A stretch of 63,411 nucleotides of DNA, the filler included, from Stramenopiles sp. TOSAG23-3 (taxonomy: Eukaryota): assembly GCA_900128585.1 (NCBI GenBank). It is 6 parts of 6 records of this genome, joined end to end, with 100 filler letters (N's around TTAATTAATTAA, not from the genome) between each part and the next. Parts side by side here need not be neighbours in the genome. Positions count along the whole stretch, not along the records: positions 21,218 to 31,703 come from LT642810.1; 5 more parts are not named here. The stretch is one strand, 5' to 3'. The position numbers and the translations under genes were made by a program. The notes under the pieces were generated by a model. It was not told where the DNA came from. It did no database searches and was given only the letters and a program-made list of their open reading frames with translations. Below, piece by piece: positions 1 to 63,411 of this stretch (positions are counted from its first letter, which is position 1; the number at the start of each line of letters is the position of its first letter).

Positions 1-2
1 AG

Positions 3-3000
3 CGCTTTATTCAATGGATTGAGAGACAGCAACTGCAGCACGAGCGACACCTGAAGTCGATGGCAGTGTTAAACGTGTCATGGGAAGAGCAAATGGAGAA
101 GGTTAGATTAAAAGCGATAATTCGCATTCAACGACGCTACAGAGAGCGAAGGGACGCTCGGATTGCGAAAGAACATGCGGACATAATTGCGAACGCCAAG
201 CGGGAGAAAAGAAAGCGAGAGATGGAAAAGAAGAAAGCGCGGGAAGCCGCTATCAAGAAACGAAGAATAGAGCAAGAAAGGAAGCACCAGGAGCGCATAA
301 ACCGGGAAAAACGTGAAGAAGAAGAACGAGTCGCAAAATTAAAAGCAAGGCAAAGGGCAATTGTAGAGAAACACCAAAAAGAGGAAGCCGAAGCTCGTTT
401 TCAAGCGCATGTGCGGCAGTCTCTCACCACGTTTCTTGCCTACTGGAAAAAATTTACAGGATCGGCCAGGTTGAAGAAAAAAGTTTTCCGCAGCGAGTTT
501 CAGAGGCGAATAAACCTATGGAAAGAGTTTCACGCCTTGCGCCGGGAATGGCATGCTAAACAGGACGTCGCGGCCCGGGCGATCCAGCGTTGCTTTCGCG
601 CTTTCCATGCCAGAAATGTTTTGAAGCATATTAAAGCGTACCACAAAAAGCAGGAAGAATCGATCAGAATGAATTTGATTCGCCTTCAAAGGCATTTGGA
701 GCACCGGATTTTAGTGAAGTGGCACGCTTACGCGTACCAACAGCATGGCATCCGCAGAATCTTACGGGATCACTTTTCCCACGTCCTTCATTCATGCTGG
801 CACGATTGGGTTCAGTTTACACACCTGAGTATCGAGGAAAACAACGCGGCCGCAACAAAATTGCAGGCAATGCAACGCGCTCGAGTAAAACGCAGAGAGT
901 ACAACGAAGGGCGACGGCGCCGCCACGCTGCCCTCGTTATCCAGGGAGCGTATCGGGCGCACCTTGCCAAGAACATGCTGCGAAATGCAAAGAGGCATTT
1001 TGAGCGGGAAGAAAGGCGTGCGTTAAGAGCAGTAGGTCGCATGGCAAAGGCAAAGGAAGCACGGGTATTTCACAAATGGCACGACCATGTCAGAAAATTG
1101 AAGAACGTTCGTCGGTTTATGCACGATCTCATCGTGTCTGGCGAAAGAAAAAGTTTTCATACTTGGCAACGCTACACAAAGTACACGAAAGAAAAAAAAG
1201 AGGCAGCCGCGATCCTAGTGCAGAGGCGTTACAAAGAAATGAAAGCGCATCGCTTATACAAAGAGGCGGTTAGAAAGAGCAATGCAGCAATAATTATTCA
1301 GAAGTACGGACGACAATATTTGCAGTCTCGGACTTTGGAGTGGCTCATTTTATACCGTGATGCTGCTACGACCATTCAACGATTTGTACGTGGTGATATT
1401 GGGAGAAGGTTGTACAGAGCAAAGCGGCAAGCAAATTATTTCAAGGCCGCTTACAGCAAAGATTTTTGGATCTGCAACAAGGCCTTTGAGAGACGTGAAG
1501 GCCATTTGCTGGACAGGGAAGGGAACAGCATGCTGATGTGGGCAGCCCGAGGAGGGTCAAAACGAATAATCAAATTGTGCCTTCGGAATAACATGGACAT
1601 AAATGCCATCAATTCATCAGGGCAGAACGCTATGATGCAGCTGATTGCTGAAAATTACTATGGCCAGGAAGTCATCCTTGATTACATGCTTTCAAAGGGG
1701 GGAAACGCAAAGTCTCAGGATTTTACTGGATCGTCCCCACTGATGGAAGCCGCTCGCCTTGGCCGGATCGACTGCATGAAGCTCCTTCTGAAATGTAATG
1801 CCGATGTGAACCATACAGACTACAATGGATGCACTGTGTTACAAGTCGCAGCTGCTGCCAACCAAATAACATCGGTGAATATGCTTCTGGAGCACAAAGT
1901 CGACGTTGACCAAAAAGATCACGACGGTGCCACTGTCCTTCATGACGTTGCAGCCCGTGGACGCTGGCGGATGTTGGAGCACTTGTTACAGTACTGCTCG
2001 TCCTGTGATCACCAAGACAACGACGGCCACACACCACTGCATTTGGCAATATTTGGTGGGCACGCTGAATGTACACGGTTGCTGGTAATAAACGGCGCGG
2101 ACACTAATACGATTGATGATACAGGAAGGTCCCAGTTAATCCATGCTGTTGAAGACGAAAACTTCGAGCTTGTTCAGCTACTCTCCGAGGCAGACACCGA
2201 CCTCAACATCCAGGATAGAGACGGTGAAACTGCATTGCACATAGCGGCTACGCGAGGGTTCTCAGAAATGACCAAGATTTTGCTGGGTAACGGTGCTGAT
2301 CCTATGATAAGAAACCATGATGGCAACAGCGCACTGCATCTTGCGGCACAGCAAGGTCATGTCGAGTGCATTACCCTGCTGATCGACTACCATGCAAGCA
2401 TTAACTTTGTAAATTTTGACAATCGCACTCCACTCGGAGAGGCCAGAATTCGAAATCACAAGGGGGCTGTGGAAGTGTTCAATAAGCGGTTTATTGATGA
2501 CAGAATTGCCCAGAGAAAGTTCGAGGTGGCCTTCGCCTTGAACAGTGGGTTGCCTCCTCCACCTGCACCGGAAGAACCCGCATGGAAGAGAATATGCCGA
2601 GGATTGACCAAGAGTCAGTGGCAAAAAGTCCGTGAACTTTCGTCTTTTGAACGAAAAATACACATGTGGCTAGAAATGAGCGTCACGTTCAACAATTTAG
2701 ACACTGTCGTAAAGTTGCCACGTATTACCGACAATATAGACTCAAACGAAGGGGTTGGAGAGAAAAAAAAATTCTGGGAGCACAGCGAAGAGCTGCAAGA
2801 GAAAATTAAAGAGGAATTGAACCAAGTTATCGTGTATTGGTACTACGATCACGATGAGGTTTACACGGTAGATAAACCACAAGACGTTCAGAAGGGCGTT
2901 TGGGTGCAAGAAGAAGTGAAGATAATGGGACCGGCGGATCCTGATTATCCAGATAATGGCGAAATGGTACCAACTGGCGAAACAAAATTGGTATGGAAAA

Positions 3001-5315
3001 ACAAAGTCACTGGCCAAGAGAGCGATGTTTTACCGCCCATGCTGGTCGAAACGAGAAATACAAAACGTCCTCGTCTTCATGCTGTCCTGGGAAAAGCAGA
3101 CATCACGAAGAACGAGTACAAAGAGTATTATCAGAAAGAAATGGGAGATATCCTTCAGAACAGGGCGGAGGTTCAGTCAGCTGTATTCATACAGAGAATA
3201 TTCCGTGGATACAGAATGCGGGTCTTTTACGCACAGCACAAGAAACGTTGGTACGCATCCATTCATGCCCAGAGAATTGTGAGGGGATTCTTGGGGCGCT
3301 GCCATGCGAGGGAGTTGAGGCGACGCAGGGACGCGGCAATTGCTATTCAGTCCGGTTATCGCGGTATGCTGGACCGCGTATGGATCGGTGAGAACTACTA
3401 TTATATGTGGCGCCGCCGAGCCGTGTGGCGCGCCGTCCACCTCATCAATAGAGTATGGCGAGGTTACGTGTGCCGGCGTTGGAAGCGACGGTATTTGTGG
3501 AAAAAACGAGGCCCCCAGTTTTTTGACGAGTGGCAAGAAGTGCGCCGGCTTTCAATTATTCGCAGAGTTCTTGGTGTATGGGACGAGATGATCTATGCCG
3601 ACACGTACGATGTTATTTTCTACTGCAACCATCTGACAAAGAAATGCCAATGGGACAAACCCCTGGCTGTGTTCAACCACGATCAGCAGCAGCTCGAAGA
3701 CGACCGTCAATTACGTCTCCATGGCTTTACCAGGAGAGAAAAGGAGGTTGCCATGAAACTTCAAGGAATATGGCGTGGTAGACAGGCGATGAGAATTTTC
3801 CGACAGATGGTACGAGGCGCGAAGATCATGAAAACGTGCGAGAATGATTTTCTGTCCAATCCTGACAAAATAGAGCATTTGTGCAACTACACACTGTATT
3901 TACACACCGTGAGATTGGACTACGATCATGCACGAATCATGTACGCCAGGATGCTGGAATATATGACATCACGTGGGCCAGACAATGCGTTCGTCCTCTA
4001 CGCTTACGCGTGTTTCGCCACTGCTACCCGAGAAGCTGATTTTGACGATGTTATCGATATGGTAATGAGGGCAAGAGACGCTGAGCCTAAAACTGGGACG
4101 CACTGTTTTGATTTGGCTGAAAAAGGCTTCTTTCGGCAGGCAATGGTCTTCAACCCGGGGAGTGCACAGGCGAACGCAAACTACGCTATATGCCAACAGT
4201 TTGTACGCCGTGACTACAAGACGGCCGAAGAATACTACTTGCGGGCTTGTAAATTGGACCCGTACGACCACACGATAACATACAATTTTAATGATATGCT
4301 TAAGCGCCTCGCCCACAAAAAATATGATGGGTACGAGGCCTTCATGAAAAGTCAAGTGGCAGACGCAGAGAGAGAAGCTGCAGAGCTGGCGAAGATAATC
4401 GAGTCGGACGAATACCAAATAAATAAGTACAAGCACGAAGCAGCCGCCGTTATCCAGCGCGCGTATAGAAGAAAGAAAGGAGTGAAGGTATTTTGGAAAT
4501 TTCAGGGAATGCCCGAGTCTCTGAAACTGGCTAGGGAGCACGAGGAGTTTCACAAATTTACGGGGCACGACGAAAACCTTGAAGACATAGCAGATTGGGA
4601 AGAGTGCAGCGACGGTCTCGGTAAGATCTATTATTTCAACACGAAAACGAACGAATCACGATGGGAAAAGCCTCAATTTCTGCAAGCAGGAATCAAACTA
4701 AAGAGAGGCCCTGGGTTTGACGGCATGCGCATCGGTAGATTAGAGAACGTCGAGGACTGGGAAGAATGCAGAGACGCCACAGGCAACAACTATTACTACA
4801 ACAATAAGAATGGAAAATCCCAATGGACTCGACCTCGATTTAGAAACGAGGGCGACCACCCAAAGAAAGGCATGGGGTTTGGAGATGCCCATGAAGAGCA
4901 CCTGGAAGATGAAAACCATGGACATGGGACAGCAAAGCGTTCCGATTGGCACGAACACAAAGACAATGCAGGAAGAGTCTATTGGTACAATGACAAGACT
5001 GGAGAATCGCAGTGGCTGCAACCCCATTTTATGAGCGAGGATGAAGAAATAGAACTACACCACCAGGAGATGGAAGAGAAGACAAAAAATATACCCGAAG
5101 GGTGGGAGGCACAACAAGACGCCAAAGGAAATTACTATTACTTTTGTCTTACTACCGGAGAAAGCGCATGGGAGAAGCCTACCGAAAAGTGCGTCCCTCC
5201 TCCAGGATGGGAAACGGTTAAAAATGAGGATGGCACTGTCTATTTTTACAACAAAATAACCGGTGATTCAAGGTGGGAACTTAAAGGGCTAATGGATTAT
5301 ACCAGAAATGCATAA
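3..5315 (+). CDS. Large multidomain scaffold (5'-partial): coiled coil, IQ motifs, Sfi1-like W-repeats, ankyrin repeats, TPR-like repeats, multiple C-terminal WW domains
   Basis: Frame is open from base 3 to the ATG at 60. IQ motifs: IQRCFRAFHAR, IQGAYRAHLAK, IQRIFRGYRMR. Ankyrin motifs: DGHTPLHLA, DGETALHIAA, DGNSALHLAA. TPR-like: NANYAICQQFVRRDYKTAEEYYLRA. WW motifs: WEECSDGLGKIYYFNTKTNESRWEKP, PPGWETVKNEDGTVYFYNKITGDSRWE. Confidence 0.85.
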   Translation, partial: RFIQWIERQQLQHERHLKSMAVLNVSWEEQMEKVRLKAIIRIQRRYRERRDARIAKEHADIIANAKREKRKREMEKKKAREAAIKKRRIEQERKHQERINREKREEEERVAKLKARQRAIVEKHQKEEAEARFQAHVRQSLTTFLAYWKKFTGSARLKKKVFRSEFQRRINLWKEFHALRREWHAKQDVAARAIQRCFRAFHARNVLKHIKAYHKKQEESIRMNLIRLQRHLEHRILVKWHAYAYQQHGIRRILRDHFSHVLHSCWHDWVQFTHLSIEENNAAATKLQAMQRARVKRREYNEGRRRRHAALVIQGAYRAHLAKNMLRNAKRHFEREERRALRAVGRMAKAKEARVFHKWHDHVRKLKNVRRFMHDLIVSGERKSFHTWQRYTKYTKEKKEAAAILVQRRYKEMKAHRLYKEAVRKSNAAIIIQKYGRQYLQSRTLEWLILYRDAATTIQRFVRGDIGRRLYRAKRQANYFKAAYSKDFWICNKAFERREGHLLDREGNSMLMWAARGGSKRIIKLCLRNNMDINAINSSGQNAMMQLIAENYYGQEVILDYMLSKGGNAKSQDFTGSSPLMEAARLGRIDCMKLLLKCNADVNHTDYNGCTVLQVAAAANQITSVNMLLEHKVDVDQKDHDGATVLHDVAARGRWRMLEHLLQYCSSCDHQDNDGHTPLHLAIFGGHAECTRLLVINGADTNTIDDTGRSQLIHAVEDENFELVQLLSEADTDLNIQDRDGETALHIAATRGFSEMTKILLGNGADPMIRNHDGNSALHLAAQQGHVECITLLIDYHASINFVNFDNRTPLGEARIRNHKGAVEVFNKRFIDDRIAQRKFEVAFALNSGLPPPPAPEEPAWKRICRGLTKSQWQKVRELSSFERKIHMWLEMSVTFNNLDTVVKLPRITDNIDSNEGVGEKKKFWEHSEELQEKIKEELNQVIVYWYYDHDEVYTVDKPQDVQKGVWVQEEVKIMGPADPDYPDNGEMVPTGETKLVWKNKVTGQESDVLPPMLVETRNTKRPRLHAVLGKADITKNEYKEYYQKEMGDILQNRAEVQSAVFIQRIFRGYRMRVFYAQHKKRWYASIHAQRIVRGFLGRCHARELRRRRDAAIAIQSGYRGMLDRVWIGENYYYMWRRRAVWRAVHLINRVWRGYVCRRWKRRYLWKKRGPQFFDEWQEVRRLSIIRRVLGVWDEMIYADTYDVIFYCNHLTKKCQWDKPLAVFNHDQQQLEDDRQLRLHGFTRREKEVAMKLQGIWRGRQAMRIFRQMVRGAKIMKTCENDFLSNPDKIEHLCNYTLYLHTVRLDYDHARIMYARMLEYMTSRGPDNAFVLYAYACFATATREADFDDVIDMVMRARDAEPKTGTHCFDLAEKGFFRQAMVFNPGSAQANANYAICQQFVRRDYKTAEEYYLRACKLDPYDHTITYNFNDMLKRLAHKKYDGYEAFMKSQVADAEREAAELAKIIESDEYQINKYKHEAAAVIQRAYRRKKGVKVFWKFQGMPESLKLAREHEEFHKFTGHDENLEDIADWEECSDGLGKIYYFNTKTNESRWEKPQFLQAGIKLKRGPGFDGMRIGRLENVEDWEECRDATGNNYYYNNKNGKSQWTRPRFRNEGDHPKKGMGFGDAHEEHLEDENHGHGTAKRSDWHEHKDNAGRVYWYNDKTGESQWLQPHFMSEDEEIELHHQEMEEKTKNIPEGWEAQQDAKGNYYYFCLTTGESAWEKPTEKCVPPPGWETVKNEDGTVYFYNKITGDSRWELKGLMDYTRNA

Positions 5316-5345
5316 ACTTCCACATTCGTCTTTTTTACTAAAATA

Positions 5346-5526
5346 AAAACAAGAAAATTGGCTGTTAATTTCAATAAAAACAAAATTAATGGCTCTTAGT
5401 ATTTAAAAACAAATACTGGCGGTCTACACACTTCTAAATTTCACATATTTTTTGTTTTTAAGAAATTCAAAACAAGAAAATTGGCTGTTATTTTAAAAAC
5501 AAGAAAATTGGCTGTTATTTAAGTAA
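5346..5526 (+). repeat. Three copies of the dispersed 22-mer AAAACAAGAAAATTGGCTGTTA (5346-5367, 5469-5490, 5496-5517)
   Basis: Exact copies read directly, lying between convergent genes; the same 22-mer recurs in other contigs. Confidence 0.9.
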
Positions 5527-5694
5527 CATAATTAAAATTAATGTACTGCGAACTGAAATCTAGATTTAGAAATTTTCTAATAAATTATAATTCATATTTA
5601 AACCGTTCTGTTTCAAATTCGAATAAACACGATCCGCGCGTAAAATTACAAAATCCTCTCCTATCTGCCTTTAAATAACGTGGCTAAACTGATT

Positions 5695-7113
5695 TCAAGT
5701 TTCGACGTTCCAGCTCGCAATATTGCCCACGCTTGGAAATGAGCTTAGCTGGCCATTTCCTGTGATAATCCGAGGTGGAATCCCACTTATCGATCCGTCG
5801 TTAAGGTTGATGGTAGTCGGACTTAGAGAAAATCGGATGGCAACCCCGTTTGGAGACTGCTGCTTGCCTTGCCCGTCGTCTGGTTCGCCGTCCTCATCAA
5901 CGTAATCGGTGTCAATGAAGGAAAGGGACAGCTGGTCCCCATCAAAAAGGCCCAGGTTGCATTTGGCGGACTCACTACGGGAGGACGTACGTGTTAGCGG
6001 TCGCGGCTGGAGAGAATGGCTCAAGGCGGCACTTTTCTTATTTGTTTCACCCCCAAAAACTGGGAAATTGACCACAGGGGCGTAGTTAGCTTTATTTTTC
6101 CTCTTTTCAGGGTGTAATTGCTTACACATGCGGTTCTTTTCCCAGTAATTATCTAATGTCTCCTCCCCATTACCCTTCTGGGACCATGGTCGAAGGTCTT
6201 CCAAAGACTGCAACGGAAGAAGCGTCGCTCCGATGTGCCCGGCTTGGAGACGCGAGAGCTTATCCCCTTCTTTTTCGGACGAAACTAGGTTAAAGCCAGA
6301 CGATAGGTATTTTTCAGGGTCCAACACACTGCTTTGAGATTTAAAATTTGGATCTAGCAGATGATTCCCACTGATATTTCCACAAGAGGGGTGGCGAATA
6401 ATATTGCCTTCCGTTGTCGCAGAATCTTGGTTGATGGTTCCAAACGGATTCTTCGTTCTGTGCACACCCAGATACTCTTCTTGCCTCATGGTTAATTTAT
6501 TCAGCTTCACCCTTTTCTTGATTGGCCTCTTCCTTAGACAACCTCCGTAGCTTGTTGCCGGGCACTGGTTACCGCTCTTGCTCTTTATCAAGTTATTTAT
6601 CCGAACGCTTGAGATCGAGGTCCGCCCGAGGGTAAAACTTTTTTCTTTCACCACGCGCGCAGCGACGGTCCTTTCCGCTCGCTGTGCCGTTGTGAGGGCT
6701 GCTATACTATTGTTTTCGTAAATTTCATCCGCAGATATTCGCTTTGACAAAAGGCTTTTGTTGAGTGGCTTTCTACTTTGTCGACTCTCCAGCATAGCCG
6801 TGCGATAACTGCTCTGATTAAGACTACTGCTGACGTTGTCAAAAGGGGAAAAATGGTCTGTTCCAGTTTTGCGCGCTTTGTTCTTCTTACGTGACTTTCT
6901 TAACTTCCTCTCTTTTCCATCGTTGCTAATTAAGCTCAGTGTAGAATCTCCACCGTACAGCCCTTGTCCAGAAAAACTGTTCGTGAACGCAGACTCACGC
7001 ACTGACGTAACAAATATGGAGGAGGGTTTAGCTTCAGTCGACAGCGGAGAGACAGGCTTCTTCCCTGTCCCATCTTTGCCCCCAGAACTGTTTATCGTAA
7101 GCCTGACTTTCAT
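5695..7113 (-). CDS. Hypothetical Ser/Lys-rich, probably disordered protein
   Basis: Long ORF with coding-like GC between AT-rich flanks; first ATG at 7113 (MKVRLT); no recognised domain. Confidence 0.65.
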   Translation of the reverse strand: MKVRLTINSSGGKDGTGKKPVSPLSTEAKPSSIFVTSVRESAFTNSFSGQGLYGGDSTLSLISNDGKERKLRKSRKKNKARKTGTDHFSPFDNVSSSLNQSSYRTAMLESRQSRKPLNKSLLSKRISADEIYENNSIAALTTAQRAERTVAARVVKEKSFTLGRTSISSVRINNLIKSKSGNQCPATSYGGCLRKRPIKKRVKLNKLTMRQEEYLGVHRTKNPFGTINQDSATTEGNIIRHPSCGNISGNHLLDPNFKSQSSVLDPEKYLSSGFNLVSSEKEGDKLSRLQAGHIGATLLPLQSLEDLRPWSQKGNGEETLDNYWEKNRMCKQLHPEKRKNKANYAPVVNFPVFGGETNKKSAALSHSLQPRPLTRTSSRSESAKCNLGLFDGDQLSLSFIDTDYVDEDGEPDDGQGKQQSPNGVAIRFSLSPTTINLNDGSISGIPPRIITGNGQLSSFPSVGNIASWNVET

Positions 7114-8000
7114 GTTCAACACACAGACAGCCCCCCCAACGCACAACCGTTGAAAAAAAGGTCTAATCCAAGCAATTGTTGGTCTGTTAAGAATGTTCTC
7201 GGCAACTAATTAGGTGATTGAAGGAATGTTGAGGGAAGAAGTTTCGCAGCAAACATAGAAACTATTAAATTTCTAGAAGACAACCTCTAGCAGTAGTATT
7301 CCGTACCAGGTTTTTAAAACAGGTACCGAACCACTTCACTAGGTACCGTACCGTAGTAGAGTACGGTACCCAGTAGTATTGAACACCAGGGAGGTAATAT
7401 AATAATACCTACCAAAGAAAAAGTGAAATATAAACGGACATTTATTGATGATTATGAGGGGTAGCACTATTACACTATCTGGTACCCGCATACTAATAAG
7501 ATGATATGGAATAAAAGATGAAGAAAGAAGAAAGAAAGAAGAAGAAAGAAGAAAAAAAAAATATTATAATAATTATAATACAATAAGAAGAAGAAGAAGA
7601 AAGAAGAAGACAACTGAAAAAATAATAATAATATTATTATTATATAATAAATATCTATTTTTAATTTTTTTCTTCCCAAAAAAAAAATAATAATTATTAT
7701 TTTATTATTTTATTTTATATTGACTTTTTAGTAAAAAATGAATGAAAACTCTGTTTGGTTCAATAAACGATGTATGAGTCGATGCACCGGATTTATTTTT
7801 TCTTCTTTCGTGTATGTTGGCACGTCCATCATAAGATTTTAAATTTCAATAAGATAACTGACTGGGATATTGTGTAGTATTGAGATAATTTGAGACGGCG
7901 ATTACTTTTCATTTTTGAACGCAAGGTTTCAGCCTCGTCTTGTCCAGTCGAGAAAAACAAACAAAAACGGCCACCATAGCTTGTCTATTTTTGGAAAACG

Positions 8001-8741
8001 ATGAGTTTTCTAGGCTTTGCTGGTGACCTGCAAAGTTCTTTTCAGTCAGTTCAAAACTTGAAATCCGTTTTTGATATGGATGCTTTGAAGGACAAAATAG
8101 AAGCCGAAGAGAAAGAGCAGGACAAAGTGACTGAAAATAGCAAAAAGAAAGTCGACGAGGTATCGTATGAAAAACGTGGTAATAATAGTTCCAATAACCC
8201 AGGAGATGTCCCTATCGTTAGTTCGGCTTCACTCCTCTCCCCCGCAGAGGCCAAGAAACTAAAATCTTTTTCTACAGGAAGCGGAAGAAGCAGTGCTACC
8301 AGCCAGGTGGACAATAATAAGGCCAGGGAGAAGGTGGGCAAGGCACGATACTCGAACGGCCAGGTCTCCTCAGATTCCCTGGACGGGAAAAGTAGCGTGG
8401 ATGGGAGCGATGACGACGACGACGACATAGAATCGGGCAGCGGCATGCGTTTAGCAAGACGCGACGAGGGATTGGAAGAGTATGTGCCTGGTAGGGTTGG
8501 TGGCAGATACGATGATACGTTTAGTAGAGACTCTGCAAATGAGACCACGGATACCAGTAGTAGCGACGGGGCAACCAGTGGGATGTTTGGAGGCGCTGGC
8601 GCGTTGACTTCAGCCGTTACTTTCTTAAGAAATGTAGACTGGAGGTATTTGCGAAATGGTATTGGGGAAATACTGGAAGAGCACAAAAGCGCAGTTTGGA
8701 CATTTCTGTCGTTTCTGCTGCTGTATAAATTTCTCTTTTAA
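8001..8741 (+). CDS. Hypothetical protein with a C-terminal hydrophobic tail (possible tail-anchored membrane protein)
   Basis: 246-aa ORF, Ser/Asp-rich body, ending AVWTFLSFLLLYKFLF. Confidence 0.65.
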   Translation: MSFLGFAGDLQSSFQSVQNLKSVFDMDALKDKIEAEEKEQDKVTENSKKKVDEVSYEKRGNNSSNNPGDVPIVSSASLLSPAEAKKLKSFSTGSGRSSATSQVDNNKAREKVGKARYSNGQVSSDSLDGKSSVDGSDDDDDDIESGSGMRLARRDEGLEEYVPGRVGGRYDDTFSRDSANETTDTSSSDGATSGMFGGAGALTSAVTFLRNVDWRYLRNGIGEILEEHKSAVWTFLSFLLLYKFLF

Positions 8742-9023
8742 AGAGCCCCCCCCCCCCCCTTCCCGTCTCTGTCCGTGTGTCGTGTTTCAGTTTTTGAAAA
8801 TTTATAAATCTTGTGGAGTTAATTATTTACTTTCTACGGGTCTGAACACCTCGCATTTAAATTTTGTTTTTCCAAGTCTAGAAACTTTTGGATTTAATTT
8901 AAATTTTTTTTGATTAAATTATAAAAAAAAATTAAAAATATGATATTTATTTAACACATTATGTACAGCAATTTGATGTTTATGGTGCGGAGTTTACATG
9001 ATCTCTACCTGTGCAGCAAGGCG

Positions 9024-9758
9024 TCAAAAGGTAAGGTAGTTGTCTTTGTGTTTCATAGTTTTGAAAGTCTTCTCCAGTTCTTGGAACTGTTTCATCAGCT
9101 CCATGTACTCAAGGTCTTTCCCCCCCTGCATTTCGCTTTGCCCCCGTTTCTGGGCTTCGGCCCGCGCGATACGGTGCTTCTTTTCTATCATACGCATTTC
9201 CCGAACATCTTTGAGCTCTGCCTTCTTCTTCTCGACCACTATGCGCTTTGCATGCCTTCCCGCCTCAAGCTTTTCCTCATACTCTTGGCGTCTTTGTTTT
9301 ATTTCCTCTTCTTTCTGCCGTTCTTTAACCCTTTCCTCCTCCATTTTCTTTGCTTTCCGTTCTCGCTTTCTCTTCTCGCTCTCTTTCTTCGCTTCTATCT
9401 TTTTGTGCTCAAGCCATGCAATTTCTTTCTCTCGCTCCGCCGACAGTTCCTGAAGGCGAATTCGCACCTTTTCCCTCTCGGCCTTTTTATGCCTTGCTAA
9501 CGCGGCGTACTTAGCGAAAGTCTCGTCCCTTCCTAAAGCATTTTCATGTCGTTTTCGGTCCGTTGGGCTAAGGCTAACCAAAGACGGAACGTGATGAGGA
9601 AGAACCATCAGCCCCTTTTCTTTCGCTTCTGCAAGGTCAATACTAAGCTGCATTTCCCGCATTTTATCCCGTAAGCTTTGAATCATCATTTCCTTATGGT
9701 CTAATATCGCCTCATGTTTGTAGACCTTGTCCATTTCCGATTCATTCAATGACACCAT
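9024..9758 (-). CDS. Charged coiled-coil protein
   Basis: 244-aa E/K/R-rich ORF starting with ATG. Confidence 0.7.
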   Translation of the reverse strand: MVSLNESEMDKVYKHEAILDHKEMMIQSLRDKMREMQLSIDLAEAKEKGLMVLPHHVPSLVSLSPTDRKRHENALGRDETFAKYAALARHKKAEREKVRIRLQELSAEREKEIAWLEHKKIEAKKESEKRKRERKAKKMEEERVKERQKEEEIKQRRQEYEEKLEAGRHAKRIVVEKKKAELKDVREMRMIEKKHRIARAEAQKRGQSEMQGGKDLEYMELMKQFQELEKTFKTMKHKDNYLTF

Positions 9759-10511
9759 TCTTTAAATATAGGCAGTACGTTACCAAACCTCACTCACGCT
9801 TTTATGTATTCTCAAACACAAAAAATCGCAATCGCTTGAATACCCAAAAGAAAGAAACTTAAAATGAATGGAGCGCTTCTTCTATAAACACAATTCCTTT
9901 GGTATCCATTTCATTCTGTCTAATAACTTATATATCTTAAACCAGTTTTTTTTACTGTTTAGTTTAGCTCGTGCATTGTAAAATTCATTTTTATTAATTG
10001 TATATAGTAGTAGTAAAAAATATGAATAATTTTCGATGATATCAGTTTATTTTTGGTGGTGAGTGGTGGTTGTATTTCTTCTTTTCTTTTTTTTTTTTTT
10101 TTAAATATTTTTTAATAATAATAAAATAATAACTAACGGAAGAATGAATGCAAAGCAATTCACGGCAAAAAACAGCAGCAGGTCTTCGAAGAAGAAGAGG
10201 GGTAGGAAAAAAAAGAAGTAGTATTTATTAGTAATATACAGGTACATAACATAATCTATAAAATATTAGAAAAAAAGACGAGAAGAAGAGACAATAATGA
10301 CGGACAAAAGAAACGAACAGAGCGCGCGCACCAATTAGGATAGAGCAGCATCAGCAGCCATTTCCGATTTGTTTTTCAAGCGTTTCTTTTTGGCTTTATC
10401 GACTACCTTACCAACAAGAGCAAAGATTTTGAACTTCGCCGATGCACGCAATGCGCCAGTGCCAACATAATGTGTTAAATAAATATCATATTTTTAATTT
10501 TTTTTTATAAT

Positions 10512-10611
10512 NNNNNNNNNNNNNNNNNNNNNNNNNNNNNNNNNNNNNNNNNNNNTTAATTAATTAANNNNNNNNNNNNNNNNNNNNNNNNNNNNNNNNN
10601 NNNNNNNNNNN
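10512..10611. other. Artificial contig linker (N44-TTAATTAATTAA-N44)
   Basis: Identical 100-bp structure occurs five times; the 12-mer gives stop codons in all six frames. Confidence 0.97.
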
Positions 10612-10882
10612 TTTCCACCTCCTCTCTAGGCTATAGATTTTAAGGGGCGCGGGGCAACGCCCCTTTTTTTCTTGTCTCGAAACCAAAAAAGGGGCGGAAT
10701 CTTTCTCCCTCTTAACTACGAGGATACCAAATATACATAATCACAGCATTACCAAAATTGTTGCATAAACAGGCCGACAACTTTGTTACCTTTGCATTAC
10801 TATATTTAGTAGTTGAAGTGAGTGGGCCACCCGGGAGGACTAACGCATGTGGATAAATATTTGAAAGCAAATCAATTGTGGT

Positions 10883-10960
10883 AATCAACTCAAAATCAAC
10901 TCAAAAGGAACTCAAAATCAACTCAAAATCAACACATTTTAAACACAAAATCAACACAAG
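10883..10960 (+). repeat. Tandem (AAATCAACTCA)-type repeats upstream of the secreted-protein gene
   Basis: aatcaactcaaaatcaactcaaaaggaactcaaaatcaactcaaaatcaacac...aaatcaacacaag. Confidence 0.8.
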
Positions 10961-10972
10961 TAGCAGCAGAGA

Positions 10973-11374
10973 ATGAAAGTTGCCTTCATTGCCACCATTG
11001 GGTCAACAATCCTTGCGTCCACCGCCAGTGCAGGGTGGGGCGGCCCGCAAATTGAGAGCATGCCCCTCAAGTGGCAGGCTCTTGTAAAACAGCAAATGTG
11101 CTCGGGCTACGTGAGTCAAGTCAAGAATTCGATTGCACTCTGTTCAGAAGAAGAAATGAACGAGAGTTGCTTCTTGTGCTCCTTACCGACTGACCAAGAA
11201 TCTATTGATTGCTATATCGAACAAGGTTGTCTGCCTCAAGGGTCATATGCAGCTCCGCGTCGTTTACGCCATGCAGCTAAACGCCGCGACAAGTTCACTA
11301 TGCCCGAAGATTTTAAGCTTCCCGAAGATTTTAAGCTTCCCGAAGGATTTCGAGGTCCACTAAATGAATACTAA
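10973..11374 (+). CDS. Small secreted Cys-rich protein with C-terminal PEDFKL repeats
   Basis: Signal-peptide-like MKVAFIATIGSTILASTASA, six Cys, RRL and KRR basic sites, then PEDFKLPEDFKLPEGF. Confidence 0.7.
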   Translation: MKVAFIATIGSTILASTASAGWGGPQIESMPLKWQALVKQQMCSGYVSQVKNSIALCSEEEMNESCFLCSLPTDQESIDCYIEQGCLPQGSYAAPRRLRHAAKRRDKFTMPEDFKLPEDFKLPEGFRGPLNEY

Positions 11375-11421
11375 ATGGACAGCAAAGAAACCCACTGCGA
11401 AAAAGACTTGATAGGCTCGCC

Positions 11422-11598
11422 ATGGACGCGCCCTCAATAGCCAACTCCGTCGCTTCGATGCGTCAGAACGGCCTGTTCCTATTGTTCTACTTCATCTTTC
11501 CAATCGTCTACATTGGCTGGTTGCTGGTGATAGGGTACGCGTTGACCAAATACGTTATGCTCATGGCGTTTATTCTTAAACTCTTAAAACATATTTAA
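11422..11598 (+). CDS. Possible 58-aa hydrophobic membrane micropeptide (below the ORF-track cutoff)
   Basis: gccATGg start; MDAPSIANSVASMRQNGLFLLFYFIFPIVYIGWLLVIGYALTKYVMLMAFILKLLKHI*. Confidence 0.3.
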   Translation: MDAPSIANSVASMRQNGLFLLFYFIFPIVYIGWLLVIGYALTKYVMLMAFILKLLKHI

Positions 11599-11643
11599 TA
11601 TGTACTTTATATATAATTTGTTTTTATAATTTAATTACTTAAA

Positions 11644-11665
11644 TAACAGCCAATTTTCTTGTTTT
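11644..11665 (-). repeat. Dispersed 22-mer repeat copy
   Basis: TAACAGCCAATTTTCTTGTTTT, in a convergent intergenic region. Confidence 0.9.
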
Positions 11666-11767
11666 TATTTTTAATACGTAAATTCTTACTGTACAGAATT
11701 AAGACACTTAAAGAATTATACACTACACCCCAAAACTGATCTGGCCTTTTACACCCTGCTCTATGTT

Positions 11768-13144
11768 TCAAAGGTGCACTTCTTCCTGGCGCAACCGTTC
11801 AAGAACGATTGAATATCGTGGAGAGTTCATGTACTTTTTGACTACGTGTAAATCAGTTTCTTTTCGAAAAGAAACTGATTTACAGGGGTCATTTAGATAG
11901 CCGATAAAGATAAGTTTCTGGGATGCAAAGAGGTCTAAATCCAGGGCGTGTCCGGCGAACAGAGTGTCCTCCAAATTCTCCCGCTGGATGCTATTCTGCT
12001 CCAGTAGCAAACTGAGAAGCTTCCATAGACGATTTAGCCGGCCGATCAACTTTAACCTTTCTTCTTTATTGTCTTGAATTGTCGCAAGTTCCTCTACCAT
12101 TAGGTTGAAAGCGGCATCGTACTTTTGCCAACTATGGACTGCAAAATTCTCAATCACTGATTCATATAATGATTCAGATTGTGATTCAGACAATGGGTCA
12201 TCTCCAAAATATTCGCCTAAAAGCAAAAGTGTGTTAACATCGGAGCCATAGATTTTTATGGCTTCGCTCTGAAAGCAGGCTGGAATGGCACTTTCTTCTA
12301 CAAAACTTTCAAGTTCGGGTGTCACGGGGGCCTTCATACTAAGTTGGACGAAATCTTGGTTTTTTAAAATAGAGTTGGAGCGATTTTTTAGAATTTCGCC
12401 CAAGCTTGTCGCATTGTTTCGAGTAGGTGCAAATACAATATCGTGCTGCACCTTTGAATACCAACCACTGTTTGCAACGAAGACAATGCTTGCTAATTTG
12501 GTACTGGACAGGACGTGTACAAAGTTCCAGAATATATCACTGTTTTCGGAACTGTTGAACAGTTTTACATCCAGTTTATCGATATTGTCAATAATAATCA
12601 ATGGGCGATGCTCTAGCTTACGGAAAGTTCGTCTTGATATATTTTTCAGGGCAGTATGATAGCAATCGGTTGCAAATTTGATGTCTTGCCGAAAAAAACG
12701 GTTCAGCATACCCAGTTCCGTCAACATTGCCGGGGCAAACTTCACCCCACTCTTTCGAAAAATATGGAACATCAAGTCTGTCCCAGAAAATATGGGAGAA
12801 TCATGAACGTTTATGTATACGCCAGGCATGGTCTCAGCGTTCATTTTGATGATAGTGGACGACCCAGTTCCTTCGGGCATCTCCCAAACTATAGGCCTTT
12901 GTGACCGCAAGAGCCTCTTGAATATTCCTTTCATCGGTAAGGCTTTAAAGTGGGACGAAATGTGTACGTTCTGTTTTTCAATTTCTCTTCTATGAATGCA
13001 GTGGTTTGTCAAGGACCTTTCCAGGCGTTTTATTTGCATGAAGCGGGTCCTCGGGAGAAAACTCAGGGCAAGCCCCACGGCAGCACAGCCCCCGAACCCC
13101 ATTTTCAGCTGTTCGGGGGCCACGTTCGACAAGGCGTCCCACAT
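11768..13144 (-). CDS. Membrane-anchored P-loop/AAA-like protein with a degenerate Walker A
   Basis: N-terminal hydrophobic segment; PEGTGSST at the Walker A position (no Lys); LIIIDNID as Walker B; first ATG at 13144. Confidence 0.6.
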   Translation of the reverse strand: MWDALSNVAPEQLKMGFGGCAAVGLALSFLPRTRFMQIKRLERSLTNHCIHRREIEKQNVHISSHFKALPMKGIFKRLLRSQRPIVWEMPEGTGSSTIIKMNAETMPGVYINVHDSPIFSGTDLMFHIFRKSGVKFAPAMLTELGMLNRFFRQDIKFATDCYHTALKNISRRTFRKLEHRPLIIIDNIDKLDVKLFNSSENSDIFWNFVHVLSSTKLASIVFVANSGWYSKVQHDIVFAPTRNNATSLGEILKNRSNSILKNQDFVQLSMKAPVTPELESFVEESAIPACFQSEAIKIYGSDVNTLLLLGEYFGDDPLSESQSESLYESVIENFAVHSWQKYDAAFNLMVEELATIQDNKEERLKLIGRLNRLWKLLSLLLEQNSIQRENLEDTLFAGHALDLDLFASQKLIFIGYLNDPCKSVSFRKETDLHVVKKYMNSPRYSIVLERLRQEEVHL

Positions 13145-13598
13145 TATTCTTTCAAATTTGCGTTCGCAAACGTTGGGAATCTCACTGACAAATAGTACCT
13201 TCTTCCACTCTCTCACACAATTTCTACTTTAAACTTGAAAATTTGAATGAAAAAAAGTGCCTGTTATTATTATTTGCCTTTTTCCCAACTTAAAAATACG
13301 ACTTCGGATTAAAAGAACAACTATTATTATATATTATCTAATTTAATAGTTTTTCTTTTTTTTTTTTACAATAAATATCTTCATCTTCATCACACACCAC
13401 ACACCACACACCACACCGCTGCTGCGGTCATCAATCATCATCATCATGCTGCCACCAATGCCACCAATTCAAAGTTAAAAGTGTTACCAAAAAGACTGTC
13501 AAAATAAGTTTTTGTTTGAAAGAAAAAAGAACGCAGTGGCGTAAAAACAATCGCTGAGGTCATGTTTCCGAGAAGCAATAAAGCTGACCAATGTACAA

Positions 13599-14429
13599 AT
13601 GAAAATGGGGTGGTCCTCTGTTGTTGTCTTCGTCCCCACCGTATTGGTAGTGCTCAATTTTTTAGTCGTTCGGCTCAGCGTACGGTCCAATGATGAATTT
13701 TGGTTGAACGTTGGAAACCAGCTGGAGGCTGCTGCCCCTTCCTTTATTTACGACTGTTTTAAGGCAGGTCGTCAAGCGCACATGGCGGCATGGTTTGACA
13801 AGGAGTCCAAAACGGGAACTGTGTATATGCATGAAGCCTCGGGCTGGAAATATTTGACAGAAAAACAGTACTCCAATATGGTAAAACATGTACTCCACTG
13901 GTTGCCAATAAAGAGTGGGCATCGAATTTTTGAGCTAGGATGTGGTGTTGGTGCTGCTTTGAACGTCACGATGGAAACATACGGCCCCAACCTTATCTTG
14001 GGCGGTTCCGACATTTCTGCGGATTTTATAAAAAAGTGTCAAAAATATTTTCCAAAGTTTGCTGACAACTTTTACCACCTATCCATGACCTCCGCGAACG
14101 AGAAGGTTCCGGACAGCAGCCAGGACCACGTCCTTTCTTTTGGGGCCCTGGGTATGTATTTGTACAGAGAAGAAATGACTGCTGCCGTGGCAGAAGCTGT
14201 CCGCATCTTGAAACCAGGAGGAGGGATGTGTCTCACTCATTTCATAGAGCCAAACGGTCGTAATCCAGGTTCGATTCTCCAGCCCGTTGAAAAGTCGCAC
14301 TGGGAGAAAGTACGGGACAAACATGGTCTGGAACGTATGCGCCTTGTCACGTTACTCAACCAAGGAAATTTTGGGGACAGGTATGCGGTGTGCTTTACGA
14401 AAAAGAGGCTGTTACTTGTCCAAAGGTAA
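13599..14429 (+). CDS. Class I SAM-dependent methyltransferase with N-terminal signal anchor
   Basis: Motif I IFELGCGVG, GSDIS, and EAVRILKPGG. Confidence 0.88.
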   Translation: MKMGWSSVVVFVPTVLVVLNFLVVRLSVRSNDEFWLNVGNQLEAAAPSFIYDCFKAGRQAHMAAWFDKESKTGTVYMHEASGWKYLTEKQYSNMVKHVLHWLPIKSGHRIFELGCGVGAALNVTMETYGPNLILGGSDISADFIKKCQKYFPKFADNFYHLSMTSANEKVPDSSQDHVLSFGALGMYLYREEMTAAVAEAVRILKPGGGMCLTHFIEPNGRNPGSILQPVEKSHWEKVRDKHGLERMRLVTLLNQGNFGDRYAVCFTKKRLLLVQR

Positions 14430-14579
14430 TTCTTAAATGCTCTCGGGGGGGGGAAGGGGTCTTTGATAAATGAAATAAATCCTTATTTTCTTATGAATAT
14501 TTTTTACATATATACTATATATATAATTTGTTTTTTTCATAGTCCGAGGTAAATCCATAAACACATACCACACTCGTTC

Positions 14580-16508
14580 CTACAATTCGCCAACATTACA
14601 CTTCGGAGTCAGTGCTAAATCCACATTAGACAGTCGGATGGTTCCTATTATCTGCTCCGGCAACTCGTCCTCGGACCTCCCCTCCAGTGTGAACGCCAAG
14701 TCTATCGTCAGCTGCCTCATTGACGCCATGATCAGCCCCGTCAGCATCGTGGCTACTTTGGACGATCCGACGTCAATGTCTACCTCGATGTACCTGTCGC
14801 CTTTGAAATAAGACTGGTCCACCTTCAATCCTAGGAGCGCGGGCTTGGTCCCTACAGCACTTTTCACGACCCACGGGCCTTGGGCAACACGTGGTATAAT
14901 TTTCCACCTTTGATTGCGAAACTCGTCAGTTCCATCCAAAAACTGCTCCCAAAGGTTCCGAAATGAGTCGGGCATCTCGCTTAGCTCCGGCATCCTATAG
15001 TACATCAGCAAGCAGTGGTAGGGTGGGCTTGGCGTAACCACTACAACGACGTAATAAAAGCTGTTGTCTCCTCGGGCTCGCGCTGCTTGCAAAAACGTGC
15101 CTTTCTTCCTGTTCACTAAATGAAGCGTGTGCTCTTTTCCGGTATTAAAAAATTCACAACCCACCAGTTTCGCAAGTGGCCCGTTAGAGGCGATTTTTTT
15201 TCTCGATTTCATGTAGTTCTTTTTCCGCACTTGAAAGTAGGACTGGACTTCCCCGCGTTGAAGCTCGTGCCACGTGTTTTCTTGATCCGCGCTTTGCCCT
15301 CGCTCCCAAAAGAACGGCACGTTTAGTTCAACGTCACTTTCACTGACAACTTCACTCTTTCCCGCATCCCCCTCGTCCGTTGCCGCTTTCTTTCTGGGCG
15401 TTATGGAGAGAGACGCCATCTTTACTTCAACTGCGCGGGAGACTTGTTCCAGAGTCTCTCCTATTTTAATAATTTGTTGGTCCGGGACGTTGCCTTTATA
15501 CAATCGTGTCCGCACCCACCGACGGCGGCGGACGTAGTCAAAGCCACGCGCAACTGGGACTCCCGCAAAATCTTTGCAGTAATCAACGAAATTCGTCGCA
15601 TACAGCCATCCCTCGTCCGCCTCGGTACCATCGTCCTCGGTTGGGTACACCTTCCATCCCGATTCCCAAATCCAGCCATCTAATTGCTTGTCGAGCTCTA
15701 TCGGGTTTTCAGCCTGCGACTGTGAGTAGTCCGTATTGCTCCATATGCCAGGGTCAGTTAACAAAACGTGCCCCTCCGTCCCCCACCCAAACAGCGGTAT
15801 GTACCTCTGGTTCTCCCAGATCTCCTCCACCACCGTCTTGCGAAAGGTCACTTCCTTTAGTGCACTAATCTGGTCTTGTAACCATGACTTGCAAGTTTGG
15901 AAGGCTGTCGAAATGCACTTCAAGCGGACCCATCTTCTTCGCCTCACCTTCGAAAAGCAGTCGTGCTCTTTCGACCACACGGGGGCTTCTGCAGAAAAAA
16001 TAGATTCTTGGTGCGATCCCTCCCAACCCTGAAAAGAATTGGAGTAGGACCAACCGCTTAAATCGACGTTGCTGGTCGCCCAGTCGACGTGCCACCCGGT
16101 CAAGCGTATGAAGCACGCTGACGAAAAGGCAGTCTCCCCATCCACGTTTAGCGGCGGCAACACCTCGCTGGCCGTTTGTCCGGTCCCAGTCTGAGGCGAA
16201 AACCAGCGCTCCAGTCCATCTATCCCGTCGAAATGACCTGGACTGCTGCTCCCCCATGTTCCGAGCTCCGGGCTATAACGCTGGTGCTCAAATATCTCGT
16301 CAGTAACCATGCAGTCACAAGGCTTCCTCTTCATTTGGTTCTTACTATCAATATCTTTCTTGTGTTGGTTCTTTACAATGGTGTCGTCCGACTGCAAAAG
16401 CAATATTGTTAGTGCTTCCGGACAATTTTGCAGAGTAGTCAAACTGGCAATCGGCTCCACTATCGATTGCTGTGTCAGCAGCATCGACTCGTTCGAAAAT
16501 GAAGACAT
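14580..16508 (-). CDS. Two DysF (dysferlin/Pex24-type) domains plus a C-terminal EDR2_C (DUF1336) domain
   Basis: EIFEHQRY...GWSY...VRRRRWVR and EIWENQRY...GWLYA...VRRRRWVRTR; EDR2_C motifs FRNQRWKIIPRVAQGPWVVKSAVGTKPALLG, YIEVDIDVGSS, LEGRSEDELPEQIIGTIRL. Confidence 0.85.
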   Translation of the reverse strand: MSSFSNESMLLTQQSIVEPIASLTTLQNCPEALTILLLQSDDTIVKNQHKKDIDSKNQMKRKPCDCMVTDEIFEHQRYSPELGTWGSSSPGHFDGIDGLERWFSPQTGTGQTASEVLPPLNVDGETAFSSACFIRLTGWHVDWATSNVDLSGWSYSNSFQGWEGSHQESIFSAEAPVWSKEHDCFSKVRRRRWVRLKCISTAFQTCKSWLQDQISALKEVTFRKTVVEEIWENQRYIPLFGWGTEGHVLLTDPGIWSNTDYSQSQAENPIELDKQLDGWIWESGWKVYPTEDDGTEADEGWLYATNFVDYCKDFAGVPVARGFDYVRRRRWVRTRLYKGNVPDQQIIKIGETLEQVSRAVEVKMASLSITPRKKAATDEGDAGKSEVVSESDVELNVPFFWERGQSADQENTWHELQRGEVQSYFQVRKKNYMKSRKKIASNGPLAKLVGCEFFNTGKEHTLHLVNRKKGTFLQAARARGDNSFYYVVVVVTPSPPYHCLLMYYRMPELSEMPDSFRNLWEQFLDGTDEFRNQRWKIIPRVAQGPWVVKSAVGTKPALLGLKVDQSYFKGDRYIEVDIDVGSSKVATMLTGLIMASMRQLTIDLAFTLEGRSEDELPEQIIGTIRLSNVDLALTPKCNVGEL

Positions 16509-17571
16509 TTGTGTGCTTCTTTAACGCACGTACCACGTCCCACAAACAGGCACAGTGATATATCCTGCTCCTGCAGTTACTAAAAAAACGTAAGACCAAC
16601 AGTCGTCTCTTCGCGTATATATATATTATAAATATATATATATATGTTTTACAAAGTATTCACGCACAATCAGACAGATTCAAAGGCTTTCCTTTTTGTT
16701 TTCACTCTCAATAGCTTTTATTATACATGAATGATGCATCTTGTTCATATTGCATTATTTTTAAAAAATTGATCTTGAACTCTTACTTCCTTTTTTTAGA
16801 AAAACAAGAAGAAACACACCCAATCATACATACTACACTTCTTTTTTTTTATTTCATCATCGTTCTTCTATAATACTTCTTTCTGCTCTTTTTTTTTTTT
16901 TTTTTTTTTTTAAATTAAATAATATTATTATTTATATTATACTGTATTTATATAGGAATACAAGGCGGCGTATTTTAATACTTAATTATTACAGACGACT
17001 AGACACTATGAATAATATGGAAAAGAACAACAGAACAAAAAACAAATAGACACAGCACAGAGCATTTATTCTTTCAAGGAAGAAGAATGAAGAAGAAAGA
17101 AAAGACGGATGTAGTCTACATTAGTAGAGACTAATAATTATTATACTTTTATGTATATTATTTTTCCTATATGATTGGATTGGGTTTTCATCAGGCAGCA
17201 GGCACCAGGCACCAGGGGTGGTCAATAGCTGATTGATTGATCATTTTGTTGCAGTAGAACGACAAATATAAAATAAAAAAATAATTAGTATTTGCCATAC
17301 GGTATTACAGGTATTAATACAGGTATTAATTACAGATACCGTACCAGGTATCGAACAGTTAATAGTATGGTTGAAAGGCGTTCAATGTAATAATTGCTCT
17401 CTGATGATGGAAGAGAAAAAAAAACTCATCTAACTAAGAATTTTAAACATCTAGATGACTAACAAGCTTCGGAGTTTTTTACTATCCTCTAATAGTTAAT
17501 GTACCGTAAACGGTAGGGTTCCATTTCGCGCTTGAAAAAACAGTCACCAGCCTGCAAACACAAAGTGAGCC

Positions 17572-19491
17572 ATGGCAGCGTTTTACGATGAATATTCAGA
17601 GGAACTTACGTACAACTTCATGAGGGGAAACGCTGCAGATTTAATACGTGTGTCCGCGAAAAGTAGTGCTGTGAAATCTATTAAATCTCAGCGGAATGAA
17701 AGCAGCAAGTCCAACATTATATTTAGCGAGCTGGTAACGTTGTACGATCCAACCGTACGGTTTAAGAAGAAAAAGGAGTATGTTCTAGTTCTAACAGAAG
17801 AAAACTTGTACCTCTTAGATCCGTTGCCTCCGTTCGAGTGCTCGAAACGGGCACCAGAAGGGGTACCGGTGTCTTGGGTCTCAAAAATATATGCCGATAG
17901 GATTGGTTCACAAGTCATGCTCAAGATTCCTGCCGACTACGATATGTGGCTAGAGGTACCTGCCAAAACTCAATTCCTGCACATATTCAGCCAATTGCAT
18001 AAACTGTTCCTGCAGGAAAATCCAGAAGGAAGGCAAATTGACTTGCAGATTGCATTTGTCTTCAATCTTGGAAGTCAACGGGAAGCGAAGTACGTTGACG
18101 CCAAAATTGCTTCGAAAACGAAGTCGTACAAAGATGCGAAAGATCGAGTCCACTTGCTTCTTCGGGAAGCGAAAAAAGCGCAGGGCATTGCCATGTCCAA
18201 AAAGAAGGTCCAAATGTCACCGTCGAAGAAAAAGGCGTTGCAGAAGAAGAAATTAAAAGTACAAAAAGACCTGCTGAAAAAGAAACAGCAAAGGGCGGAG
18301 AAAAAAGCGTTGCCTGCAACATCATTGCACACCAAGATACCAAGGCACCCGAGAGACAAAGCGCTGCCAAGCGACCACCCCAAGAAGGCCGCACTGCACT
18401 CAGAAGGGGCCCAAATGATTTCCCTGATCGGAAAAGACAAAGTACTCTTCCTTAAGGAGTTAGAGAGGACCGTGCGAAGGTACGACGCTGCTATTGCGCA
18501 GCATGCGGGCCAACGCTTCGAAAACTTTCAGCAGAAAATTTTTTATTCCAGCGAATTTAAGTTTAAAGCAAGGACTGTTACGTTAAGCAGCAACGAGACA
18601 TTTTTCCCAAATGTGTACTGTGATACCACGAGATCATTTATGTCGGTCCGAAAGATTCTCAATATTCCGGGGGTAATTAGCAATGAACAAAAGCCTCTCA
18701 TCGAATTGAAAGGGCACCTAGGGGTTATGGAAAACCTTGGAACTTTCGAAGAAACCCATAGACCGAAACGAAACACAGGCGGGGGAGGCAACCGGTCGAA
18801 TTCAGGCGTTACGAAGCGGTACAAGTACTATCTCATGAACCCTGTTGACAGCAATTATACTCAACTCTTGGAGAACTCTCCGATTAAATTTGGGCTGCCC
18901 GTGAATGAAGTCGCCGTCCGAATGGGAGATCTGCTGCTTCTGCTGCAATCTTGTCACAATAACAATTATTTCTTGGGAGCGATTTGCCTGAATGATATGT
19001 ACGTAAAGAATGACCCAGCCAACAAAAAGGGTTTTGGAAACTTGAAGTTTTTTCAATTTAACAAGTTCAAGAAAATGAAACCGGCCGATATGCGGCACTT
19101 GGAATTCGAAGAAATTTGCTCTTGCCCGAAAGCCCTTATTGCACAAACCTTGGGCAGTTATACCATAGAACGCCTTCAAACGACGAAAGAAATGGACTTT
19201 TGGTCGTACGGCATCTTGCTGTTCAAGATGTTGACGGGAAAGTATCCATTCCCTGACCTGGGGGAAAAATTTAGTTTACAGCTGTTTTACGACATTTTAA
19301 ACGGGGGCAGTTTCGATATTAACGAGAAAATTAATTCTTCCGGGATTGACGACCAGAGTGCGAAGTTCCTGTTGAAGAAGTTGCTAGTGCAGGATCAGAA
19401 AAACATTTCCATGACAGATTTACTGAATAATTCGTTCTTTTCACATTCTACAGCGATTCAAAAGCACCGCCATTCAGTAGGGGAAATATAA
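17572..19491 (+). CDS. PH/myosin-TH1-like N-terminus, basic linker and C-terminal pseudokinase
   Basis: IIFSELVT...VLVLTEENLYLLD is TH1/PH-like. Kinase subdomain IX DFWSYGILLFKMLTGKYPF is present; the HRD and DFG positions are replaced (FLGAICLNDM, FFQFN). Confidence 0.65.
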   Translation: MAAFYDEYSEELTYNFMRGNAADLIRVSAKSSAVKSIKSQRNESSKSNIIFSELVTLYDPTVRFKKKKEYVLVLTEENLYLLDPLPPFECSKRAPEGVPVSWVSKIYADRIGSQVMLKIPADYDMWLEVPAKTQFLHIFSQLHKLFLQENPEGRQIDLQIAFVFNLGSQREAKYVDAKIASKTKSYKDAKDRVHLLLREAKKAQGIAMSKKKVQMSPSKKKALQKKKLKVQKDLLKKKQQRAEKKALPATSLHTKIPRHPRDKALPSDHPKKAALHSEGAQMISLIGKDKVLFLKELERTVRRYDAAIAQHAGQRFENFQQKIFYSSEFKFKARTVTLSSNETFFPNVYCDTTRSFMSVRKILNIPGVISNEQKPLIELKGHLGVMENLGTFEETHRPKRNTGGGGNRSNSGVTKRYKYYLMNPVDSNYTQLLENSPIKFGLPVNEVAVRMGDLLLLLQSCHNNNYFLGAICLNDMYVKNDPANKKGFGNLKFFQFNKFKKMKPADMRHLEFEEICSCPKALIAQTLGSYTIERLQTTKEMDFWSYGILLFKMLTGKYPFPDLGEKFSLQLFYDILNGGSFDINEKINSSGIDDQSAKFLLKKLLVQDQKNISMTDLLNNSFFSHSTAIQKHRHSVGEI

Positions 19492-19809
19492 AATCAATTT
19501 TTGTGCACTCTCAACTCTTATTTAATGGATATCAGGTATCGGGGTGCTCTGTATTGAATTTATTAGGTTTAACGACGCATATTTTGGGCGTTTGCCATAC
19601 AAGTAAAATACATATACTTGCTACAAGCAAAAGTATTTGGGTAAGAGTATAAAATTAAAAACAAAACCATAGAGTAAAGAGAGTAAGTTACTCAGAGAAA
19701 AAGTGTATTATTCACGTGTAGAAGAAGAGTAGAAGTTTTTTTTTAAAACAAATCACATGCTTTTTCGTTTCTGAACTGAATTAGTTTTTTGTTTTGAACA
19801 ACTATAAAA

Positions 19810-21117
19810 TCAATTCGGTTTTTTTTGGTCCATGATATCAAAAATCCTTCCATCTTCTCGCCTTGCCAGAACCCGCCTATACATTTTCCCCCTAACCTTG
19901 GCTGACTCTCCTTTCCAAAGAGCTGCAATGTCATGTACGGAAAACTGCCCTTTTTCCTCGTGCTCAGAGAAAAATGTCTCGCGGGCCTCCTGCATCAGTG
20001 TTATGAAATACTCCCGATCTTTTAAACGCTCCTTTGCAGATAAATCGTCTTTCTCTTCCTTTTCAGAATCGAACATTTGCAGCTTTGCCTCCAAAGCCTT
20101 CTTGAAAGCGTACAGCTCTACCATTTTGTCGTCGGTCTTCTTCTGCGCCTCTGTAATTTTTTTCACCAATTTTTTTGAATCGTTTTCGGCTGTTTGCATC
20201 ATAACTTTTTCCAGCTTGAGCATTTTTTCTCGCAAGTTTGTGATAGTGTTTTTGTTTACAGACGACATGTCGCCCTTTTGACCATTTTTCTCACTAGCCC
20301 TTTTCTTAAAGCTTTCGAATGTACTTGCTAGTTTTTGCAAAGTTTTTTCTGTGGTTTGGGAGTTGGCCGCAACTGTTTGAACGGACTGGACCAATAGCGA
20401 AGTCAAGTCAGACAGGGAAATTCCACTTCGCTTCCCATCCCATATCTCTGGTACTCGAACGGAATCCTTCGTGTTTATCCCAAACCGAGTGTTTTTGAAT
20501 CCATTTTGTTTTTCTACGTATCTAATCACTTTTAATTGTTGAAGTTTCGATAGTGCATTTTTAATTACCTCAACATTGTGCATAGCTTCACGAGAAACTT
20601 CAAACGAAACAAATTTGTTGGCGTAAAGCTCTTTTTCAGCAACTACGGTACTTTCTATTACCACAGATTCGCTCCGTAGCCGTATTTCATGTGTAGAAAG
20701 TAATTTAATGTCTTTGTTAGATTTTAGCAACAAAATGTCTCCCGAGGAGTGCAAAGATAAGTTTTTTGCTGCTGCCAAACCGAGATGGTCTTGAGAAGAC
20801 AGCTCTAGCTTGCTCTTCGAAAAGACGCGACAATTTTCGGCTTCCAGTAGCAACCTTTGTTTGCCGTGCACTTCATAATTATTGCCAGACATAACCATCC
20901 CCGTGGCATTTAACGACATTTTTGTCGTTGATGCTGCTGATAGAATGATCTGGCCTGCATTTAAGGCGTCCTCGTGTCCTGTTTGTAAAACAATGTTCCC
21001 ACCACCACCGCGAGTGCTTCCTCCACTTTGGACAAGTACATCTCCCCCATTGCCTATAAAACTTGATCCAGCAACCAACTTAACAGTTCCCCCACTGCCT
21101 TTGTCTTTCCCAGCACC
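19810..21117 (-). CDS. 5'-partial protein: Gly-rich beta-repeat (fibre-like) region, Peptidase_S74-like intramolecular chaperone domain, coiled coil
   Basis: Frame is open to the contig end. GGxVxLxAG/SG/TG repeats, then SREAMHNVEVIKNALSKLQQLKVIRY...RFGI...PEIW...ISLSDLTSLLVQSVQ, then heptads. Confidence 0.65.
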   Translation of the reverse strand, partial: GAGKDKGSGGTVKLVAGSSFIGNGGDVLVQSGGSTRGGGGNIVLQTGHEDALNAGQIILSAASTTKMSLNATGMVMSGNNYEVHGKQRLLLEAENCRVFSKSKLELSSQDHLGLAAAKNLSLHSSGDILLLKSNKDIKLLSTHEIRLRSESVVIESTVVAEKELYANKFVSFEVSREAMHNVEVIKNALSKLQQLKVIRYVEKQNGFKNTRFGINTKDSVRVPEIWDGKRSGISLSDLTSLLVQSVQTVAANSQTTEKTLQKLASTFESFKKRASEKNGQKGDMSSVNKNTITNLREKMLKLEKVMMQTAENDSKKLVKKITEAQKKTDDKMVELYAFKKALEAKLQMFDSEKEEKDDLSAKERLKDREYFITLMQEARETFFSEHEEKGQFSVHDIAALWKGESAKVRGKMYRRVLARREDGRIFDIMDQKKPN

Positions 21118-21217
21118 NNNNNNNNNNNNNNNNNNNNNNNNNNNNNNNNNNNNNNNNNNNNTTAATTAATTAANNNNNNNNNNNNNNNNNNNNNNNNNNN
21201 NNNNNNNNNNNNNNNNN
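21118..21217. other. Artificial contig linker
   Basis: N44-TTAATTAATTAA-N44. Confidence 0.97.
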
Positions 21218-21703
21218 AAAACTAAAACTAAAACCATAAATAAAATACTATTTAACAGGACGATACTATTGTATATTCTAATTAAAATATGAAAACCGTT
21301 GAGAGAGCATGAGAGCAAATATTTTATAATGAGATAATGAGTGAATCAAATTGAAGTTTACGTTAGTTATATAAAATAACTATGATGGCTTTTATTATTA
21401 TGTAGGAGGAGGTATTATAAAATATTATTATCGACCGACCGACCGACCGATGACCAAAAATTTAATATAATAATATAGATAATATATAGACGACTAATAA
21501 AATATCATCATATAATATATATGTAGTTACAATTTCGTATTTGTATTGTTATTTGTTTGTTATTGTTTAACTACTCCTCATTTACGATCATGTCATTTTG
21601 GGAGAGAGTTTATTTTGCGCCAGGAATTTGTTTGGAATTTGGTGTTTAAACGGGGCGTGCCAAAGCCACTGCATTCTTCATTGCCAAGGGAAGTGCACCA
21701 ACG

Positions 21704-22936
21704 ATGTTCTATACCTATTTCCTCCCGGATGCATGCACGGGAAGCGTGCTGAGAAGGGAGAAGGCCAACATTGGCAACCCGTTGCTATCGCAGCCGATAA
21801 CGCTGACGTCGCGGAAAGGGGCGATCTCCTACATAGCTTGCAAAGGCGTGGACAAAACGAAGCGGCCCCAGACCGCAAGCAGCATTAGACCTAGAATCAA
21901 GTCGTCCGAGATGGCCAGGAAGCGGCCGTTATCGGCTTTGAAGCGCAGCAGAGTCTCGCATTTCGTCCCAGTGCTGGCCGACCGAGAGACGAAACGATTG
22001 GACGAAGAGTTGATGGAGATCACGAAAGGGATCGACAAGCATTTGAGCAGCGCCAGGCTTTTAGGAAATGCCTTAGAATCGACCAGCAAGGGCCTGCCAT
22101 CCCCACAGGCAAGGAAAAACTGCCTGTCTCCCATCGAACAGGTGTACACTGGCGGGAAAATGGAGATATTGCCGTGGACGAAGGGTGGGCACCGGCAGCC
22201 GTCATCATTGTCCCCGAAGCGGAAAGGCACCAGCCCCCCCACCAGCCCGATTTCAACGACGCCAGAAAACGAAGGCAGCGGGAACCAGCTCTCCGGGACC
22301 AGCTTCATAGATTTTTCAGACGTTCAGGGGGGGAACAGCAGCTTTGTTTTAGACCAAAAGAGCCGCGAGAAGATAGACTCCATCATCATAACGCATGAAC
22401 GAGAGCAGGAGGAGCTTCGGCACAGCTTCGATTCGATCCCTAAGCTTGACGACAGCGTCAGCGGGGACGTCTTGCTTCTCAAACGACCGTCGAAGAAGCG
22501 AGTCATGGAGCTCAAGTCAAAGGAGAAGGCAGTTGCCCTGTTAATAAAGAAGCACAACGGAGACATCTACGCGGCCGCCCAGTCGCTATCGTCGGACCCC
22601 AACATTGTCCTGATACGGTGGATGAAGCTTGAGCAAGAACTGATGACGCTGGAACTACACGAGCGCCATTGTAACATTCGGGACGAGCGGATTAAGCACG
22701 CAAAAGCGTACAGGCATTCCAAGCGACGGCAACGCACGCAGATAAACAGGGTGTTGCGCAAAGCCAAAGAGAAGGAACGGCAGCGGCGAACGAAGAGAGG
22801 CCAACCTGGCGCCGTTCGAAAAAGTGCGACTATGCGCACAAAGGCGAAAACAGCAACACCCCTTTCGACGAAACTGGTGAAAAGAAAGAGCAACCGTCCA
22901 AAACGGAGAACGTACGTGTATGGCCTAAATGTATAA
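21704..22936 (+). CDS. Hypothetical basic protein with a coiled-coil C-terminus
   Basis: 410-aa ORF in a GC-rich block; no recognised domain. Confidence 0.65.
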   Translation: MFYTYFLPDACTGSVLRREKANIGNPLLSQPITLTSRKGAISYIACKGVDKTKRPQTASSIRPRIKSSEMARKRPLSALKRSRVSHFVPVLADRETKRLDEELMEITKGIDKHLSSARLLGNALESTSKGLPSPQARKNCLSPIEQVYTGGKMEILPWTKGGHRQPSSLSPKRKGTSPPTSPISTTPENEGSGNQLSGTSFIDFSDVQGGNSSFVLDQKSREKIDSIIITHEREQEELRHSFDSIPKLDDSVSGDVLLLKRPSKKRVMELKSKEKAVALLIKKHNGDIYAAAQSLSSDPNIVLIRWMKLEQELMTLELHERHCNIRDERIKHAKAYRHSKRRQRTQINRVLRKAKEKERQRRTKRGQPGAVRKSATMRTKAKTATPLSTKLVKRKSNRPKRRTYVYGLNV

Positions 22937-23628
22937 AGAGAGTGTCCGTGGCCACAATCAACGTCTTCATCCGATGTCTCACTCTTAAAACAAAATTAAA
23001 AAATGAAATTATCCTGCTTTTAAAGAACCACGTACAGGTACAGTTTTATAATATTAATACCCCACCCGGACATTCCTTCGTTCCGTTTTACTGTAGACCG
23101 TATAATAGACCGACTATGAGATATGATACCAAAAGTAATAGAGAAAATTATCATCTTCTAGATTCTATCATCTAAAAAAAATAATATTCATTCTTCATTG
23201 TATTATTAATATACATTCAGTAGTCTAGCAACCAGCCAGCAACAAAACAAAAACAATTCCACACCATCGTATATTGATATTTATTTGATGAAAGTCGTCT
23301 ACGATCTACGAGGAGTACGAGTAGTATTCAGGTACGTACCAAGTAGTATTATAGGAAAAAGTGGTGGTAAGTAACAGTAATAGCTTCTTTTGCTTTGCTA
23401 TTATTATATAAGCTTACTCTACTCTACCACCCCCCACAACCAACCAAGCAAGCAAGCAACCAAGCAAGCACGAAAACCACAAAAGAATCCTAGAAAAGTT
23501 ATAAACATACATAGTACATTATAAGAGAGAGAGGGAGAAGAGAGAAAGACAATTAAAATTATAAACAACCCAGAAGAACAAAGTTTACGCCGCGGTTGAC
23601 AATCTATCTTAGCAAACCCGGAGAAAAC

Positions 23629-24318
23629 ATGGCTTCGTTGACGACTCCTAGACCTGTCGGTTTTCCAGATGAGAAAAGAGACGATGTTCACAAGTGGTTG
23701 CTATGGGCAAACGAACGTTTAACGAGTGAAGCGTTGGAGACAAAATTGCACAAATTATGTGAAGGTAAATCAAAAACCGACGAACGCAACCTTGTAATTG
23801 AAAAAGAAATCAAAGAAGAATTCAACTCCGCGTGGAAAAAAGTGGTGGAGGCCGATTTGAACGTTTCAGCTGAAGAGAGACTGATGACAGCGTTGACGAA
23901 ATTTATCAACGAGCACCAAGACCGTGAACTCAATTCTCTATACCAGCAGTTTAGATCAAACGAAAGGGAAACGTCAATGAAGGCACAGTACGGCAAGGAG
24001 AAATACGAAGCAGTAAAGAAAACTGAAATTGCCACGCAGAATTTTGCTATGAAAACTCAAGAAATTTTTACAGAAATCGCGAAAAAAGAAGGAGGATTCG
24101 AGGTGTTGAACGATATGTTAAAAAAACTACTTCCGGAAGTAGCGACATTTGAACAGAAAATCCAAAGTTTGTCACCCCAAGAGCGCTCTGACGTTATCAC
24201 AAATATGGAACTTGAGGAGATGAAACCTATAATAAAATTTAAGACACTCCAAGCCCTGATTGGTCAAATGCGAAGAGCAGCATCTTCTGACGACTGTTGT
24301 AATTCCGGCAGCAGCTGA
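23629..24318 (+). CDS. Hypothetical alpha-helical protein
   Basis: ATG at 23629 (aacATGg); 229 aa, E/K-rich. Confidence 0.65.
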   Translation: MASLTTPRPVGFPDEKRDDVHKWLLWANERLTSEALETKLHKLCEGKSKTDERNLVIEKEIKEEFNSAWKKVVEADLNVSAEERLMTALTKFINEHQDRELNSLYQQFRSNERETSMKAQYGKEKYEAVKKTEIATQNFAMKTQEIFTEIAKKEGGFEVLNDMLKKLLPEVATFEQKIQSLSPQERSDVITNMELEEMKPIIKFKTLQALIGQMRRAASSDDCCNSGSS

Positions 24319-24665
24319 TAAATGGCTGACTGCTGAGACAGCGAAGTTAGAATCGCGTGCAGCAGTGCGGCGTGGAAAAAAAAAAATGAAGGACAGAAAT
24401 GACAGGGTTGGGCTTGAAAATTTTCTTACTTTTGAACAAAAAGAAGACAAGTCTAAAATTTCCCTTGATCCGTTTTATTTATTTTTTGGGTGAGAGAAGC
24501 GTGAGTAAAATTTTTATCACAGATGAAAGTACAAAAATATATAGGATTTTACTGCGAGACGTAAAACTGTTATTGGTCAACAAACTGATGTTTTCTTTGT
24601 TAACCCCTCTCCTCAGGGGAGCGCTTTTTATCCCATTCTCTTTAAAATTATTGTCCCTCTTTTCT

Positions 24666-26483
24666 TCACGCAAGGGTCATCCCACTGCAGCCGATTTGGC
24701 CGGCTCGGTTGCGAGAAGACAAGGGGCTGTGGAGCAGCCCTTTGCCAACGTTGACGCCTTGTTTTCTGGCCATAAGTTTGTTCTGTTTGTCGATGTGCTG
24801 CATGTACCTGTACCTTTGCTTGGTCTTTCCCTTGATACGGATTTGGTCTTGAAACTCGTGAATATTGTTGTGAAACTCGACCACTTTGTCCAACTGTGAC
24901 CCCAAGTACTCCTTTTGTCGCGTACGGACACTGCGGGGCGGCAGTTTGTGGTGCCACTCCCATCCACTTTGATTCAGACGCTTCTTTTCCCACTGCTGCC
25001 ACCCCTTTCCTTTCTCGTCAAAGGACTTGTTGAACCGCAGGGGGCTCCGGCGACCTTGCTCACCTTCGTAAAGTCCAGATTTAGCCAGGGTGCCGTCTCG
25101 ACCCACACCAACTCGTTTCCAGGTTTTATCGTTTTCGTCTAGTTTTGGTGAAGCGCGCATGTTCTTCCCAGATTGCCTTGAATCCAAAAACTCCCGCCCG
25201 GACAATGGTGCTAGGTCCCTGGTGTCGATCTGCAAGGAGCTTTTGAAGTGCGGCTTGGTCTCTTCGTAGCGACGGCGCAGTGGTATGAAGTGCTGCCTGG
25301 ACGAAGCCGAGCTCGCCGTCTGCGCGCGAGGCACGGGCAAAGTGGAATTACCACTGTTCGCTATTTTCGTGTTTGGGTCGTCGAAGAACAAATGATCGAA
25401 CCGCCCTGTTTTGAGGTTATCTAGCGAGAGTAAATTTGGCATGGACGCGGTGTTGGTCCGGCGGCTGCTGCTCCGCTGTTCCATGATCGGCGAAGGCTGC
25501 CCCAGCGGTGTCAGTGTCGGGCTTTTGCTTTTGCGACCAAGCTGGCGAGTGCTGTTGATAATGTTGTCGTAGTCGGAATGATCGGACCGTCCACTGCGCA
25601 CGACGGACCCACCAGTTCGCACCGGGGATTGCCGCGGGTGCTGGGTCTGGTTCGCTTCGTCCCCGAAGCGTTTTGCGCTGCCGGCGGCCGAATGCCTAGT
25701 GGGAGACAAGGTGGTCATGGGCCGCCGCTGGCCACTGACCTCCGGGCTGCCAAACGCCTGGGTTGGAACGGGTTGAACCGACGATGTTGTCGGCCGGCTC
25801 GTTGGAAACGTTCTCGTGCCGACGAACTTTGGTTCTTTTGGTAGAGCACCGGAGAAAGTTTCCCCCCCAAAACGAAGGGGCTCCTTCATTGATTCTTTCA
25901 GGAACTTTGTTTCCCGCGCCCTTGCTCGATCGAGCATAACTCGAGCGTTTGGCTTGTCCGCCCCCATCAACGTTTGGAGAAATTCCTGAAACGTGATATC
26001 CCCGTTGCCATCGATGTCGCACGCGATACACAGCTCGTGGACTTCTTTCGAAGACAAGCCTATGTCCAAATTGTCTGGGCCTACCGCAGTCTCAAACTCA
26101 TCGTAGCTGACTCCTCCGTCTCCGTCCATGTCTATTTCTTTGTAAGCTTGCAGTAACATCCGAGTGTCCTGGCGAACTTTGCCAAAGCCATTCCCTGCTT
26201 TCCGCTGAAGGAGCCGGTCGACCACTCGACGCTTCAGCGAGAACAGTTTCTGCGCGGCTTCCACCCGTTCGCGCTGGGATGGGGTGTCGTGCTTGCGCTT
26301 CATCAGTCGTTGTCGATCCTCCAACAGTTGCTTCTTTTTCATTCGCGCTTTGTGCATCTTTATCGTCAACGATTCCCGCTTTGGTATCCCTTTTGGCAAA
26401 TGCAAGCGTGCTGAATGTGTCAGGTCACGCGGCATATCGCCCCGAAAGGGCAATGTGTCATAATGATTTGGTCGAATGAACAT
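24666..26483 (-). CDS. EF-hand pair protein with a long disordered tail
   Basis: DMDGDGGVSYDE and DIDGNGDITFQE EF-hand loops. Confidence 0.8.
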   Translation of the reverse strand: MFIRPNHYDTLPFRGDMPRDLTHSARLHLPKGIPKRESLTIKMHKARMKKKQLLEDRQRLMKRKHDTPSQRERVEAAQKLFSLKRRVVDRLLQRKAGNGFGKVRQDTRMLLQAYKEIDMDGDGGVSYDEFETAVGPDNLDIGLSSKEVHELCIACDIDGNGDITFQEFLQTLMGADKPNARVMLDRARARETKFLKESMKEPLRFGGETFSGALPKEPKFVGTRTFPTSRPTTSSVQPVPTQAFGSPEVSGQRRPMTTLSPTRHSAAGSAKRFGDEANQTQHPRQSPVRTGGSVVRSGRSDHSDYDNIINSTRQLGRKSKSPTLTPLGQPSPIMEQRSSSRRTNTASMPNLLSLDNLKTGRFDHLFFDDPNTKIANSGNSTLPVPRAQTASSASSRQHFIPLRRRYEETKPHFKSSLQIDTRDLAPLSGREFLDSRQSGKNMRASPKLDENDKTWKRVGVGRDGTLAKSGLYEGEQGRRSPLRFNKSFDEKGKGWQQWEKKRLNQSGWEWHHKLPPRSVRTRQKEYLGSQLDKVVEFHNNIHEFQDQIRIKGKTKQRYRYMQHIDKQNKLMARKQGVNVGKGLLHSPLSSRNRAGQIGCSGMTLA

Positions 26484-27388
26484 CGCCTGCAAAGAACCAC
26501 CTCTTCTTGACCCAAGCCAGAACCAAACAACAACAACAGAACGATCACAACCTTATTCCTCTCCCCGTCCAATGCCCAACTAACACTGGTATTTGTGGTT
26601 TAACATGGGTACTTCTTTAATAGCGCAGAGCAACTTTCTTCTCCTCGTTTGGATAAAAGATACATGTATAAAGACAACAGAACGACGACGAAAGAAGAAA
26701 AAAAATAGAAGAAAAAAAGGATTACATATATTTTTTTATATTACCGTACTAAGAGGACATTACATCATCACAGCAGAATTAAATATAAATCCGTTTACAT
26801 TTTTATATTATTTATGAAGGAATGAAGAAGGAATGAATGAATTATCATATTATATCATAGTCGTAGTTACTAGACTACTATTAGACTGACTATCAAATAT
26901 TTAAAATTATAAATTATATAGATATAATAAAAAAGGAAGAAATAATTATCCAATAATTATCCAATAATCTAAATATCTTCTGTACGTATTTTATTTAGAT
27001 TCTATACTTTTATATTGATTAGATTATTATTATTCTACCTATCAACACAAGTGGGGTTTGGGTTAGTGCTAAGTACGAAGAGGAGAAGAGGATACAAAAG
27101 AAGAGGACGAACTGAACTGAACTGACGAACTATTTTTTATTATTTTTTATATTTTATATTTTATTATTATATTTATACTGCTGGGAGGATGATATTTGTT
27201 CTGACCGTTACAGTTTTTTGTTTTGAGTTTTTATTTTTTATATTATTACACTATTTAAAAGTTCTGCACGAATATTAATGAACAATGGTCGCCTCCCTGT
27301 CTTTGAAGACGTGCATAGTCAACAGCCAAGCATCAATTTTTACAAGTCGGTCAAAAACTCACCAAGTTCAACTTATTTGTTGTTCACC

Positions 27389-29572
27389 ATGGGAGATATT
27401 GAGGTTCTTGCAAACTCGGCAGAAGAGTTGGAAGGTGAGGCGAGGGAACTTTTTGCCAAATACGACCTTGACAGGTCGGGAACATTAGACCTTGGCCAGT
27501 TCACCATCCTGCTGTCGAATGAAATAGGAATCCCACCAGACGATATCGCCGATGTATTCGACGATTTTGACGAAGACCACAATGGTACAATAGATTTCGT
27601 GGAGTTTGTGAAACACCACAATCTCCTCGTGGAAAGGCAACGAAAGCGGTTTGGAACGCGCGGCGGAAACGGCCCTAAGAAGGCGAGCCAAACTTTGAAA
27701 ACGGGAAGAACGCTCTCGGGATTGTTCCCAAAGGGCAAACGTATCGCTGTCATATTTGCGTGCGACGATTATGTGGGTTCTGAACATGAAGGCAAAAGCC
27801 TTGCAAATTTAGATTTCGCAGTGAAAGACGCTGAGCTTTTTCGTGATACGATTAAGGCAGCGGGGTTTGAAATATTCAGTTACAAAGTGAATGGCGAGTG
27901 CACCAGCGAATCGATGCGAAATGTACTGGATGACGTTATCAGCCATTTCGAAGAAACGTCCACAATTGCACAGTTTATTTTTTACTATGCTGGACACGGG
28001 GTGAAAGACAAGAACTCAAAGGGTTGGTTTGCGTTGAACAAATACAACAACAAAGATCGTAAAACAAAATTTAAAATGGCGGAATTGAAGTCCAAAGCAA
28101 GCGAGATAGGAGCCATTCAACAACTGTACGTTTTGGACTGTTGCCACGCTGGGGAGCTCTTTGGAAAAACCCGTGGAGTAAAGCTAACGTTTGGGTTAGA
28201 ATTAGCGTCCAAGCCATGCGTATTTGGGATCACCGCAGTGACGGGGGACCAGGAAGCAGAAGAGGGGGACGGGCATGGCCTGTTCACTCAAACCCTGTGC
28301 TACGGGATTGGTAAGAAACAAGCCGCAATGGGAGATAAACCTTACGCCACGTCTAACGATTTGCTGGAATTCGTGCAAATACGCGTGCATGAGAAGAGCA
28401 ACAACAGAATGCAACCATGTGGTGAGAAAATGCTGCACGATCATTTTGACAACCCATGCAATGGGCAATTTATCATGTTTCACGAAGAGACCATCAACAA
28501 CTTGAAAGCTGACTATGAGCAAGAGAATGAGGCCAGGACCTCAACAAAGAAATCCCGCGGGGTTGGGGCACAGAAAGTTCTACAAGAATTGCCCAGTGCA
28601 GCGGACGACAGCGTGCAGGATTTTGTCAATTCTATTGATGGGGTAAAAATAAAAACAAATTTGACTCCAATCTTTTCCGCTCTGAACGTCTTTGATGTAT
28701 CCGATCTGACGGAATTGAAAAAAAACATGGTGGAACAAAGATTACTGCCACGGTTGAAACGACTGGAGCAGAAAAAATGGCTCCAAGGCGATGTTATTGA
28801 GAAAGCAAAGGCTTTCACAAAGGCAAGGTTGGAAGCCATAGAATCTGATGCGTCAAGAGCCCGAACAATAAAAGAATGGTTGTCAGTGCTCCCTAACTCT
28901 CAAACCGAGAGCGTAAAACAATGGTTGGTGAACTATGGGCTTGAAGACTTTGACGATGGTTTGGAGGATGTAGTTACGATGGAGCAAGAGGACATAATTC
29001 AACTGTGTTACGCTATGGCCAATTGCAAGGCCTACACGCGTAGGTGCCTATTTAAAGCGTTGAAAGGTTTAGATAGTAGGCTACAACCGGCAGTGGAAGA
29101 AGCGAAGGCAGCAATGAAATGGGCAAGGGAAGAAATCAACAAAAATCACTGCGGGAAGGTAATACCAGGAACAGGAAATAAATATAGACCGATAGATGGT
29201 ACATCGGAAAAAGGCTGCCAACTTATAGCAAGACTCCTTGGATTGAAACTTGGTGGTAATGGCACCCCTTTTGCCGGAAATTTTTCAAACAAAGGTCTTT
29301 ACGCTTATTCAAGTGGTCCATTAAAAGGTTGTGCGTTTTTTGGAAGGGGCGGAAGCGAATCTGATATGCTAGAAAAACCCCTCAATAAAGCTATAATGCA
29401 CAGGCCATTAGATTTTACGTCTGAAGAATGTTCTGAAAAGATTGCAAACATTCTTGGTTTAAAACTTGGTTGTGTAGGAGGCTACGCTTTTGCTGGCAAC
29501 TACAAAACAAAAGGCCTTTACACATACGGTGATGGTGAAGCTTATTTTGGGCGGGAAGATGATAAAAAATAA
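27389..29572 (+). CDS. EF-hand, Peptidase C14 (caspase-like), SAM-like domains and a duplicated C-terminal Gly-rich repeat
   Basis: EF loops DLDRSGTLDLGQ and DEDHNGTIDFVE. C14 motifs RIAVIFACDDY, LDFAVKDA, FYYAGHG (catalytic His), VLDCCHAG (catalytic Cys), GHGLFTQTL. caccATGg at 27389; an in-frame upstream ATG lies at 27278. Confidence 0.85.
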   Translation: MGDIEVLANSAEELEGEARELFAKYDLDRSGTLDLGQFTILLSNEIGIPPDDIADVFDDFDEDHNGTIDFVEFVKHHNLLVERQRKRFGTRGGNGPKKASQTLKTGRTLSGLFPKGKRIAVIFACDDYVGSEHEGKSLANLDFAVKDAELFRDTIKAAGFEIFSYKVNGECTSESMRNVLDDVISHFEETSTIAQFIFYYAGHGVKDKNSKGWFALNKYNNKDRKTKFKMAELKSKASEIGAIQQLYVLDCCHAGELFGKTRGVKLTFGLELASKPCVFGITAVTGDQEAEEGDGHGLFTQTLCYGIGKKQAAMGDKPYATSNDLLEFVQIRVHEKSNNRMQPCGEKMLHDHFDNPCNGQFIMFHEETINNLKADYEQENEARTSTKKSRGVGAQKVLQELPSAADDSVQDFVNSIDGVKIKTNLTPIFSALNVFDVSDLTELKKNMVEQRLLPRLKRLEQKKWLQGDVIEKAKAFTKARLEAIESDASRARTIKEWLSVLPNSQTESVKQWLVNYGLEDFDDGLEDVVTMEQEDIIQLCYAMANCKAYTRRCLFKALKGLDSRLQPAVEEAKAAMKWAREEINKNHCGKVIPGTGNKYRPIDGTSEKGCQLIARLLGLKLGGNGTPFAGNFSNKGLYAYSSGPLKGCAFFGRGGSESDMLEKPLNKAIMHRPLDFTSEECSEKIANILGLKLGCVGGYAFAGNYKTKGLYTYGDGEAYFGREDDKK

Positions 29573-29866
29573 TTTTATTAAAAAAATGTGGTCAAATGAA
29601 GGGTTGTTGGTCACTCTAAAAGAAACCTTTTAACACAAAATAGTGGCTTTTATTTAGATACTGATTGGTAAAACCACAAGAGCATCGCTAAGTTCGTGGT
29701 ACATTGAAGGAACGTAAACAAAGAAAGGGAACAGATTCAGTTCGTGGCGGTACATGAGGAAGATAAAATTTACCTACTAGTAAATAATAGCCAATTTTTT
29801 TATTTTTAGATTATTTCGGAGTGTATTTGTGTTTTTAAATTTCGGTGCAAGTGGCGTCGTGAAATG

Positions 29867-31396
29867 TTACAGTGGTATGCTTGAGACATCCAGATCGTAT
29901 TCAAGATCCGTAGGTTCGTCGACTTCGGTCCATCCCCCGTCGATGAAAACGGGCGACACTTTGACACCGCTGTTGATCAAACTTTGAAGAAGAGTCGTCA
30001 TGTACATGTTCGGGTAACTTTTCCCGTCGTACATAGCATTTTTGTCCAGAGCGTGATAATGCTCTCGAAGGATTTTGACGCCCGCCGCAGAAAATTTCAT
30101 CAAGCCAATATACTGGCCCTCAATTTCATCGTAAGATTTCGGCTTTTTTCCAATTTCAGTGATAAACCCATCCTCGCTAATTTTCAAAGTCTCTGCATCG
30201 GTCAGAGGGTTCTCCATCCTGGCTTCCCACAAAGACCGCCACTGTCGATCGATTACAACTGAAACGTCTGCATTGCTAGCAAGGAGCGCTTGAACTATTT
30301 TTGGGTTGTAGATGATGTCTGAGTAGCTCAGAACCAAATCGTCCACCGAATCGAGCTGTTCCTCTGCACAAAAAAGAGTTGCGACCATGTTGGTCTTGTC
30401 ATAATCCTTGTTGACAATGGACGTTGTGTCTTTGCGTTCCAACACCGAAGCTAGGTACCCCTTTACCAAGCAAATATCTTCAACGCCAGAGGCGCGCAGA
30501 GAGGCCAAGATGTAGTCGATGATGCAGTTGCCTTTGTACTTTACCATGCACTTTGGTACGGTATTTGTCAAAGGCCTGAGCCGGCTGCCTTGGCCGGCGC
30601 ACAGGACCACCGCCCGGACCTTCTTTCCTTTGTACGCAGCGAAAAAGTCGTCCTCTTTAACGAAACCAGGCCGTCCGCAAGTTTTTAATGGGCCAGAATA
30701 GTTCTTATAGCTATCTAGGTTGCGGATGCCCTCAGCCACCGCTTTGATTTTAGGGTATGGCCCAAAGCAGTCCAGTTGGATCTCCTCCCGAAGACGGCGC
30801 AGGCACATTTCGTCCTGCCAGTCCATGTGCTGACACAGGAAGAAGTCTACGTAGGACGGCGAGTCCCCAAAGAAATATGGCCCTTTGATACCACGTGATA
30901 GGTTCGTCGCCTGCTTCGTAAACCTGCTCGGCTTCTCGCTCCCGTCACCTTCAAGGTAAATCTTCAGAGCCGCGCCACCTGCCCCGGAATTCTTTCCAAT
31001 CCCACCTTCGAACAAATCGACAATGTCTGCAAGATACTGGGCCGCTTTGAACTGGTCCACGCCGGCGCCCAAGCCACTCTTTTGGCCAACGTACGTGGTA
31101 ACAGCAGTGGATTGGGAAATTTGGTACTCGCCATCAACAACGATAGGGGGGGCAAATGTATCCGAACCGCCCCCGAAAGCAGTGCATACGCCTGCAATGT
31201 CCGGGAAGGCAGATATGTGCTCGTACTTTGTGCCAGTGTGCTCAAGCATGCGAAGGGCTGCCCCGGCTCTGCCAAACATCGGCCAGTAGTAAACTTTCAG
31301 TTTCTCTGAAGCAAAAGAAGTCATTTGTTGATTGCTTCGTCGTGAGGGATTGTGCTGCGGTTTGCTTGTCGGTTTGAATAAATTGTCGTCACACAT
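29867..31396 (-). CDS. Glutathione S-transferase domain fused to a phosphocholine-cytidylyltransferase-family (LicC-like) NTP transferase
   Basis: GST: KVYYWPMFGRAGAALRMLEHTG, FAPPIVVDGEYQISQSTA, YFFGDSPSYVDF. NTP transferase: AVVLCAGQGSRLRPLTNTVPKCMV, TNMVATL, SYSDIIY, EGQYIGLMKFS, WTEVDEPTDL. Alternative start at 31324. Confidence 0.85.
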   Translation of the reverse strand: MCDDNLFKPTSKPQHNPSRRSNQQMTSFASEKLKVYYWPMFGRAGAALRMLEHTGTKYEHISAFPDIAGVCTAFGGGSDTFAPPIVVDGEYQISQSTAVTTYVGQKSGLGAGVDQFKAAQYLADIVDLFEGGIGKNSGAGGAALKIYLEGDGSEKPSRFTKQATNLSRGIKGPYFFGDSPSYVDFFLCQHMDWQDEMCLRRLREEIQLDCFGPYPKIKAVAEGIRNLDSYKNYSGPLKTCGRPGFVKEDDFFAAYKGKKVRAVVLCAGQGSRLRPLTNTVPKCMVKYKGNCIIDYILASLRASGVEDICLVKGYLASVLERKDTTSIVNKDYDKTNMVATLFCAEEQLDSVDDLVLSYSDIIYNPKIVQALLASNADVSVVIDRQWRSLWEARMENPLTDAETLKISEDGFITEIGKKPKSYDEIEGQYIGLMKFSAAGVKILREHYHALDKNAMYDGKSYPNMYMTTLLQSLINSGVKVSPVFIDGGWTEVDEPTDLEYDLDVSSIPL

Positions 31397-31703
31397 TCAT
31401 TTCTGTGCCTTTTCTTTCTTTCTTGTTTAGTTTTTATCATCTTCATCGAATCACCTAATATTTTTTATCCTCACTAGTGGGATTTATTATAGTACCAAGG
31501 TAGGAGGAGTTGTTTTAATTTATTATTATTTTTTATTATAATTTTTTTTTTTTTAGATAATCTTCTTCTTCTTTCTTCATCATTTTTTTAAATTTTTTTA
31601 AATTTTTTTGGTGGGTGGTATTTACATGTAAATTGTATTATTTATTTATTAGACGACTACGTGTATTTATTAGCTATAATTTGTTGTTTCTTTCTTCTTC
31701 TTT

Positions 31704-31803
31704 NNNNNNNNNNNNNNNNNNNNNNNNNNNNNNNNNNNNNNNNNNNNTTAATTAATTAANNNNNNNNNNNNNNNNNNNNNNNNNNNNNNNNNNNNNNNNN
31801 NNN
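31704..31803. other. Artificial contig linker
   Basis: N44-TTAATTAATTAA-N44. Confidence 0.97.
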
Positions 31804-31899
31804 TTGTACTGCTCTATGAAATAATGATCGGTATTGAGTTTGATCGTTTCGGGTTCGTATACACATACAGATGTAAGTGTACGTTCTGAAGATCTTAAA

Positions 31900-32133
31900 T
31901 AACAGCCAATTTTCTTGTTTTTAAAACATGGTACGACGAAGCTAAATTTAATTACTTAAATAACAGCCAATTTTCTTGTTTTAAAACATAATATCATATG
32001 TATATTAATTTGTTTTTTCATATGTATCATATGACATACTATATAATTTGTTTTTTTCATATGTATCATATATTTATAATTTGTTTTTCATACTCTTAAA
32101 ACAAGAAAATTGGCTGTTATTTAAGTAATTAAA
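31900..32133. repeat. Cluster of the dispersed repeat, including a perfect 38-bp inverted repeat (31947-31984 / 32096-32133) around three tandem TAATTTGTTTTT(T)CATA units
   Basis: tttaattacttaaataacagccaattttcttgttttaa ... ttaaaacaagaaaattggctgttatttaagtaattaaa; a further copy at 31900-31921. Confidence 0.9.
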
Positions 32134-32212
32134 ATATTCATACTCTTTAACTGAATTAAAAGGTTTCATAAATTACAAATAGCGTAAGGTGAAGTTCTTA
32201 ATGGATCTTAGT

Positions 32213-35200
32213 TTAGATCCCAATGTCCATCACAAGCACGACCCCTGCCAACACCCATTTTGCACTCGGTGCTTTTGTCCTCAAGTTGGCGGAGAAAACA
32301 TAAGTTGGACCTCGCTGCTGTGTCTTGTAAACCGGGCAAAAGTACTGACTTGAAGTTTCCGCCTTTTCGGCAAGAACGGCCTTGCACTGAATTACTGGCA
32401 TTTGAAAGAACATTTCTTTCGGCCGGCTCGGTTCTAAAACACCACCGCCCAGATCAAAGCGCGCGCCTTCAAGATACAGGCCGTTAATAAATGCCCCATC
32501 CCTTGCTGCGGCTTCTATGTCTTCCACTTGCCGTTTCAAAACTGTTGTATTGATAACTAGTTTGTCCAATTCAAGTGTATTTGCACGGGCTGACTCCTGC
32601 ATAATAGCAGTTAAGAACCGCTGTGGGTTGAACAGACCTGAGATCCAGGTGCACCGCGGTGGATCCATCGGACTTACTGACCATTCAGACAGTTGAGTAA
32701 CTCTTTGCATCAAATTCTGCAACCACAAAGGGAGTGTTCTCAAACTCGGAAAGGCAAATGGACGCACTTGCCACGCTTTCGGGATCTCCAGTGTGTAAAG
32801 TTCAGACATCAACTTTTCCATGTCGCTTGACATGGTCATCTCGCCACGGAAGCCTGCATCAAGTTCTTCAAGCGTGTGGCGCATGTGAGAGACCAGTGCA
32901 TTCATTGTTTCGCATTCTTGAAGAAAAACGTTTTGGAACGGCCCGGGATCATCCAAATTGCTCAAAATTTCATCGATATCAAAGTTTACTTCCCGGTACA
33001 CTTCCATTATATCCTGCACCAATGCGTCAGCAATATTTTGGGGGTTACTCGGGGTACTATCATCGCCTTCGTCGGTGCCTGAATTCTGCGGCATTAATGA
33101 CGTGACTGTCTTGAACAAATGGACGGCCTGGTCCGTACGAAACCCAATTTCAGCATTTGGGTGAAGCCCAAATGCAACAGGGGAATCACCTACCATGTTC
33201 GTTTCGACATATTTCAGGTACATGTCGTACGTAGTTGGCGCCGGTGCCTTGAAAGACAAACCTAGAGCTGCTGCTTTTCCCCCTTGCTGATGCTCTTCGC
33301 CGTACGGATACAATTCCATCTCATCCAACAGCTCGTCCCGGAGATAGAAATCTAAGTAGCAATTACACAGCAGCCTGTCGAAATCGTTGACAATGTGCCC
33401 ACCGTACATGATCTCACCAATTAAGTACCGTAGGTCATCCCAAGGCATCTTGGACGGGGCGCTATCCATGTAGTTCCTCAACACCACCCCGGATGCTAGC
33501 AGATCTTGAATCGAGAAAGGGTATTGCATATTGAACCCCTTCGGTCCGAAAGTCTTTCGCTCAATCATAACAGAATGAAAGTGGCACAGTCCGAACAAAA
33601 TACCGCGAGTTTTTTGCTCCAATTCTTCGAAGTCGCCCTGCGAAAAAGAGCGGAAGGAACGTTTGAGGTTCGCTTTCAGGCCTGCAGGAGGCTCGTTCGT
33701 GATTTTGATGGATCGATCCAAGATGCTAACTGGGATAGATTTAGCAGGATCGCTGGACAAGAAAAGCCGGAAGTTTTTGTGCGATCCTTCCTGTGACATC
33801 CCATCCAACATCATTTGCAACTTTACTAGCCATTTTGGCATCAAGTGAACATTGTTCAGCATGATCCAATGGCCTTGCGAATGCGCGCCTTCAATGCGCT
33901 CGTTTGCAATTTTGTCTTGCCCTTGCCCCATTGAAATGTTAAAAAAGTTAGAGCCCAATTCCATTCCGTTCTTTTTTGCTAACCTTTCCACGTCTGAAAC
34001 AACATCCACCCCGGGCGACAGTATGAAGTATAATGGCGTTGCAGGAGTGGAATCGTCATAAAGATTCTCCAGTATTTGGTACGAGTTCAATTGTGCATCG
34101 ACGTCAACAAAAATCTTTCCACCGGGCAGCACATCTGATATGAACGTTCTAAGAGCGGCAATCATACGGTCGGGCCGTAACGCGCGGACGGCTAGCAGCT
34201 TGAGGAATGGAGATTTGTCTAATTCGCGCCAGTCTAAAGGAAGTTTTTCGGATTCCGGTGTAGATAAATTAAACCACTCGCGAAAACGCGGGGCACTCTC
34301 GATCATATCAGATGTGAACGTCTCGAACCCGCTACGGGTTGCCAACGACGAGCAAGCGTTCCAGGAATTGTCAGGAAGCCATTCGATTGAGTTGTCTTCG
34401 TCCGCCGTCTCAACTCCACCCCGCATCAGCCAATCCATGTGCTCGCGCGAGTAGCCAGAGTCCTCTCCGATTACTTTGCGTTGGAGCAACTGAAATACCA
34501 GGGCAGAAAGGAAAATTTCTACATCCCTTTGAAAGAGACCGCGGGTGATCCACGTGTAACAAACTATGCGCAAGTTACCCCTCAAGTTTTCGACCCGTTG
34601 CTGAAGATCATTACTCTTTGGGGCCCGCTCTAGGGCTTTAAAAAAGAAGACCAAAAAAGAATCTAGACTGTACTGGTACATGTGGTCGATCTGCTTTAGC
34701 TCATTTATCAAAAAGTAAAGCATCGCGGCTTCAGCAGCTACAGGGACATATTGATTTCTTGCAAGATCAATGTTTTTCTGCATTTCGTTGCCTTTCTCCA
34801 CGGCGGAATTAATTTCGGTTACTGTCCTTTTCGTATCTTCAAGACCCTCGATCAAGGCCACGTCAGACAAAATATCATCTGGTGCATTAGACAAGCGTTC
34901 CAAGAGCTGGTTCTCCAGCTCACGTAGCTGAATTTTGTAGCGATTGAAATCACTGCGCAGCTTTGCACTAGATTCCTCCAAAGCTGGCTCCTCCTGCTCG
35001 ACAACTTTGGCCAACAATTGGTCTTGCAACCCCTTTTCTGTGACGAGGAAGTTGATTAATGTTGTCTGGGCCGCAACTTCTGGGCGGTAATGAGGGTTGC
35101 TAAGCTTAGTTTGCAAGTACAATCTGAAATTCTCATCGTATGATACCTCATTTCCCCCAACAGACATGAACAAATTGCGCCCTTTGCGGTACACAGTACG

Positions 35201-38200
35201 CATTAACACCGGGTCAAGAACACTGTCAATCTCTTCACCGAGATTTTCAATAATACAAGGCCACCCATTTTGAATTGCCCCGACAACTTTGCGCAGCCAA
35301 TTTTTCTGGGTCATTTGCACAACGATCAAATTCCCGGATGGCGCCTTTTTGTTGGCTTCTGCATCCTCAATTTCTTCGTTTTCCTCGCCTGACTCTTCGT
35401 CGCCACCACCGATGCCCAAACGCGACTCCTCCATGTTCCGAATCCATTTAATTCCTTGCAATTGAGGATCGATTACAAGCGGCCATCTAGAGCAGCTTGT
35501 CATAATCGCACCATTTTCTTTCGACATCCTATCCGCGGGAAGTCCTTGGTTCATCCACTCAGCAATTTCTGCACTGTTGGTCAATTGCCCCATAGGGTCT
35601 ATCCCTGGTGTTACGGGGATTTCGCGTGCTGCCATGTCATCCATCCACTTCTTACTCCAAAGCTCATTTCGCAGCGGTGCATTAAATGCTCCAGAGTATG
35701 AAACAAATGCAGCTGATAACAATACGTCACCAACCAACGAAATTTCGTTCTCCTTCAAAGCTTCAACTTCGTGGCCCCAACGAACTTTCTCCGAGGACAA
35801 ACCGTGAACAAGGCGCTCTGCCATGGACAGTCGAGCACGGCACGAATCCGCTTCTGCTTCAACTTTCGCCTTCTCATTGGTTGCATTTAGGAATGATTGT
35901 TGCAGCTCCGATAGACGGTTTTCTAAATTATCGACAATGGTCACAATTTCATCGAGGGCAGCCTGCGCGACAGCTTTCTCTTGTTGTGCCTTTTCCAATT
36001 GTTCCATTAGGGGTTTCACTTTCTTGTAAATCGTGTTGTAGCCGGTAATGTTAATAACCCAGGCGCACAAATTTGACGCAGCATCAGATTTTTTCTTCAT
36101 TTTCGCTACATCCATTTCCTTATCTTTAAGCATTGGAGCAAGACGGCTGAGAACATCGTCTGGGATATTCCGTGGATCGTAGTCTTCTAGGCTTTGCTTA
36201 AATCCATCAACCTTTGCCATCATCTTCTTGGCATTTTCCCATGAGAAATTTTTTCGTTCATTCTTTATCATCATCAAAACACACGTGGTGACTTTGTCGA
36301 TACCAGGGGGCGGCTTGGCAAAACTCTTTAATTCAATTAAACTATTCTTACTCAAGCAATTCACGGCATTCTTTGCGGCATCCATCGCTGGTTTGGCTTC
36401 GGCCAGTTCTCCCTCCGCGCTCTTTTCGATTCGCTCGGCCTCAGCAGCAAGCTTCGAGCATTTTTCTTTTTCGATAGCTGCCACTTTGCCTTGCTTCTCA
36501 GCCTCTCCTCGTTGTTTTCCCATTTGTTCGAGAAGTTGGTCTGTGCCAGCCTTTTTCTCTTCAACGCGCGCCATGGTTTTCATCAAATCCAGCTTCAGCT
36601 CGGAAACATCTTTCTCTGTTCTCTGAAGAGTCTCGAGGCCAACGCTGAGGCGGTTGATATTACCAGCAAGGGTCGTCTGTTGCCTCTTGTACAAACTCTT
36701 AAAAAAATAGATTAATTCTAGGAAGCTTTTCGGTGTTGTGTAGTTGTAGCGCCCAAAGGTTTTGAAGTATTTCATCGATGCATTCTCCACCGATAAATGT
36801 ACCTCAGACATATGATCAGGAACGTTCATTTTTATGTCTTCATTTGCTACTTCAACCTCTTCTAGGAATTTCTGCGCAACAGACACCAATGCCGTCCGCG
36901 GCCACGGATGAAACCAGTTAATGCTAGTGCAATTGCACAACCCGGGAAATTTCTGGGCCCGAAGACGAAACTGGTCGCCTACGGGTGAAAAGCAAAGCAC
37001 CGTATGCAAGTTACTGCGTACCCTCTGCAAGAAAAAGTCCATCATATTGTCACGTGTGTCCGGTACCCCGGCTGCTTTTGCTTCATTTCGTAGCATGGCA
37101 AATATCGAATCGTACTCTTCGGCCGTAAACAAATCGGGAATATAGCCTGATGACAACAAATCATTGATAAATACTAAAAAAATTTCGTCAACGATCATAG
37201 AGTCGGTCAACATGAAAACCAATGGATTCGCAGGCTTTACCCCAGCCTTATGATACAGGCCCTTCAAATGCTCTTTTAAGTCAGCGACTCCATAGTCCGA
37301 TGTAACCGGCAGAGTAACTACATTCAAACCGCTAAGAAACGCCGCCAAACGACTAAGACTTTGCTTCCCGCTACCACCAACGCCCACTAGGAGGGCGTTT
37401 CCTCGAGGATTTTCAAGAATTCTAGATATCCTACACACATGTTGCACGGCCTGTTCAAAAAGTACAAGATTCATTATCGCATTCGAGTCATTGTATTCCT
37501 TCAACTTGCCTTCCAAAATCGAACGCACTTGCTGGGATGACTTTACGTCAATGTAAACCCCTTCGTCCATCATGGAGAAGGTGCAAAATGATGTAAATAA
37601 CAACGGCTCCGTATGTACAATGTCTTGATCCAAATCTTCAAAATATTTTTTAGTACAGTCGATCAACATTGCAGTGAAGCGGGTGTGCTCATTTGGCGTC
37701 GTTAATCGATCACCGAAAACGCGCGCACATTCGTGCTTCCAAAGCCGTGCTATTTTTATTTCGTTAGAATAGAAATCAGGGGTCGCTTTGCATAGGCCCT
37801 GAAATATGTTGGAGAATTCGCGCATGTTAAAATTATAGTGGAATTTAATTGCACTGGGGAGGAATTTTTCGGAGACTGTATTGTGAAATTCGATAGTACC
37901 ATCCACCATATTTTTACAATATGCTTGGATGTTCGGAGGGAATGCAGCTAGATGAGCGGACATAATGCTCGAGTAAATCAAACTCGTATCCTCGGACCCA
38001 GGCAACAGGGCAGCGAGGACAACAAAATGTCTTTGTAAACGTGGGTTAATCGTAAATGAACCGCTTGTAGGATTCATTGCCGCCACATATTGTACGTCTT
38101 TAATCTGTTTTTTCAGGCTAGGATCCGAACGGTCAAACCATGTTTCGTAGTCCATATGCTGGCGTAGCAATGCAATTGGCGTTTGCGTCCCGTACTCTTC

Positions 38201-41200
38201 TTTGAAGGGCATGTTCAAATCATCGATGAAGTAAACTAGATATTTTTGTGCCGGGGGGCCAAAGACTTTACCCGATCGCTTCTCAACGGGGGCCTCCAAT
38301 TGCTGCTGTAGCGCCAAAGAGTCTGTGTAGTAATTCATATTGATCGTGCAAAACAAGTGTCCTTCTTCCATGTTTCTTAAATATTCTCTCAGAAGTTGGG
38401 TTTTTCCAGTTCCTGCAGCGCCCACCAAAAGGACAGGCCGCTTGCGTCTGACAAGCCTGTCGACATACGCTGTCATTCTTGTACTATTAACGGTGGGAAC
38501 AAAAATCGAGGAGAAATTTCCATCGCCAACATGAACATACTCTTCTACTTTTCCGGACCAAGGTAAAATGTCCCCTGAATCAACATCGTAGTAGTAATCC
38601 AAGACGTGGCCTTCACCTGGGAAGATGACCTTTTTAAACTCAGAGCGCCATAATGTGTTAAACTTCGTGCGTGATGCAGATTTTTTATCGTCTGTCAATG
38701 GCCCACAAAATGCCCAAAGGCAAGCCATGACAAAAATATGCTCTATTTCATCGGCGCCTTTTGTGGTGTCTTCCGGGTCAATCTGCGCTAACAAGCCGTC
38801 CAATAAATAGCATATGCTCTGAATGGTGCACATTTTCGAAACAGGGACGATCGTGCTCAAGTCATTTTGCTTTATAATTTCAAACGCCCTCGGAATGTAT
38901 TTTTCAAAAAATCCTGGCAGTGTTGAAGTCTCGTGTACAGCAGTTCTGGATTCAATCCAACTTTCTATGTATGGAGTGTATCCGATGTCGGTTTCATTAA
39001 TAAACAAGATTCCAGCCCGTGAAACGGTGGCGGGAGTAGCATTCGCAAGGGAATTAATCTCAAAAATCATTCTCATAGCGGGACTTAGTGGAATGCGTTC
39101 ATTACTAACTAATGTCAGAACTTTATTGTCGTCCATAACTGTGTTCATACTCTCGATCCAAATGGCATCGATGTCACCATCAAGAACAACCCATTTGTAC
39201 GACTGGAAATCGTGATATGGCATGTTGTTCTTAGACATGTTGCGCATAATTATGGACAGAACCCCGTCTTTCCAATCCTTCGCTAAACTCATGTAACCAT
39301 ACAATTCATTGCTGGTGATGGATTTCGGATTGACGGTCTCGTACACGCAAATAGGCTTCTTTGCACCATCATTGTGACATGCTGCGAGCGTTGACCAGAT
39401 CGATGTCTTCCCGCATCCATTGGGCCCAATCAACATGACAGAGTGGCGTACATCCAGTAGCTCTTGGAACTCTGAAACTTTACTGATGAATGCTTCATCG
39501 GGTTGTAGCCCCGTTTCTTTGCATATCTTCTGGCACGTTTCTTGCAACGCTTCATCCACTGATTTCTCTAATTCGAGGCCTGGGAATAAATCTTTAATAA
39601 GCCTTAGAAATATCGGGATGTCTTGAGAAACCATTTTTGGGGTGTTAAAATCTCGAAGGGCTCTCATCAAAATCATTTCCTCGTCTACCATTGGTTCTGC
39701 GCGCTTCAACATTCCCGCGACCGTCAAAACGCTTTTAACGGCCCTCAATCCCCAATCGTAGTGGGGTTGTTCCGTCAATAGTTCGCTGCTTAGTTGATAC
39801 AAAGTCACAAACTTGATGGAAAGATTGCGCGCTTTCATAAAACCTTCTGCCATCAGCATGTTTTCACAAATAGGTTTCAAGTCGGGGCGAATCATAGCAC
39901 AACTACGAAATTGTGCTTTGAGATTCTCGGGCAATTCCGTGCGACCAGCATACCCTGGGTTCATGGTGATCCAAAATCCCACTGTGGGCCAAAGTTTAAT
40001 GGAATCACCCATGAAGTCAAAAAACCCTACGACGCATGGCGGAGTCCCGGCTGGCTTATTACGATAGTCAGTTGGACGGTTCGAAGGGATGGCCAAGAAG
40101 CGAATTGCATCTAAAATGCTCTTTACTTGCGTGGCAACTACAGACAATACTTCTATCTCGATTCTATTGAACTCGTCGAAGCAACCCCATGCCCCTGTCT
40201 GCGACAGTCCCCTAAACGTGTTCCCTAACGATTGGTAATTCATTTGCTCTGAGCAATTGAAGACATAAATCGGTAGACCCAGAGACCGAGCGAGATCCTT
40301 GGTGGTTTCTGTTTTCCCTGTTCCAGCCGGGCCAGCCGGTGCACCTCCCAGCATCAGACGCAAAGCCATTGTGAGGGTGATGTAGCACCTGTCAGTCAGC
40401 GGAGTGATAACAAGGCGTGACTGGTTGCCGTGGTATTCAAAACTATAAATGGACCGGAAATCACAGATAGACATTTTCACGTCACGGCTTTCTTCGTCCC
40501 AGTAGTATCGCAGCTGGGATTGCCAGCGGAACACCGTTGGGCCTTCAACCTTTTCGTCAATCAAAGTCTTGATGACATCGCGAGCATGGACATCGATGGT
40601 GATCATAACAATAGCTTTCGTTCTGTCTTCTTTCGTTAATTGGCCTTGCACCAACAAAATAAGTGCATCCAGTCGACTGTTACACAATTCTAAATATCGT
40701 TTAACTGCGTCCTCGTCGCCTCCTTCTAGTTCTTCCAGCGAATTTTCTGTTTCTTCCGTCCAGTACACCTGCGAGGCCAATAACGCAAGCTGAGCGGGGT
40801 AATCCCCGATCCAGCGGTCCCGCGGTCGATCAAGTTCCCAGTTTGCCGCGCTGTCCAATGATGCATCCAAAATCTGCTTTAAAGTCTCTTTCATAGTTTC
40901 CAACAGTTCCCCCAACCAATTCTCTACGGCACCAGTAATTTGAAACATTGCATTGAACGGGACTCGTTCGCCGTCTTTCGCAATCATGGCGGTCGCAACA
41001 TTTGCAATTTCTGGGGTACCATCTTCTTTCTTCAAGGGTTCATTAAATTCTAATGTATCTACAGCAAGAAAGCAGTCACCAATGTGGCGCATAATTCGCG
41101 GAGGGTTGTTCCCGTTCGATAGTATGTCCAACAAGGAAGTATCACTGACGAAGTAAAACCGGGGGAAAATGTTCTTCTTCGTGTCCAAGTACTCGTTCAG

Positions 41201-42280
41201 TGCTTTTTGGCATAATTCCAATTCGTCGCTCATGCTTTCCAGCTCCTCTTCGCGCCCTCCATACGAGCATGCTTGGACAACCACCGGAGTGTTGATGACA
41301 TCACCCATCATATTTCGAAATGACTGGTCAATACCCTCAAATCGCTTCGTATCATCCGGCAACTGGGATCGAATGTCTTTCGAGGTCAGAAAAATGGATT
41401 CCAAACTCATCCATGTGCGCTGGACACTTGTCCAGAGTTTCAATACAGTTTCCACCGTGCCCAAAGTACGCTGCCATTCTTCGACTCGGTCTCGAAAATA
41501 GTCTACAAATTTCCCCATACCAGCCATTGTTTGAAGGTTCAGCTGGTGTTCCTCCAACACTTCGACAATGTCTGAAGAAGCTCCTAACATTTTTGTCTCG
41601 CTGTCTTTGTAAGGAACAAAGTTGAACGCTAGGCCAGTCCACGCATCCTCAATGGATTGCATCCTCTTTTCGATCTTCCGTTCTTTAACTGCCACTTCCA
41701 CGATCTCTTGCACATCGTCAACGTGAGCATGCAATTTGAGATCCAACACATTTGCTAAACAGAAATGGGCACCCTTGTCGAAGTGACTGTGAGTCAAAGT
41801 CATAACGCTCTTCCAATGGCGGTCTTGCATCGCTTCGTTGTGCAGCTCGCCGATTAAGGGGATAACTACAGCCATGTTCTTGACGCGGTCCGATAGTGTC
41901 TTGTACACGACCCAATTTCTCATACCCCGTGGCAATGTGCTCACCTGTTTGTCCAGATGGGAAGTCTCTTCCAAAAGGTTGTCACAATCAATATCAAGCC
42001 AAAGCGTCCCTGACCACTTTTCAAATTTCGCATCGACCAAGGCAGTGATGTCCCACGCTTTCTTCAGTATAACGATCTCAGATCGGGAATCTTTCAGTTC
42101 AACGTACTCGCTTTCTGCCAGTTCGAACAGTTCCTCCAAATCGTGGAATTCCAGAGCTTCTTTCTCTATATTGCGGAGGAGGTTTACGTGTTGATCCAGC
42201 ATTTTGTATGCTTCTGAACTCGGGCCGGTATATGAAAATGGGGCGTTAGTCCTGAAATTCATCCGGAACCGATTGACTTT
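32213..42280 (-). CDS. Axonemal dynein heavy chain, probably outer-arm beta-like (DNAH9/11/17 class), 5'-partial
   Basis: AAA1 GPAGTGKTET, CFDEFNRI, MNPGYAGRTELP; AAA2 GPNGCGKT; AAA3 GAAGTGKT; AAA4 GVGGSGKQS; stalk/MTBD; C-terminal CPVYKTQQRGPTYVF...KWVLAGV. Frame is open to the contig end and uninterrupted over 10 kb. Confidence 0.95.
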   Translation of the reverse strand, partial: KVNRFRMNFRTNAPFSYTGPSSEAYKMLDQHVNLLRNIEKEALEFHDLEELFELAESEYVELKDSRSEIVILKKAWDITALVDAKFEKWSGTLWLDIDCDNLLEETSHLDKQVSTLPRGMRNWVVYKTLSDRVKNMAVVIPLIGELHNEAMQDRHWKSVMTLTHSHFDKGAHFCLANVLDLKLHAHVDDVQEIVEVAVKERKIEKRMQSIEDAWTGLAFNFVPYKDSETKMLGASSDIVEVLEEHQLNLQTMAGMGKFVDYFRDRVEEWQRTLGTVETVLKLWTSVQRTWMSLESIFLTSKDIRSQLPDDTKRFEGIDQSFRNMMGDVINTPVVVQACSYGGREEELESMSDELELCQKALNEYLDTKKNIFPRFYFVSDTSLLDILSNGNNPPRIMRHIGDCFLAVDTLEFNEPLKKEDGTPEIANVATAMIAKDGERVPFNAMFQITGAVENWLGELLETMKETLKQILDASLDSAANWELDRPRDRWIGDYPAQLALLASQVYWTEETENSLEELEGGDEDAVKRYLELCNSRLDALILLVQGQLTKEDRTKAIVMITIDVHARDVIKTLIDEKVEGPTVFRWQSQLRYYWDEESRDVKMSICDFRSIYSFEYHGNQSRLVITPLTDRCYITLTMALRLMLGGAPAGPAGTGKTETTKDLARSLGLPIYVFNCSEQMNYQSLGNTFRGLSQTGAWGCFDEFNRIEIEVLSVVATQVKSILDAIRFLAIPSNRPTDYRNKPAGTPPCVVGFFDFMGDSIKLWPTVGFWITMNPGYAGRTELPENLKAQFRSCAMIRPDLKPICENMLMAEGFMKARNLSIKFVTLYQLSSELLTEQPHYDWGLRAVKSVLTVAGMLKRAEPMVDEEMILMRALRDFNTPKMVSQDIPIFLRLIKDLFPGLELEKSVDEALQETCQKICKETGLQPDEAFISKVSEFQELLDVRHSVMLIGPNGCGKTSIWSTLAACHNDGAKKPICVYETVNPKSITSNELYGYMSLAKDWKDGVLSIIMRNMSKNNMPYHDFQSYKWVVLDGDIDAIWIESMNTVMDDNKVLTLVSNERIPLSPAMRMIFEINSLANATPATVSRAGILFINETDIGYTPYIESWIESRTAVHETSTLPGFFEKYIPRAFEIIKQNDLSTIVPVSKMCTIQSICYLLDGLLAQIDPEDTTKGADEIEHIFVMACLWAFCGPLTDDKKSASRTKFNTLWRSEFKKVIFPGEGHVLDYYYDVDSGDILPWSGKVEEYVHVGDGNFSSIFVPTVNSTRMTAYVDRLVRRKRPVLLVGAAGTGKTQLLREYLRNMEEGHLFCTINMNYYTDSLALQQQLEAPVEKRSGKVFGPPAQKYLVYFIDDLNMPFKEEYGTQTPIALLRQHMDYETWFDRSDPSLKKQIKDVQYVAAMNPTSGSFTINPRLQRHFVVLAALLPGSEDTSLIYSSIMSAHLAAFPPNIQAYCKNMVDGTIEFHNTVSEKFLPSAIKFHYNFNMREFSNIFQGLCKATPDFYSNEIKIARLWKHECARVFGDRLTTPNEHTRFTAMLIDCTKKYFEDLDQDIVHTEPLLFTSFCTFSMMDEGVYIDVKSSQQVRSILEGKLKEYNDSNAIMNLVLFEQAVQHVCRISRILENPRGNALLVGVGGSGKQSLSRLAAFLSGLNVVTLPVTSDYGVADLKEHLKGLYHKAGVKPANPLVFMLTDSMIVDEIFLVFINDLLSSGYIPDLFTAEEYDSIFAMLRNEAKAAGVPDTRDNMMDFFLQRVRSNLHTVLCFSPVGDQFRLRAQKFPGLCNCTSINWFHPWPRTALVSVAQKFLEEVEVANEDIKMNVPDHMSEVHLSVENASMKYFKTFGRYNYTTPKSFLELIYFFKSLYKRQQTTLAGNINRLSVGLETLQRTEKDVSELKLDLMKTMARVEEKKAGTDQLLEQMGKQRGEAEKQGKVAAIEKEKCSKLAAEAERIEKSAEGELAEAKPAMDAAKNAVNCLSKNSLIELKSFAKPPPGIDKVTTCVLMMIKNERKNFSWENAKKMMAKVDGFKQSLEDYDPRNIPDDVLSRLAPMLKDKEMDVAKMKKKSDAASNLCAWVINITGYNTIYKKVKPLMEQLEKAQQEKAVAQAALDEIVTIVDNLENRLSELQQSFLNATNEKAKVEAEADSCRARLSMAERLVHGLSSEKVRWGHEVEALKENEISLVGDVLLSAAFVSYSGAFNAPLRNELWSKKWMDDMAAREIPVTPGIDPMGQLTNSAEIAEWMNQGLPADRMSKENGAIMTSCSRWPLVIDPQLQGIKWIRNMEESRLGIGGGDEESGEENEEIEDAEANKKAPSGNLIVVQMTQKNWLRKVVGAIQNGWPCIIENLGEEIDSVLDPVLMRTVYRKGRNLFMSVGGNEVSYDENFRLYLQTKLSNPHYRPEVAAQTTLINFLVTEKGLQDQLLAKVVEQEEPALEESSAKLRSDFNRYKIQLRELENQLLERLSNAPDDILSDVALIEGLEDTKRTVTEINSAVEKGNEMQKNIDLARNQYVPVAAEAAMLYFLINELKQIDHMYQYSLDSFLVFFFKALERAPKSNDLQQRVENLRGNLRIVCYTWITRGLFQRDVEIFLSALVFQLLQRKVIGEDSGYSREHMDWLMRGGVETADEDNSIEWLPDNSWNACSSLATRSGFETFTSDMIESAPRFREWFNLSTPESEKLPLDWRELDKSPFLKLLAVRALRPDRMIAALRTFISDVLPGGKIFVDVDAQLNSYQILENLYDDSTPATPLYFILSPGVDVVSDVERLAKKNGMELGSNFFNISMGQGQDKIANERIEGAHSQGHWIMLNNVHLMPKWLVKLQMMLDGMSQEGSHKNFRLFLSSDPAKSIPVSILDRSIKITNEPPAGLKANLKRSFRSFSQGDFEELEQKTRGILFGLCHFHSVMIERKTFGPKGFNMQYPFSIQDLLASGVVLRNYMDSAPSKMPWDDLRYLIGEIMYGGHIVNDFDRLLCNCYLDFYLRDELLDEMELYPYGEEHQQGGKAAALGLSFKAPAPTTYDMYLKYVETNMVGDSPVAFGLHPNAEIGFRTDQAVHLFKTVTSLMPQNSGTDEGDDSTPSNPQNIADALVQDIMEVYREVNFDIDEILSNLDDPGPFQNVFLQECETMNALVSHMRHTLEELDAGFRGEMTMSSDMEKLMSELYTLEIPKAWQVRPFAFPSLRTLPLWLQNLMQRVTQLSEWSVSPMDPPRCTWISGLFNPQRFLTAIMQESARANTLELDKLVINTTVLKRQVEDIEAAARDGAFINGLYLEGARFDLGGGVLEPSRPKEMFFQMPVIQCKAVLAEKAETSSQYFCPVYKTQQRGPTYVFSANLRTKAPSAKWVLAGVVLVMDIGI

Positions 42281-42380
42281 NNNNNNNNNNNNNNNNNNNN
42301 NNNNNNNNNNNNNNNNNNNNNNNNTTAATTAATTAANNNNNNNNNNNNNNNNNNNNNNNNNNNNNNNNNNNNNNNNNNNN
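42281..42380. other. Artificial contig linker
   Basis: N44-TTAATTAATTAA-N44. Confidence 0.97.
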
Positions 42381-43006
42381 TTCTTTGAATGGACAAAACA
42401 TACAACTGGGGGAAAGGTTACAAAATTAAAAACGGAAAATTGGCCCTGTTATTTAAAAAAAAAGGAAGGAAAAACAAAAACTTCTTTTTCTTCTTCTTCC
42501 TCTGTACTACTACTATGATAATACGATTAATATATACTAACTTATATAAATAATTAATGCGTAGAGGTAGTATGGGGGTAACAAATAATAATAATATATA
42601 ATTAAAAAGAAGAAGAAGGAAGAGAAGAGAAGAGAAGAAGAAGGTCAGAATGAGAAGACGACCGATCGAGAGAAGAAGAAGAAGAGATTAATGTCACAAT
42701 AAATAACAACGTAAGTTAATAGATACTTGGAAATACAGAATATAAAACTCGTATAATATGTATTATCAAATGGAATCGTATGTTTGTGAATTAATCAAAC
42801 GGTTTATTCTTCGTTGGAACCACTCCTTCGTCCCGTTGTTCTCTTTTTTAGCAGAACACAAGAAATAAACGGAGGGGAAAGAGAACGAGAGAGAGAGAGA
42901 GAGAACGCGCGCGCGCCGAGTCGTACCCGTAGTTACTTGTGTGACCGTGCGGTCCTGACGAGTTCCCACCAGTCCAAACCGCCGGGGTGGAAAGACGACA
43001 GGCAAC

Positions 43007-46000
43007 ATGCTGGCGAAAAAGACCCGCCGCCTTAACTTTGCTGCGAAGGGCCAGCTGGGAGGGGCAAGGCGGCAGGTCAGGTCGCCGACGTTTGAGGGCC
43101 CAGTCGCCAGCCAAGAGGCGGGAGACTTGGACTCCTCCTCCCACGGGCCGGGGGAATTGATATTTTTTAGAGAAGGCACGACGGTGTGGCTTAGCCATTT
43201 GCGGGAGGGGTGGGTCCCTGCGGTAGTTGTTAGCGTCCAGAGCACGTCCGAGATAGTCGTGGCGCCCGATGGAGAAGCCAGCATAAAGTATGGCATGAAA
43301 TCGCCGTCGTCGTCGTTGCGCCCCACGTCCTCCCGGGACCACGTCGTCGTCGACTTGGAGCAGAAAGACGCCCACCCCAAGGTGCTGCCCCGACAGGCCA
43401 GGGTGAAGGCAGACGACTTCGGGGCCGTCGGGGAGGAACGCCTGGACGCACTCGCGCACCTTCACGAGGCGGCGGTGCTGAACAACATACGCGTTCGGTT
43501 CAAGCAAAACCAGATTTACTCGTCCACGGGGCTAATGCTCATCGCGATGAACCCTTACAAAGAGTTGGACCTGTACGGGACGGCCACCGTGAACCTGTAC
43601 CGTGGGGACCGCGTCCACTCCCCGCACCTACCCCCCCACCTCTTTGGGGTGGCCGGGCGCGCCTACGAACGGTTTAAAACCCAGGGGCAGGACCAGTCGC
43701 TCATCATCTGCGGGGAGAGCGGTGCGGGAAAGACCGAGTCGACCAAGCTGATCCTTCGTTTTTTGTCCACCATAGCGAGCAAAGCCGGGGTCGGCGACAT
43801 TGAAAACCAGATTTTAGAGAGCAACCCCTTGATGGAGGCCTTTGGCAACGCCAAAACGATACGAAACCAGAACAGTAGCCGGTTTGGAAAATTTATACAG
43901 ATAACGTTAGGGTCGCAGGACTGGATCTTGGGGGCAAACATCAAGAACTACCTGTTGGAGAAGTCGCGCGTGTCCGCACAGCCCTCGGGGGAGCGGAACT
44001 ACCACATATTTTACCAGATGCTGGCGGGAATGGACAACGACGCCCTTGACAGCATGCACTTGCAGAGGGACGGCAGCAAGTACCACTACCTGAACCAGAG
44101 CGGCTGCTTGAACGTTGGCGGGTTGAACGATTCCCTTGAGTTCCAGCGCACCCTGACGGCGATGATCGCCCTCAACCTCGGCACCGCCGTGCGGAAAGAA
44201 ATATTCTCCATCGTTGCCGCGGTGCTGCACCTGGGGAACATCGAGTTTACTACCGGGGGGGGGGCGACGATTCGGGATGGGACGACGAGGAGGAGGAAGA
44301 GAGTCGAATGAGGGCTAAGAGCTTGGACCCCCACGGTGAGGCAGAAATAGGGAATCACGAAGTGCTGCGGCTCGCGGCGAAGCTGTTGGGGGTCGACGAG
44401 GCCCGTCTCGGCAGGGGGCTGACCCTGAAGATCCGCACCACCTTGGGGTCCACCATCGCCACCCCGTTGCGGGTGAAAGAGGCCGAACAAGTGCGCGACG
44501 CCCTGGCAAAGGAACTGTACGACAAAATGTTCACCTGGCTGGTGTCCCGCATAAACAGCACGATCGGAACGGCGGAGGGGGTAAAGGGCTTCATTGGTAT
44601 ACTGGACATTTACGGGTTCGAGAATTTAGGCACAAACGGGTTCGAGCAGCTCTTGATCAACTACGCGAACGAAAAGCTGCAAAAGCTGTTCAACGACCGG
44701 GTCTTTCTGATGGAAGAAGAAGAGTACCTGAGGGAGGGCGTCCCGTACGTGAAGCCGACGTTCGTGGACGGCGAGGCAAAGAGCAATACCCCGGGGAGCT
44801 CGGACTGTCTTACCCTGATCGAAGACTACAAGTATGGAATACTGTCCTTGGTCAATGAACAGAGCATGCTGGGCGTTGCCGGGAGCGACGAGGCCCTAGC
44901 CGCGAAGATAAATTACGCGTACTCGTCGAACGGGTCCTTTCCCCGCAAAAGCTTCATGACCGTCTCCGCGTGGCACAAGCTGAAAACCTCGAAGTCGACG
45001 GGGGGCGCTCAAAACGCTTTTCGTGGTGGGAGCCAGACCAACTTCGTCGTCAAGCACTACGCGGGCGAAATACTGTACAGTACGCACGGATGTGTGCTGA
45101 AGAACAAGGATACCCTGAGCTCCATCATTCGCGGAATTTTTAGCTCCTCAGACTCCACCGTCGTTCGCGAAATGCACGCGTTGTCGCACGGCCAAAGCTT
45201 GGAAAAGGCCCCGTCCAGTGGCCGGTCGAGGCACCGCAAGGTATCGTCTCTGCAGACGACGGTTACCAAACGGTTTCGCACGCAGCTCAACACGCTGGTC
45301 GCTAACATTGGAGAGACCGAGCCGCACTTTATCCGCTGCATTCGTTCCAACGGGGAGGCCGTTCCCGATTTCATCGACTCGATCGCCGTGCTGCGGCAGC
45401 TCAAGTACTCTGGGGTAATGGAAGCCCTGCGGGTGCGCAGACTCGGGTTTTCCAACAGAATGCCGTACCGCTCCTTTCTGCTGCGCTATGAAACATTGAC
45501 GAACGACGCCATGTTCCTCCAAAACGTCCGGGACAACGTGGTGAGCATTGGGGAGTTGAAGGAAGCGGCAGCGGGAATTTTTGAGAACGACATGTGTCGG
45601 CAGCATAACCTTGGGGCGGAAAGCTTTAAACTGGGGCACACGCTTATCTTCTTGCGGGCCTACGTGATGGGGGTGCTGGACGCAATCACTGCCTCCTTGC
45701 TGAGTTACCATGCAACTGTAATCCAGCGAACGGTGCGAAAATTGCTGGAACGCCGAAAGTTTGCTAGAATGAAAATGGCAGCAGAGATGCTGCAGCGGCA
45801 CATTCGCGGGCTTCAAGCTCGACAGCTGCACGAAGCGATGGTCATGGAGATCAACCGAAAGGCGCAGGCGCTGAAGGCGGAAATGGAAGCCAGGAGGCTG
45901 CGCGAGGAAGAAGAGAGCTTGGTGGCTGGCGCAAAGAACACGATCCAGCACGCCCAGCTCAAGCTTGAGAAGCTAAGAGAATCCACGGACGTGGAAGGAA

Positions 46001-48360
46001 AACATCTGATCGCCGTGGACAAGGACAGCAGGGGACACTTAGAGAATGTCGCGAAATCCATTGAAAAGGCTTTGGAACAGTTTGACAACGGGGGGGAAGC
46101 GTTCTCCAACGGTGCCGAGCACGCGCTACAAAAGGTGGAGGAGTGCGCAGTTTTCTTCGAATCTGTAAAAACTCGGAGGGAAGAAGAGTACCATTTCAGA
46201 ATCCAAATACTAGAAAAAGAAAGGGCTGCGAGGAAAAAACGGGAAGAAATGAACGAGGCCGCGGAACGGTCACGAATGAAACGCGAGGAGGACCTGCGGA
46301 GGCTGTACCTTGATCAATTGAAGCAGCTCGAACGAACAAGGGAAAATTCAGAGCGGTTCGCGATGAAAAGGCAAGAAGAACAACAGCGCTGGGTTATATC
46401 AGAGTTGCTCCGGCTCGAGCGGCAAAGGGAAGCGGAGGAGCTGAAAGTGATGATTCGGCTGGAGGGAGCCCAGCGAGAAATGGCGAAGCGAATAGAGCGC
46501 TACCGCCTTCAGGAATTGGAGAGAAGGAAACGGGAGGAGTCGCAGCGGGAATTCGTCGAGCGACATCGCATGGAGGCGGAAGAAGCTTACCAGATTTGGT
46601 TGAAAAAAGAAATTCAACGTTTACAGGATGCTGCAATCACCGAGCAGAACGAGCGTGACCGGGCAATTGCTAGCGCGGAGCTTGCGAGCATGATAAAAGA
46701 AGAGAAGTCCCAGCTTCAATTTCACCACTACATGCGAGAAGAATTTCAAAGATCCCTGATGCTTTTTCAACGGATTGAAGAAGAACGGCGGCTGGAAGAG
46801 CTGCAGAATATGACGGAGGTGGAAACAAAGCAGAAGCGGGTGGAAAAGATCCTCCGTCAGCAAGAAGTCGATTTGAGGGTTCGGGCGCACGAGAAACTCG
46901 TTATGCAATCGGAAGACATGGCATCGAGAATGTTCTGCCTGAGCGAGTCGATCGGGTCTCGGATGACGAAGATAAGGCATTACGAGCGTACCCTGGGCGG
47001 TTTTACTACCCCCACTGCAACCCCTGAAGATTCAGACCCTTTCGCATTAATCCGGTCGATGACGAATGACTTGTCTCGTCACACTTCCAAAATAAATGAC
47101 GCGTCCAAGGAACGGACGAGTCCGTCCCCCCGTGCAAAGAGGAAGGAGCATCATGGGGGTGAAGCTGAAAAGGTCCAACGCATCGAAAATGCTGAGGAAA
47201 GGATGGTCGAGGAAACGGCCATGGAGAGCGAGGACCGTCGATCGCTTGAAATGTCCCAAGAACTCGAGTTCCAAATTTTAGCCTCCAATTCCGTACCACA
47301 TAGAGTCTCGGAAAGTCCGAAAGAAAAGATAGTACAGGACAGGCCTGATCGAGCGGGCGAGAATGTAAATGCGGCGGAATCAAATAGTTATCCCTCGGAC
47401 GCCATGCCAGATTCTTTACGAACGGAGGAGAAGCCCGTGAATAACCAAGACATTTCCAGATTTACGAACGTGCCTGCTCCAAGCACGGCGGCACAGAATG
47501 ACTTTCGGTTGTCCAAGTTTCGGGAAGAGTACACGAGAGTGCGCCAGGAGGCAGAAAAGTACTTGGGCATGCTCGCCTCGCCGATAAGGGGAGGTGCGTC
47601 GCTCGGCCAAAGCAGCCGAGTGGAAGAGTTGTCTTTTGAGGATTTGTCGGTCCTTGGGAAGGGCTACGGCAATGCCAGCACCGGCAGGGGTGGGCACTCG
47701 GAATCAAAGTTCAGCCAAGACATTGGAGTGTTGGAACAGGCAACAAACCTGATGGCCGTGCGCCGGAGGGGCATGAGTATGTTTGGGCCTGACATGCTGC
47801 TTTCTGCATCCAGGGCAGCCCCCGAAAGTTCTATGTCCGACTCCTCTCCCGCCCTGTTTGCCGGGAAGTCGTTTGCAGTGTCCAACAGTGGCGCCTCGCT
47901 GTGGGAGACGAGCGACGATGACAGCGCCGCGTTTCGTGACAGTTCTCTGTCAGAAATAGACTCTTTTATTTCGCAACACATTCCGGAGCATGTGCGAACG
48001 CCACAAAAATCGTCCAAGAGTTCACTGCTGACCTCATCGTCCACGCCAGCCGCAGGCGGTAAGTCAAGCGGAAGAAGCAAGTCCTGGTGGAAGGAAGAGG
48101 CAAACTTCATATCAGAAGATACGGACGAGCTGGAGTTGTTGAGAATACGCAGGAACGTCTCCCATTTGCGAATGCACGGTAATTACCCGACCAGCATGGC
48201 CGAGGAACATTTTTCGAGAACTATCCCGCCCTTTCTCATCGGTCATGATGTCCAAAAGCAGCAAGAAGAGTACGATACCTTGGATATGCTGGAAAAGGAC
48301 GACCAAGGAATGATGGAAGCGTCTTACAAGTTTTTGGAGCGAACTAACAAGCGGGTGTGA
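43007..48360 (+). CDS. Myosin heavy chain (SH3-like N-terminus, motor, IQ motifs, charged helical tail), split into two ORFs by a frameshift in the G10 run at 44255-44264
   Basis: ORF1 has GESGAGKTE, EAFGNAKT, NSSRFGKF, YLLEKSRV. ORF2 has ILDIYGFE, NYANEKLQ, PHFIRCI and IQ motifs. The motor domain is continuous across the junction. Confidence 0.92.
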
Positions 48361-48487
48361 GGACGGAAAGAAAGGAAGCCCACGATGTGTTAGAGTTTGT
48401 GTATTTCATTAATTTGCGGCTACCGCTGTGTACAATTTCTTTTCGGCGTTTAGCCCAGTCAAAAACCTTTTTAAATTCTTTATATTA

Positions 48488-48540
48488 AAAACAAGAAAAT
48501 TGGCTGTTATTTAAGTAATTAAATTTAGCTTCGTCGTACC
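48488..48540 (+). repeat. 53-bp copy of the dispersed repeat, identical to the reverse complement of 31930-31982
   Basis: aaaacaagaaaattggctgttatttaagtaattaaatttagcttcgtcgtacc. Confidence 0.92.
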
Positions 48541-48691
48541 CTAATCCTAACTTGGTTCTGTATTTTTTATAGTGGAGTCCATGAACTACTTTATATTAAG
48601 TTGTGTTAAAGTTTTTTTCTTCTACTTGCTCGTTTTATATTGCACGTTATCCGTCAGCTATCCTTTCTGTAAATTGTAAAACGGTCCTTGC

Positions 48692-49045
48692 CTAAAATGT
48701 GCCAGAATTCCAGCCGAACATGTACCGTTTCTCCACGTCCTTGAAATCGATGTAAACGCGGTCGGGAGAAATTTGTAGCAATTTCTTCAAGCAACTACAC
48801 AAATTCTGTGATATTACTTTGTTTCTCGCCTCGTCAAGGTTTCCGATCGACACCAGCCGGACAAAAGCGCAGGGCTCTGTGGTACCACTATAACTCATAC
48901 TTTGATCTGCATTCAAACGGACCATAACCCACTTTTCGGGTTTCCCAATATTTTCCGAAACACACTTCGAGACCTCCGAGACAACCTGGTCAGTGTCAGC
49001 TTTCGTTCCGACCGACACGTTTGTGCTAATTTCACAGTATGGCAT
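48692..49045 (-). CDS. MIF: Macrophage migration inhibitory factor / tautomerase family protein
   Basis: Catalytic Pro1 after Met (MPYCEISTNV), IGKPEKWVMV, GTTEPCAF, SIG, ISPDRVYIDF, GWNSGTF. Confidence 0.92.
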   Translation of the reverse strand: MPYCEISTNVSVGTKADTDQVVSEVSKCVSENIGKPEKWVMVRLNADQSMSYSGTTEPCAFVRLVSIGNLDEARNKVISQNLCSCLKKLLQISPDRVYIDFKDVEKRYMFGWNSGTF

Positions 49046-49541
49046 TTTTATTTAACGTGAAAAACGTACAAATTAGACCAACGATTCTTGTGGTTGTTTT
49101 CCTAAGTTATCTTTTCGTATGGTTTTATATAATTGGACGTGCACACTGATGTTTATTTTGCATTTTGATATAAATATAAAAACGTATATCTACCTACAAC
49201 AAAAGTGTTCCAATTGAAACGGGTGAAAAGATACGCAGAAAGAAGAAAGAAGCAACAACAAGAAGAGAAGAAGAAGAAGAAGAAGAAAAAGAAGAAGAAG
49301 AAAAAGGGTGGGCGGCCGGCAGCAGACGAGTAGTAACAAATTGTATAGTCTAACATTATTTCTCCTATATAAAATATTCTTCAAAAAAACGACGAAAGAA
49401 GAAGAAGATGATGATGATGATTTTTTATTATTATTTTTTTATATTTTTGTTTTTTCTTCTTCTTTTCTACTGGTACCTTGGTACTACTGGGGTATCTTCT
49501 TAGTACCAATTAGCTATTTATTTTTTTGAAGTTCTCTAATC

Positions 49542-50153
49542 TTATTGTTCTTTCAATATACGTTCTACCTGTTTCGTAGCATCCCTAACAGTTTCAAGAA
49601 GTTTTTGGAGTTGCTGGGGTGTTGCGGAAAACGTAACGTCCCGTACTTTGTCTACGCCTTCGTTTGGTTCTTGTACTTTCAAGGTGACAAAGTACAACCC
49701 CTTGTTCTGCGTCTGTACATTACTAGAAACTGCGGTGTAGTCAAGCCGCCAGTCGCAGTCCACGATCTTGCCTGCCCCAATAGAGGAGTATATTAAACGG
49801 TCCCGGATTGCTTCCACGTGAGCCTCGTGTCCTTTTCCTATTAATTCGGCCCTAGTCATGTCGATCCCGGCCTCTTCTGCTACAGACTGGACCTGCTCGG
49901 GTGGCGCGTCTACCTTGGCAGCCTCCAACAACAGCGCCAACAGCCCTGAGAACGCTATTTTCGCAGAGGCCATGTTTTCGCCAACAATGTTTGCGGACGT
50001 CAACAGTTTCATCGACGCCGAACTGTCCTGTTTCTTTTCGTCCGATAGAACTCCAAACGTAAGCTGCGTTATTTTTTTGAACGCGGCGTCGGGGAGGTCT
50101 CCTAGGATTCTCAACCCGTCCACATTGTCTTTGCTAAACGATGAAATATCCAT
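49542..50153 (-). CDS. COMM domain protein, COMMD3-like
   Basis: C-terminal COMM domain IVDCDWRLDY...LYFVTLKV...VTFSATPQQLQKLL...KQVER; ATG at 50153. Confidence 0.8.
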   Translation of the reverse strand: MDISSFSKDNVDGLRILGDLPDAAFKKITQLTFGVLSDEKKQDSSASMKLLTSANIVGENMASAKIAFSGLLALLLEAAKVDAPPEQVQSVAEEAGIDMTRAELIGKGHEAHVEAIRDRLIYSSIGAGKIVDCDWRLDYTAVSSNVQTQNKGLYFVTLKVQEPNEGVDKVRDVTFSATPQQLQKLLETVRDATKQVERILKEQ

Positions 50154-50414
50154 TGTTCCTTCCTTCAGTAGCTTCTTCCTTTTCTGTTCTGTATAGGCAA
50201 ACAAATCCAACACGCGACGGACCAACAGCAATCGATTTTCTTTTAAACAACTCTCTTCTTCTCTGTTTACAGGTAGGAATAAAATCTTCTTCGTTTGAAA
50301 AACTTGAAAAACATAAAAACCCTTTGTTCCATTTACTTGAGTGTGTAGTTTGTGGAGAAAAGTAAAGCCAATCAAAAATGTACGTTAATCACACCTCAAA
50401 CAAAAACGCACAAC

Positions 50415-50565
50415 AAGAAGAAAAGAAGAAGAAGAAGAAGAAGAAGAAGAAGAAGAAGAAGAAGAAGAAGAAGAAGAAGAAGAAAGAAGAAGAAGAAGAA
50501 GAAGAAGAAAGAAGAAGAAGAAGAAGAAGAAGAAGAAGAAAGAGAAGAAAGAAGAAGAAGAAGAA
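50415..50565 (+). repeat. (GAA)n microsatellite
   Basis: Long, near-perfect GAA run. Confidence 0.95.
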
Positions 50566-50948
50566 CGACTGACTGGACGGAGGACTGAGGAGGAGAGATA
50601 GCAACAACAAAGCAATTAATTATTATTATTTAATGCTGCTGCTACTTATAACTTAAAGCTATTTATATATACTACCATAGCAGCGAAATTGAGGAAGAAA
50701 GAAAGATAGTCGTCTTATTGACTATAAGTATAGTATAAATAATAATTTGGAGAAGGGGAGCTAAAGTTTTTTCCATTGAGAGTAGCTTTACGGTATAGTT
50801 TCGTCTACCCTAAGAAAGCTCTCCTTCAGGTTCGTACATTGATCACTTCCCTTCTACAAATCGTTGATGTATATATACATTGGTACATTATATTATCCAT
50901 TTTATTTATCGTACCAGGTACAGCTATGTATATACTGTAAAATTATTT

Positions 50949-51878
50949 TTATTTGGAGGATTTATTCTTCGATCCCATTCCAGATTGAAGGAAGGCATCA
51001 TCGCTTGGGGCAAAGAGCAGTCGGTCTACTAAATCTTCGTACTTCAAGACTTCGGACAAATCGTTTGGGTTTCGAATGCATTCGTTTAAAAACTCAGTGG
51101 TTTCTTGTTCCGTTAAGCGGGTGGGGACCAATGTCTCGTGCAGCAGGTGGCGCACCATCTTCGCAGAGACGTCGCCAGACAGCTTTCTGTCGAAAGACTT
51201 GAACAAATACATTACATCTTCCGTGCAGTCGACGGCGCTGTCTAAATGTTTCAACGCTGCAGTTACGAATGCTGGAAGGCTTATCTGCCACGATTTTTTC
51301 CCCGTATGCTGCAAGTTCTCCGTGTAAAATTTATTCATCAATGCTTCCGTCGGGGAAAACCCAAGCGCAATCAGCGCGTCCGACAACTCCCGTCTGCTCA
51401 ACCGGCCGTTCTTGTTCTCGTCGAAGGCAGCAAATATCCCGCGGAGCATTTGCATGTCGTCTTCCTCCCTCTTTTCCTTCATTTTAGCTACAAAACTCTT
51501 TTGCTCTTTCGCCCCTTTTTTGTCCTTCTCTGGGGATGAGTTTGCCAAACCCTCGGCCAACTTTTTCATCGTTGGGTCGTCCATGAACATTTGTGTAGCT
51601 CTCCTAATTTTACTCACAGGAACGGACGGGCTAGCGCGCCCACTAGGGGGCGAGTGGGACCGGCGGGCCATGAAATCGTTCGCTTTGGAATTCACTGCCG
51701 GTGGCGGAGGGGGGGGCATACGTCCCTTTTTCATGGCCAATGGAGGTGGCGGTGGGGGCATGTCATCCTCAATCACGGAAGCTTTACTATTCGAACCCTG
51801 CCCCGGTGGGGGAGGGGGGGGCGGGGGCTGTTGCCGTACGTCCTCTTCTTCCTCTTCTTCTGCAATGGCTCCCAACAT
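50949..51878 (-). CDS. Polyproline N-terminus plus calmodulin/centrin-like EF-hand domain
   Basis: Three poly-Pro tracts; IFAAFDENKNGRLSRRELSDALIALG; LFKSFDRKLSGDVS; ATG at 51878. Confidence 0.8.
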   Translation of the reverse strand: MLGAIAEEEEEEDVRQQPPPPPPPPGQGSNSKASVIEDDMPPPPPPLAMKKGRMPPPPPPAVNSKANDFMARRSHSPPSGRASPSVPVSKIRRATQMFMDDPTMKKLAEGLANSSPEKDKKGAKEQKSFVAKMKEKREEDDMQMLRGIFAAFDENKNGRLSRRELSDALIALGFSPTEALMNKFYTENLQHTGKKSWQISLPAFVTAALKHLDSAVDCTEDVMYLFKSFDRKLSGDVSAKMVRHLLHETLVPTRLTEQETTEFLNECIRNPNDLSEVLKYEDLVDRLLFAPSDDAFLQSGMGSKNKSSK

Positions 51879-52435
51879 GTTGTTTGCACTTTGACGATCT
51901 AACAGAAACGGTCGCACTAAAAATAAAAAAGACTGTGGGAAAGGGGTGCTTGCATCGTTGACACCAGCTTCTAGGTGACAAATATTTTCTATCACTATTT
52001 TAGCCTTCCTTTCGTTACATCAATTTTAATTAGCTGGATCGATATTATTAGTGTCTAGGAAGCCACCAAGAAGGAGGAGGATCATTCTAATCATATTGTA
52101 TCTAAATAGGGTACAAAATTGCGTTTGTAACTTATATACCATTACAATAGTAATACTTAATCCAATCTTTATTCTAATTGAATACTTTAGTATAATTATT
52201 GTTTTATTAATATTTACACATAGGGTTATAAATGTTTTAAGTACGGTACGATAATTCAACTCCTCGGTTTGAAAACGTTAAGTAATAAATTAATGTAGTC
52301 TAATTTAAGTTCTATCAAATATCAAATAAATATTATTTTATTATCCAATTAATATCCATATTATTGTTAAAATATAAATACACAATACTTGTATATATAG
52401 TATACAAAACAATAGAAACGCGATAGAACTGAAAA

Positions 52436-52477
52436 CTGAATCTGAATCTGAATCTGAATCTGAATCTGAATCTGAAT
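52436..52477 (+). repeat. (CTGAAT)n microsatellite
   Basis: Tandem hexamer. Confidence 0.9.
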
Positions 52478-52772
52478 TTAGCAGTGACAATGAAGACGAT
52501 TTGGATTAGTATAATGTACACTGTACATTATGAAAATATCCAATGCACCAATCAGCGCGTGGGGTGGGGTGGGTCCTGCTGGACTATCCTTTTTCTATTC
52601 TAGTCTATTCTATCCTATCCTATATCCTATCCGGCCAGCATGAGTCAGCTGTAGTCTGGAGTTCGTATTAGACTGTCACATTATATATCCTCAGTTTGAT
52701 CTCTCCTGTCGTAAAGTAACGCTTTGAATAAGTACTAATTCTGAAAAGTGTTGTCCCAATCAATGAATAATT

Positions 52773-52847
<75 letters not shown>

Positions 52848-52849
52848 AA
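52773..52849 (+). repeat. (GAAA)n microsatellite at the contig end
   Basis: Perfect tetramer run up to the linker. Confidence 0.95.
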
Positions 52850-52949
52850 NNNNNNNNNNNNNNNNNNNNNNNNNNNNNNNNNNNNNNNNNNNNTTAATTA
52901 ATTAANNNNNNNNNNNNNNNNNNNNNNNNNNNNNNNNNNNNNNNNNNNN
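52850..52949. other. Artificial contig linker
   Basis: N44-TTAATTAATTAA-N44. Confidence 0.97.
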
Positions 52950-53293
52950 GTGATCGAATTTATCGATCGAGATACAGCGGCAGAGCATAGAGTTTGAGGT
53001 GAAGTGACGATGACCTGAGGAAGGGCCGTGGCATTGCGTGGGTTAGTGTCATCTCTCCTCTCAAACCACGTTTGCCGACGTAGTCTACCAAAGGTCACTT
53101 GGTGACATTTTGAGAATAGAAGAAAAGTTGTGAAGAAAGTTTTAAAGAAGTTTCAGAACAACTCAAGCTTAAGCGTAGATTAATATCCTAGTATAAACAA
53201 TTATTCTACCTATTTATAGCACTGCATTTCAAGTACTTCTTATACTTGACATTTTCTTTAACTACATCGCATTGACATCTAGACGGTGTCATA
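52950..53293 (+). repeat. 5' LTR (truncated by the contig start)
   Basis: Shares 79 bp and the terminal CGGTGTCATA with the downstream LTR. Confidence 0.8.
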
Positions 53294-53295
53294 TT

Positions 53296-53317
53296 TGGGG
53301 TCCACACCTGATTCGAA
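53296..53317 (+). promoter_or_regulatory. Putative tRNA primer-binding site
   Basis: TGGGGTCCACACCTGATTCGAA lies 2 nt after the LTR end. Its reverse complement TTCGAATCAGGTGTGGACCCCA has a T-loop-like start and a CCA end. Confidence 0.7.
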
Positions 53318-53320
53318 TCT

Positions 53321-54496
53321 ATGGCATTACATACCCGTAGTCGCTCCGCTCAAAGAGGGGGGCGAGGATCCGCAGAAGCGGGCCCAAGCTCGGCAACGGG
53401 GACGAACACAACTCCGTTGGGAGAAAGAGACGCCCCGCAACTGCAAACTGGGGTCCAGCTGCAAGTTTTCGCGGACAGGATCGCACAGCTGGAAGCTCGT
53501 CTGGCAGCTACAATCCAGACGGCACAGCAGGGTAGCACCGCAGCTCCACAGCAACACATGATGCAAGCGTTGATTGATGGCCAACGACAGGCGAACGAAG
53601 TAATTGCCAGACTGGTATCTAGGACGTGGAAACCACCAACGTACGTGGTAGAGTTCTCAGAGGACCAAGATTGGTTATCTTACAGCGAATATTTGCTACC
53701 TCTATGCGGGCATCTTGATCCGACCCAAGAGGTAAGGCTCATTGTGGAAAAAGCAATAAGAGTTCCAAAAGGGAAGAAGATTCCCCAACACCAGCACTTA
53801 CCGCAATTGGTCTGGGATCAAGCGCTGAAGGATTCTGCGGCAAACTTGCAGGTAGACCGGTGCGACCTGAGAATTGCACAGCACGCAAGGATGGCCTTGG
53901 ACAGGTTTTACCTTGAAATGAAAAGACGCTATCCGGAGAAGCGTTCCTCCTTGAAGATTGAGGCGATGCGACAAGAGTTGAAGCGGTTGCGCAGGAAGGA
54001 CGAATCTATGGAGAGCTTTGTCAACGCTCTACAAAAGGCGAATTTGTTGCTGGAAAAATACCGGCCGGATCTGAAAATCTCGGAAATGGAACTGGCTCAG
54101 AGGGTGATTGATCAGATCAATGACACGGATGCAAGCAAAGCGATGAACTTGGAAACAAAGAAACCTGGTGGAAGGATGGACTGCAATTCACTCCAAGAGT
54201 ACGTTGGCTGGCACTGGAACGAATTGTGGAAGTTGCCACGGTTTGTGACGGACGAGAAGGAGGCCAGAGCCAAAGAGAAGGCGGCAACGGAGATCAACGC
54301 AGTGACTTTAAAACACTGCGCGATTTGCAGCAAACATGGGAAACCAGAGGCAATCGTTGCATCCCACAACACATCAGATTGCCGGGTCCAACACAACAAA
54401 CGTCAAGGAAGTTTTGTACCCGCAAGCTTGCAACCAAAGAGGCAGAAGTCATCAGTGTCGATGAAGAAGAAGAACAACCGATTTTGGTTCAGCTGA
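53321..54496 (+). CDS. gag: Retrotransposon Gag-like protein with an atypical CCHC zinc knuckle
   Basis: ATG just after the PBS; MHR-like LKRLRRKDESMESFVNALQ; C-terminal CAIC-x12-H-x4-C. Confidence 0.75.
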   Translation: MALHTRSRSAQRGGRGSAEAGPSSATGTNTTPLGERDAPQLQTGVQLQVFADRIAQLEARLAATIQTAQQGSTAAPQQHMMQALIDGQRQANEVIARLVSRTWKPPTYVVEFSEDQDWLSYSEYLLPLCGHLDPTQEVRLIVEKAIRVPKGKKIPQHQHLPQLVWDQALKDSAANLQVDRCDLRIAQHARMALDRFYLEMKRRYPEKRSSLKIEAMRQELKRLRRKDESMESFVNALQKANLLLEKYRPDLKISEMELAQRVIDQINDTDASKAMNLETKKPGGRMDCNSLQEYVGWHWNELWKLPRFVTDEKEARAKEKAATEINAVTLKHCAICSKHGKPEAIVASHNTSDCRVQHNKRQGSFVPASLQPKRQKSSVSMKKKNNRFWFS

Positions 54497-55391
54497 TGCA
54501 TCCGCAAAGGATGTCCAATCGTAAGACTATATCGACGCAAAACTATAAGCCTCTATATGTGGATCATCAAAACAATATGGTCTTTCCCATGCGGAGCTCA
54601 CGAAGTGTTATTAAGGTGACTACAAGAGTACGTTATCAAGACGTTGTACCAGTGGGAAGAATTAGATTGAACAACAATGGAGTAATGGAAAGAAAGGTAA
54701 GTATCCAAATTAACAAACTTTTAAAATCACGAATTAAAGAGAATGAGAAACCACCGTCAGGATGAAAACGGATAAGATCTGTGACCGAAGACCGAAGATA
54801 ATGTGAGACTGGAATAACGAAGGTGGACATGAGACTACGTCAAGTTATCGAGGCAAAGTAAGACTGAGGAGTGAACCGGCTGAACATGATGTAAGACCTA
54901 TGGGCATTGCATGGGATTATTACGAACGTAGTGTAAGACCGAAAGGGCATCGTACGCAGTATGTGTCGGTAAGACGAGCAAAGTAAGACCTGTTGCTGAG
55001 TGGTAGCGCCCCAGTCGATAGTTTGAGCGTACATGATCCAGCTGGATACCTGCAGTATCGGGTGTAGTCGAGGAAACGGAACCGCATGAGCGCTATGGAA
55101 GTGTATCGTTACTGGTGTTAAGATAAAGCTTAGGATCATGATGATACTGGAGAGTTTAGACGGTAGACAGTAGGCTGGGAGTCCGTCATACAGAAGGCTG
55201 TACCGTGGGGTACACCTTGGCAATGCGTAATGCATTCTCTCTCTTCCAACACTGGCTCCTGGGTTAACGAGTCAAGTGATGTTAGGATAAGGAAAACCGC
55301 GGATAGAATCAAACGTTGTGGTTCATGGATGACGATAAGTGGGTAAACCAAGAGGGCCGCTTGTCTGAAAATGAACTGGGACTACTCCTTC

Positions 55392-55408
55392 AAAAAGAAG
55401 GGGGCGAA
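55392..55408 (+). promoter_or_regulatory. Polypurine tract
   Basis: AAAAAGAAGGGGGCGAA directly before TG at 55409. Confidence 0.75.
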
Positions 55409-55685
55409 TGTGACGACCGGTATTCGTCACAGGTGCTATTTGCATATAGGTTACTAATTCTGTTCAGTAAAATTCCTATGGATGTAANNNNNNNNNNNNN
55501 NNNNNNNNNNNNNNNNNNNNNNNNNNNNNNNNNNNNNNNNNNNNNNNNNNNNNNNNNNNNNNNNNNNNNNNNNNNNNNNNNNNNNNNNNNNNNNNNNNGT
55601 GATCGAATTTATCGATCGAGATACAGCGGCAGAGCATAGAGTTTGAGGTGAAGTGACGATGACCTGAGGAAGGGCCGGTGTCATA
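55409..55685 (+). repeat. 3' LTR (contains an N gap at 55488-55598 and lacks about 257 bp present in the 5' LTR)
   Basis: Begins TGTGACGACCG and ends CGGTGTCATA, an imperfect terminal inverted repeat. Confidence 0.8.
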
Positions 55686-55955
55686 ACTTTTTTTTCTCTT
55701 TTCTTATAGACACGACGACGACATTGTTTTTTCATTCTGTTTCTATATAATAATAAAAAACTTGAAATATATTGTAGTATTCTTCCTTAAAATATTAAGG
55801 GAATAATCTTGATGTGACGAGTTGCGTTGTTGCGTTTCATTATGATAATAATTAGTACATGTGCCTATGGAGAAAGCCTATTGTAAAATGACAACAAAAG
55901 GACAGAGAGAAGAAGAGTAAAATTGAAAAAATGCAGATTTCCCTTCCATTTCGTT

Positions 55956-58900
55956 TTACATGACTTCCTTTCTGATGATTAGCACAACGCTCAGCGTTTC
56001 CATTATATAATCAGTGAATTGTTCCCTTGGGATGGTGGGGGATTTGTGATCCAGCAGAGCGTACGACATGCCCAAATACAAGATCGTTCCCGTCGACAGA
56101 TCATCGTCGGGGTCGGGCACAATACTTCGAACGTCAGCGCCTAACTTTTTGTAGAAAAGGTACCGCACAGCTTCCAAGAAGCGTTCCCGTGGGACTCCTA
56201 TTCCACCGGAGGTGAAACGCTCAAACGCTCGCGTCACATTCGTTTTGAATTGGTCTTGACCCATGATGGCAGCCAACTGTCTTCGTGCGGCCGAAATCGT
56301 TCGTCCCAGCAGTAGGCCGCCAATAGGGACTTCCTCGTTCAGTTCAGACTCTTTCGGTTTCTGAACCTCCGTATCTCCATCTTCTTCGTCGACAGAATCT
56401 CGCTCCATGGCGTCTTCCACGGTGCGCCGCAGCCAAGTCGGCAACCTCGTCAATTTAGCGTTCAAATTAATCCCCTTCTTCCCTTGCCCTGTCGTCCACA
56501 TCTCTGCGGATATGACCCCTTTCAAATCATCCTCGGACATAAAATCATCCGTAGGAGCAGCGCCGGGCACCTTTTCTTCCTCTTCGGACATGTCCAAGAT
56601 GCTTTTCTTTTTTACCTCTTCAACGCCCACATTAACAATGCCAAAGCCTCGTCCGTACGAAGTTCTGTGCGCATACGTTATTCTGTCGGCCAAGTCAATC
56701 CTACCGTGAAGTTCGGCTTCAAACTCGTCCGGTTTTGCACCAATCGGAGGCGGGATCAGCTGCCGTAGAGAAGCTCCGGAGTTCAGGTCTTTGATCGTTG
56801 ATTGTATCCCTGTTCGCAACCCCCCCGCCAGAAGCAGCGCGTCGCGAAAGCCTTCTTTCCCGTCCGATTTCCAGGCAAACAAAGTATCCAAAAGCCGCAG
56901 CAAATCGTTTTGGTTGTAACACCACTGGTCACGCAAGTTTGCACAAGACGGGTGCAACCCTTTCAAAGCGGCGTCCTCAGGAGACTCGTCCACGTACGGG
57001 AACTCGCAGCAGAACACGACTGCCTTGAGCCGTGGTTCCGCTAGGGTCGCACCAATTTCTCTCCAATGTTGCTCGGTCAACAAGGACCGGGTGCCGTGCA
57101 ACACGTTCCCGCTGCTGCCCAGCCTGGCTCCCCGCATGTCTAGAAACACCAGGCCCACGTTCCCGTACGTCAAGGTAAACCGTTCGGAGACACCACCTGC
57201 GCCTTCTTTGGGGTCCCATTCATTCTCCATTTCGGGGTCCCACAACTGCCGTTGGTACTCCCGGTACGCCCGGCGACAGAGCCGAATGATCGTTGGGCCC
57301 CACGCGCCACTATCGCTCCCCAACGCTGGGCCCCCAGACGGCCAAGTAAACCCTTCAGCGAGATCTACGTCGCTCCAGATCATTAAGTTACTGCAGGTTG
57401 CTAAACTTTCTTTGACATGGGGCAAATTCCATGTAAATCTATAGGCCTCCCTTATTTTTTCTAACGCCAATTCCTCCAACATCCCCATTTCCCCCTCACG
57501 ACTAAGGATGTTGATGGCGTCTACGAATGATTTCCGCGGGTCCACCTGTGCCCCTAAGTGCACGATAAGGTCTGGCCCGCCCCAGGGGAACTGCAGCTGC
57601 TCGTAGATACGGTGCCACGGATTTTCGTCGTTAATTTCTAGCTCCTCGACGCGGTCGTTTTGAACGCAAACGCACGTTAGCTGTTCTGGGTCTATGGGCA
57701 AAGTCGTCACTGCCCCACGGTGCTGCAGCCACCTGGATATTCCCTCGAAATGAATCAAGTACCGCCTCTCCGGCCTGAGGCCGGTTGCCACAAACGCCTT
57801 CGGACGCCTCCCTGGCATGTTCTGGGGAAAGCGCAAGACTTGCCGGCTGAGCACGTCGGTCAGAACGCACGTGATGATTGCGGCGCGCTCGACCTCCAAC
57901 AAAACAACTGCCGTCGTGGACGTGACTTTTCCGACAATAGGGCCTACCAACGCGCGGGCTGGCTTTTCGATTGCGCCGATCATTCGAACTTTCATTTTTG
58001 GCACCTCGTACACAGAGGCAACCTTTACGTCGAGCGTGACGAAGTTTCTTTGGGGACGTTTCATGGGAAAGTGTTCGTACGTAAAAATGCCTTCGTCGTC
58101 TGCCTTGCCCTTTAGGTTCTGGCGAAATGGTGCAACGCTGTCGGTCAATGGCCCAACACTAATTTGGCGGAAAAATGCACCCGACGCGACGTGGTTGATC
58201 TTGGTCTCCGCCCCCATGCGCAGCCCACCATTCACCAATACTAAATTGTTCCCTTCCGACTTGTTCTTCCACGCGAGCAGCATTTCCAACAGTCTGGTCA
58301 GCGACTTTGAATTGTACGCCCAACGCTCTTTCACTGCTATTGTTTCCGGCCTCCGCGCCCGCTTCTTCGCCTCCCCAGGGGACTCTTCGACCAACGGTCT
58401 CTCTACCCCCACTACAAGGGCCCTCAGCTCCGGGTTCTCCAGCGTATGGCGTATGAACTCCCACTGAAGGTCGCTAACTAAAGGGTTGTCGCGCGCCTGG
58501 CCGCCCGCTGCAAGGAGTCGCCCACCTCGCATGTCTACAAAAAGAACGCCTATGTGGCCGAACAGGTGAAAGTGGTGCTCTTGCGACGGCTTCTGCTCCA
58601 AGCCACGTATCAGCTCTTCATCGTCGTCGGACTCGGTGTCCGTGTCCTCCACCTTCTTGACTTGCATCTTGCGGTCCCGGATGGATTTGAACAGCGCTTC
58701 GGACTCCTTCTTCGCGTCCGAGTCGCCCGACCCGTCCCCCAGGCCGTTTACGACACAGTCGGGGTCCCACAGTTGCCTTTGGTACTCCCTGTACACTTCC
58801 TGCCCCAACCTGACCATGGCCTTCGAAGGCGGGTTGCCCATAGCGTCCATGACGATGGTAAAATCTTTATATATGTCCTCGTCGCTCAACATCATTATGT

Positions 58901-59741
58901 TCGATACGCTCGCCAAAACCTTTCGGGTCCGTGGCATGTTCCAGACGGACCGGTACACGTCCCTTAGCTGCTCTTTGGAGACCTCCTCGATCTCTTTCTG
59001 GCTCGTGGTCGAGAACCCAGTCTGCTCGTGCCGTTGAAAAAGGACCCATGCGCGCTGGAAAACTTCTGAACCGTAAACCTGCCCGCCGAGATGGACCAAG
59101 ACGTCCACTTCGTAGTTCGCGACTTTCGCAGCGATCCGTTCCCAAATGTTGGGGTCTCCCCTGGTGAGAGCCTGGGGCCTGTCCCCAGACACGATGACGG
59201 TCCGCAGCCGCTGCGACAGGGTACTGTATGTCCGAAAGGAGCCAATCCTTTCCTCTGCGTCTTGCCGGCACACCCCACTAAACGTCGCTTTGTACCGTTG
59301 GCCGGCACTCAGACCGCTCACCTTGAACACTCTCGGGGAGTTCGCGGGCATCGTCTGGGTCACGGCCGCCATCACCCGGCCCTGTGGGGCAGCATCGTCC
59401 AGCAGACTTATGTAGCACGTCACTTCCCTTGCGTTGTCGACCTCGATCAGGATGATGGCGTCCTCGTCTGTGACCTTCCCAATGACTGGGCCGACAACGA
59501 TGTGCACCGCCTCGTCTGTTTCAAGCGTTGCTCCGAACTTGTAGACCCCCCCACGTTCAATCGTTTGCGGAAAGAACCCAGTGTTGAGTTTCTCTTCCGA
59601 AAGCTTGTGCAGTCGGTGCTCCAAGGCAATTACTTCTTTTCGCTGCACTGCCTGAACCGCTTGAAGCTTCTGTTCCAGGTCGTTCAACTCCTGGCGCAAC
59701 TTCCGCACAGTCTGGTACCGCGCAGAGGCAGAGTTCCCCAT
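55956..59741 (-). CDS. N-myristoylated protein with two tandem (FN3-like + PhoD-like metallophosphatase) modules; metal ligands degenerate
   Basis: MGNSAS start. Duplicated VGP(V/I)(I/V)GKVT...GL(SAG/RPE)xRY; VHLGGQVY and VHLGAQVD; VYRSVWNMP and AYRFTWNLP; YREYQRQLWDP twice; DMRG twice. Confidence 0.78.
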   Translation of the reverse strand: MGNSASARYQTVRKLRQELNDLEQKLQAVQAVQRKEVIALEHRLHKLSEEKLNTGFFPQTIERGGVYKFGATLETDEAVHIVVGPVIGKVTDEDAIILIEVDNAREVTCYISLLDDAAPQGRVMAAVTQTMPANSPRVFKVSGLSAGQRYKATFSGVCRQDAEERIGSFRTYSTLSQRLRTVIVSGDRPQALTRGDPNIWERIAAKVANYEVDVLVHLGGQVYGSEVFQRAWVLFQRHEQTGFSTTSQKEIEEVSKEQLRDVYRSVWNMPRTRKVLASVSNIMMLSDEDIYKDFTIVMDAMGNPPSKAMVRLGQEVYREYQRQLWDPDCVVNGLGDGSGDSDAKKESEALFKSIRDRKMQVKKVEDTDTESDDDEELIRGLEQKPSQEHHFHLFGHIGVLFVDMRGGRLLAAGGQARDNPLVSDLQWEFIRHTLENPELRALVVGVERPLVEESPGEAKKRARRPETIAVKERWAYNSKSLTRLLEMLLAWKNKSEGNNLVLVNGGLRMGAETKINHVASGAFFRQISVGPLTDSVAPFRQNLKGKADDEGIFTYEHFPMKRPQRNFVTLDVKVASVYEVPKMKVRMIGAIEKPARALVGPIVGKVTSTTAVVLLEVERAAIITCVLTDVLSRQVLRFPQNMPGRRPKAFVATGLRPERRYLIHFEGISRWLQHRGAVTTLPIDPEQLTCVCVQNDRVEELEINDENPWHRIYEQLQFPWGGPDLIVHLGAQVDPRKSFVDAINILSREGEMGMLEELALEKIREAYRFTWNLPHVKESLATCSNLMIWSDVDLAEGFTWPSGGPALGSDSGAWGPTIIRLCRRAYREYQRQLWDPEMENEWDPKEGAGGVSERFTLTYGNVGLVFLDMRGARLGSSGNVLHGTRSLLTEQHWREIGATLAEPRLKAVVFCCEFPYVDESPEDAALKGLHPSCANLRDQWCYNQNDLLRLLDTLFAWKSDGKEGFRDALLLAGGLRTGIQSTIKDLNSGASLRQLIPPPIGAKPDEFEAELHGRIDLADRITYAHRTSYGRGFGIVNVGVEEVKKKSILDMSEEEEKVPGAAPTDDFMSEDDLKGVISAEMWTTGQGKKGINLNAKLTRLPTWLRRTVEDAMERDSVDEEDGDTEVQKPKESELNEEVPIGGLLLGRTISAARRQLAAIMGQDQFKTNVTRAFERFTSGGIGVPRERFLEAVRYLFYKKLGADVRSIVPDPDDDLSTGTILYLGMSYALLDHKSPTIPREQFTDYIMETLSVVLIIRKEVM

Positions 59742-60964
59742 GCTAACAGATTACGAATAGCCTGCACAGTCGAAGTCGACTTCCCCAACAACCACGTTCC
59801 GACCAAAATGGAAATAAAAGTGGAAAAGAACGCAGCAGCAGAGAGAACTCAATAAGTTGTCTCCAATAATTTGATTGAAAACAAGCCACCCTCTTCGTAA
59901 AAGTATTTTCAGTGTATTCCTTTTTTAGTTCGTATCGCCCATTGTCTATATGTCATTTCTCTCTTTTTCTTTCTTTCTTTCTTTCTTTCTTTCTTGTAGC
60001 ATCTTGGGCATGGGCATGAATGAGTACATTGAAGTGATGTCGGTCGCGGTGGTAGGTAACAAATTATTATTTTATATTTAATAATAATTATTATAAGAGA
60101 ATAGAATAGAAAGCAAGTATTAAATCGAAGGATGATGATAATACAGCTTCTTTGATAATAAAAATAATAATAATAAAATAATATATCTCTTCTTCTTCTT
60201 TTCTTCTTTCTCCTTTTCTTCTTCTATCTATAATTGTATGTATTAATATTCTATTATATTCTCTTCTTATTTTTTTTTTTTGAATTTCTTTTTTCTTCTT
60301 CTCTTCTTCCTTCTTCTTTCTTTCTTTCTTTTTTTCTTTCTTTCTTCTTTCTTTTTTAAAAATACAACGAATACAATACGAAAAGCCACCTAAAATTAAG
60401 GATATATGTATATAGGGATAACGAAATGAGACCCTTTGGAATGATAAGGTCATTGTAGATGTAGGGATTTAGATGAAAATCATTTAATATAAAAATAGAA
60501 TAAAAAAGTGATAAAATATACTTCTTTTACATAAACACATCATACATACTATTTATATATATATATCCTTAATTATAACCAATCTCTAAAAAACAATAGA
60601 ATAGACCATGATGTACAGAGGAGAGGGCACACAACACAGGCTTACAGTAACATACTTTTAATTTAAATATATTAGCTTTTATACCTGTAATTATATTTAA
60701 CATTTGTATTCAATCTATTGGCTAATAGGCTTATTATAGGCTAGAAGAAGAAGAAGAATTAAGTATACCTCATATACAGCCACACAGCATCTATACGTTA
60801 TTGTTACTTAAATATATTATATTTTTTTTGTCCATTCTTCTTCCAAAAAAACATCCATATCATCAAAACGAAGAAAATCAAGAGAAGAATTTGGTTTTTG
60901 TTGGAGGAGGAAAGGTGAAAATCTTTTTAAACATATATCTTGTTGGTTGTATAATATGAAAATT

Positions 60965-61771
60965 TTATTCACGGTAAACCTGAGTCTCAATATTTGCGAG
61001 GTCACTTCGTTCCAGAGCTAATAGTCGCCTTTGAGATTCTTCGAATTCATTTTTCCAATAGCAGGATGAGTGCACATATCCAGTTCCTTGTGGCATCCTG
61101 TGCATTTTTTTATGAACTTCCTGATTACACAAACCGCACAAACCTTTTTTTTCAATAATAGCCCAATATTTATTATCCATAGTTGGCAGCGCAACTGTAG
61201 TCTGAGTGTCTTTAGTAGACGAATTAACTGTGGCCTCAGTGTCTTTAGTAGACAAGTTAAGTGTGGTCTGAGAAGAGCTTGACGATGAGGGCACAGAAGA
61301 CTGTCCTGAAGCCTTCGTATCTGTACATTCCTTGTTGCGTAACCATATTTTCATTTTCGGCGTTGGTTCCGGTGAATATTGAATCATGCTGTTTCGTTTC
61401 TTAAACCAATTTCTGAACGCATTTGTCGTTATGTCGGGTATGTCCTTGCCCACTATACTGGGGTACATTTTGTCAACAAAGTGTTTCTTCAAACCGGCAT
61501 ACCCATCAAAAAAATGGACGCCTTCTTCTCCAGCATTTTTGATAATGTATGTGCTATACTTTTGCAACGCTACTGGAATAAATATGTGATCTTCTCGATT
61601 TCCAGCAACATGTTTCCAACCGTTTGGCTTCAAATACCTGCCCCAACAAATTTGCGTGTCTTTCTGTTCATCGCCAAGACCACCACCCTTCGCTCCAGTG
61701 CGAACACTTCTTCTCCGCGAATTCAACGCAGGGCCGCCACCTGTAACCTGTGAAATCTTTCGCTTGTACAT
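60965..61771 (-). CDS. Hypothetical, probably nuclear protein with a W-x3-LK-x2-GW...G(V)HFF domain and a C-terminal CxxC...HxxC zinc finger
   Basis: Basic N-terminus; WGRYLKPNGWK...GEEGVHFFDG; CGLC-x16-HSSC; STKDT tandem duplication. Confidence 0.6.
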   Translation of the reverse strand: MYKRKISQVTGGGPALNSRRRSVRTGAKGGGLGDEQKDTQICWGRYLKPNGWKHVAGNREDHIFIPVALQKYSTYIIKNAGEEGVHFFDGYAGLKKHFVDKMYPSIVGKDIPDITTNAFRNWFKKRNSMIQYSPEPTPKMKIWLRNKECTDTKASGQSSVPSSSSSSQTTLNLSTKDTEATVNSSTKDTQTTVALPTMDNKYWAIIEKKGLCGLCNQEVHKKMHRMPQGTGYVHSSCYWKNEFEESQRRLLALERSDLANIETQVYRE

Positions 61772-62495
61772 CCCTTACAACCTTGTTAAATGCCACCTTT
61801 TGCTGGTTGGTTATTATCTTGATTACTTCGACAAAAGGGTTCTTTTTTAAACAGACAAATTAACCTTTCATGGTTTTAATGAAAAGATGGTTCCATTCGC
61901 TGGGAGGTTGTGGTTACCCTTGTATTCCAAGAAAGTCCAATAATAATAGAAAGTTGTTAGTAGTAGTTTGAAGAAAGTGGTGTCTCTATAGTGTGTCCTC
62001 GTAGTTTTTTTAATTTTATTATTCTTCTTTAAAAAAAAATTATAATAAAAATTTTGAAGAAATAATAATAAGCAAGAAATTATTTTATTCCACAACAAAA
62101 AAAAACAAAAAAAAAACATCAACACACCACACATCAACACACAATATATTATTACACTTTATTATTTTAATGTACACAGGATTGATATTATTATAGCAAG
62201 AGAGACAGATGTCATCAAATAAATAAATTATCTTTTTTTTTCACTTTAGAATCGGATTGCCTTGCTCACTTTTTTATTGGAGTTGTTTATCAAGTTGTGA
62301 TAGATCGTAGACAAAGGGCTTACCAAACAGACAAAGCCTCGGCCCCTCAGACGACGGCTAGCCGATGCCGGCGACTCACACTGATGCCATTTTCCCTTTC
62401 TTCCTGAGTCTCTTTCTCGCTCGCTCAACAACTGGGGGTTTTACTTACTGTACAAAATACTAATCAACTTTAGTAATGAACCACGCGGCCTTTTT

Positions 62496-63395
62496 TTAAT
62501 TCCAATTGAACCCTTTTCCCGTTGCCAACAACAGAGACTTTTCATAGATGACCCAAAATATCAATTGCCATGGCCCTAGCCTAGTGTATCGCGCCAATAT
62601 GCCTTTATACAGCCCTTTGGCGCCTTGGTCTCTACGTAGTATTTTCATAAAGCAGTGCACCATCCCTGTGTACACCGGCCGGTTCAACGATTGATTCGCC
62701 AGCTTCACCCGCACGACATCAAAGGGATGCGACGCAATCGTCGCGCATGCCCCACTAACGATGGACGCTAGCGAGTGGATTGCCGCGTGCTCTTCCGTAG
62801 TGCCCATCTGCGACATCACCATTTCTTTCGTCCCCGTGTACACGGGAATCGCCGTTACCCACCATGCCGTGCTGCGCAGGAGCATCGGTGCACTGCCATT
62901 CCACAGTGAGAAAAAACCGTTCCGCTTTATGAAGGTCGTTGCGGCCGAGTAGGGTCCGTTGTACCGCTGCTTGTGCTTTGCGCGGCGCCCATCGGCCTGC
63001 ATTCTTATTTTCAGCGTTTCTATCGGGGCAAGGGCGCCGTTGCTCACGGTAGCCAAGAGCATCGACGTCATTGCTTTCGATACGGCAGGCGTCAGGATAC
63101 CAACTTTCTTGAAGTTTGCGTTTAGCTTTTTTCCGAACCCCAACACTACCATAGTGCTAAGCCCGTTTCTTGCCACGGCAAACGGTAGCCCATGAAAGAA
63201 TGCCCGACATCCACCTCGACGGTACGCCTGCCCAATTACGGTAGAGTAGTGTTGTAGCGGGAACGCCTTAAATTGGGACGGGCCTTTCTTTTTAACTTGA
63301 CTCCACGTCTTTATGGAGTCGATAGGATAGAGCAGCGTCTCCGTGGCACTGGCCGCGGCCAAAGTCACCAAAGGCTTCAATAAGGACGGGTCCAT
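62496..63395 (-). CDS. Mitochondrial carrier family (SLC25) protein, UCP/dicarboxylate-oxoglutarate carrier-like
   Basis: Three Px(D/E)xx(K/R) signatures (PIDSIK, PIETLK, PFDVVR), GLYKG, RLGPW. Confidence 0.92.
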   Translation of the reverse strand: MDPSLLKPLVTLAAASATETLLYPIDSIKTWSQVKKKGPSQFKAFPLQHYSTVIGQAYRRGGCRAFFHGLPFAVARNGLSTMVVLGFGKKLNANFKKVGILTPAVSKAMTSMLLATVSNGALAPIETLKIRMQADGRRAKHKQRYNGPYSAATTFIKRNGFFSLWNGSAPMLLRSTAWWVTAIPVYTGTKEMVMSQMGTTEEHAAIHSLASIVSGACATIASHPFDVVRVKLANQSLNRPVYTGMVHCFMKILRRDQGAKGLYKGILARYTRLGPWQLIFWVIYEKSLLLATGKGFNWN

Positions 63396-63411
63396 ACTAT
63401 GAGATCGAATG

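Follow-up and report, generated by a model that had tools for sequence, protein, structure and literature searches.

A predicted multidomain caspase-like protease with an EF-hand pair and an undescribed C-terminal domain in an uncultured marine stramenopile

The open reading frame and its N-terminal region

We analyzed a gene from the uncultured marine protist Stramenopiles sp. TOSAG23-3. In the window (the whole stretch of DNA that was analyzed, 63,411 nucleotides), the gene is an open reading frame on the plus strand from 27278 to 29572, with a stop codon at 29570-29572 on that strand. The frame is open for 764 amino acids and an intron is not required. An alternative start, the Met at 27389 on the plus strand, gives a product of 727 amino acids (P0001), and residue numbers of domains are counted from this Met. 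The open reading frame is genuine. A full-length protein of 764 amino acids (P0002) that is 99% identical to its product is present in other assemblies/contigs. Upstream of the frame, the stretch from 26500 to 27270 is AT-rich with short frames only, and no further coding exon was found there. The fraction of sampled words present in metatranscriptome runs was 0.21-0.28 in three runs (poly-A or RT) and 0.16-0.18 in three further runs; these values are not evidence of expression.

In order from the N-terminus, the protein contains an EF-hand pair, a basic linker, a Peptidase_C14 domain, two helical bundles and two copies of a repeat. A model of the whole protein (model 1, from 5 sequences) had a mean pLDDT of 44.6 and was partly usable. 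The product is probably soluble and cytosolic; the location is suggested by one feature: no hydrophobic stretch is obvious at the N-terminus.

The EF-hand pair spans residues 18-75 (27440..27613, plus strand). It matched Pfam EF-hand_7 with E 2.3e-12 and 47.5 bits, compared to a cutoff of 30, and Pfam gave no second family at the N-terminus. The best PDB sequence matches for this region were chains of calmodulin, troponin C and RSP7. Loop 2 is DEDHNGTIDFVE and is canonical. Loop 1 is DLDRSGTLDLGQ, in which position 12 is Gln and the usual residue is Glu. Therefore, just one EF-hand site looks fully competent. Following the EF-hands and leading to the protease is an Arg/Lys-rich linker, recognized in the sequence at residues 76-116 (27614..27736, plus strand). 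It is conserved in part in two relatives, P0003 and P0004, and has low confidence in model 1. This linker may serve in processing or autoinhibition.

One reading of these features, which we consider quite unlikely, is that upstream cleavage or a binding partner switches the protease on, and that the EF-hands and bundles are for localization or scaffolding (for example, near the cytoskeleton or where Ca2+ is abundant) and do not act directly as a Ca2+ switch or polymer. The degenerate EF-hand loop would fit, and the linker together with a near-invariant Arg-Gly in the protease domain (below) could be sites for another protease or for self-cleavage. However, loop 2 is fully canonical, and the EF-hand pair adjoins C14 in all three full-length relatives (3/3), suggesting that the two are functionally coupled.

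The C14 domain and its place in the caspase family

The Peptidase C14 (caspase-fold) domain comprises residues 117-353 (27737..28447, plus strand). It matched Pfam PF00656 over profile positions 1-232 of 233, with E 5.9e-17 and 62.6 bits compared to a cutoff of 21.4. The catalytic residues are His203 in the motif YAGH203G (codon 27995-27997, plus strand) and Cys252 in the motif LDCC252HAG (codon 28142-28144, plus strand), and both are at invariant columns in an alignment of 25 C14 sequences (A3). All 25 have the motif [HN]G[LIM]FT and share the D-x-C active-site motif of the query; most also share its YYAGHG. Asp250 stands two residues ahead of the catalytic Cys252, which suggests specificity for Arg or Lys. 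Arg-Gly following the catalytic Cys is nearly invariant in the C14 alignment. The rest of the domain runs on without a break into the p10-like part (ITAVTGDQ...GHGLFT...QP), which is C-terminal to the p20 part. A preliminary description of this DNA had claimed an EF-hand pair and a C14 domain with an intact His-Cys dyad, and these results support both.

It is very improbable that the gene is decaying or that its product is a pseudo-protease, serving as a scaffold without catalysis, because the dyad, Asp250 and all of the conserved family motifs are intact, the frame of 764 codons is open, the 99%-identical copy on other contigs is full-length, and relatives at 67% identity retain the same core. 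The points in favor are that the second copy of the C-terminal repeat is truncated and that pseudo-orthocaspases exist in bacteria (PMC6426788, in the portions drawn on here).

Among curated families, the C14 domain scored best against NCBIfam NF047832 ('caspase, EACC1-associated type'), with E 3.9e-17 across profile positions 9-210 of 211. This match has 62.5 bits, far short of the curated cutoff of 140, and therefore the protein is not a member of the EACC1-associated subfamily. The PADLOC 'caspase' model also matched (E 6e-8). The closest relatives of the protein outside of its immediate small family carry WD40, TPR, Sel1 or LRR domains together with C14. Within reach of the sequence searches, the relatives included no named MCP from diatoms or other algae.

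The sequence relation to metacaspases is marginal. No solved metacaspase was found under E 0.4 by phmmer. With the C14 family profile, solved metacaspases had E values of 6e-4 to 1e-2 and aligned with just the N-terminal (p20) part. The top match of this profile, although weak, was the paracaspase MALT1 (E 4.5e-4), which is activated by oligomerization; the protein described here has no death or Ig domain.

None of the type-defining metacaspase layouts is present. As given in the portions of PMC6426788 and PMC3734836 drawn on here, type I metacaspases have a Pro-rich or zinc-finger prodomain N-terminal to p20 (PMC6426788), type II have a p20-p10 linker of >66 amino acids, about 160 (both sources), and type III have p10 N-terminal to p20 (PMC3734836). 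In contrast, the N-terminus here is an EF-hand pair by Pfam and not a type I prodomain. There is no type II linker: the distance from Cys252 to ITAVTGDQ (residue 281) is ~28 residues. The type III order is also absent, as residues 1-116 are the EF-hand pair and basic linker and the p10-like part comes after p20. For comparison, the p10 criterion for metacaspases in the same portions of PMC6426788 is a p10 HMM score of at least 30 bits.

Based on these comparisons of sequence (a p20 with the dyad, no metacaspase layout, and bacterial-type multidomain C14 proteins as nearest relatives), we infer that this C14 domain probably belongs to the bacterial metacaspase-like/orthocaspase kind, a class that is defined partly by absence and in which sequence and profile searches place the domain. 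The domain is closer to bacterial caspase-like proteases than to solved metacaspases, in agreement with the earlier suggestion. As a kind of protease it is not new: 'metacaspase-like proteases' of bacterial type have already been described as a class in phytoplankton (PMC3734836, in part). Phytoplankton MCPs and orthocaspases such as MaOC1, as portrayed in the portions of PMC3734836 and PMC6426788 drawn on here, are like this protein in having a C14 p20 core with a His-Cys dyad and in having no metacaspase prodomain, long linker or N-terminal p10, and additional N- or C-terminal domains are common in them. MaOC1 does not need a metacaspase p10 for its activity (PMC6426788, in the same portions). 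Unlike in the MCPs, C14 here has an EF-hand pair on one side and two SAM-like bundles and an undescribed repeat on the other. Among archaeal orthocaspases, 7 proteins have been recorded with an EF-hand motif (PMC6426788, in part), and in PMC10888605 the EF-hands sit on a separate death-specific protein and not on the metacaspase.

The domain probably shares with metacaspases the caspase-hemoglobinase fold, and like them it has an Asp at the second position ahead of the catalytic Cys; Arg/Lys specificity and Ca2+ dependence are probably also common to both. However, Ca2+ sensing here would lie in the fused EF-hand pair and not in sites internal to the protease. Calpains are also cysteine proteases fused to EF-hands and are activated by Ca2+, but they have a papain-like C2 fold whereas this protein has a caspase-like C14 domain, and the likeness is one of analogy only.

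Helical bundles and a C-terminal Gly/aromatic domain

C-terminal to the protease are two helical bundles, residues 404-481 (28598..28831, plus strand) and residues 490-578 (28856..29122, plus strand). Residues 404-578 in model 2 form these two bundles with pLDDT mostly >90. SAM was the commonest match for both bundles, with all scores weak. The first bundle is probably SAM-like by fold. The second has a faint SAM-like sequence signal: 14.2 bits to Pfam SAM_2 (E 0.051, cutoff 20.5) and 13.0 bits to SAM_3 (E 0.098, cutoff 22.6). A relative, P0138, matched SAM_1 with E 0.012. When the family profile was compared to the PDB, the SAM of EphA2 was in 7 of 14 rows (E 0.049-1.3). This search used alignment A5; the profile from alignment A4 was dominated by ankyrin repeats of two members. 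Foldseek searches with model 2 found nothing at E <= 0.001 in the PDB or BFVD. Prediction of self-association with two copies of residues 401-584 gave a score of 0.00, which speaks neither for nor against binding.

Both bundles are probably SAM-like. Of the two or three SAM-like segments in the preliminary description, two stand, weakly supported, and the third does not. There is a likeness, by weak scores, to SARM1/TIR-1, in which a tandem SAM scaffold drives an effector; no TIR is present here. In P0040 and P0046, a SAM-like module is next to ankyrin repeats without any protease. This arrangement would fit bundles that serve in scaffolding, as in the reading in which activation comes from upstream cleavage or a partner.

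The remainder of the protein consists of two copies of a ~65-amino-acid domain rich in Gly and aromatic residues. Copy 1 is residues 596-672 (29174..29404, plus strand) and copy 2, which is shorter, is residues 673-723 (29405..29557, plus strand). The copies are identical at 29 of 56 aligned residues. Their alignment score was 127, compared to 24.7 +/- 4.6 for shuffled sequences, and none of 2000 shuffles reached 127. Thus, the C-terminal repeats claimed earlier are real. Copy 2 is missing four hairpin-loop residues and the C-terminal GG...KYRP tail. In model 2, pLDDT was 90-96 across most of copy 1, and copy 2 was poorly modelled. The consensus of the domain family is ..C..AA..LGL.LGG.GY.FAG.Y.TKG[CL]YAYSSGKYAGMAFFGTGGT..M......KYRP.

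A sequence search returned 315 proteins at E <= 0.001, with almost all of the matches falling on this domain, and the domain was present in 1-4 copies in 145 of the 185 proteins gathered. Among 51 proteins that were scanned, 23 had some Pfam family. These included the enzyme families tyrosinase, calpain, transglutaminase and legumain-like C13, and also fascin-like beta-trefoil, kringle, PAN, TSP1, fn3, ANF receptor, PH, PB1 and EF-hand; two of the 23 bore just the SAM-like module, alongside ankyrin. A calpain-type protease, P0055, bears a relative of the domain. The occurrence of the domain beside many partner families fits a portable binding module.

At the level of sequence, the domain itself did not match a described family. 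Pfam found no family at E <= 1 in the repeat part of the query and none common to more than one of 46 members. The PDB profile search with the repeat gave a single row (E 0.87), and in the fold searches the helical part took up the match lists. The ESM Atlas search gave only unnamed clusters, at 0.85, and the motif strings were not found in the literature search. By a method for close relatives that has low sensitivity, there was one 18-residue bacterial match in prokaryotic contigs, taken as chance, and none in viral contigs. Judged by these searches, the C-terminal unit is an undescribed and unannotated mobile domain family.

A small family and its possible mode of action

Close relatives of the protein, all unnamed, retain the EF-hand and C14 core and have LRR or ankyrin repeats at the C-terminus instead. 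For example, P0003 (LRR_6) and P0004 (ankyrin) are 79% identical in C14 and have different C-termini. Both also have an additional N-terminal segment, which in P0003 matched SAM_1 below cutoff (E 0.019). An upstream SAM exon of this kind was ruled out for the gene in the window, since the region 26500-27270 is AT-rich with short frames only.

Sequence searches turned up about 5 related clusters. A metagenome scan for the family found 2 loci, one 100% identical and the other an ankyrin-type relative. The combination of EF-hand, C14, SAM-like bundles and repeat was found only in the protein's own 90% cluster. These comparisons indicate that the gene belongs to a very small protist family with a fixed EF-hand and C14 core and a swapped C-terminal module, and that the architecture is rare and unannotated.

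It is possible, if doubtful, that the protein is a sensor-effector for immunity or cell death, in which the EF-hand and caspase-like core is the effector, the swapped C-termini are ligand sensors and the SAM-like bundles form a signaling polymer as in SARM1, a logic like that of NLRs without the NTPase. A conserved core with exchanged C-terminal modules would be expected from such a design, LRR and ankyrin being typical sensor repeats. In addition, the nearest curated family, and the best scoring, is the caspase type of the bacterial EACC1 protease-effector defense modules, and the PADLOC match is a further point in favor. Caspases of that type cut a latent pore-former in phage defense (bioRxiv 10.1101/2025.11.14.688446, in the part drawn on here). 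However, the score far under the NCBIfam cutoff puts the protein outside of the EACC1-type subfamily, no EACC1 partner or partner effector is known here, and this is a eukaryotic nuclear gene, for which gene neighborhood means little. The few clusters and the 2 metagenome loci give no hint that the family has expanded or diversified as immune families typically do, and the presence of the Gly/aromatic domain beside many ordinary enzymes suggests a general binding module and not a pathogen sensor.

We favor, at about even odds (roughly 0.5), a reading drawn from the domains in which the protein is a multidomain cysteine protease that is latent until Ca2+ rises, assembled through SAM and aimed by its C-terminal repeats. 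The EF-hand pair, with its one canonical loop, and the basic linker would keep the protease latent until Ca2+ increases. Metacaspases are Ca2+-dependent. The two SAM-like bundles would then gather several molecules and provide the proximity for activation of the caspase fold. SAM domains polymerize, and caspases and paracaspases are activated through proximity or dimerization. The two Gly/aromatic copies would recognize a target or ligand and thereby position or direct the enzyme, and substrates would be cut on the C-terminal side of Arg or Lys, the specificity of metacaspases and orthocaspases. Possible roles are in stress signaling, regulated proteolysis or cell death.

A broader notion, which we regard as rather improbable, is that there is a small marine-protist family of modular 'sensor-caspases' that combine an EF-hand and a bacterial-type caspase core with SAM-like polymerizing bundles and LRR, ankyrin or Gly/aromatic recognition modules, and that act as NTPase-free immune or death switches. 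The ~65-amino-acid domain would then be a ligand-binding module, widespread and specific to a lineage, that directs many enzymes (proteases, tyrosinase, transglutaminase) to one shared target.

Suspicion for programmed cell death in marine protists, phytoplankton included, usually falls on proteases of the caspase family. For the regulation of the bacterial-type 'metacaspase-like' branch, this protein offers a testable design, with a putative Ca2+ sensor and probable self-association modules fused to the protease. As a separate observation, the Gly/aromatic domain accompanies many enzymes and adhesion domains. Naming this domain and finding its ligand would help to annotate hundreds of protist proteins.

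The gene, its EF-hand pair and its C14 domain

We found that P0001, a 727-aa protein read from the Met at 27389, is encoded in a single unbroken ORF of 764 aa (27278..29572, +). This Met, the second of the ORF, was the start chosen in the preliminary description. The 110 bases 5' of it encode 37 residues without similarity to relatives, and from 27278 back to a divergent EF-hand gene the sequence is all AT-rich spacer. Thus, either start (27278 or 27389) is possible; the domain content of P0001 is the same whichever is used. The divergent gene (24666-26492, -) encodes 608 aa of mostly low-complexity sequence with an EF-hand pair at its residues 113-173. Downstream, a convergent gene (29867-31396, -) encodes a GST C-terminal-like part and a MobA-like nucleotidyltransferase domain.

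The window is eukaryotic nuclear DNA, with genes for dynein heavy chain, myosin, kinases, a COMM-domain protein and a mitochondrial carrier, and with AT-rich spacers between genes. The dynein heavy chain ORF (32213-42262, -; 3349 aa, matches beginning at N-terminal region 2, DHC_N2) is intron-free and an ankyrin-IQ-WW repeat protein is encoded in an ORF of 1751 aa (60-5315, +), so that long genes of this genome are readable without splicing. A myosin motor domain is divided between overlapping ORFs in different frames, 43007-44311 (+; Pfam Myosin_head positions 4-274) and 44308-48360 (+; Myosin_head positions 280-679). The split at about 44308 suggests that there is a short intron or a frameshift, or else an error of assembly. 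The 639-aa ORF at 17572-19491 (+) joins an N-terminal myosin TH1 tail (below the Pfam cutoff) to a protein kinase domain of which only the C-terminal half is present; either the pairing is a rare one or the gene has an intron that escaped notice.

The EF-hand pair and the C14 domain with an intact His-Cys dyad, both described earlier from the sequence, held up. Pfam EF-hand_7 matched residues 18-75 above its cutoff (E 2.3e-12); loop 2 is canonical, and loop 1 has Gln in the usual place of the bidentate Glu. Peptidase_C14 matched residues 117-353 over profile positions 1-232 of 233 (E 5.9e-17; 62.6 bits, cutoff 21.4). We aligned the C14 domain with 24 homologues (alignment A3). The invariant columns include His203, Cys252 and Asp250, and most or all rows have YYAGHG, LD[AC]C..G, Arg-Gly after the Cys, (S/T)A..G.Q.A.E, GHGLFT and Q.P.

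Placement of the C14 domain

The suggestion that this C14 domain is nearer to bacterial caspase-like proteases than to metacaspases was supported by the best curated family, the list of relatives, the domain layouts and the weak matches to solved metacaspases. The best curated family was NCBIfam 'caspase, EACC1-associated type' (E 3.9e-17), which comes from bacterial defence modules. Membership of that family is ruled out (62.5 bits, cutoff 140). The PADLOC 'caspase' model also matched P0001 (6e-8). With the C14 domain as phmmer query, no solved caspase-family chain scored below E 0.4. The C14 family profile reached MALT1, AtMC4, AtMC9, Yca1, TbMCA2 and bacterial GSU0716 at E 4.5e-4 to 1e-2, in the N-terminal part only. 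None of the defining layouts of type I, II or III metacaspases was found in P0001.

We searched residues 105-375 against 5.8 billion proteins. At E 0.001, 32 passed, including five of P0001's own family; one of these, P0009, is an ankyrin-kinase-C14 protein with 33% identity. The remaining 27 are C14 proteins, about half with WD40, TPR, Sel1, LRR or CARDB and eight with C14 alone; two come from contigs 4.2 and 5.3 Mb long. Of the shorter proteins, 13 reached the threshold, and just one source was named among them, 'caspase family protein [Flavihumibacter sp.]'. A named eukaryotic metacaspase was absent from both lists (32 and 13 proteins). In addition, a 315-aa ENA protein, P0210, is 98% identical over 32% of the C14 query part and carries a precomputed ubiquitin-hydrolase assignment (PF00443); contig chimerism may explain this, or a gene junction that differs in another assembly.

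Best hits and motifs support placing the P0001 domain with the metacaspase-like proteases, a class published from phytoplankton with a proposed bacterial origin (PMC3734836), and orthocaspases, as the prokaryotic counterparts are named (PMC6426788). EF-hand motifs on orthocaspases are noted in seven archaeal proteins (PMC6426788). A minority reading takes P0001 to be a cell-death or immune protein, for which its kinship to bacterial defence caspases counts; cleavage of a latent pore-former by EACC1-linked caspases is described in a preprint (bioRxiv 10.1101/2025.11.14.688446).

The middle module and the C-terminal repeat

The middle module (residues 404-578) had been described as SAM-like segments. 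A structure model of residues 401-727 built from an 85-row alignment (mean pLDDT 83.3) contains two confident helical bundles (pLDDT mostly >90), but the SAM scores were weak: SAM_2 E 0.051 and SAM_3 E 0.098 in P0001, and SAM_1 E 0.012 in the relative P0138. With a six-sequence middle-module profile, 7 of 14 rows were the EphA2 SAM, spanning the whole SAM domain (best E 0.049). The module is portable. It stands alone in short proteins, and in P0040 and P0046 it occurs without a protease and precedes long arrays of ankyrin repeats; in P0046 a highly charged Glu/Lys/Arg-rich stretch lies in between.

The C-terminal repeats reported earlier are two copies of one unit, at residues ~596-672 and 673-723, the second being shorter and running to the stop codon. 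The copies have 29 of 56 aligned residues in common and score 127 (shuffles 24.7 +/- 4.6; 0 of 2000 as high). For most of copy 1 the model has pLDDT 90-96, with a helix leading into short strands and a further short helix. An exhaustive search with residues 395-727 gave 315 representative proteins at E <= 0.001, 39 of them at E <= 1e-10; among the 150 matches listed, 7 fell on the middle module and the others on the repeat. The unit was present in 145 of 185 proteins gathered (once in 94, twice in 44, three times in 6, four times in 1), with the consensus C..AA..LGL.LGG.GY.FAG.Y.TKG[C/L]YAYSSGKYAGMAFFGTGGT..M......KYRP.

By sequence, the repeat appears to fit no known family. Pfam had no family on this part of P0001 and none common to more than 1 of 46 members, a PDB profile search gave a single row (E 0.87), Atlas matches were unnamed clusters only, and six motif strings from the repeat occurred in no paper among about 8.4 million. 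A Pfam scan of 51 relatives gave families in 23, of which 21 bear the repeat, and none in the other 28. Families in the 23 include tyrosinase, calpain-type C2, transglutaminase core, C13 with PEX11, fascin-like beta-trefoil, kringle, PAN, TSP1, VWD, fn3 and ANF receptor, as well as Vps62, PH, PB1 and EF-hand. This range is the pattern of a putative mobile binding module. The many ordinary enzyme partners count against a death or immune role for P0001.

Relatives and proposed working

Besides P0001's own cluster, only three were found to have all or part of the EF-hand and C14 core. P0003 (879 aa) has the core, the same middle module and then LRR_6 repeats; P0004 (828 aa) has the core, a different beta-rich stretch and then ankyrin repeats; P0005 is a fragmentary LRR form. 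In C14 they are 79% identical to P0001, and the C-termini are unrelated. P0003 and P0004 have an extra N-terminal segment (SAM_1 E 0.019 in P0003). Every cluster member either lacks a name or is called 'hypothetical protein', and a JGI metagenome scan for the family gave two loci only. Near-identical DNA was present in 14 sequencing runs (at least half of sampled words), most labelled marine or seawater metagenome; the source itself may account for 4 of the 14. The exchange of LRR and ankyrin C-termini counts for a death or immune role; the tiny family size counts against it.

Domain order, an intact active site, the confidently modelled helical bundles and the repeat family are established here. 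We propose that Ca2+ bound at the EF-hand pair would relieve latency of the protease. Candidate sites of self-cleavage are the Arg/Lys-rich linker (residues 76-116) and the conserved Arg-Gly that follows Cys252, and the enzyme would be Arg/Lys-specific because of Asp250. The SAM-like bundles would supply proximity and the repeats may aim the enzyme. The nearest analogies of working are calpain (a protease fused to EF-hands), metacaspases (Ca2+ dependence) and SARM1/MALT1 (assembly-driven activation).

The protease class of P0001 is already known. Its exact domain architecture is rare and carries no annotation. Judged from sequence comparison, the C-terminal repeat is probably an undescribed and fairly broad domain family.
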